DNA from: Oligoflexales bacterium
GTDB taxonomy: Bacteria; Bdellovibrionota_B; Oligoflexia; Oligoflexales; Bog-1112
Direction of reading: 5' to 3'
NCBI GenBank assembly: GCA_045105515.1
Contig: JBGCDR010000128.1
Coordinates: 1-16,665, forward strand
Length of the DNA stretch: 16,665 nucleotides
Shown: one piece after another, positions 1 through 16,665 of the stretch
Numbering within the stretch: position 1 is the stretch's first letter
How the letters are laid out: every line of letters starts with the position of its first letter
Notes under the pieces: generated by a model
Told to the model about the DNA's origin: nothing
Seen by the model: only the letters and a program-made list of their open reading frames with translations
Database searches by the model: none
Position numbers and translations under genes: made by a program

Positions 1-27
1 TGATGTTTCAAGCTAAGAGAGGTCAAT

Positions 28-279
28 ATGGAAATATTCGAATGGTTACCTGGATTTTTTACCCCTGGCGTTAAGTCATTTTTAATGGTGGTTGGTGTGC
101 TTCATCTTAGCATCCCAGCATTTGAAACCTTTGTGAGAGCAATCACAAAGGCAACCCCAAGCACAAAAGATGATGAGTGGGCTGAGCTTGCCCTTAGCTC
201 CAAGGCTTGGAATGTATTCGTCAAGCTTGTGACTTACTTAAGCGCTATAAAATTACCTAAAAAAAAGACGAAGAAATAG
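28..279 (+). CDS. Small membrane protein, putative phage holin-like
   Basis: 83 aa with GAGAGG SD upstream. Two hydrophobic segments flank a TPSTKDD motif and the C-terminus is basic (KLPKKKTKK), a layout typical of small phage holin-like proteins. Late-gene context. Confidence 0.5.
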   Translation: MEIFEWLPGFFTPGVKSFLMVVGVLHLSIPAFETFVRAITKATPSTKDDEWAELALSSKAWNVFVKLVTYLSAIKLPKKKTKK

Positions 280-308
280 AAGTTCATCTTAGCAGCAAGG
301 ATAAGAAT

Positions 309-521
309 ATGCCTTTATACTTTCGCTTGATGCTCGGTATGTCTCCTATCGTTCTTATTTTTCATGCTGAAATTAAGGGTATTAGGTTAGAACACCAGCG
401 TTTAAACAGCATGCTAGAGGAAGTGGTCCGTAACACTAAGGAGATTAAATGCCGGCTACCAGTGCGTCCACTCCCCCTACAGCAAATACATAGAGGAACT
501 TCAAATGCAGCTCCATATTGA
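309..521 (+). CDS. Hypothetical small protein (hydrophobic N-terminus plus coiled coil), possible lysis accessory
   Basis: 70 aa with AAGGA upstream. Fills the gap between neighbouring + strand genes and overlaps the next start. No family recognised. Confidence 0.4.
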   Translation: MPLYFRLMLGMSPIVLIFHAEIKGIRLEHQRLNSMLEEVVRNTKEIKCRLPVRPLPLQQIHRGTSNAAPY

Positions 522-1248
522 TTTTGACATTGAGGCAATCACAGAGGACTTAGACTTACTAAGTGACAAAGCACTCGATAGAGCTGTGGTTTACGCTACA
601 AATAAAGCTCTTGCTGCCGTTTATAGTGTGGCCGTTCAGGATCTAAAAAAACGTTACGGTATGCGCCTAGGTCAGGCTACTCGCACCATTCATAAAGGCT
701 TACCACCTAGCGCGAATAAGCTCCCTGAGAGTCGAGGAGGCTTACCACCAAGTAGAGGCGGGCTTCCACCCAGTGCAAACAAATTACCTCAAAGTAGAGG
801 CATGATGCCTTCTGTGCGCCCTTACCTTGAAGCAAAAAAATATAAAGTTCGGGATCTTAGATATGGTAAAGAAGCGCGATTAAACGCAGAGATAGAGCAG
901 ATCTCAACGATCCACTTTGTGGTTGGTGATCGAAACCCACAAGACCAAGGCATGATACCTCGTAGTAAAAGAAAGCCTAGCTATGTGAAAGTTCGCAAAG
1001 GTAGAAAGACACGCCTAAAGGGTAAATTCATCGGTAAACCCAGTAGAAACAAGGGTGGAACGCAGGTGTTTAGGTACGGAGACTTCAATGGTAAAAAGAA
1101 TATACTGCTTAAAGATAGCCTTCCCAACGTCTACAGTGTGTTAAACAGAGATTACGTTTCCAAAGAGATGGTCAAAGCTGCTGAAACGGCATTTGAAGCT
1201 TATTTTGCAGACAAATTAATAACTGAAATAGAGAGTGCAAAATCATGA
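505..1248 (+). CDS. Phage protein, gpZ/minor tail (tail completion)-like, very basic
   Basis: 247 aa with GAGGA SD. N-terminal ALDRAVVYATNKA helix and K/R-rich beta region (VKVRKGRKTRLKGKFIG...QVFR) resemble gpZ-like proteins often found just upstream of terminase genes. Confidence 0.55.
   Translation: MQLHIDFDIEAITEDLDLLSDKALDRAVVYATNKALAAVYSVAVQDLKKRYGMRLGQATRTIHKGLPPSANKLPESRGGLPPSRGGLPPSANKLPQSRGMMPSVRPYLEAKKYKVRDLRYGKEARLNAEIEQISTIHFVVGDRNPQDQGMIPRSKRKPSYVKVRKGRKTRLKGKFIGKPSRNKGGTQVFRYGDFNGKKNILLKDSLPNVYSVLNRDYVSKEMVKAAETAFEAYFADKLITEIESAKS
697..801 (+). repeat. Five in-frame 7-aa (21-nt) tandem repeats, consensus xLPxSxx
   Basis: Translation GLPPSAN-KLPESRG-GLPPSRG-GLPPSAN-KLPQSRG. 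Codons differ at synonymous positions between copies. Confidence 0.9.
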
Positions 1249-1384
1249 TGCCTCTTAAAATGATAAGTCACTGTAAATACGCAGCTTCACAAGTTCAGCA
1301 GGTACAATACAGCTGTTTTGCAAGCAGGCAGCATATAAAGGGGGGAGTGATGCCTTTTGTGGGGGTAAACACCTATAAAAACAT

Positions 1385-1435
1385 AGGTTCTTCCTTTCTA
1401 AGGCGCACTATCCGCAGCCAAGTCCAACGGTTTTC
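1385..1435 (+). other. Candidate lambda-type cos packaging site (cosQ-like/cosN-like)
   Basis: AGGTTCTTCC...GC-rich core...CGGTTTTC, ~75 bp upstream of terS. Resembles lambda GGGTCCTTTCC...GGGCGGCGACCT CGCGGGTTTTC in order and approximate spacing. Confidence 0.4.
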
Positions 1436-1507
1436 CAAAGATTTTCATTTTTGGCCTAGGTGCATGTTGTCTTCTTGGTAACTCTCTAATTTATAAGGAT
1501 TAAAAAG

Positions 1508-2029
1508 GTGAAAGATAGAGCAAGCAATATGATTGCATTAAGCAAGAAAAATGCAGGAAAATTACCCGACTATACAACAGCTACCGAGGTTGCGCGCGTA
1601 TTCGAACTCGATCCGAGAACGGTGAGAAAAAGGATAGCCGAGCTCGAAGCAAAGCACAGCGAGGGTAACAATAAGTTCTTTGATACAGCCGAAATCCTCA
1701 GGTTCACTTTGCTCAATAGCCCGACCATGCAGGACAACGTTGAACTTGACTTAACTCAAGAAAGGGCAAAGCACTACCGGACCCTGACCAAGAAAACTGA
1801 GATCGAAATCGAAAAGCTCTCGGACAAGTACATGCTGGTTGGGGATGTTGAGGAAAACATCAAAGGCAAGTTTATGAAATTCAGGCAAAAGCTCCTTATC
1901 ATTCCAGGGAAAGTTGGGAAGGAAGTTTTGAACGAAACTGATTTAAGAAACGTCAAAGACATATTGAAAGATGCTATCGAAGAGGCCTTGGTTGAATTAG
2001 CAACAGGCAGCGAAGATGATGGAATTTAA
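1508..2029 (+). CDS. terS: Terminase small subunit, Nu1/DUF1441-like
   Basis: N-terminal winged HTH (TATEVARVFELDPRTVRKRI) followed by coiled coil (LTQERAKH...EIEIEKL). Overlaps the start of terL. Start could be GTG 1508 or ATG 1529. Confidence 0.85.
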   Translation: MKDRASNMIALSKKNAGKLPDYTTATEVARVFELDPRTVRKRIAELEAKHSEGNNKFFDTAEILRFTLLNSPTMQDNVELDLTQERAKHYRTLTKKTEIEIEKLSDKYMLVGDVEENIKGKFMKFRQKLLIIPGKVGKEVLNETDLRNVKDILKDAIEEALVELATGSEDDGI

Positions 2030-3941
2030 TGAGCTACTGAGAAGAAAAACTAAAAAAAGGTTCTCCTCTTTTGATTCACTCTTAGCACCACCACCTAAGC
2101 TCACAGTGTCAGAGGATGCAGCTAGGCATAGGAATATTTCATTAGAGGAATCCGCAAAGCCTGGCAAATGGGTTAGCTGGCCTTTTCAAATCGAAATGCA
2201 AAACGTCTATAACGAAAAAGGCGTACAGCTTGCTGTCTATATGACCGCATGTCAGGTAAGTAAGACCGTTCAGGAGCTAAACCTGATCAGCTACTTCATC
2301 AAGTATGAAAACGGCGGCATCAACTTTATGCTACCAACAAAAACCATGGCGGAGGACTATTCACAGGTTCGTTTTGATTCTATGGTCCGTGATTCCCCTG
2401 CACTCGCAAAGATCCTACCTCCTACAAGGTCAAAGGGAAATAAGACGCTCTTTAAAAAATGGGTAGGTGGCTATATACGATTTATCGGATCTGAGAACGC
2501 CAACGACGTCTGTTCCTTCGCGACTGGAAAGGTCATTATAGACGAGGCAGATCGCTGCAGCTTGGTCGTTCGTAACTCCAAAGGAGAGATCGAGGGCAAC
2601 ACTTTACAGCTATTATTTAAGCGTATGTCCACCTTCGATGATAAATTTGTCCTGATGGCATCGACTCCCACGACCGTTGAAACTTCAATCACTTGGGAGT
2701 ATTTTCAAAAGTCTGATCAAAGGCACCCTCATATACCCTGTCCTCACTGCGGTTATTATCAGTTCCTAGACTGGAATAATTTCACTTGGCAAGGAAAAAA
2801 TCCCAATGATTTTAATACCGTTTTTTCTGACGATTTAGACTCCTTGCTAGATTCCTTCTGTTATGCCTGTCAAAGCTGCAACAAAACTTTTAAAGACTCT
2901 GAGCTTCCCCTCATGCCCGATAAATTAGAGGTAAAATGGCATAAGCATAATCCAAAAGGCCGCTTCCCAGGCTTTCATATCAATCAGTTTTATACAAACG
3001 CATGGAAGGGTCTGTTTGAAGAGTACTTATCCTGTGGGCAAAACCAAATCAAGAGGATGTCTTTTTGGAATACGGTTCTAGGGCTTCCCTTTAGCTTTGA
3101 AGGTATCAAGGTTCCCGATCATAGCATCCTGATGGAAAGACCTAAGTACTACGAGAGAAGTTTCGTTCCAAGTCCAGCTTGCGTACTCCTTGCAGGCTGC
3201 GATGTCCAAGATGACCGGGTTGAGATCGTGGTAGCAGCAGTTAACAGAAGGCAAACCTACGTCGTAGACCATGCGGTTTTTTATGGCAATCCTGCAAACC
3301 CTGAGTCTGAATGCTGGGAGAACCTTAGGGACTACGTGTATAAGTCATGGCAGACAGAAAGTGGCCAGCAACTTTATATTCTGGCGGCAGGGATAGACTC
3401 AAGACACCGCAAGGACACAGTAGTACGTTTTGCCAAGAAAAATAGGGTTTTTATCCCGGTTACGGGCTCCCCAAGTGTATGGGACATGCAGCTTCTAAGC
3501 CCGCGCAAGGCTGAGGTTAACCAAAATGGCAGGTGGTTTGAAATTGATGTCCTGCGCTTTCCCTTGGGCGTAAACTTGCTTAAGATGGACCTGTATGGTC
3601 GTTTAAACCTCTCTCAAACGAAGAAGCAACTCCGTGACAACGAATACCCCTCTGACTGGATACACTTTCCTAAAGACCTCTCTGAGGGATTCTACAAGCA
3701 GCTTACCGGCGAGGTCTTGGAGGTCAACGAAGACGCTAGAGGAAAGACCAAGAAAAATTGGCGTAAGCAGTACACGAACGTAGAGATCCTCGACTGCATG
3801 GTTTATATCCTGGGCATTTACCTCATTAAGTCTCTGAATGACTGGTCGGATGCAAGATGGGGAGCGGAAGAGGCTAAGATAGGCCTTGGCAAAAGCAAGG
3901 AATCTGAGCAATCGAGTCCGATTATCGGGTCGATGATTTAA
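2016..3941 (+). CDS. terL: Terminase large subunit, lambda GpA family
   Basis: 641 aa. PGKW..WPFQ adenine-binding region, Walker A-like ACQVSKT, Walker B VIIDEADR, motif III ASTPT, Zn pairs CPHC/CQSC, GFHIN, nuclease motifs AGCDVQDDRVE, GIDS and EILDCMVY. Confidence 0.95.
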   Translation: MMEFNELLRRKTKKRFSSFDSLLAPPPKLTVSEDAARHRNISLEESAKPGKWVSWPFQIEMQNVYNEKGVQLAVYMTACQVSKTVQELNLISYFIKYENGGINFMLPTKTMAEDYSQVRFDSMVRDSPALAKILPPTRSKGNKTLFKKWVGGYIRFIGSENANDVCSFATGKVIIDEADRCSLVVRNSKGEIEGNTLQLLFKRMSTFDDKFVLMASTPTTVETSITWEYFQKSDQRHPHIPCPHCGYYQFLDWNNFTWQGKNPNDFNTVFSDDLDSLLDSFCYACQSCNKTFKDSELPLMPDKLEVKWHKHNPKGRFPGFHINQFYTNAWKGLFEEYLSCGQNQIKRMSFWNTVLGLPFSFEGIKVPDHSILMERPKYYERSFVPSPACVLLAGCDVQDDRVEIVVAAVNRRQTYVVDHAVFYGNPANPESECWENLRDYVYKSWQTESGQQLYILAAGIDSRHRKDTVVRFAKKNRVFIPVTGSPSVWDMQLLSPRKAEVNQNGRWFEIDVLRFPLGVNLLKMDLYGRLNLSQTKKQLRDNEYPSDWIHFPKDLSEGFYKQLTGEVLEVNEDARGKTKKNWRKQYTNVEILDCMVYILGIYLIKSLNDWSDARWGAEEAKIGLGKSKESEQSSPIIGSMI

Positions 3942-4588
3942 GCATGTAGATCATTATTTTGAACCTTACTTAAAGTGCGAGTAGATATCATTTGTATCTG
4001 ATTCCATTCGCAAGCATCTATATTTTTAATTGCATCACGGGGCGTCCTAAATTTTTCTTTTAACTCAGGAAGATAACGAGCCACTGTGTCATTAAGGCAT
4101 GTCCATAAAATCTCACATACTTCGTCAACCTCATCAAAATCATTATCTACATGCCCTCTCACAATTATTTGATCCTTTGACTTCATAAATTCTAGTTGAA
4201 CTTTGCTCTTTGCTACTTCTAAATCAGGTTCATCCATAAGGAGCATTATGCATTTTTTTTTGTACATTCGGAAAGACCTACATATAGATTTTATAAAATC
4301 AAATAATAAAACCTTAGGCATTTCTTTCATAATGTTGTTGTCATAATAAACTTCAAAACTTTCTTCAGATTCGCTTTGTATGCCAAATACTTTTTGTACA
4401 TTATTTTCTTGATAATTTTTAAGATTGCTCGCTATTTCGCTCTCATAATCTAATATTTCTAGCCTCTCTGCTCTTGTCTTCTCAGCCTCTCTAATTTTAA
4501 TCGCTTCCTGAGACTTTCTTCTAGTTTCTTGTGCTTTTCGCTGCCTAAGCTGCCTTTTTCTATGTCTATCACTTATTTTTTTTTTCAT
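3938..4588 (-). CDS. Hypothetical protein, basic N-terminal helix, paralogue of 4744..5385
   Basis: 216 aa with GAGGA SD. Aligns by eye over most of its length with the neighbouring ORF. Confidence 0.8.
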   Translation of the reverse strand: MKKKISDRHRKRQLRQRKAQETRRKSQEAIKIREAEKTRAERLEILDYESEIASNLKNYQENNVQKVFGIQSESEESFEVYYDNNIMKEMPKVLLFDFIKSICRSFRMYKKKCIMLLMDEPDLEVAKSKVQLEFMKSKDQIIVRGHVDNDFDEVDEVCEILWTCLNDTVARYLPELKEKFRTPRDAIKNIDACEWNQIQMISTRTLSKVQNNDLHA

Positions 4589-4722
4589 AGCTTCCTCTTA
4601 AATTATAAAGCTAACTCGAATAGTAAGCTCATGATGAAATGCATCACCAGCTTTATCGAAATACTCTAATACACTCAGGGGTGGCAGACTTTACCTCCCC
4701 TTTTGAAATACCACTTCATAGG

Positions 4723-4746
4723 AGGGTGTCGTGAAACGCGACGTCA
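4723..4746. repeat. Copy 1 of a TCGTGAAA-centred imperfect palindrome/hairpin
   Basis: AGGGTGTCGTGAAA (4723-4736) is identical to 5558-5571. GTCGTG-AAA-CGCGAC can fold. Confidence 0.8.
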
Positions 4747-5385
4747 TCTCAAAGTCCCTGCAACTTGCTCAGTGGCAGTGGTGTCGCCTAGATTGATATC
4801 GATGCTATCTGCGGCCTTCATGACTTTATCGAGTTGGCCATCTAACTCAGAACAACGCATATGGTAAATATTTCTGAATGCATCTCTTAATGAGTCACTG
4901 ATATCGGCAAGGTCGAGAGGGTTTTCGCCTATATTCCCTGCTGTGACCACGTTATCATTGGCATCGACAAAAATCTCTAAACTCACATCGCCATCCATTT
5001 TAGGAACCTCTAATTTGCCCTTTTCATACAGTAGGATTTTCTTTTGAGTATGAGAACATGCTTCATATAAGGCTACTATTAGCTTAAAAACAGCCTCTAT
5101 CGAGATTTTCTCTGCATGCTTATCATAAAAGTTTTCACAAACTGAGTCCTCATCGGCGAGCATGTACACTTTGTATATCGGAACCGAATTTTCATACTGT
5201 CCTTTGGCGTTTAGGTATATTTCCTTCTCGAACGTCAGAATATCATCTTGGAATCGACTAAGCTTTTCTTGGAGCCTCTTCTCTTCCCTAATTTTTATCA
5301 CTGCTTGAGCATTTTTTCTCGCTTCCTCAGCTTTCTGCTGCTTGCGCTGCATGCTTCGTTGTCTGCTATTAATCTTTTTTTTCAT
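4744..5385 (-). CDS. Hypothetical protein, basic N-terminal helix, paralogue of 3938..4588
   Basis: 213 aa with AGGA SD. Shared pattern MKKKI..R.R...RQ.KA.E.R...Q..IKIRE and IL.(F/Y)E.EI..N.K...EN.V. Confidence 0.8.
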   Translation of the reverse strand: MKKKINSRQRSMQRKQQKAEEARKNAQAVIKIREEKRLQEKLSRFQDDILTFEKEIYLNAKGQYENSVPIYKVYMLADEDSVCENFYDKHAEKISIEAVFKLIVALYEACSHTQKKILLYEKGKLEVPKMDGDVSLEIFVDANDNVVTAGNIGENPLDLADISDSLRDAFRNIYHMRCSELDGQLDKVMKAADSIDINLGDTTATEQVAGTLR

Positions 5386-5557
5386 AAGTTCCTGTTTGGT
5401 TTTGATGCAGAAAGTAGAACCTATAAGTATACCGCGTCAAGGTTTTAGCGACAACGGCAAGTCAGAAGCATCTGGAATACAGGCCCTGCATTCGAAAGAT
5501 TCACTCTTCTAAATAAGGCTTTATCCGCAATGCTTTTTCAGGTTCAACGAACGGCCA

Positions 5558-5610
5558 AGGGTGTCGTGAAATACGACGACCTTTAGACGACCTCGTGAAA
5601 CGCGGGGTCA
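5558..5610. repeat. Copies 2 and 3 of the TCGTGAAA-centred imperfect palindrome/hairpin
   Basis: GTCGTG-AAA-TACGAC (5563-5577) and GACCTCGTG-AAA-CGCGGGGTC (5589-5609). Confidence 0.8.
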
Positions 5611-8600
5611 TCCTTTACCCCAATGCCTTGAGAAGTGACCGTCGACTCCCATCTTTACACCAGGGCAGTAATGCTTAGCCGCCCCTATCATTAGCTGGTC
5701 TACTCGCTTAGCCTCTTCCTCAAAGTTTTTCTCATCCACTTGCACGACAAACTCGTCATGCACAACACACGGAACCTCAAAGCCGTTTCGAGTGAGGTTA
5801 AACCAGGCGCTGTTTGCAATATCAGAGAGCAAGCCTTGGAATGGAGTGTTGTTAAACTCTGTGTAAGAGCAGTTAGCTCTAATCCTCCCTGACCTTGGGA
5901 GCACAGCAGTAAGAGAGTTTTTAAGAGCTTTTACAAACTGAATGTTAGGCTTCCTAGCATCCACGCTCTTTTTATAGGCTTTAAATTTATCGTATTTGGC
6001 TACAACAGCAGCAGCATTTTCCCAGGCCCAGTCTACCTCTTTTTCACCATATTCTCTGTCGGTCGTTGCTGTTCCCGAATAACCTTCAAGCATCCTGAAG
6101 AATCCGTGTAGGGCCGCGCCATTTGGGAAGTTGCAAGGGTGCTCTATTAATAGAAGCTTCTTAGCAAGCTGCTTATCCGACTCTTCAAGGTATAGCTTCA
6201 TCTCAGGAAAGGACTGGAGCCATGCTTCTTTAATAGCCTTCGCTTGCTGCTCGTTAATCGTGACTCCATAGGAATCCCTGGCGAAATCAACCAGTCTCTT
6301 AAACCCCAATCCACCAGGCAAACCAAAGTTGGCGATTTTCCCGTATTGGCGTTCCCCTTTAGAGACCTGATCCACAGGCTTACCAAGAAACCTGGAAGCC
6401 GTGAGTTTATGCACATCCTGGCCCTGGTTAATCGCATCACTAAGCTTACTAAAGCCATACCTATCAAGGCATACCTGGGCAAGGGTCACTAGTTCGGCTG
6501 AGCTATAATCAGCTATATAAAGGGTTTTCCCCTCACTTGCTATAAGCTGGGCTCTCATATCCACGAGGTCCTTTTCCCTTGGGATCTGCTGGAGGTTAGG
6601 CTTACTCATAGCATTACGCCCAGTATTTTTGAGGATACTTATATGCGGGTGAATCCTCGTCACCTTCTCAAGGGGGGTAACACTCATCTTAAGGAGCTTA
6701 TTGTTGTGCTGGCGTTCTTGCCAAAGGTCAAGGAACTCAATGCCTTTAAATGGCTTTAAAGCTGCCTTTTTCTGGCTGATCATCTCCTTGCCTGTCACAC
6801 CATCTAAGAACCTAGGGAAGCGTATATTCTGTTCAGCTTCTATATTTTCCATAGCCTTATTAAAACGCTCTTTTTGCCCCTTGCCGCCTGCATAGTCGTA
6901 TTTTTCAAGCAGGGTTTGATCGATCTGTTCAAGGCGATTTCTGAGAATAGCACCGTTTTCCTTAGCTTTTTCTGTATCAACTCTAAAGCCTAAATTAGAG
7001 GTATTAAAGGCCGCTAGGGCATCACCAACCTGCACAAAATGGCTGAGGAGTTTGGATTCATCGAGCCCATGCTTGGCAACAATGTTCTTAGCCTCAAACT
7101 CCAACTTGCTCCATAAGAAATAAGTCGCAATAGTATCGAAGGCATTGTAGTGAAAATAGGCGGCTGGTGCCTCTTTTATGCGACCAAGGTAATCACCATA
7201 GGAAGTCCTTACCTCCTTACCATCAACCTCTGCTTCTTTTGGGAGAGTAATATCAAGTTTGTCTTTGCACAGGGTTGCTAAGGTGTACTTGCCCTTTTTA
7301 TTCTCTGCATCTCCCTCAGTTGCAAGATTGATAAGTCTTGCTAAAAGCCAGGTATCCAGGCCTTTTTTCTTAGCTGCCTGCTCTAATCCCCACTGCCTAT
7401 TGTGGATCTGATTACTCAAGGTCATAAAGTCAAAGGCAATATTGTGAGCAATCCAGTTTGAGTGCTCATGGGTCTTTGCAAACTCTTTTAGCTGATGTAC
7501 CTCGATGAAAAATAGCTCCTTACCATTAAACGCTGAAGCTAGGACTATCTGAGGGATGTACCCTCCTTCGATTAGCTCCGTCTCTACATCGAAGGAAAAA
7601 TTCTTTCCTAAGTTCTCACCTGACCACCATTTGGAGGCGTAGACCTTACCCTTAAGTTTATAAATAGGTAGATCCTTTAAGGGAGTATCCCAGTTTTCCG
7701 CCGGACCCTCTGGACCCTCATCAATAATAAGGGTCCGGTCTATTTCCCCTGTATTTACATTATCTTTAAGCTCTTCAGAAGCAATTATGGACCCTTTTAA
7801 CCCTCTTTTAGAGGAGCCAGAATTTTTTCCCGAAATTTTTTTTGCATCCGAATTCTCAAGAGGGTCTAAAAACCCCGAAAGGGTCCGGCGGTCTTTGTAA
7901 GATTCTGTTTCTATTTCTGAATTCGCTCGGACCCTTTTTACCCCAAGGGTCCGGCAGGGTCCATCGGAGGGTCCGGCTGGAAGATTAGAGGAAGAAAGCC
8001 TGAATAAATAGTCTCTCGAATTCCCTCCCACCTTGCCTGGAACGGTGTCTACAGTAATTTCAACTTCGTCTTCGTCCTCTGTGATATAGGGGAAGGCCTT
8101 CCCTTTCATCTTTCTGAGGATGTTTCCCACCTTCGTATTCTTACCTTGTGGCCGAGGCGTATCACGGAAAAACTTCGGATTGATCTCCTCAGCTTTTGCC
8201 CTCCATTGTTTTGCCGGTGCTGCTTCAGTCTCAGTTGCTCCAGTACGGTAAAGCTCCTCACTTCCGACATCGAGCATAAGAGAAATATCTGGACTTAGCT
8301 TGCCGAGAATATCTCTGTAGTTTGATAGGAATCCGTTAAATCCATTGACCTTCAATATGCCGTTCACGAAAGCTGCCCACTTTGGGTACTTAGGAAAGTG
8401 CACATTTTCTTTAGGGCAGCCTGCTTTTTGCCAATTTAGGACAAGACCTAGGAGTTCTGAGAGAACTGCATTTCTATTCTGCTTCACGTAAGCTAATGGG
8501 TTTGCGTCCTTTAGCTTTCTTTCATGAGCAAGCTCTATGGTAATCGATCGAGTCAGCAGGTCATCACAGATAACCCCATCATTTAATGTTGCAAAAAACT

Positions 8601-10356
8601 GAGCATTATTCCGTCTTTTGAACATCTCACTTTGGCCCAGGATTCGAGTCTCAATAAATTCTTCGGTTAAGATTCCTTCAAGACTTGAGCTAGTTATTGG
8701 TTGTGCCGTGCGAATGTTATCCAAACAAATAAAGTCACTATTTTTAGAGGATGCACCTATCCTTTTCTCAAGCTCAAGATCATCATGGGTATAGGTAACC
8801 CGTGAATAGCTAGCTCCACTTGCTACATAAGAGCATGTTTTTGCAAGAGTAGATTTACCAAGGTTAACCTTATTGCCTAAAACAGTTCCGAGAGGGTGTT
8901 CACCTACGAACTGCTCGCGCAAGAAAACGCAGGTCAGTAGAAGGCCAAGGGCATTTGAGAACTGAGAATCATCCTTAAACGGAAAGTCTAATACTTCCCG
9001 CAGATGCTCCATAGAAAAAGAGGGGGTGAGCTTGGGACCGTCGTAATATATGCGAGAGTCTTTATCATAACCTCGGTCATAAATCAGTTTATTCCCTGAA
9101 ATAACAGGACATTTGGTATAAAGAGTGATCTTATCAAGATTGGCATATTTTTCCATTTTGGTCAGAAAAGCGCTACCTATTTCACTGGGTATTAACTGAT
9201 GATTGATAGACATATCGAAGCCAATAGCTTTTTTAGAGGCCTTAATAAAATCTATTTTATCTGACATATATGCAGCGAAATCTTTACCATCAGGAATCCT
9301 ATTTAATTGCTCACGATTGATATAAGCTAAGTTGTAGGTTCCATCTTCGATGTAAATCCGATCCTTAGAATCAAGGCACCTACCAACCTTCGTATATAGT
9401 TCTCTTGTTGAGTCTACATGCGGGAGCCAAAAAATCTTTGCAAACTTGCTTTCCTCTTTTGGCATCTGGCTGTAGAAAGCCTTTTTGATCTTAGTAAAAA
9501 GCCCCTTGATATCTTTAAAGCTGCTACTTGGGTAAGACTTAGCAAGAGCTTTCAAAAGCTGAGCCAGTTCAAACTCTTCAAGGAAAATTGCACTCCTTAA
9601 GTATTTGTCGAGGCAGTCCCTGCCAATCTCTTTTGGTATGTCCTCGTGGTCAGCCTTGCCAAATTCCCAAAAAGGCTTATCACTTCGGCGTTTTAATTCC
9701 TCGTATCCTTTTTTAATCAGGAAATCATCGGCTCCAATCTTTTCATCACCAAGCCTCAAGTCAACAATTTTTACTTCTGCACCCATCTGGTGTATGGTGC
9801 GCACAAATTCGAGGATACCCTTATTGACCTGCGGGTTAGTGAAAAAATCGCTATCCGGATAGACGGTTACTGGCCTATTTTCCATGGGAATTCCACCCCA
9901 TCCTTCGCCTAGTCCTTCGCTATCTTTTTCCTTCCAATTGCGGCACCCAGGAAAGCCGATGCATACGGCATCCTCACGATCACGTTTTTTTTCACAGGAC
10001 TCATTAAAAGCTTCAAGTTCAGCCCTGAGCTTAGCGACTTTCTTCTCACCCTCTGTGACCTTTAACTCGACGTCTTCATCTTTAAGATCAGTAGCATCAT
10101 CCTTATTAAAATATGAGGTGAGGGAAGAGCCTTTTTCCTGAGCGTACTTAACGTCACCTACTGGCTTCTCAAGCTTAAGCCTTCCCCCTACTTCGTTTCC
10201 GTCTAGATCGTGATAAGGAAAATAAATCCCCTCAACATCAAAGTTAAAGCGCGCCTTTACATCTTCAGCGCTCAGACTCTTGATACCAAAAGCTTCAACA
10301 TCTTCCTTACTTAATCCACTCTGCTCTAGTAATTTAATATGTTTATCAAGAATCAT
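5608..10356 (-). CDS. Fused primase (Toprim, DUF3854-like) / P-loop helicase-like / 3'-5' exonuclease / family A DNA polymerase
   Basis: Toprim: GIYFPY, KYAQ, VTEGEKK, YPDSD, GADDFL. NTPase: NLGKST, ICLDN, FATLN. Exo I/II/III: FDVET, AHNIAFD, YNAFD. PolA: TGR...PNLQQIP, motif A ADYSSAEL, motif B RQYGKIANFG, NTPFQG, motif C VHDE. The ORF track starts at 10434; ATG 10356 (MILDK, 1582 aa) is preferred because it couples to the upstream stop. Confidence 0.92.
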   Translation of the reverse strand: MILDKHIKLLEQSGLSKEDVEAFGIKSLSAEDVKARFNFDVEGIYFPYHDLDGNEVGGRLKLEKPVGDVKYAQEKGSSLTSYFNKDDATDLKDEDVELKVTEGEKKVAKLRAELEAFNESCEKKRDREDAVCIGFPGCRNWKEKDSEGLGEGWGGIPMENRPVTVYPDSDFFTNPQVNKGILEFVRTIHQMGAEVKIVDLRLGDEKIGADDFLIKKGYEELKRRSDKPFWEFGKADHEDIPKEIGRDCLDKYLRSAIFLEEFELAQLLKALAKSYPSSSFKDIKGLFTKIKKAFYSQMPKEESKFAKIFWLPHVDSTRELYTKVGRCLDSKDRIYIEDGTYNLAYINREQLNRIPDGKDFAAYMSDKIDFIKASKKAIGFDMSINHQLIPSEIGSAFLTKMEKYANLDKITLYTKCPVISGNKLIYDRGYDKDSRIYYDGPKLTPSFSMEHLREVLDFPFKDDSQFSNALGLLLTCVFLREQFVGEHPLGTVLGNKVNLGKSTLAKTCSYVASGASYSRVTYTHDDLELEKRIGASSKNSDFICLDNIRTAQPITSSSLEGILTEEFIETRILGQSEMFKRRNNAQFFATLNDGVICDDLLTRSITIELAHERKLKDANPLAYVKQNRNAVLSELLGLVLNWQKAGCPKENVHFPKYPKWAAFVNGILKVNGFNGFLSNYRDILGKLSPDISLMLDVGSEELYRTGATETEAAPAKQWRAKAEEINPKFFRDTPRPQGKNTKVGNILRKMKGKAFPYITEDEDEVEITVDTVPGKVGGNSRDYLFRLSSSNLPAGPSDGPCRTLGVKRVRANSEIETESYKDRRTLSGFLDPLENSDAKKISGKNSGSSKRGLKGSIIASEELKDNVNTGEIDRTLIIDEGPEGPAENWDTPLKDLPIYKLKGKVYASKWWSGENLGKNFSFDVETELIEGGYIPQIVLASAFNGKELFFIEVHQLKEFAKTHEHSNWIAHNIAFDFMTLSNQIHNRQWGLEQAAKKKGLDTWLLARLINLATEGDAENKKGKYTLATLCKDKLDITLPKEAEVDGKEVRTSYGDYLGRIKEAPAAYFHYNAFDTIATYFLWSKLEFEAKNIVAKHGLDESKLLSHFVQVGDALAAFNTSNLGFRVDTEKAKENGAILRNRLEQIDQTLLEKYDYAGGKGQKERFNKAMENIEAEQNIRFPRFLDGVTGKEMISQKKAALKPFKGIEFLDLWQERQHNNKLLKMSVTPLEKVTRIHPHISILKNTGRNAMSKPNLQQIPREKDLVDMRAQLIASEGKTLYIADYSSAELVTLAQVCLDRYGFSKLSDAINQGQDVHKLTASRFLGKPVDQVSKGERQYGKIANFGLPGGLGFKRLVDFARDSYGVTINEQQAKAIKEAWLQSFPEMKLYLEESDKQLAKKLLLIEHPCNFPNGAALHGFFRMLEGYSGTATTDREYGEKEVDWAWENAAAVVAKYDKFKAYKKSVDARKPNIQFVKALKNSLTAVLPRSGRIRANCSYTEFNNTPFQGLLSDIANSAWFNLTRNGFEVPCVVHDEFVVQVDEKNFEEEAKRVDQLMIGAAKHYCPGVKMGVDGHFSRHWGKG
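7700..7977. repeat. Cluster of AGGGTCC(GGC) repeats in both orientations, candidate intragenic replication origin
   Basis: Nine exact AGGGTCC/GGACCCT copies start at 7703, 7712, 7730, 7789, 7880, 7929, 7946, 7956 and 7968, plus AGGGTCT at 7861, interspersed with A/T tracts. The repeats are certain; the origin function is inferred. Confidence 0.75.
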
Positions 10357-10699
10357 ACTCAACCTTTGCTCTCTCTTCTGCAAGCCCATAAGGCCCACAG
10401 ATATGCATCTCAATGTAAAAGTGTGGTGTACCAAGTGATCTATAAGCTGAGATAAGACCCTTTTTACCCTTCAGCTCGTAGATGGATTTTGCGATGATTT
10501 TAATTATTTCGATAAACTGTGATTCTAAGTCGCGAGAAATACAAAGGTGCTCAGAAGACAAAAATTTATTTACGCTTTTTAGTAGCTTTCTTAGCCACTT
10601 CAAAGTATAAACCTGCCTCATAAACTGATTTTTAGCTGGTTTGTAAAAGAATCCAGCTACGCCTGTTTGCACCAGGCGTTTCTCCAATTCTACTATCAT
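10346..10699 (-). CDS. Hypothetical protein (early region)
   Basis: 117 aa with GAGAGGA SD. Co-directional and tightly packed between the Cro-like gene and the replicase. Confidence 0.65.
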   Translation of the reverse strand: MIVELEKRLVQTGVAGFFYKPAKNQFMRQVYTLKWLRKLLKSVNKFLSSEHLCISRDLESQFIEIIKIIAKSIYELKGKKGLISAYRSLGTPHFYIEMHICGPYGLAEERAKVEYDS

Positions 10700-10716
10700 A
10701 ATATCCTCTCATTAAA

Positions 10717-10941
10717 TTATGCAGCTCCATTCAAGCTACTTTGTTTGTCTATAAAATCTTCCATAGCCTTTCTTATTTTTTCGCGATAAGTCTTGTTTGG
10801 GATGTTAAGATCCTTCCATTCATCCATCCGTTTTTTAGGAATACCGGCATGCTCAAGGATAAGCTCTTCGAGAGTAATAGTTCCTCCCATAGCTTCAAAT
10901 TTTTGTAGCATCAAATCCCAGTACTCATTTGGCGTAAACAT
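10717..10941 (-). CDS. Small XRE/Cro-like HTH DNA-binding protein
   Basis: 74 aa with strong AAGGAGG SD. TLEEL...AGIPKKRMDEWK...P..TYREKIRKAM fits the Cro/cI-type HTH pattern. Lies upstream of replication genes. Confidence 0.55.
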   Translation of the reverse strand: MFTPNEYWDLMLQKFEAMGGTITLEELILEHAGIPKKRMDEWKDLNIPNKTYREKIRKAMEDFIDKQSSLNGAA

Positions 10942-10981
10942 AACCCCTCCTTATTAGCTCACCTCGATCTAATAAAATCCT

Positions 10982-11362
10982 TCAGCTTGCTTGGTTGATC
11001 ATGAAAGCGGTTAACCTATCACTCATATCCCTTAGCCTTTGGTAGCTACTAATAAGGACATCCTCCGGCATCTGGAACCAAAGGGAGGTTTCACGAAGTA
11101 TTTTTTTTACCTCTAGAATGTCGATTGGTACGAAGCCTGAGCTTTGCATTTGATAAGAATTACAGACAAAATCCTTGATTGACCGACGATACCTTTGAAC
11201 CTGCTCCTCAAAATACAGGCATTCACGTTTTACTTTTGATAGTTGTCTACTTTTACTCTTCATTTTTAGCACCATATTTAAAATCTGAATCAGGGATCTT
11301 GTAGTTAATAAGGATGATTTTTCAACGTATTCTTCTGTAATTATGAAGAATATTGAGGACAA
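10982..11362 (-). CDS. Hypothetical protein; start uncertain (TTG 11362 or a downstream ATG)
   Basis: 126 aa ORF, first gene of the leftward arm. GAGG/AAGGA lies just upstream of the TTG. Predicted helical, no family recognised. Confidence 0.5.
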   Translation of the reverse strand: MSSIFFIITEEYVEKSSLLTTRSLIQILNMVLKMKSKSRQLSKVKRECLYFEEQVQRYRRSIKDFVCNSYQMQSSGFVPIDILEVKKILRETSLWFQMPEDVLISSYQRLRDMSDRLTAFMINQAS

Positions 11363-11437
11363 TCCTTACCTCGGTATTTTGATTCCAGTTGACTAGATTT
11401 ACCTACCAGGCTTGAAGTAAAGGTAAAAGTAAATTGA

Positions 11438-11463
11438 TCGGTCAGAAAAAAAAACCTGACCGA
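11438..11463. promoter_or_regulatory. Perfect inverted repeat TCGGTCAG-N10-CTGACCGA, candidate operator in the divergent control region
   Basis: 8-bp arms seen directly, spacer AAAAAAAAAC, inside the AT-rich intergenic region 11363-11556 between divergent HTH-encoding operons. Confidence 0.65.
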
Positions 11464-11556
11464 AATGTAAACTACGAAAATTCTTTAAAAATGATATATA
11501 AGGTACGAACTACTAATGTTGATAATTTCAGATGAAATAATTGGGCAAGTCAAATC

Positions 11557-12057
11557 GTGAATGAAATAAAAGATAAAATAAAGCACTTTCTACTTCAAAA
11601 AGATAAGCAATATGTCAATGCAATAAAAAATAACCAGACACCTCCTTCTATGAGTCAAATAGCCACAAATTTAAGCCGAAAATGTAATGTGGGAGTCCGT
11701 CGTTTAAGAAAATATCTAAGTGAGTCTCCCACGGATTTATCTATTTCTTTGGAAGATCTTCAGAATTTTTCGGATTTAGCAGGGCAAAATATAAGTTCTT
11801 ATATCGCATACTTATACGATGAGAAACTTGACTCGTCACTTAATCCACGCCAAATAAGGCTAATAGATTTTTTTGACAGGGTGCACCTAAGTCTTCGGCG
11901 TGAGCTGAATTTGACAATTTTCTCAGATAATGATGTTAAAAAAAGCGAAAAAATACTTGAGTTGCTGCCATGCTTATATAAACTTCAGCAAGTGGACATT
12001 GAGGTCATTGCTCATATTATCGAAGCTTTTAGATCAAAAAGCGAAAGGAATAAATAA
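11557..12057 (+). CDS. Putative XRE-like HTH regulator (cI position)
   Basis: 166 aa. LSRKCNVGVRRLRKYLS...ISLEDLQNFSDL resembles an XRE HTH. Divergent from the Cro-like gene. No S24 peptidase motifs seen. Confidence 0.5.
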   Translation: MNEIKDKIKHFLLQKDKQYVNAIKNNQTPPSMSQIATNLSRKCNVGVRRLRKYLSESPTDLSISLEDLQNFSDLAGQNISSYIAYLYDEKLDSSLNPRQIRLIDFFDRVHLSLRRELNLTIFSDNDVKKSEKILELLPCLYKLQQVDIEVIAHIIEAFRSKSERNK

Positions 12058-12326
12058 TGAAGAAGAAATATACACTAGCGGCAGTTTTCATTTCTCTTTT
12101 ACCCGTTTCTAATAGTTTGTTCGCCAAGAAAATAGGTTATCTAAGTGCTAAAAATAAAGGAAGTATATCGCTCTTATTAAGCACCATTTCTTCAGCGTTC
12201 TCCCCTTCTTTTGGTATGGAGTCGCTAATGCTTGATCAAGATATTACATCAAAAGCGCTTTGCGCAACTAACGACACCACAGGTGGCGGTGGTGGCGGTA
12301 CAGGTGGCGTTTGTAGTAGTGAGTAA
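12057..12326 (+). CDS. Small secreted-type peptide, candidate RiPP/signal precursor
   Basis: 89 aa. TAATG overlap with the upstream stop and AAAGGA SD. Sec-like signal MKKKYTLAAVFISLLPVSNSLFA. C-terminal CATNDTTGGGGGGTGGVCSSE. Same operon as YcaO. Confidence 0.7.
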   Translation: MKKKYTLAAVFISLLPVSNSLFAKKIGYLSAKNKGSISLLLSTISSAFSPSFGMESLMLDQDITSKALCATNDTTGGGGGGTGGVCSSE

Positions 12327-12354
12327 AAACAATTAAAACTCTCAGGATAAAATA

Positions 12355-13956
12355 ATGATTAGATGCCCAGTTCTCATTCGTCTTTTTATAGGTTTGTATA
12401 TTTGTTTTTCATACGAAAAATCTTCAGCAAACTCGAATTTATCTGATTTAGAATCGAAAGCTAAGTTAATATTAGATAAAAATGAACCCACTCTCATCAA
12501 CACAGTGTCGGGAGTATTTGGTTCTTTTGACCCTTTAGATGCTGATTATACTAAAAATATTAGGGTTATGAGATTATTGTATTCAACTCCTGTTGAAAAG
12601 GATGAAAATGGTAAACTTAGCTCTTCTATTTTAGATAGATTTGAGTACAACGAAGTCTTAAAAACTCTAACCTTTCAACTAAAGTCAGGCTTAAATTTTA
12701 GCGATGGTTCAAGTATAACATTAGATGATTTGAAACTGTCCATCCTAAGAATGCTCCACGAGCGACCTACATTTGATCCCCTTAAATATATTGAAGGTAT
12801 TGATAAATGGCAGGCTCACGGGAAAAAATTAGACACCTTACCTTCTGGGTTATCGTTGAATGAGAAGACTAGAACGTTGACAATCAAGTTATCTCAACAT
12901 GTAAACCACCCTTTTGAACGTTTTACGATGGAAATATTCTCCGTAATTCCCAAAAAATGTATTGATACAAAGTCAGCGAAGATGATTTGCGCAACACCGC
13001 CTTTTTCAGGAGATTATACACTTGAAGAGAATGATTCTCCATTTTTAAAATTTAGAAAAAGAAGCTCAAATAAAAATATTCCTGACAGGTTAAATATAGT
13101 ATTCATGTCTCCAGTTAGAGTTATCAAGTATTTAGAAAATTTTAGATCGAATCATGTAATCTTATCGAATGAAATAGATATTCCTCCAGAACATCGCTTC
13201 TTTATAAAAAGTAAATTTAGGGACAATAGTATACCTGAAGTAAGGTTTTTTGCATTGGTTCTGAATAAACGAACCAAAACATTTGAGAATAAAAGAGTAA
13301 GACAATATTTTGCTAAAGAGTACCGATCAACTCTTAATAAATTATTTGGCAGGGAAGATGGAAGCATCTTCACACAAATAAGTCCTGGCTATATATCATT
13401 AGGAGATCTTTATGATAAAGCCGGGAATTTTTCAAAAAAAGAAGAGCAAGAGATAAGAAATCATTTAAAAACTCATCCCCCAAAATGGATGAAAAATAGC
13501 TTCGCAAACCATGACCCTTTCCAAATATATCTTAAAGAAACATTAAAAAGGTTGGGTATTAGTGAATCTCCAATCCTTCCAGAAAAAGATAGAAAAAAAG
13601 AGATGGAACTTTGGAAAAAGGGGGAATTTGATATTAGACCAACCCACTCTGGCTTGGATACTAATGACCCAACTTTAGACCTTAAAATGTTATTCACAAA
13701 AAACATGCATTACTTTTTGATTGACTTACAGGATGACATCCACCTGCAACAAATGCTTGGCTCAATAAATCATACTCAGGTAAAGAAAATGGATATAAAT
13801 CTACTGAAAAAAATAAATCAATATCTGTTTGAAGAGTCAGTATTTTCAATTGTCGCAAATTACTCGATAGGTCAATACACGCTGAAGGATAGCAAATTAA
13901 AATTTACAAATGTATATAAGACCAACTCAGCACATTATTTCATCAATACTCCATGA
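12355..13956 (+). CDS. Family 5 (OppA/DppA-like) extracellular solute-binding protein, orphan
   Basis: 533 aa with a signal-like N-terminus. FDPLDA, LLYSTPV, TLTFQLKSGLNFSDGSSITLDDL (family 5 signature region) and PPFSGDY (GTGPY-like). No permease or ATPase adjacent. Confidence 0.88.
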   Translation: MIRCPVLIRLFIGLYICFSYEKSSANSNLSDLESKAKLILDKNEPTLINTVSGVFGSFDPLDADYTKNIRVMRLLYSTPVEKDENGKLSSSILDRFEYNEVLKTLTFQLKSGLNFSDGSSITLDDLKLSILRMLHERPTFDPLKYIEGIDKWQAHGKKLDTLPSGLSLNEKTRTLTIKLSQHVNHPFERFTMEIFSVIPKKCIDTKSAKMICATPPFSGDYTLEENDSPFLKFRKRSSNKNIPDRLNIVFMSPVRVIKYLENFRSNHVILSNEIDIPPEHRFFIKSKFRDNSIPEVRFFALVLNKRTKTFENKRVRQYFAKEYRSTLNKLFGREDGSIFTQISPGYISLGDLYDKAGNFSKKEEQEIRNHLKTHPPKWMKNSFANHDPFQIYLKETLKRLGISESPILPEKDRKKEMELWKKGEFDIRPTHSGLDTNDPTLDLKMLFTKNMHYFLIDLQDDIHLQQMLGSINHTQVKKMDINLLKKINQYLFEESVFSIVANYSIGQYTLKDSKLKFTNVYKTNSAHYFINTP

Positions 13957-14846
13957 TAGACTTAATAAAAAAATATTATTACTGCTATCTACTTGAAAGT
14001 ATCAGGAATTCGAGATTCCCTCCTAAAAAGGAACAAATGCAGTCGTTTGGTTCATTGTTTATCAGTAATCTTGCGTTTGCAAATAATTTCAACACTGCTA
14101 TTTCTGAGGACGTTGCTTCAGGAGTATCTAACACTCATCTGGAAGCATTCGCAAAATCTATGTCGGAATATGTAGAAAGAGTTGCATTTAGAGAAGGAAA
14201 GAAGAACGGTCAATCGCTATGTCAAACTAATAGAAGTGAGGGATTTGCAGCTTATCCCTACTTGTCTTTTAATAAAAATAAAGCGCTTGATCTAGTAAGA
14301 GAAATTTCTTTGTGCGAAAGTATTGAAAGATTCTCATGGCCATATTTTTGGTCTGACAAATCAGTCAAGTTTGAGGTGCAGGATTGTAAAAAATCAACCC
14401 TAAACGAGATCAGCAACCTAACTGGAATTGCAAGTATCCAACATGTTTTTCCTGCTTTAAATAGCGATAAGGTTTTGTGTATATCTATCGCTAAAATAGG
14501 TTCCCAAGGTGCTATTTTAGGGGCTAGTTGCTCGAATGCTAGGAGTAGTGCTATCACAGGGTCTATTCATGAGCTTATAAAGCATTACATTGGCTTAAAA
14601 AAAATAAACGGCTATACAGTTATAGAATCAGACTACATAAAAAGACTTCACCATTTGTCTAAAGTAGGATTTTCGCTTTATCAAGAAAGACTATCGTTTA
14701 AAGGTACAAATACAATTCATTTACCAAGCCTAGAAATGGATGGTCTTGTAACCCATCCCTTCGATCGATATTTTCTTGTTTACAGAACGAGATTTAAAGA
14801 TCAAGTGGAATTTATTTCAGAATCTTTAAATCTCGGATATATATAG
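13953..14846 (+). CDS. YcaO-like ATP-dependent peptide backbone-modifying enzyme (short, stand-alone)
   Basis: 297 aa. SGVS...EAFAKSMSEYVER (Sx3Ex2ER), RSEGFAA (SNGxAA-like), SLCESIER and LGASC...AITGSIHEL occur in YcaO order. ATGA overlap with the upstream gene. Confidence 0.8.
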   Translation: MIDLIKKYYYCYLLESIRNSRFPPKKEQMQSFGSLFISNLAFANNFNTAISEDVASGVSNTHLEAFAKSMSEYVERVAFREGKKNGQSLCQTNRSEGFAAYPYLSFNKNKALDLVREISLCESIERFSWPYFWSDKSVKFEVQDCKKSTLNEISNLTGIASIQHVFPALNSDKVLCISIAKIGSQGAILGASCSNARSSAITGSIHELIKHYIGLKKINGYTVIESDYIKRLHHLSKVGFSLYQERLSFKGTNTIHLPSLEMDGLVTHPFDRYFLVYRTRFKDQVEFISESLNLGYI

Positions 14847-16469
14847 ATGTACGGTAAACTAACCCCCAAAAAAACTATTATTCTAATTGCGATTATTCTT
14901 CTTTTAATCTCATATATTGGAATCGATTACCATTACAAAACTAGATCCAAGGACATACTTTTAAGTACCATCCACGCCTCGGAAGATTTAATCAAAGTAA
15001 ATAATTTTTTGGAGTTTTCGTCTAACCTGCATTCAGCTATGATAAATCAGCCCATAATAAAATCGACGTCACTTTTTGACGGAGATTACCGAAGACTGTT
15101 TCACTATGGTGAAGATTATCGTATAGAAAGACTCGATATCAACTTTTCAGAAGATAAAGTTCTTATACTTAATGAAGGAATCCTAAAGTACGCATTAGTT
15201 TATAATTTCCCTACAAAATCAAACTTTATTCTAGTTTGCTCGTTTTATGATGATAACCGATATATAATCCTGTTCTCACTTTTTTCAGCCATATTTTTAT
15301 CATTTGGGGTTATATTTTTAGTTTGTACTCGCTTTGATATCGATAATCTAAATGCTTCTGCTGCAAAACAAGCTATTGGAATGATTTCTCTTGGTTTTCA
15401 TGAAATGAAACAATACGTGGCATTCACAAACGAACTTTTTAAGTACATTCAAAGCGGGAAAAATGATGCAATTAAAGAACAAATTTTTCTCAAAGATTAC
15501 AGGCATCTCAACATCGGTGTTGAATCTATGATGTCAATTATCAATATTAAAAATTATGAAAGTTTCGAAAATAAAAAGGAAGTTACAAAAAAAAATAATG
15601 CTGTTGAATTAAACGAAATTGTAAATAGTTGTGTCGAGTCCTACAAAAAAAAAGGCGTTAAATTTGAGTACATCCAAAATCATAAATGTCTGTTGTTGAT
15701 TAGAAAAGATGTTCTTTACGCTATAGTAGGTAATTTGATTAAAAATGCTTTTTTCTTTTCAAATAGGTTAGTTTGGGTAACTACGGAAGAAAAGGAAAAT
15801 TCACTTGCCATATCTGTTGCAAATACTGGCAAAAAAATACCGAAAAAGAAAAGAAAAGAAATTTTAAAACCTGGAATCGCTTTAAATGGCCAGTCTGGTT
15901 TAGGGTTACATATATGTAATTTATGGTGCGAAAAAATCAATGCTCAAATTCTCTTAGAGAGCACATCAGTTGCAACAGAATTTAAAATAGTATTCCCTAA
16001 AAAGTTGATTTTAAAAGAGCCAAACGTCTTGTGCGCTACTGAAGATATACCGAATTTTTCTGAAGTGAAAAGCGATGTTCAAATTATCAAGAAATCGATT
16101 GATTTAGCTGTTATTGATGATATTGAAACATTTAGGATTGGCTTAAAATCTGAATTAACCGAACTTGGATTTAATGTATTGACCTTTGAAGATATAGACA
16201 TGTTCCTAGATTCTATACAGGAAGGAAAAGTCAATTTTGATTGTGTTATCGTTGATAGACATGGAAAAGGGTTCGACGCTGCTAAAGATCGTTTCCCGGA
16301 ATCTTGCAAATATTATAATTTCAAAGGAAAAATAATATTGTACTCATCAAATGTAGAAGAACATCAATTGGAATACTACAAAAGTCTAGGCTTTGACAGC
16401 ACAGTTTCAAAAAGTGTTTCAGTTGATTGGAAGAATGAGATACACTCGATTTTGAAATGTGGTAAATAA
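14847..16469 (+). CDS. Membrane-bound hybrid sensor histidine kinase with C-terminal receiver domain
   Basis: 540 aa. Two TM helices flank a ~110 aa extracytoplasmic domain. H-box GFHEMKQ, N-box GNLIKNA, G1-like ANTGKKI, G2 SGLGL. Receiver VIDD...IVDRH...LYSS...VSK. Confidence 0.92.
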   Translation: MYGKLTPKKTIILIAIILLLISYIGIDYHYKTRSKDILLSTIHASEDLIKVNNFLEFSSNLHSAMINQPIIKSTSLFDGDYRRLFHYGEDYRIERLDINFSEDKVLILNEGILKYALVYNFPTKSNFILVCSFYDDNRYIILFSLFSAIFLSFGVIFLVCTRFDIDNLNASAAKQAIGMISLGFHEMKQYVAFTNELFKYIQSGKNDAIKEQIFLKDYRHLNIGVESMMSIINIKNYESFENKKEVTKKNNAVELNEIVNSCVESYKKKGVKFEYIQNHKCLLLIRKDVLYAIVGNLIKNAFFFSNRLVWVTTEEKENSLAISVANTGKKIPKKKRKEILKPGIALNGQSGLGLHICNLWCEKINAQILLESTSVATEFKIVFPKKLILKEPNVLCATEDIPNFSEVKSDVQIIKKSIDLAVIDDIETFRIGLKSELTELGFNVLTFEDIDMFLDSIQEGKVNFDCVIVDRHGKGFDAAKDRFPESCKYYNFKGKIILYSSNVEEHQLEYYKSLGFDSTVSKSVSVDWKNEIHSILKCGK

Positions 16470-16484
16470 GTCTCTGTTTTAGTA

Positions 16485-16532
16485 GTTTTGTCGTCAGATA
16501 CTACGCACCTGACAATGTCCAAACGACAAAGC
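16485..16532. other. Nested inverted repeats just after the kinase stop (possible terminator-like structure or binding site)
   Basis: TTTGTCGT (16487-16494) pairs with ACGACAAA (16523-16530). GTCAG-N11-CTGAC lies at 16493-16513. A T-run follows at ~16544. Confidence 0.4.
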
Positions 16533-16665
16533 CCCCACCCCTCTTTTTATAGACTCTTTTGCAAGCAGCATAACAAGAGCTATGGCACTTATCCTATAAA
16601 GAGCTTTTAAAACAAGATGGAGCCAATTGGGTTTGTACTTGTTCCCGAGTTCCAATTCTACTGTT

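Follow-up and report, generated by a model that had tools for sequence, protein, structure and literature searches.

Introduction

The union of a primase, a helicase and a family A DNA polymerase (PolA) in one protein has been described before. Kazlauskas et al. (2016) listed Pas55 of the Actinoplanes phage phiAsp2 as an SF3 helicase-DnaG primase-PolA fusion (PMC4889955). Pas55 (NC_005885, 43304-47551, 1,415 aa) carries, in this order, a DnaG-type primase, an SF3 helicase, an exonuclease-like region and a PolA. In Plasmodium, the apicoplast protein Prex combines a Toprim primase, a T7/Twinkle-like (SF4) helicase and an exo-PolA on one polypeptide (PMC10201439), which is reported to be proteolytically processed (PMC7689252). 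Hot-spring Aquificae viruses encode helicase-exo-PolA polyproteins, and OS3173 Pol of the Thermocrinis Octopus Spring virus, 1,606 aa long and stemming from these viruses of hyperthermophiles, has N-terminal primase/helicase motifs, a 3'-5' exonuclease and an Aquificae/apicoplast-like PolA (PMC7689252). In proteins of the P4 gp-alpha type, a DnaG-type primase precedes an SF3 helicase of the D5 family, whose C-terminal part binds DNA (PMC4889955).

Single-chain replicases show the minimal needs of DNA copying and are candidates for primer-free isothermal amplification. A version built from a family B polymerase and an AEP primase, the 'four-in-one replicase' GP55 of Lactococcus phage 1706, was shown to work in 2025 and termed unprecedented; it has all four activities, those of a helicase, a primase, an exonuclease and a polymerase, on a single polypeptide, and in vitro it makes DNA de novo when given NTPs and dNTPs (PMC12205980). 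The PolA/DnaG fusion was noted in passing by sequence analysis, and no bench test of it was found in the literature searched.

Here we describe such a fusion, the protein P0002, encoded in a 16,665-nucleotide stretch of Oligoflexales DNA (hereafter the window). It has the module order of Pas55, unites on one polypeptide the same kinds of enzymes as Prex, and is near OS3173 Pol in length. Compared with the P4 gp-alpha type, which we likened to it by description, it is without a Zn-ribbon and has a polymerase attached. We consider it likely that P0002 is a single-chain four-module replicase of a temperate-phage-like element that adjoins host-like DNA.

Gene integrity and context

The gene is an uninterrupted ORF of 1,582 codons plus stop at 5608..10356 on the minus strand, on which all the modules and motifs of the protein named below are located. 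Its reading frame is open from a TTG at 10434, with an ATG at 10356 and the stop at 5608-5610. A start at ATG 10356 agrees with the N-termini of homologues, and is supported by the fragment P0161 of another assembly, which is 92% identical and begins with MILDKH. Logan contigs from three runs matched positions 5782-10700 with zero other letters and zero gaps, and thus neither a stop nor a frameshift was found across the linker. The three runs belong to one study, possibly the source of the window, and therefore represent an independent assembly, not independent samples. The stretch 5608-10356 is hereby confirmed as a genuine single gene uniting primase, helicase, proofreading nuclease and DNA polymerase. 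The initial annotation had placed these four modules, in this order, in one ORF, with a DUF3854/Toprim-like primase, an SF3/AAA+-like NTPase and a low-complexity linker at about 7620-8000. All of this is borne out, with catalytic motifs intact throughout, as detailed below.

The window also encodes a large terminase of the lambda gpA type and a small terminase. The five flanking ORFs that are small or unknown had no family match even at E<=1, a tRNA search of the window found none, and searches for promoters and terminators, and for iterons or an origin close to the gene, gave nothing above chance.

Primase and helicase modules

Residues 1-295 (9472..10356) were modelled by AF2 with a pLDDT of 88.6 and, by predicted fold, are a full DnaG-type RNA-polymerase domain, with N-terminal subdomain, Toprim and helical subdomain. 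Pfam DUF3854 (Toprim) matched residues 95-219 (9700..10074) above its cutoff (E 1.1e-5, 25.8 bits versus 23). The acidic Toprim motifs are TEGEKK (E102, E104), PDSDFF (D168, D170) and GADDF (D210, D211). E102, D168, D210, and also Y71, are invariant in 30 sequences, in which E104 and D211 are nearly so, and all six full-length relatives have D170, K70, R59 and an FPY motif unchanged. In VIA fold comparisons, the model matched Aquifex DnaG (2au3 residues 117-403; Z 16.4, rmsd 5.2, 240 aligned), the E. coli DnaG core (1eqn; Z 15.1) and the T7 gp4 primase (6n9u_F; Z 15.3, rmsd 3.0, 185 aligned). A PDB sequence search with residues 1-800 gave no match at E<=1.

The zinc-binding domain of DnaG and T7 gp4 is required for template-directed priming. 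In P0002, no Pfam Zn-ribbon matched at E<=1, residues 1-300 contain only four Cys, of which C138 alone is conserved, and no Cys/His cluster, and the structural alignments begin past the zinc domain, at DnaG residues 117-131 and at gp4 residue 75. P0002 may be self-priming, with the absence of this domain as a caveat.

The predicted fold, Foldseek (E 4e-9) and matches to PHROG 10537, 29234 and 19930 indicate that residues 303-790 (7987..9450) are an SF3 helicase module of the D5/P4-alpha type, composed of an N-terminal D5N-like part, a P-loop core and, C-terminally, an alpha/beta part, which may bind DNA. The Walker A motif GNKVNLGKST (residues 494-503; 8848..8877) has invariant G494, G500 and K501, and its GKS (500-502) is fully or almost fully conserved in 30 sequences. 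In the same number of sequences, D546 and N547 of the Walker B motif FICLDN (residues 542-547; 8716..8733) are invariant, as is N592 of the SF3 motif C, FATLND (residues 588-593), and a putative arginine finger, R603, is nearly invariant (motif C and finger, 8545..8595). Both N592 and R603 are invariant in the alignment of six full-length relatives.

Overall, the fold matches to SaPI5, NrS-1, poxvirus D5/E5 and ASFV SF3 helicases have Z 12-14 (VIA). By protein, the scores are those of the SaPI5 primase-helicase (7ola_C residues 321-736; Z 14.2, 369 aligned), the NrS-1 CTR (Z 13.4), PriRep1 (Z 13.0), and MPXV E5 and vaccinia D5 (Z about 13); by chain, 6lrb_D (Z 13.4), 8xj7_A (Z 13.4) and 8apm_A (Z 12.9) are among the matches. 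At the level of Pfam, no family (DUF5906, D5_N, Pox_D5) matched the helicase region of P0002 at E<=1, and the DUF5906 matches in the relatives P0012, P0021 and P0024 were all sub-threshold.

Linker, exonuclease and polymerase

A low-complexity linker, at residues 791-905 (7642..7986), joins the two halves of the protein. The residues G/S/P/E/D/K/R/N/T/Q make up 71% of it, compared with 59% for the whole of P0002; it is gap-rich and of variable length among relatives, and the pLDDT of residues 790-800 is below 50 in the AF2 model.

The following residues 906-1582 were modelled with a pLDDT of 94.4 and have a predicted Klenow-like fold. The 3'-5' proofreading exonuclease (residues 906-1100; 7057..7641) is recognised by the model and by the motifs Exo I (FSFDVETE, 920-927, with D923/E925), Exo II (HNIAFDF, with N972/D976) and Exo III (YNAFD, with Y1070/D1074), and Pfam DNA_pol_A_exo1 is matched by relatives of P0002. 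Residues 1101-1582 (5611..7056) are the family A DNA polymerase, supported by Pfam DNA_pol_A (E 3.3e-36, 125.5 bits versus a cutoff of 34.3), by PDB search and by fold. Its catalytic residues are found in motif A (D1283/E1288, the latter being the steric-gate Glu), motif B (R1336/K1340/F1344) and motif C (H1533/D1534/E1535). The PDB sequence search gave 8jrb at 3.8e-24, the apicoplast polymerase at about 1e-22, and Klenow and Bst at about 1e-15. The VIA comparisons of residues 906-1582 gave Aquifex pyrophilus Pol I (8jrb_A) at Z 34.6, rmsd 3.1 and 535 aligned residues, the apicoplast polymerase at Z 33.3 and Bst at Z about 31. The closest solved structures are those of Aquifex pyrophilus Pol I and apPol.

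Two features set this polymerase apart. In motif B (ERQYGKIANFGLPGG, containing NFGLPGG; 6310..6354), a Gly (residue 1348) stands in place of the near-universal PolA Tyr, at a position which we take to be E. coli Y766. This position of the conserved Tyr has been named B4 (PMC10201439). Gly at B4 is common to a PolA clade of 30 rows, and is absent from Pol I and the cyanobacterial relatives. In addition, the fingers contain a helical insertion of about 80 residues (about 1402-1480; 5917..6153) past motif B and ahead of the QG motif, two motifs that lie 170 residues apart versus about 92 in canonical PolAs. In the model of residues 906-1582, the insertion helices are at positions 507-574, and only 535 of the 677 residues could be aligned to 8jrb. 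As far as can be read from the published accounts, these hallmarks of the subfamily match none of 19 published PolA clusters. In a quick tree (LG+G4, 53 rows), the clade of P0002 was sister to cyanobacterial proteins named 'bifunctional exo/pol'. A complex prediction of the helicase module (303-790) with the polymerase (1101-1582) returned no answer (score 0.00) and is uninformative either way.

Relatives and distribution

The same module order was found in eight divergent metagenomic clusters, at 31-37% identity. Full-length fused relatives are P0011, P0014, P0015, P0016 and P0017, the contigs of P0011, P0016 and P0017 being 22-51 kb long; P0018 is also fused, and the fused P0023 and P0025 begin at residue ~205. 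Each of the four modules keeps its catalytic residues without exception in six aligned full-length relatives (32-38% identity), which exceeds chance. The exonuclease and polymerase motifs of P0018 are degenerate, showing that decay of copies is possible. Two relatives encode the Toprim domain on two ORFs, with the break at residue ~205, and an unbroken chain is thus not obligatory. The fusion was also present on two metagenome contigs, L021 and L022. On L021 it lies within a phage replication module, surrounded by genes for a repressor-like regulator, a RecE/RecT-like protein, SSB and RusA on one side, and ribonucleotide reductase, MazG and thymidylate synthase on the other.

Unfused relatives of P0002 have about 780-915 aa, close in size to the P4 gp-alpha type. 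Adjacent but separate genes, in the same order, were detected in a Planctomycetaceae MAG (L007) and in the Streptomyces phages YDN12 and Xkcd426, each with a gene for a DUF3854-type 'DNA primase' (709-732 aa) followed by one for an exo-PolA (643-720 aa). Such adjacency of unfused parts usually points to fused parts that act jointly. The L007 polymerase has a degenerate Exo I and a motif C reading HDQ. Stand-alone exo-PolAs of the same polymerase subfamily, 650-780 residues long, are common. P0049, a match more distant than these, carries a Zn-ribbon. The phiCbK-type phages have the NTPase alone in common, and there it forms the end of a protein of 1,218 aa that has no PolA. In cyanobacteria, DUF3854-helicase proteins serve plasmids as replication proteins (PMC10079941).

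The fused architecture was found in 2 of 50,697 phage records, both phiAsp2, and in nine among the best 150 representative matches. None of the loci retrieved from IMG/VR (3) and from GTDB genomes (14), in scans based on two short peptide patterns, was fused. A word-indexed homologue search with the whole of P0002 gave eight partial matches only, six of them to PolA, and a search for 'longer' homologues gave P0015 and P0285 only, which is weak evidence on rarity.

Discussion

The architecture had initially been thought novel. That it was undescribed is not supported, given the published Pas55 fusion (PMC4889955), and related polyproteins have been reported as well (PMC7689252, PMC12205980). 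The primase-helicase-exo-PolA arrangement is already described, yet not common, as the count among phage records shows.

Pas55 and P0002 both match Pfam DUF3854 and DNA_pol_A, and their BLASTP alignment is collinear, with 25% identity over 324 columns of the NTPase (E 3e-21). Profiles of the P0002 family detected Pas55 at 1e-12 for Toprim and 8.5e-28 for the NTPase, and at sequence level the two primase-helicases are homologous. The polymerases paint a different picture. With the P0002-family profile, the PolA of Pas55 scored 1.3e-5, poorer than the host's own Pol I (6e-33). In the quick tree it grouped, on a long branch, with Streptomyces phage polymerases in a starred clade apart from that of P0002, and it has, unlike P0002, a Tyr-Gly motif B (GHGWNYG) and fingers of canonical length. 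The placement of the Pas55 PolA in another clade suggests that the fusion arose more than once, and the fusions in Pas55 and P0002 are probably independent. Their genomes differ too, that of Pas55 being a lytic-type actinophage, unlike the element of P0002.

The fusion is also independent of Prex, as had been proposed in the initial annotation. Although the Prex polymerase is among the closest solved relatives of that of P0002, its helicase is of another superfamily: gp4 and Twinkle chains align on residues 1-230 of P0002 at an rmsd of about 3, whereas the whole-chain rmsd is 17-23. With a T7/Twinkle-like helicase in Prex and one that is SF3 by fold in P0002, opposite polarities and a different encircled strand are expected. 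OS3173 Pol is set apart by description, its helicase being annotated as DUF927/COG5519 with no Toprim/DUF3854 reported; DUF927 had no match in P0002 at E<=1. GP55 differs by its AEP primase, family B polymerase, N-terminal helicase and dimeric state (PMC12205980).

From these modules we infer all enzymatic activities of P0002, as well as ring formation, helicase polarity, origin binding and a chain that stays intact. The SF3 helicase would form a ring that moves 3'->5' on the leading-strand template and unwinds the DNA of the element, and its C-terminal part may recognise the origin. The primase domains would make RNA primers on the exposed strands. Via a flexible tether of about 115 residues between primase-helicase and exo-polymerase, the proofreading family A polymerases, related to those of Aquifex and the apicoplast, would then extend these primers. 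With one chain unwinding, priming and extending, the element would rely on itself rather than on the host for all three tasks.

Could the chain be cut within the linker, as is reported for Prex (PMC7689252), so that the primase-helicase (about 790 residues) and the exo-polymerase (about 680 residues) act apart and the fusion serves only co-expression and stoichiometry? The linker itself, disordered-looking, of low complexity and variable in length, would suit such a polyprotein, and so would the relatives in which the two halves are separate adjacent genes, and the frequent stand-alone exo-PolAs of the same subfamily. Nevertheless, neither the ORF nor its neighbours contain a protease domain that we could find, the alignment of relatives shows no conserved linker sequence as a possible cleavage site, and the domains of GP55 are functionally interdependent (PMC12205980). 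We thus regard processing as unlikely. Slightly less probable still is that the N-terminal Toprim is an inactive scaffold or a nicking/initiator domain, with the host providing the primers and P0002 acting as helicase-polymerase only. DUF3854 is formally of no established function, the zinc-binding domain is absent, two relatives have the domain split at residue ~205, and one DUF3854 Rep comes from a plasmid that has been discussed as rolling-circle (PMC10079941). On the other hand, the fold covers the whole DnaG RNA-polymerase domain beyond the Toprim core (over the 240 residues aligned at Z 16.4), and E102, D168, D210 and Y71 are kept in all 30 sequences; likewise, none of the six full-length relatives departs from K70, R59 or FPY.

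That an error in assembly or sequencing, or a chimeric contig, joined two or more genes is nearly refuted. Such an artefact could be suspected, as the genome is a metagenome-assembled one of 461 contigs, and as the assembly graph has a branch at 5774-5851, in a conserved PolA stretch that is also present in a more abundant relative. However, the exact reproduction of 5782-10700 in three runs speaks against it, the contigs meeting at the branch have alike depths in these runs (12.2/36.3/37.9 versus 13/35.4/32.7-39.5), and the fusion recurs in eight divergent clusters of different sources and on L021 and L022.

Going beyond the single-chain replicase that we favour, the P0002 lineage might represent a compact, mesophilic and self-sufficient replisome, combining zinc-finger-free priming, an SF3 ring and an unusual PolA subfamily; this we propose tentatively, and think it rather doubtful at present. 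In this reading, the Gly at B4 and the fingers insertion may be adaptations to the takeover of RNA primers in cis, or to working on a helicase. If true, P0002 would need no partner to initiate and elongate DNA on plain ssDNA or dsDNA when supplied with NTPs and dNTPs. The eight clusters offer natural variants to clone, and P0002 itself has all its catalytic motifs intact and predicted structures of high confidence. The PolA subfamily with its altered motif B may bear on sugar selection or fidelity. To the described fusions, the window adds a second, probably independently fused lineage, with eight divergent clusters from moderate-temperature samples. For phage biology, it would mean that a lambda-type terminase and a full replication enzyme of its own can occur together in a phage-like element.

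Integrity of the fused gene

The fusion in P0002, the 1,582-residue protein encoded at 5608-10356 on the minus strand, is genuine, as indicated by the Logan contigs that span it, by its fused relatives and by the catalytic residues that have been kept. The frame is open from a TTG at 10434 down to 5608, and from the ATG at 10356 it runs through all 1,582 residues. The initial annotation of a single uninterrupted ORF with four modules holds. This ATG lies within the 3' end of the upstream ORF (10346-10699, 11-base overlap) and matches the N-termini of homologues in the alignment; the first residues also match a 92%-identical fragment of another assembly.

The source genome is a metagenome-assembled genome of 461 contigs, one of which, 16,665 bp long, is the whole window. 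Logan contigs of three runs, belonging to one study that may be the window's own source, cover 5782-10700 with zero differences and zero gaps. Because they span the linker in this way, it does not hide a stop or frameshift, which answers the read-level question raised by the initial annotation. The assembly graph branches at 5774-5851, within a conserved PolA motif, where the depths of the joining contigs agree in all three runs. A 599-base contig with two to three times higher depth has 70 bases in common at this place, with four differences, and diverges afterwards. It therefore represents a more abundant related polymerase gene in the same samples, and the presence of this relative explains the branch.

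Domains and proposed mode of action

Both sequence and predicted fold bear out the assignment of a Toprim/DUF3854-like primase followed by an SF3 NTPase. Pfam assigns residues 95-219 to DUF3854 (Toprim-like) and the stretch starting at about 1191 to DNA_pol_A. PHROGs adds 'DNA polymerase' at 929-1581 and, at 455-756, three families annotated as unknown or primase/polymerase, while NCBIfam models of 'bifunctional 3'-5' exonuclease/DNA polymerase' match below threshold. The previously named motifs GKST (500-503), FICLDN (542-547) and ATLN (589-592) were all recovered, as were Exo I-III and the PolA motifs A, B and C.

Residues 1-800 were modelled on an alignment of 30 relatives (pLDDT 88.6), and up to residue ~290 the model superposes on the DnaG RNA-polymerase domain, with structural Z scores of 16.4 for residues 117-403 of Aquifex DnaG (2au3, 240 aligned), 15.1 for the E. 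coli DnaG core, 15.3 for the T7 gp4 primase (rmsd 3.0) and 13.3 for T4 gp61. Since the superpositions on DnaG and gp4 begin downstream of their zinc-binding domains, and a search of the primase part found no Cys/His cluster, the primase amounts to the catalytic core of a DnaG-type enzyme and lacks a zinc finger. The part at residues ~303-790 resembles D5-type SF3 helicases, superposing best on the SaPI5 primase-helicase (Z 14.2, 369 aligned), and at Z 12-13.4 on NrS-1, monkeypox E5/vaccinia D5, ASFV PrimPol and PriRep1. The model of residues 906-1582 (pLDDT 94.4, pTM 0.92) is closest to Aquifex pyrophilus Pol I (Z 34.6, 535 aligned, 24% identity), followed by the apicoplast polymerase of Plasmodium (Z 33.3) and then by Pol I of Mycobacterium, Bacillus and Thermus (Z 30-32). 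A sequence search of the PDB ranks them alike (Aquifex pyrophilus 3.8e-24, apicoplast about 1e-22, Pol I enzymes about 1e-15).

The most likely mode of action follows by analogy with these families. D5, E1 and P4 alpha are SF3 rings moving 3'→5', and the SF3 module would likewise form a ring tracking 3'→5' on the leading-strand template, with the C-terminal alpha/beta part of the helicase module possibly binding the origin. The N-terminal DnaG-type cores would synthesize RNA primers, and the polymerases, each of which an uncut chain would hold on a tether of ~115 residues, would extend and proofread them.

Fused and unfused relatives

Residues 1-800, used in an exhaustive profile search, retrieved 9,808 proteins at E≤1e-3. 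Among the best 150 of these, nine carry a PolA module, about 35 are Toprim-helicase proteins without the fusion, 624-964 residues long, and the remainder match the NTPase region only. Eight of the nine have the module order of P0002: P0011, P0014, P0015, P0016 and P0017 at full length, P0023 and P0025 beginning at residue ~205, and P0018 with decayed motifs. The ninth, P0115, has a different N-terminus. Every catalytic residue is kept in the alignment of six full-length relatives at 32-38% identity, among which the linker varies in length and sequence. The fused clusters are small, with one or two members each, on contigs of 9-51 kb (483 kb for P0018). P0018 (1,373 aa) retains intact primase and helicase motifs, but its Exo I-III motifs and motifs A and C of its PolA are degenerate; the gene is probably a chromosomal copy that is decaying or has been repurposed.

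Of 94 further genomes from this bacterial order, six contain a primase-helicase relative, and in one of the six (G052) the polymerase is attached to it. In G052 (L092, G052:C177) the Toprim domain is split over two ORFs, 728-1498 and 1495 onward, which overlap by a stop/start ATGA at the position corresponding to residue ~205. P0023 and P0025, from different subclades, begin at the same point; either a natural split that recurs or a frameshift-prone site common to them could account for this. On G013:C28, from a genome of the same family, 1.5 kb separates a primase part (134193-134915, 288-aa frame) from a helicase part (136399-137886, 540-aa frame, 42% identity), as though sequence had been inserted, and the contig ends directly after. 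Fragments from other assemblies in ENA (P0161-P0163) are 92-93% identical to residues 1-578, 1017-1255 and 1267-1582, with conservative substitutions but for few exceptions; a close variant of the element therefore exists elsewhere.

Genomic context

Left of the fused gene, the window encodes two terminases, a small one and a large one of lambda gpA type (2016-3941). The latter is directly followed by convergent unknown genes (3938-4588 and 4744-5385, minus strand), which occupy the position of the portal gene. This gene order at 1508-5385 is unusual for a lambda-like head region, and the element could be satellite-like or a rearranged prophage. The DNA right of ~11400 (11363-16665) is host-like in gene content, including an SBP_bac_5 solute-binding protein (12355-13956) and a hybrid histidine kinase with HATPase and receiver domains (14847-16469). 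The GC content is 44% in the fused gene, 33% right of ~11400 and 38% in the whole genome, and tetranucleotide use is atypical for the genome in the left part and typical in the right. Single Logan contigs cross the junction at about 11400, where no obvious att repeat was seen; neither an integrase nor a tRNA was found anywhere in the window.

In the related locus L021, the fused gene sits within a classic temperate-phage replication module made up of a repressor-like regulator, RecE/RecT-like protein, SSB, RusA, fused gene, ribonucleotide reductase, MazG and thymidylate synthase. The 477-residue product of L021 5988-7421, adjoining the fused replicase, has an exonuclease VIII/RecE-like region (15-328) and a RecT-like annealing region (319-476), a possible exonuclease-annealase fusion judging from its sequence.

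An unusual polymerase subfamily

The polymerase subfamily of P0002 is unusual. Motif B of P0002 (6310-6354) is NFGLPGG, in which Gly replaces the conserved Tyr, and the 30-row clade to which the polymerase belongs has NFG(L/F)PGG, compared with NFGLIYG in Pol I, Aquifex-like cyanobacterial enzymes and solved structures. The replaced Tyr occupies position B4, a residue tied to dNTP/NTP discrimination, and Phe at B4 is termed 'unique' to DpoZ clusters in the PolA reclassification (PMC10201439). Motif B and the QG motif are about 170 residues apart in the fused family and some stand-alone relatives, versus about 92 in canonical PolAs. The ~80-residue fingers insertion (5917-6153) is predicted as four helices. 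Both the Gly motif B and the insertion also occur in exo-PolAs that stand alone and are 650-780 residues long (P0167-P0174 and others).

A rare architecture, probably fused more than once

A reading of the architecture as undescribed does not stand. Kazlauskas, Krupovic and Venclovas (2016, PMC4889955) name two polypeptides that unite helicase, primase and polymerase: gp55 of Lactococcus phage 1706 (SF3, AEP and PolB) and Pas55 of Actinoplanes phage phiAsp2 (SF3 helicase, DnaG primase and PolA). According to the same survey, P4 gp-alpha joins a DnaG-type primase to a D5 SF3 helicase that carries an origin-binding winged helix at its C-terminus, and DnaG with SF3 is the rarer pairing. For GP55, all four activities have since been shown, and it makes DNA de novo (PMC12205980). 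Hot-spring Aquificae viruses have a 1,606-residue DUF927-helicase-exo-PolA polyprotein (PMC7689252), and the Aquificae-like PolA cluster is reported to include enzymes fused to a Toprim-helicase in apicoplasts, to AEP in some bacteria and to a helicase in some phages (PMC10201439).

Pas55 (1,415 residues) resembles P0002 in carrying DUF3854 and DNA_pol_A, is collinear with it, and matches the family profiles in Toprim (1e-12) and NTPase (8.5e-28), whereas its polymerase matches weakly (1.3e-5). Among 50,697 phage records, the fused form occurs only in the two of phiAsp2. In the Woodruffvirus phages of Streptomyces, which hold the closest relatives of Pas55, 'DNA primase' and 'DNA polymerase I' are adjacent genes. 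Literature searches for phiAsp2 and fused-replicase names returned no paper in which a DnaG-SF3-PolA chain had been studied biochemically.

A quick LG+G4 tree of 53 exo-PolA sequences (588 columns) groups the eight fused relatives and a 681-residue protein, which comes from a 2.4-kb contig and may be a fragment, into one starred clade. This is nested in a starred 30-row clade of stand-alone exo-PolAs, including the split L007 polymerase. The PolA of P0115 falls into a separate subclade, and that of Pas55 outside, with Streptomyces phage polymerases on a long branch. Another one-chain arrangement, P0285 (1,436 residues), combines Toprim_3/Toprim_4, the SF3 NTPase family of P0002, DNA_pol_A_exo1 and a canonical PolA with motif B NFGLLYG. 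From these placements, in a quick tree with long branches, and from P0285, the often-neighbouring primase-SF3-helicase and PolA genes thus appear to have undergone fusion on at least two or three occasions. P0002 represents a new and probably independently fused lineage within a rare, already catalogued kind.

Follow-up and report, generated by a model that had tools for sequence, protein, structure and literature searches.

What does a YcaO-like protein do in one operon with an oligopeptide-type binding protein and a membrane histidine kinase, beside the replication genes of a phage-like element? This question is raised by a contig of an Oligoflexales bacterium (JBGCDR010000128.1, assembly GCA_045105515.1), analyzed here over a stretch of 16,665 nt, hereafter the window. 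The ORF map of the window contains five tightly coupled, co-directional plus-strand ORFs, spanning positions 11557-16469, and the following features:

505..3941, plus strand: phage late genes
505-1248, plus strand: tail-completion/neck-like late gene
1508-2029, plus strand: small terminase
2016-3941, plus strand: large terminase of the gpA type (GpA_ATPase, E = 1.8e-47; GpA_nuclease, E = 2.3e-49)
5608..11362, minus strand: leftward early/replication arm, three small ORFs and a 1608-aa fusion
5608-10434, minus strand: DUF3854/primase-DNA polymerase A fusion, 1608 aa (PF00476, E = 3.4e-36; PF12965, E = 1.1e-5)
10346-10699, 10717-10941 and 10982-11362, minus strand: small ORFs of the replication arm
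11363..11556, no strand: divergent intergenic region between the leftward replication and rightward cassette operons, an immunity-region-like position
11557..12057, plus strand: gene 1, 166 aa, cytoplasmic, first ORF of the operon
12057..12326, plus strand: gene 2, 89-aa small secreted protein, precursor candidate
12355..13956, plus strand: gene 3, 533-aa family-5 solute-binding protein (SBP; PF00496)
13953..14846, plus strand: gene 4, 297-aa compact YcaO-fold protein by predicted fold and motifs, cytoplasmic
14847..16469, plus strand: gene 5, 540-aa membrane histidine kinase (PF02518)
16494..16664, minus strand: 3' end of a gene running off the contig, convergent with the cassette

The initial annotation had described five coupled genes transcribed away from a replication arm, and both points held: the minus-strand small ORFs and the primase/PolA fusion lie on the left, and the ORF coordinates and all four junctions read as claimed (TAATG at 12055-12059 between genes 1 and 2; a 28-nt gap, 12327-12354, between genes 2 and 3; ATGA at 13953-13956 between genes 3 and 4; and the TAG of gene 4 at 14844-14846, followed by the ATG of gene 5 at 14847). 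We consider it very probable that this operon is a signaling cassette, and it is best read as the phage- or phage-plasmid-borne copy of a widespread Bdellovibrionota sensory module.

The identity of gene 4 is central to this reading. This ORF encodes a protein with no hydrophobic segment, and its structure model (pLDDT 95.9, pTM 0.93) was compared with the 48,161 chains of VIA. The top five matches were all solved YcaO structures (Z = 19.7, 18.1, 17.7, 17.1, and 15.6), among them McbD (19.7), LynD (17.7), and archaeal thioamide YcaOs (18.1 and 17.1); the best covered 258 aligned residues at an rmsd of 3.3, and the first match after the YcaO proteins had a Z of 7.3. With Foldseek, the 20 matches listed at E ≤ 0.005 were all YcaO chains (best E = 4.7e-8) and include all those listed among the 23 matches with E ≤ 0.001. 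The protein carries two ExxER motifs (E72/E75/R76 and E122/E125/R126), whose acidic residues we take to be the ATP/Mg ligands of YcaO. Across 129 sequences, E72, E75, E125, and E207 never vary, and at least 90% of the sequences retain R76, E122, and R126; the order of motif 1, an xGxAA strand, and motif 2 is that of relatives aligned to Pfam positions 102-271. Searched alone, gene 4 stays under the gathering cut-off of PF02624 (E = 0.1, 12.3 bits against 25.7). Within its family, 99 of 129 members match this profile at E ≤ 1 (best E = 1.3e-8), and the relatives that pass the cut-off (L057, 41.3 bits; L063, 35.8; L013, 26.2) carry canonical SNG...ExxERD signatures. The YcaO call of the initial annotation is thus upheld by fold and family profile, though not by Pfam on the window protein alone, and by its modeled structure gene 4 is a YcaO superfamily member with the YcaO fold.

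Two subclasses were considered for this protein, and the markers of neither were found. Azoline-forming cyclodehydratases have a C-terminal PxPxP motif; the gene 4 C-terminus has no such proline motif (the main family group has only a Q-P-P-F stretch), and no E1-like/Ocin-ThiF protein or fused RRE was found in the window or 90 neighbor proteins. Regarding the thioamide-forming subclass, no TfuA or sulfur-transfer genes were found among the Pfam matches of the same proteins.

Gene 4 shares the YcaO fold and the two ExxER motifs with microcin B17 McbBCD, cyanobactin LynD, and the TfuA-YcaO thioamidation systems, but at 297 aa it falls about 100 residues short of the solved YcaO domains (362-396 aa). 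As in YcaO RiPP systems, a small ORF with a Gly/Ser/Thr/Cys-bearing C-terminal tail lies directly upstream in the cassette. In contrast to those systems, the operon has no RRE/E1-like or TfuA partner, dehydrogenase, dedicated (ABC) exporter, or leader peptidase by Pfam and NCBIfam; its small protein sits in a two-component operon and carries a Sec signal peptide, which is unusual for a RiPP precursor. As there is no dedicated exporter, export would go via this Sec signal peptide.

This small protein is the product of gene 2, whose start overlaps the gene 1 stop codon and follows an AAGGA at a distance of 8 nt. It consists of an N-terminal signal peptide (signal peptides were called throughout by a rule of our own) followed by a C-terminal tail. 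It has two relatives (82 and 64% identity), both of which conserve the signal peptide and the tail and apparently share two contigs (5489 and 5578 nt) with the closest YcaO relatives. Cysteines 69 and 86 of the tail are invariant, and could simply form a disulfide. As a gene identity, the small precursor-like secreted protein that had been proposed is supported.

To place gene 2 in the wider family, we counted signal-peptide ORFs of 40-150 aa ending at most 90 nt before the start of an SBP or YcaO gene. Such an ORF lies directly upstream in 37/45 loci as compared to 3/182 control genes, the controls being other genes of at least 250 aa within the same loci; under this rule, 8/45 YcaO loci have no small ORF. 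In most loci the small proteins have 107-139 aa and are fast-evolving, and an alignment of 16 of them shows no invariant or near-invariant position other than Q and D in an [S/T]-Q-D motif at the C-terminus. The arrangement of a RiPP cluster, a precursor-like gene with a conserved core adjoining the enzyme gene, is seen in the 37 loci, mostly with [S/T]-Q-D as the core, and in the window, with its conserved tail. In place of [S/T]-Q-D, the window tail has Thr-Asn-Asp, a glycine run, and two cysteines, so the membership of gene 2 in this tail family rests on intermediate forms. An azoline-forming YcaO is reported to recognize long folded nitrile-hydratase-like leader peptides (PMC12455567); the likeness is one of layout, with a protein-like N-terminal part of about 90 aa and a short core, whereas the small proteins of the cassettes have a signal peptide at the N-terminus and an [S/T]-Q-D core.

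The small ORF also accompanies YcaO outside the full cassette. On contig C181 of the same genome, a 43-aa secreted peptide ends 1 nt before the start of a lone YcaO-like gene, and its same-genus counterpart likewise has a 43-aa secreted peptide so placed; neither locus holds an SBP or a kinase. At locus L013 the small ORF sits between SBP and YcaO. No such ORF was found in the YcaO-less paralogue cassettes C23/C119, C28/C329, and G020:C39, the exception being the YcaO-less cassette L102, which has a small secreted ORF with a Gly/Cys tail. Taken together, this distribution suggests that the small protein probably goes with YcaO rather than with the SBP.

The assignment of gene 3 as a family-5 SBP was borne out (SBP_bac_5, E = 1.3e-15). 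NCBIfam gave weak NikA/OppA-type matches, all far under cut-off, and residues 1-19 form a hydrophobic N-terminal signal or anchor. This SBP is an orphan: the window holds no permease or ABC ATPase gene, and no BPD_transp or ABC_tran match was found by Pfam in the window or in 90 scanned neighbor proteins. The adjoining gene 5 had been described as a hybrid kinase, of which the kinase part stands (HATPase_c, E = 1.5e-9); the C-terminal receiver is weak (Response_reg, PF00072, E = 6.9e-5, 23.4 bits, under the 30.2 cut-off), as are the hybrid-kinase matches in NCBIfam, also under cut-off, and HisKA, present in kinases of related cassettes, was not found in gene 5 by Pfam. Hydrophobic segments at residues 3-30 and 138-166 enclose an outside loop of about 107 aa. 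An orphan SBP adjoining a two-TM kinase that has an outside loop, with no transporter genes, is the arrangement of a binding-protein-dependent kinase sensor. In LuxP/LuxQ, TorT/TorS, and AioX/AioS/AioR, a histidine kinase receives its input from a binding protein in the periplasm, and GltB-GtrS is reported to be another three-component sensor of this kind. The cassettes resemble LuxP/LuxQ-type sensors in these features, often with a sigma-54 regulator, and differ in that a family-5 SBP, a YcaO, and a small secreted protein are joined in the operon.

Gene 1 might encode a regulator of the Cro/CI (XRE) type that carries an additional C-terminal half, an assignment that we treat only as a lead. 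The earlier HTH_XRE call was not confirmed by HMM, as no Pfam or NCBIfam family, HTH_XRE included, matched at E ≤ 0.01. The structural lead remains: all ten listed Atlas structure neighbors are HTH_3/HTH_31 clusters, at a TM by query of just 0.33-0.42. In addition, gene 1 matches an HTH_3 protein within the L012 cassette (pairwise E = 0.002), and its paralogues adjoin SBP/kinase genes on contigs C23, C28, and C329. In the lambda cI-rexAB immunity operon, the repressor gene comes first, diverges from the early operon, and shares its transcript with cargo genes. The likeness of our operon is one of position, with gene 1 first, divergent from the replication operon, and cargo downstream, although gene 1 is only a candidate repressor. 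Because the operon starts with gene 1 at this immunity-operon place, the cassette would be co-expressed with a repressor-like gene. Promoter-like matches in 11363..11556 showed no excess over shuffles.

Is this gene combination peculiar to the window? A lack of co-occurrence of the small ORF, SBP, YcaO, and kinase elsewhere had been named beforehand as refuting the initial reading, yet the same gene order (small protein-SBP-YcaO-kinase) was found in about 50 loci of other genomes. The YcaO-like family comprises 272 representative proteins at E ≤ 0.001 in the protein library, and its full-length members among the 150 listed have about 280-340 aa. Within the phylum, the YcaO-like proteins of 25 loci, the SBPs of 22, the kinases of 23, and the sigma-54 regulators of nine clustered into single families. 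On 30 further Bdellovibrionota contigs, three of which coincide with contigs of own-phylum loci, YcaO is followed by the kinase in 30/30 cases and preceded by the SBP in 26/26 with flank. The YcaO and SBP families each occur in 26/131 genomes, 22 of them common to both; as the loci are related to each other, the locus counts overstate independence. In nearly all of these 30 loci the YcaO gene overlaps that of the kinase, an arrangement equally consistent with a partnership of the two proteins. Long chromosomal contigs (e.g., a 779-kb contig of G014) carry most of the homologous cassettes, and the module is mainly chromosomal, widespread in Bdellovibrionota, and not phage-specific. In keeping with the initial annotation, we found no description of this combination in the literature, and family members are publicly named "hypothetical protein."

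The copy in the window likely lies inside a phage-like element. The 1608-aa fusion matches phrog_17 DNA polymerase (E = 4e-56), the late genes match phrog_57 terminase small subunit (E = 2e-18) and phrog_27 (E = 3e-6), and the terminase matches 526 phage records. The right flank, which comprises only 56 aa of one gene, has a 344-aa homologue in the C28 phage-plasmid (65% identity over 48 aa, E = 1e-19), with 90% DNA identity over 90 nt to C28:5338-5427 and a depth 3-6 times higher at 16494..16664. Both cassette flanks share genes with the C28 phage-plasmid of the same genome, which supports the phage association that had been claimed, though not phage-specificity, given the mainly chromosomal module. 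There is, however, a real if less than even chance that the link is incidental, the cassette being bacterial cargo (a moron or captured chromosomal module) that affects host behavior at most and has no role in phage decisions, or the contig joining a prophage end to host DNA. The chromosomal location of most homologues agrees with this, as do the fall in GC content at the arm/cassette junction (42.7% in the phage arm, 33.0% in the operon, 38.3% in the genome), the position of the closest paralogue cassette, C23, beside an elongation-factor-like gene, and searches of IMG/VR (two pattern sets) and INPHARED, in which the module was not found. Against it speak a 10,052-nt contig from another assembler that bridges 5782-15833 at even junction depth, the C28 homologue of the right-flank gene, which also adjoins an SBP/kinase/gene-1-like cassette, between ParAB and replication genes, and two other loci, L014 and L063, that have phage genes beside the cassette.

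How might the cassette work? Our proposal, which we hold at somewhat less than an even chance, is that a YcaO-tailored, Sec-exported peptide is sensed by the SBP and kinase, in a phage immunity-type operon. The compact YcaO would act in the cytoplasm, using ATP to modify the backbone in the C-terminal tail of the gene 2 product; this product would leave via its Sec signal peptide, possibly being trimmed outside, and the orphan SBP would bind the tail or a tail fragment in the periplasm and switch the two-TM histidine kinase. Output would run through the kinase receiver domain and the Cro/CI-like gene 1 in the window, and through a sigma-54 regulator instead of gene 1 in most relatives. Such an operon could make the element or its host responsive to a peptide signal, and might serve quorum sensing.

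That the small protein is the ligand of the SBP falls just short of being probable in our judgment, and two other readings bear on it. The SBP might sense an outside ligand (exogenous peptides or another solute, prey-derived for predators) and switch the kinase, with the small protein as a periplasmic accessory or tethered competitor and YcaO in a side role. We consider this rather unlikely, as it leaves unexplained both why about 50 loci have a YcaO between SBP and kinase and why the small ORF lies beside a YcaO that has neither; yet oligopeptides and nickel are among the solutes bound by family-5 SBPs, in line with the NikA/OppA-type matches of gene 3, related YcaO-less SBP and kinase cassettes exist and presumably work, and an invariant [S/T]-Q-D is unexpected for a diversifying pheromone epitope. 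It is less likely still, and in our view improbable, that YcaO modifies a protein of the pathway (the kinase, the SBP before export, or the regulator) or is an ATP-dependent partner of the cytoplasmic part of the kinase, the small protein not being its substrate. The YcaO/kinase start/stop overlaps, the TAG-ATG adjacency in the window, and the lack of an RRE or TfuA partner in the window and 90 neighbors would fit, and YcaO enzymes act on whole proteins, as reported for McrA thioglycine/thioamidation (PMC5589413) and a ribosomal protein (PMC13063428). Against this, the lone C181 YcaO has only the small secreted peptide upstream, and the C-terminal motif is conserved within an otherwise fast-evolving small protein.

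The proposed peptide circuit also invites comparison with arbitrium (AimP/AimR/AimX), the phage communication system in which a cytoplasmic RRNPP/TPR receptor senses the unmodified AimP peptide. Both have a small secreted precursor and a presumed receptor on a phage-like element near a regulatory region, but the receptor of the cassette would be extracytoplasmic (SBP and kinase), its peptide is probably enzyme-modified, and most copies are chromosomal. An arbitrium-type system was rejected for the window, since no TPR or RRNPP family was found in any of its proteins by Pfam, NCBIfam, or phrogs. It is unlikely that the cassette steers lysis-lysogeny. Somewhat less doubtful, though still speculative, is that it represents the first YcaO-tailored, Sec-exported peptide autoinducer circuit, a separate type of signaling system native to predatory Bdellovibrionota and captured into a phage-plasmid immunity-type operon, where the element would make or overhear the signal and time its maintenance, induction, or host behavior accordingly.

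If the proposal is true, YcaO chemistry, familiar from antibiotics, toxins, and cofactor-like modifications of proteins, would also serve to produce a signal sensed by the same operon. Few peptide-based signaling systems are known in Gram-negative bacteria; the SBP and kinase circuit would join them in a predatory phylum in which little is understood of how cells sense each other and their prey. With the whole circuit carried on an element beside a repressor-like gene, phage communication would also reach beyond the cytoplasmic receptors of the arbitrium type. The family, with its 272 representative clusters, is large and has no named member, and the invariant [S/T]-Q-D and glutamates offer direct experimental handles. 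Should the peptide not be the ligand, the superfamily still has a tractable new branch in this compact 300-aa YcaO and its defined partners.

The five ORFs of interest are co-directional and coupled, as the initial annotation had observed, with junctions at TAATG (12055-12059), a 28-nt gap, ATGA (13953-13956), and TAG followed by ATG (14844-14849). The window is an entire 16,665-nt contig (C128) from a genome bin of 461 contigs, and the features discussed here are:

11557-12057, + strand, gene 1, ORF for a candidate regulator
12057-12326, + strand, gene 2, ORF for a small secreted protein
12355-13956, + strand, gene 3, ORF for a solute-binding protein (SBP)
13953-14846, + strand, gene 4, ORF for a YcaO-like protein
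14847-16469, + strand, gene 5, ORF for a histidine kinase
16494-16664, - strand, partial ORF matching the end of a C28 protein of 344 aa at 65% identity (E = 1e-19); C28 is another contig of this genome

The operon is divergent from a minus-strand arm in which three small ORFs are accompanied by a 1608-aa fusion of primase and DNA polymerase A, and to the left of this replication arm lie a small terminase, a gpA-type large terminase and a tail-completion-like gene. The fusion is a single ORF (5608-10434, - strand) that combines a DUF3854 (Toprim-like) primase part and a family A DNA polymerase with a central stretch that has matches to phage replication families. The GC content is 33.0% in the operon, 42.7% in the phage arm and 38.3% in the genome; the drop from about 43% to about 33% falls at the divergent region (10900-11600). 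Promoter- and terminator-like matches in the window showed no excess over shuffles. A tRNA and Rfam search of the window found none, and therefore there is no tRNA-type attachment site there.

The proposed YcaO identity of gene 4 holds by fold and family profile, but the single protein has no Pfam match. Searches with this sequence alone gave no family match in Pfam, NCBIfam or PHROGs, and phmmer against PDB sequences was also empty. The gene 4 profile matched only the YcaO MJ1094 among PDB sequences (E = 0.011), and, when 1.84 billion representatives were searched with a profile, 272 relatives were recovered at E ≤ 0.001; of the 150 matches listed, those of full length measure about 280-340 aa. 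PF02624 (YcaO) was touched at E ≤ 1 by 99 of 129 aligned family members (best E = 1.3e-8). A first fold, from a 4-row alignment, had a pLDDT of 40.5, and the model from the 129-member alignment reached 95.9. All 20 Foldseek matches listed for the gene 4 model at E ≤ 0.005 were YcaO chains, and the top five of an all-against-all structural search were YcaO proteins (McbD, Z = 19.7; M. kandleri, 18.1; LynD, 17.7; M. jannaschii, 17.1; E. coli, 15.6), followed by the next row at Z = 7.3. The alignment contains four invariant residues (E72, E75, E125 and E207) and three nearly invariant ones (R76, E122 and R126); the conserved residues correspond to two ExxER motifs flanking an xGxAA strand, in an order that agrees with relatives above Pfam's cut-off that align to the YcaO model core. 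Comparing gene 4 with E. coli YcaO by hhalign produced a single weak, local match (probability 14.9%), which was not used for residue mapping because it cross-matched the two similar motifs. Together, the fold, the structural matches and the ExxER motifs identify gene 4 as a compact YcaO that is about 100 residues shorter than solved domains and retains the acidic site. The protein has no hydrophobic segment and is therefore expected to be cytoplasmic. At two loci, the YcaO-like gene is split between two ORFs (L056, 5281-6170; L097, 2800-3865), either frameshifted or decaying.

The domains expected in the other genes were recovered unevenly. Gene 3 is, as proposed, a family-5 SBP (SBP_bac_5, PF00496, E = 1.3e-15) with a hydrophobic N-terminus. 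The gene 5 kinase contains two segments that are hydrophobic, at 3-30 and 138-166; HATPase_c was found in it (E = 1.5e-9) and HisKA was not detected; a receiver domain was matched, but at 23.4 bits, under Pfam's 30.2-bit cut-off. The helix-turn-helix anticipated in gene 1 had no match in Pfam or NCBIfam. All ten structure neighbours listed for gene 1 in the Atlas are HTH_3 clusters, with modest TM, and gene 1 aligns weakly (E = 0.002) to an HTH_3 protein inside a related cassette, which gives a Cro/CI-type fold as a lead.

Pattern scans based on a 4-row gene 4 alignment were empty for viral, genome and metagenome contigs alike. The genome scan with a 14-row alignment, covering one genome per species, found 30 loci in the order regulator, small ORF, SBP, YcaO and kinase, which bears out conserved synteny. 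All belong to Bdellovibrionota bins (Bdellovibrionales, Pseudobdellovibrionaceae, Bacteriovoracia and Oligoflexales), and three of their contigs coincide with loci of the own-phylum set. The kinase follows YcaO in 30/30 of these loci and the SBP precedes it in 26/26 with flank. Across 131 genomes of the window's phylum, the YcaO-like family and the SBP subfamily each occur in 26, 22 being common to both. Within the phylum, clustering of the loci's neighbours gave single families of YcaO-like proteins (25 loci), SBPs (22), kinases (23) and sigma-54 response regulators (9). A simple sigma-54 consensus had no match within 420 nt upstream of the SBP genes, a result that carries no information, since the operon begins farther upstream in those loci. 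In public records, both the YcaO-like proteins and the small proteins are entered as "hypothetical protein".

Two other functions were considered and set aside. Nutrient uptake was rejected as the SBP has no accompanying permease or ATPase genes, none being found among 90 neighbours scanned or in the window. A defence system was rejected because PADLOC matched no defence family at all among 10 window proteins, including the five operon products. Some cassettes have neighbours that may be processing, oxidation or uptake partners: a nitroreductase-family protein (L060, 6297-7157), a radical SAM protein (L050, 11434-12783), a TonB-dependent receptor (L049, 9429-12302) and, immediately upstream of the small ORF, a secreted trypsin-like protease (L019, 7078-7923; L054, 7927-8832). 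Directly downstream of one chromosomal cassette, L012 (12665-15854, contig G014:C2) encodes three paralogous proteins of about 320 aa with prepilin-type N-terminal methylation motifs.

A small ORF was defined as one of 40-150 aa, on the same strand, ending at most 90 nt from the SBP or YcaO start, with a signal peptide by a hydrophobicity rule of our own. By this rule it accompanies 37 of 45 YcaO loci with flank versus 3 of 182 other genes of these loci that encode 250 aa or more; several of the eight YcaO loci lacking it narrowly miss the rule. When 16 small proteins (107-121 aa) are aligned, invariance or near-invariance is confined to the Q and D of a C-terminal [S/T]-Q-D motif, 5-12 residues from the end; elsewhere, identity falls to about 20%. 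Small proteins of the window's own order have shorter, more diverse tails, in which Thr/Asn/Asp is followed by glycine runs, some with cysteine pairs; forms joining T-Q-E with a glycine run also occur. The gene 2 tail is of this kind (Thr/Asn/Asp and a glycine run), and the signal peptide, this tail and two cysteines are conserved in its two relatives, at 82% and 64% identity, which apparently share contigs with the closest YcaO relatives.

The partner of the small protein can be approached through incomplete cassettes. In front of a lone 277-aa YcaO-like gene of the same genome (G000:C181; L011, 9365-10369) and of its same-genus counterpart (G001:C397; L010) lies the ORF of a secreted 43-aa peptide, which stops one base short of the YcaO start; no SBP or kinase is nearby. 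This peptide has a Thr-rich, Gly-ended tail, and the genes next to the YcaO-like gene have type IV pilin-like N-termini. In L013, the small ORF is placed between the SBP and YcaO. No small ORF was found in the YcaO-less paralogue cassettes of C23/C119, C28/C329 and G020:C39; one is present in the YcaO-less L102, and two further loci are cut by contig ends. In this small sample of related members, the observations favour a pairing of the small protein with YcaO over one with the SBP. A complex prediction for the L076 SBP and its small protein scored 0.01 (mark, 0.32), which gives no verdict either way on binding.

The reading that we favour, at somewhat less than an even chance for the whole chain, is that YcaO would act in the cytoplasm to alter the small protein's tail, Sec would export the protein, the SBP would bind it or a fragment of it, and the kinase would pass the signal on, here to gene 1 and in most relatives to a sigma-54 regulator. 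An invariant motif amid variable flanks is more readily explained as a place where an enzyme acts than as an epitope read by a receptor. According to PMC12455567, an azoline-forming YcaO recognises long leaders, and the small proteins resemble the leaders described there in having a protein-like N-terminal part ahead of a short core. A sensor of an outside ligand, with the small protein and YcaO as accessories, is an unlikely alternative to this chain, in which the small protein is itself the ligand. It is more improbable still that YcaO targets the kinase or another pathway protein, in the way that YcaOs act on McrA (PMC5589413). The peptide-signalling interpretation of the initial annotation is partly supported.

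Its phage association is supported for the window's cassette, which has element genes on both flanks. Most cassettes are chromosomal, and none was found in IMG/VR or INPHARED, including by the 14-row pattern scan of viral contigs and by a tblastn search with gene 4 in INPHARED. In three runs of one study, which may be the source, a different assembler's contig covers 5782-15833 of the window without difference and at even depth; the phage arm and the cassette are therefore truly joined. Depth is 3-6 fold higher over the last 0.8 kb of the window. C28, whose 344-aa protein is matched at the right end, is phage-plasmid-like (ParA/ParB, a 1124-aa primase-type replication protein, exonuclease VIII/RecT/RusA, terminases, portal, capsid, baseplate and sheath) and carries, between partition and replication genes, a YcaO-less SBP/kinase/gene-1-like cassette that adjoins the 344-aa gene (L098, 1-20000; L099, 1-20000). 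Its gene-1-like ORF is also divergent from replication genes. With the C28 homologue on the right and the replication arm on the left, the window's cassette therefore has element genes on both flanks, in matching order. C329 holds a near copy of the C28 cassette. At two loci in other genomes, the cassette likewise adjoins phage genes, namely those for a Rha regulator and for tail-completion-like proteins. That most cassettes are on long chromosomal contigs counts against a phage-specific reading, as do the empty IMG/VR and INPHARED searches and the lower GC of the operon (33.0%), and an incidental phage link is a plausible, if somewhat doubtful, explanation. The large terminase had no match in viral contigs, and the window contig has no terminal overlap of the kind that would indicate a circular molecule. 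A second variant of 287-2190, covering neck and terminase genes, occurs in the runs' contigs at roughly equal depth with about 30 single-base differences; these genes seem common to at least two related elements. The bin contains five more large-terminase relatives (C213, C33, C442, C83 and C28).

The initial annotation did not recognise the combination as a described system, and full-text searches of papers open without subscription gave no account of the module. The module represents known parts in a new combination, one that is widespread, unnamed and experimentally approachable.

Follow-up and report, generated by a model that had tools for sequence, protein, structure and literature searches.

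A small gene with a signal-like start beside a compact YcaO-fold enzyme, a binding protein and a sensor kinase: a possible modified signal peptide in an Oligoflexales bacterium

YcaO enzymes have been described in the synthesis of antibiotic-type RiPPs and, in a few cases, as modifiers of housekeeping proteins. In the 16,665-nucleotide stretch of Oligoflexales DNA analyzed here (contig JBGCDR010000128.1, referred to as the window), a gene for a compact protein of this type is found in an operon with a small ORF, a gene for a family-5 solute-binding protein (SBP5) and a gene for a hybrid histidine kinase, next to phage genes (Table 1). Is the small ORF a gene, is its product the substrate of the enzyme, and would such a product serve as an antibiotic, as a metal ligand or as a signal? 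The reading that we prefer, with moderate confidence, is that the ORF encodes a Sec-exported pre-pro-peptide, that this peptide is the cognate substrate of the partner-less compact YcaO, and that SBP5 and the kinase sense it.

Table 1. Positions of the features discussed, counted from the first letter of the window.
Feature	Positions	Strand	Basis
Phage genes: tail completion, small and large terminase, primase-polymerase fusion	28..10434	.	Pfam, PHROGs
166-aa first operon gene, possible Cro/cI-type HTH regulator (lead only)	11557..12057	+	weak matches
89-aa putative pre-pro-peptide gene	12057..12326	+	ORF and translation, homologues, start context
Predicted Sec-type signal peptide, residues 1-23	12057..12125	+	rule-based; cleavage probably after LFA23
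Ser-rich, mildly hydrophobic pro-region, residues 32-53	12150..12215	+	hydropathy; conservation in three homologues
Cys-bracketed Thr/Gly-rich core C69...C86, GC-rich patch	12261..12314	+	codons, conservation, nonamer repeat
T71-N72-D73, match to the [ST][QN][DE] motif	12267..12275	+	MAFFT column match with small ORFs of related loci
533-aa periplasmic solute-binding protein, family 5	12355..13956	+	PF00496, E 1.3e-15
297-aa compact YcaO-fold enzyme	13953..14846	+	AlphaFold, Foldseek, invariant residues
540-aa hybrid sensor histidine kinase with receiver domain	14847..16469	+	HATPase_c, E 1.5e-9; Response_reg, E 6.9e-5

The peptide gene and its product

Re-translation gave exactly the ORF and the peptide sequence quoted in an earlier note on this DNA. 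The product exhibits a signal-like N-terminus and a Ser-rich middle and ends with C69-ATNDTTGGGGGGTGGV-C86-SSE in front of a TAA stop; the codons of the two cysteines lie at 12261-12263 and 12312-12314. An AGGA sequence of the Shine-Dalgarno type is located 7 nt 5' of the ATG, and the ATG overlaps the stop codon of the upstream 166-aa gene (TAATG), which points to translational coupling. The 15-nt start context recurs before the start of the SBP5 gene with 87 % identity (family D1). Two further 89-aa homologues were found, P0006 with 82 % and P0007 with 64 % identity; their contigs, 5489 and 5578 bp long, equal in length those that carry two homologues of the 297-aa YcaO. A phmmer search of 1.84 billion representative proteins returned only the peptide's own cluster and one 1590-aa protein (E 8.6e-4). 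The 89-aa ORF looks like a real gene.

It could also be a chance ORF, or translation could start at Met54 and yield a 36-aa cytoplasmic leader plus core that would resemble a classical RiPP precursor; Met54 and the preceding FSPSFG are indeed invariant. Against this, residues 1-53 are in frame and of equal length in all three homologues, the Shine-Dalgarno sequence precedes 12057 while no AGGA-type context is found before Met54, and the small ORFs in the corresponding position of related loci likewise begin with a signal-like segment, in 10 of 10 cases. We regard this alternative as very improbable.

The predicted signal segment comprises a KKK n-region and a hydrophobic core with a Kyte-Doolittle value of 2.74 over 8 residues, and is kept in P0006 and P0007. 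Signal peptides were called, in this peptide as well as in the small ORFs of related loci, with a home-made rule based on n-region charge, h-region and small residues at -3/-1; by this rule the Sec-like signal that had been proposed from a first reading is supported in all three respects. Candidate cleavage sites are found between SNS and LFA and between LFA and KK. A lipoprotein was ruled out, as no lipobox Cys occurs near the signal.

A second hydrophobic, signal-like segment had also been described. The segment itself (K32-G53) exists and is the best-conserved part of the peptide among the three homologues, with LLST-SS-FSPSFGME invariant in all of them, but its signal-like nature is not borne out. 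A rule of thumb for membrane helices is a hydropathy of about 1.6 over 19 residues; with maxima of 1.3 (15-residue window) and 1.1 (19-residue window) the segment stays well below this value and was rejected as a membrane anchor or second signal. Residues 32-53 are instead a candidate stretch for recognition by the enzyme.

In the core, C69, A70, T71, N72, T74, T75, G76-78, G80, G83, G84 and C86 are invariant in all three homologues. Its composition, rich in Cys, Ser and Thr together with Gly (CATNDTTGGGGGGTGGVCSSE), is that of linear azol(in)e precursors. Judged from sequence, T71-N72-D73 is a candidate modification or recognition site. The two cysteines may be cyclized or joined by a disulfide, as the earlier note suggested. 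The core coincides with a GC-rich patch which the earlier note had pointed out in an otherwise AT-rich operon, and the contrast is confirmed: the patch has a GC content of 0.61, while the operon averages 0.33, and just 10 of its 54-nt windows reach 0.61. The patch arises because the glycines of the peptide are encoded by GGY codons (9 of 9 are GGT or GGC). Since these codons account for the GC content, foreign DNA or a mobile insert was rejected as an explanation. The repeated nonamer ACAGGTGGC was found at 12279 and 12300 as described, either copy coding for T-G-G, with a chance expectation of 0.04 and two copies in none of 200 shuffles.

The compact YcaO and its gene neighborhood

The identification of the neighboring gene as a YcaO is in accordance with structural modelling. 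The AlphaFold model of the 297-aa enzyme (pLDDT 92.2, pTM 0.90) returned YcaO structures at ranks 1-37 of a Foldseek search of the PDB (best E 1e-7 with TM 0.60; probability 1.00; TM by query 0.40-0.61), whereas an earlier model built from the 4 closest sequences only was unusable (pLDDT 39.3). Structural matches include M. kandleri YcaO, McbD (6gos_D, 6gri_D), LynD/TruD, E. coli YcaO and MusD. The best of them is the M. kandleri structure 6ci7, which we take to be the McrA-thioamidating enzyme. All 30 ESM Atlas neighbors belong to the YcaO set.

At the sequence level the relationship is distant. The window enzyme scores 12.3 bits against Pfam PF02624 (cut-off 25.7), while the copies of three related loci, L001 (26.2), L014 (30.2) and L016 (34.4), pass the gathering score, precomputed annotation places P0010 and P0011 in PF02624, and the Pfam YcaO family is found at E <= 10 for three of the four closest homologues. 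Searches of the PDB gave no match with the single sequence, one irrelevant match with the A1 profile (8kei_D, E 0.49), and only weak local matches to TruD (E 0.11) and MusD (E 0.35) with the A4 profile. Among 21 sequences E72, E75, E122, E125, R126, E207 and H211 are invariant. The ExxER motifs E72-x2-E75-R76 and E122-x2-E125-R126 show little or no variation in this set, and they can be aligned locally to the motifs of TruD and MusD. As the hhalign probability for the enzyme family against E. coli YcaO is 4 %, the catalytic residues are assigned by similarity of the motifs. Judged from motif spacing, the first two ExxER helices are closer together than in TruD and E. coli YcaO, by roughly 75 residues. 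According to its model the enzyme is of the YcaO fold with conserved acidic motifs, which may form ATP/Mg2+-binding helices. No match to it was obtained by tblastn in phage and plasmid collections.

The gene between peptide and enzyme had been read as an SBP_bac_5 protein, and the PF00496 match confirms this. Its best PDB sequence match is OppA3 (E 2.4e-5) and its best NCBIfam row the nickel protein NikA (E 1.2e-5, but 24 bits compared to a cut-off of 393); no transporter genes adjoin it in the window. Its stop overlaps the YcaO start (ATGA), and the kinase start abuts the YcaO stop (TAGATG). NCBIfam rows for the kinase are TorS-like and other hybrid-kinase models, and the homologue at L001 is found with E 4e-121; no response regulator with an output domain is present in the window cassette. 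The 166-aa protein of the first gene belongs to no Pfam or NCBIfam family. A weak LexA_DNA_bind match (E 0.16) and Atlas structure neighbors with HTH_3 (TM 0.33-0.42) give a first hint of a regulator.

The phage region upstream has a GC content of about 0.44 in comparison to about 0.33 in the operon, and its large terminase is less than 30 % identical to any phage record. PADLOC revealed no defence family among 10 window proteins, and neither a tRNA nor an Rfam family was found in the window. A scan for sigma-54 promoters upstream of the small ORFs gave none. The sigma-70 scan is uninformative, since it yielded 19 sites with 24.5 expected; one 10-of-12 site lies at 11993-12020.

The gene content bears on the reading as an antibiotic. 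With its many glycines and its Cys, Thr and Ser residues the core is similar to that of microcin B17, the structures matched by the enzyme include McbD, and with Sec no dedicated exporter would be needed: the YcaO would cyclize Cys, Ser and Thr of the core to a linear azol(in)e antibacterial that kills competitors after Sec export. The claim that a dedicated exporter is missing holds for the window (Pfam, NCBIfam). Likewise, an E1-like, Ocin-ThiF or McbB-like partner was found neither in the 17 window ORFs (Pfam, NCBIfam) nor in the 37 proteins scanned from the flanks of related loci, an McbC-like FMN-dependent azoline dehydrogenase neither in the window nor in those flanks, and exporter and immunity genes neither in the window, which ends 196 nt past the kinase gene, nor beside the cassette in the long related loci. 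The analogy to microcin B17 therefore fails on gene content. Furthermore, the Gly/Cys core is restricted to three close homologues, every cassette comes with a sensor kinase as well as an orphan binding protein, and a 66-aa exported pro-region would need another protease, none being encoded. We consider an antibacterial product improbable. DUF692/MNIO and DUF2063 proteins, too, are absent from the window (Pfam, NCBIfam).

Related loci and their small ORFs

A profile scan of genome contigs with alignment A3 revealed the set of SBP5, mini-YcaO and histidine kinase in 16 Bdellovibrionota-type loci; in a first scan with alignment A1 none of 76 pattern matches had been confirmed. The SBP5 homologue lies directly 5' of the mini-YcaO in 15 of the 16 loci, the contig of the remaining one (L009) ending there. 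Directly 3' a kinase was recognized by phmmer or Pfam in 13; in L011 and L015 an ORF with the same N-terminal pattern occupies this position, and in L013 the contig ends. The 37 flanking proteins, from 11 of the 16 loci, include no permease, exporter or dehydrogenase, and the sole protease among them, an M20 peptidase, is encoded in L002 at a distance of three ORFs upstream. No paper on a gene set of YcaO, solute-binding protein and histidine kinase was found in the literature collection searched, which covers a minority of the subscription journals; the papers listed there for YcaO with Bdellovibrio or with two-component systems are unrelated. Given this conserved association of a YcaO with a periplasmic binding protein and a sensor kinase, the exported peptide looks like a modified signal with its own sensor, not like an antibiotic.

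The earlier note had named the lack of a comparable small ORF at homologous loci as an argument against the precursor, and had expected a conserved T/G-rich C-terminal motif there. A small signal-bearing ORF adjoins the SBP5 gene in all 10 loci with enough flank. The T/G-rich motif, by contrast, is confined to the three close homologues of the window, and the small ORF of L001, which lies directly 5' of the YcaO gene and overlaps it, contains just a loose echo of the core (NDKGGG ... GG ... C). What recurs is a C-terminal [ST][QN][DE] motif, once per protein and 5-19 residues from the end, absent from the small ORFs of L001 and L014. It was defined post hoc, so its shuffle rates of 1.4-5.7 % per protein apply to a motif picked after seeing the data. 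With hhalign, no homology was detected between the peptide family and either the small ORFs of clade B (L002, L003, L004, L007, L008, L012, L013 and L015) or that of L001; the link between the peptide and the small ORFs is thus one of position, architecture and a post hoc three-residue motif. The positional counterparts in L007, L012 and L013 show dN/dS values of 0.08-0.14, similar to the YcaO of those loci with 0.13, which speaks for genuine genes.

These small proteins also bear on a possible role in metal binding. Methanobactin has an SBP5-type binding protein, MbnE, family 5 includes NikA, and NikA is the best, albeit far sub-threshold, NCBIfam row of the window SBP5. Two invariant cysteines bracket the core, so that the Cys pair and a YcaO-made heterocycle or thioamide might chelate a metal in the periplasm, as in bufferins or methanobactin, and SBP5 and the kinase might sense the loaded form. 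Bufferins are Sec-exported, Cys-based metallophores (PMC11626156). The Cys pair is, however, missing in the small ORFs of all 8 clade-B loci, seven of which lack any Cys and one of which (L015) has a single one; Cys chemistry is therefore not the common function of the family. Nor are metal-resistance genes found nearby in the window or the related flanks. A metal-binding peptide appears a poor prospect to us.

Just as well, the substrate of the enzyme could be SBP5 prior to its export, the kinase or some host protein. An archaeal YcaO acts on McrA, and 6ci7 is the best structural match of the window enzyme. The clade-B mature small proteins (95 aa) are conserved over their whole length, like folded proteins, and the overlapping gene pairs are SBP5-YcaO and YcaO-kinase. 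A protein substrate has a precedent in E. coli YcaO, which acts on uL16 (PMC13063428). The small secreted protein would then be an unmodified periplasmic accessory or ligand of the sensor formed by SBP5 and the kinase. On the other hand, a short conserved motif in a variable C-terminal tail is what one would expect of a site that is modified or recognized, the analysis yielded no second candidate, and in L001 it is the small ORF that directly precedes and overlaps the YcaO gene. We judge this alternative unlikely, but take it seriously.

Proposed circuit and comparison with known systems

That the peptide is the substrate, where and how it is modified, that SBP5 binds it and that the kinase is coupled to SBP5 is what we infer, in the following sequence. 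In the cytoplasm, the YcaO would use ATP to activate an amide of the peptide backbone towards the C-terminus, within or beside T71-N72-D73 and possibly at C69 or C86; an azoline, a thioamide or a similar modification would result. The linear modified chain would exit via Sec, with the signal peptide cut after A23. Once in the periplasm, the modified C-terminal region would bind the orphan family-5 protein, whether attached to the pro-peptide or freed, and this protein would then set the activity of the hybrid histidine kinase. The five co-translated genes may thus form a self-contained circuit that makes a signal and senses it, here beside phage genes.

Single steps of this proposal have published counterparts. 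The earlier note had seen a Sec signal on a RiPP precursor as unusual while proposing it; bufferins offer the precedent, their precursors having Sec signals and being modified before export (PMC11626156). E. coli YcaO acts on a folded protein without a partner (PMC13063428). Phazolicin, a YcaO-made peptide, is taken up by a transporter with an OppA-like binding protein (PMC10128002).

The cassette departs from known YcaO loci in its partner-less minimal YcaO of ~300 aa, in a likely substrate with a Sec signal, and in the fixed orphan binding protein and kinase. If the proposal is true, YcaO backbone chemistry writes a signal here and not a weapon. To our knowledge, Sec-exported RiPP logic has so far been tied to MNIO enzymes (bufferins); it would be extended to a second enzyme superfamily. 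The minimal YcaO would also be a handy model for substrate recognition without a recognition domain, and, given the phage neighborhood, phage-borne peptide sensing may exist in Gram-negative hosts. As the circuit, on this view carried by a phage, lies directly behind a possible cI-like regulator gene, a position expressed in a prophage, a phage of a Bdellovibrionota-like host could use it to count lysogens, which could make it a Gram-negative, RiPP-based counterpart of arbitrium. This bolder version, a new cell-cell or phage-host signalling circuit with a YcaO-marked ribosomal peptide, Sec export and periplasmic read-out, is speculative and we would not expect it to hold.

In comparison with microcin B17 (McbA; McbBCD with the YcaO McbD), the window likewise encodes a Gly-rich ribosomal peptide with Cys, Ser and Thr beside a YcaO-fold enzyme. 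It lacks, however, an McbB-like partner, the McbC dehydrogenase and the McbEFG export and immunity genes, its precursor carries a Sec signal in place of a cytoplasmic leader, and its enzyme of about 300 aa stands in a cassette tied to a kinase.

On the sensing side, TorT-TorS and LuxP-LuxQ also combine a periplasmic binding protein with a hybrid kinase, and Phr and AimP are Sec-exported pro-peptides with a conserved element near the C-terminus. The ligands of all four are small molecules or unmodified oligopeptides, and Phr and AimP are recognized by cytoplasmic receptors. We know of no YcaO in any of these systems.

Stand-alone YcaOs, namely that of E. coli acting on uL16 (PMC13063428) and those of M. 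kandleri and M. jannaschii (6ci7, 6peu), share the lack of an E1-like partner. Such protein-modifying enzymes are the best structural matches of the window enzyme, and their substrates can be whole proteins (PMC13063428). They differ in size (about 360-590 aa) and in their cytoplasmic housekeeping substrates, and are not known from operons that also encode a secreted peptide, a binding protein and a kinase.

Bufferins (BufA; MNIO BufB/BufC) are alike in the route taken. A long precursor with a Sec signal, modification in the cytoplasm and action in the periplasm after export by the general pathway are described for them, and the same is proposed for the window; Cys residues and the lack of a dedicated exporter gene are shared as well (PMC11626156). 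The window enzyme is a YcaO, though, and its partners are SBP5 and a kinase, so that the likeness lies in the export logic only.

Peptide gene, product and operon

Translation of the peptide gene gives MKKKYTLAAVFISLLPVSNSLFAKKIGYLSAKNKGSISLLLSTISSAFSPSFGMESLMLDQDITSKALCATNDTTGGGGGGTGGVCSSE, in agreement with the product quoted in the earlier note. The 54-nt stretch from C69 to C86 reaches a GC content of 0.61 compared to an operon mean of 0.33, and this patch is due to the Gly codons of the peptide, all nine of which are GGT or GGC. The repeat described for it is present as well: the nonamer ACAGGTGGC occurs twice with a spacing of 21 nt (0.04 copies expected by chance; two copies in 0/200 shuffles), each copy encoding Thr-Gly-Gly. 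An AGGA lies 7 nt 5' of the ATG at 12057, and the 15-nt start context is repeated before the next gene with 87 % identity (repeat family D1). The stop codon of the 166-aa gene overlaps the peptide ATG as TAATG, the gene of the family-5 solute-binding protein (SBP5) runs into that of the YcaO with an ATGA overlap, and the kinase start follows the YcaO stop without a gap (TAGATG). From start context, overlaps and abutment we conclude that the five genes form one tightly coupled operon. A sigma-70-like site within the 3' end of the 166-aa gene comes from a scan that was overall not above chance, and the inverted repeat I1, formed by the initial codons of the peptide gene and SBP5 codons 14-19, may be a chance product of AT-rich sequence.

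Features of the window and the basis of their assignment
Feature	Position	Strand	Basis or property
gpA-type large terminase	2016-3941	+	<30 % identity to any of 50,697 phage records, 772 matching
1608-aa DUF3854-PolA fusion ORF	5608-10434	-	DUF3854 at residues 121-245
Three small ORFs	10346-11362	-	divergent from 166-aa gene
Operon of five genes	11557-16469		
166-aa protein, first gene of operon	11557-12057	+	no family
Sigma-70-like site	11993-12020	+	TGGACA-16-TATTAT, 10/12; 37 nt 5' of peptide ATG
Peptide gene	12057-12326	+	no family
Inverted repeat I1, 18 nt	12057-12074 / 12395-12412		89 % complementary, 320 nt apart
GC-rich patch	12261-12314		C69 to C86
SBP5	12355-13956		PF00496, E 1.3e-15
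Mini-YcaO	13953-14846		no family
Hybrid histidine kinase with receiver domain	14847-16469		Pfam/NCBIfam

The family assignments stem from Pfam and NCBIfam searches of 17 window ORFs, in which the peptide, the 166-aa and the 297-aa protein matched no family. The best PDB sequence match of the SBP5 is OppA3 (E 2.4e-5). For the 166-aa protein, Atlas structure neighbours are Cro/cI-type helix-turn-helix proteins, with weak similarity (TM 0.33-0.42), and LexA_DNA_bind is matched with E 0.16; as leads, these point to a possible regulator of the Cro/cI type.

By rule-based signal and membrane-helix calls, residues 1-23 of the peptide combine three Lys with a hydrophobic core (Kyte-Doolittle 2.74 over 8 residues); signal peptidase has two candidate sites, between SNS and LFA and between LFA and KK. 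A lipoprotein was dismissed since no Cys lies near the signal. The second stretch, K32-G53, reported earlier as signal-like, is real and the best-conserved part among the homologues, but its hydropathy (maximum 1.3 in a 15-residue and 1.1 in a 19-residue window) stays below what a membrane helix or signal core would require. LLST, SS and FSPSFGME are invariant among the homologues. We infer a pro-region, which is possibly the part recognized by the enzyme.

A word-indexed search of 5.8 billion clusters revealed two homologues of exactly 89 aa each, P0006 (82 % identity) and P0007 (64 %). Their contigs measure 5489 and 5578 bp, and contigs of equal sizes carry P0003 and P0002, which are homologous to the 297-aa protein. 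Exhaustive phmmer against 1.84 billion representatives added nothing besides one 1590-aa protein (E 8.6e-4). All three peptides share the signal, FSPSFGME, L68-C69-A70-T71-N72, T74-T75-G76-G77-G78, G83-G84, C86 and E89. An internal start at Met54 is unlikely, given the in-frame conservation of residues 1-53 and the lack of a Shine-Dalgarno sequence ahead of this codon.

A compact YcaO in a conserved cassette

Judged by its modelled fold, the 297-aa protein is a compact YcaO. Against the Pfam YcaO profile it scores 12.3 bits (cut-off 25.7), and its family is rare, with four proteins found by single-sequence and seven by profile search, two of the seven carrying a precomputed PF02624 assignment. 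A structure model from four sequences gave a pLDDT of 39.3; the model from the 21-sequence alignment A4, built once related loci had been found, reached 92.2 with a pTM of 0.90. In Foldseek searches of the PDB with this fold, ranks 1-37 are YcaO structures, and unrelated folds appear from rank 39 with lower probability. The best match is M. kandleri YcaO (E 1e-7, TM 0.60), and McbD of the microcin B17 synthetase, LynD/TruD, M. jannaschii YcaO, E. coli YcaO and MusD are found as well. All 30 ESM Atlas neighbours (283-298 aa) belong to the YcaO set, Bdellovibrionota and Verrucomicrobiota being the commonest sources.

Over the 21 sequences E72, E75, E122, E125, R126, E207 and H211 are invariant and R76 nearly so. 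They include two ExxER helices of the kind that gave local alignments with TruD and MusD. The helices are spaced by about 50 residues compared to about 125 in TruD and E. coli YcaO, a difference that would account for the compact enzyme. The mapping of the catalytic motifs rests on this likeness, since hhalign of the family against E. coli YcaO was not significant. The enzyme has no signal peptide and is thus expected in the cytoplasm, as ATP use requires. The public protein P0001 begins at Met29 (269 aa; 14037 instead of 13953 in the window). The 297-aa start is more likely owing to its ATGA overlap with the SBP5 stop and its conserved, well-modelled first 30 residues (pLDDT 84-96).

A first scan of the genomes of 185,579 species revealed no related loci; a second with a wider alignment yielded at least 16, a lower bound because a single peptide pattern was scanned. 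Fourteen are labelled as Bdellovibrionota lineages, L001 as "Deltaproteobacteria" and L014 as "Pseudomonadota". An SBP5 homologue lies immediately upstream of YcaO in 15/16 loci (E 1e-93 to 1e-4; L009 is cut there) and a kinase immediately downstream in 13/16 (phmmer or Pfam); at this position L011 and L015 have an ORF with a kinase-like N-terminus by eye, and L013 is cut. The enzyme tree splits into two clades with 100/100 support each: clade A with the window, P0002, P0003, P0004, P0009 and P0010 (the enzyme of L001), and clade B with 15 rows, all except one from Bdellovibrionota.

In seven loci (L003, L004, L007, L008, L012, L013, L015) the small ORF is immediately preceded by a long one. 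By Pfam this long ORF is an NtrC-type sigma-54 activator in 4/4 scanned (L003, L004, L007, L015), and that of L012 begins like the one of L007. A search for the sigma-54 promoter consensus in front of the small ORFs was negative. The kinases of the window and L001 are hybrids with their own receiver domain, and a regulator bearing an output domain is lacking there. Among 37 flanking proteins from 11/16 loci there was no ABC permease or ATPase, exporter or dehydrogenase, and the only protease was an M20 peptidase in L002, three ORFs upstream.

The flank next to the SBP5 gene measured 300 nt or more in ten loci. Nine of these (L002, L003, L004, L007, L008, L012, L013, L014, L015) carry an ORF of 54-119 aa with a signal-like N-terminus directly upstream of SBP5 on the same strand. 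In L001, the nearest genome relative of the window, the gene upstream of SBP5 is divergent, and a 107-aa ORF with a signal-like start (9639-9962, +) lies between SBP5 and YcaO, overlapping the latter. A comparable small ORF, on which the earlier note had made its proposal depend, is therefore found at all ten. Signal features are weakest in L001 and L014 (one positive charge, Kyte-Doolittle 2.0-2.3). For the close loci L007, L012 and L013, dN/dS is 0.08-0.14 for the small ORF and 0.13 for YcaO. The small-ORF class is conserved by position and architecture. The T/G-rich core anticipated across homologous loci did not extend beyond the window family, the only one with a Gly-rich, Cys-bracketed core; L001 shows a loose echo with a long Lys/Glu/Ser/Gly-rich insert between two Cys (C...RNDKGGG...GG...C).

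MAFFT aligned C-A-T71-N72-D73 of the window with a near-C-terminal motif of clade B (ISTQD, ISSQD, GTQD, PTQD, STQE). The pattern (S/T)(Q/N)(D/E), defined post hoc with Q broadened to Q/N to include the window, occurs exactly once per protein, at a distance from the C-terminus of 5-10 residues in clade B and 19 in the window family, and is absent in L001 and L014. It is present in 7/8 lineages tested; on shuffling, each protein showed it among the 21 C-terminal residues in 1.4-5.7 % of trials. Hhalign found no homology of the window peptide family to the clade-B small proteins or the L001 ORF. Given this and the post hoc definition, the motif serves only as a lead towards a putative modification or recognition site.

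Phage surroundings

Left of the operon lie genes for phage tail completion, a small terminase and a large terminase, whose listed matches include Wolbachia phage WO and a Silvanigrella aquatica phage. Silvanigrella aquatica is a low-GC member of the Bdellovibrionota, a host that would match the lineages in which relatives of the cassette occur. The central region of the 1608-aa ORF matches phage primase/polymerase PHROGs, with a family-A DNA polymerase at about residues 1217-1426; any one phage record covers at most about one third of it. At about 10,450-10,550 the GC content drops: it is about 0.44 in the phage genes for structure and replication and about 0.33 in the small ORFs and the operon. 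This step could be a prophage border or the edge of a low-GC accessory region. The first gene of the operon, the possible cI-type regulator, is divergent from the small minus-strand ORFs and the primase-polymerase gene, a layout that recalls the immunity region of temperate phages. Such regions hold extra genes expressed from the prophage, for example lambda cI-rexAB. The cassette may be phage cargo. What speaks against a general link to phages is that the clade-B cassettes reside on chromosomes, adjoin sigma-54 regulators and have no phage or plasmid relatives in the collections searched. The window, a complete contig of 16,665 bp, holds no integrase, tRNA or att site.

Proposed function and comparison with known systems

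That the peptide is a YcaO substrate remains plausible and is now better founded, with support from the fold, from conserved synteny and from the small secreted ORF, which is conserved as well. The picture of a microcin B17-like antibiotic is not supported, as the cassette carries no antibiotic-cluster markers. A sensor kinase and a periplasmic binding protein that lacks a transporter are its constant members, and it is most simply explained as a signal-and-sensor unit. Our searches revealed no description of this combination of secreted peptide, orphan SBP5, mini-YcaO and kinase in the literature covered, to which most subscription journals do not belong.

In the proposed mechanism, the cytoplasmic mini-YcaO would activate a backbone amide within the C-terminal portion of the pre-pro-peptide, and the still-linear chain would be exported by Sec. 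The product would then be bound by the SBP5, which would modulate the kinase as in binding-protein-dependent kinases such as TorT-TorS and LuxP-LuxQ. Candidate chemistries are an azoline at X-Thr/Cys, a thioamide, an amidine or ATP-dependent cleavage (cf. MusD entry 7u58). Speculatively, the chain could later be broken by a labile oxazoline preceding T71, with release of a C-terminal oligopeptide, which would have 5-10 aa in clade B and 19 aa in the window. These are sizes typically bound by family-5 proteins.

Single elements of this scheme have precedents in published work. Bufferins provide one for Sec export of a cytoplasmically modified RiPP (PMC11626156), E. coli YcaO one for whole-protein modification without a partner, acting on uL16 (PMC13063428), and the YcaO-made phazolicin is handled by a transporter with the OppA-like binding protein YejA (PMC10128002).
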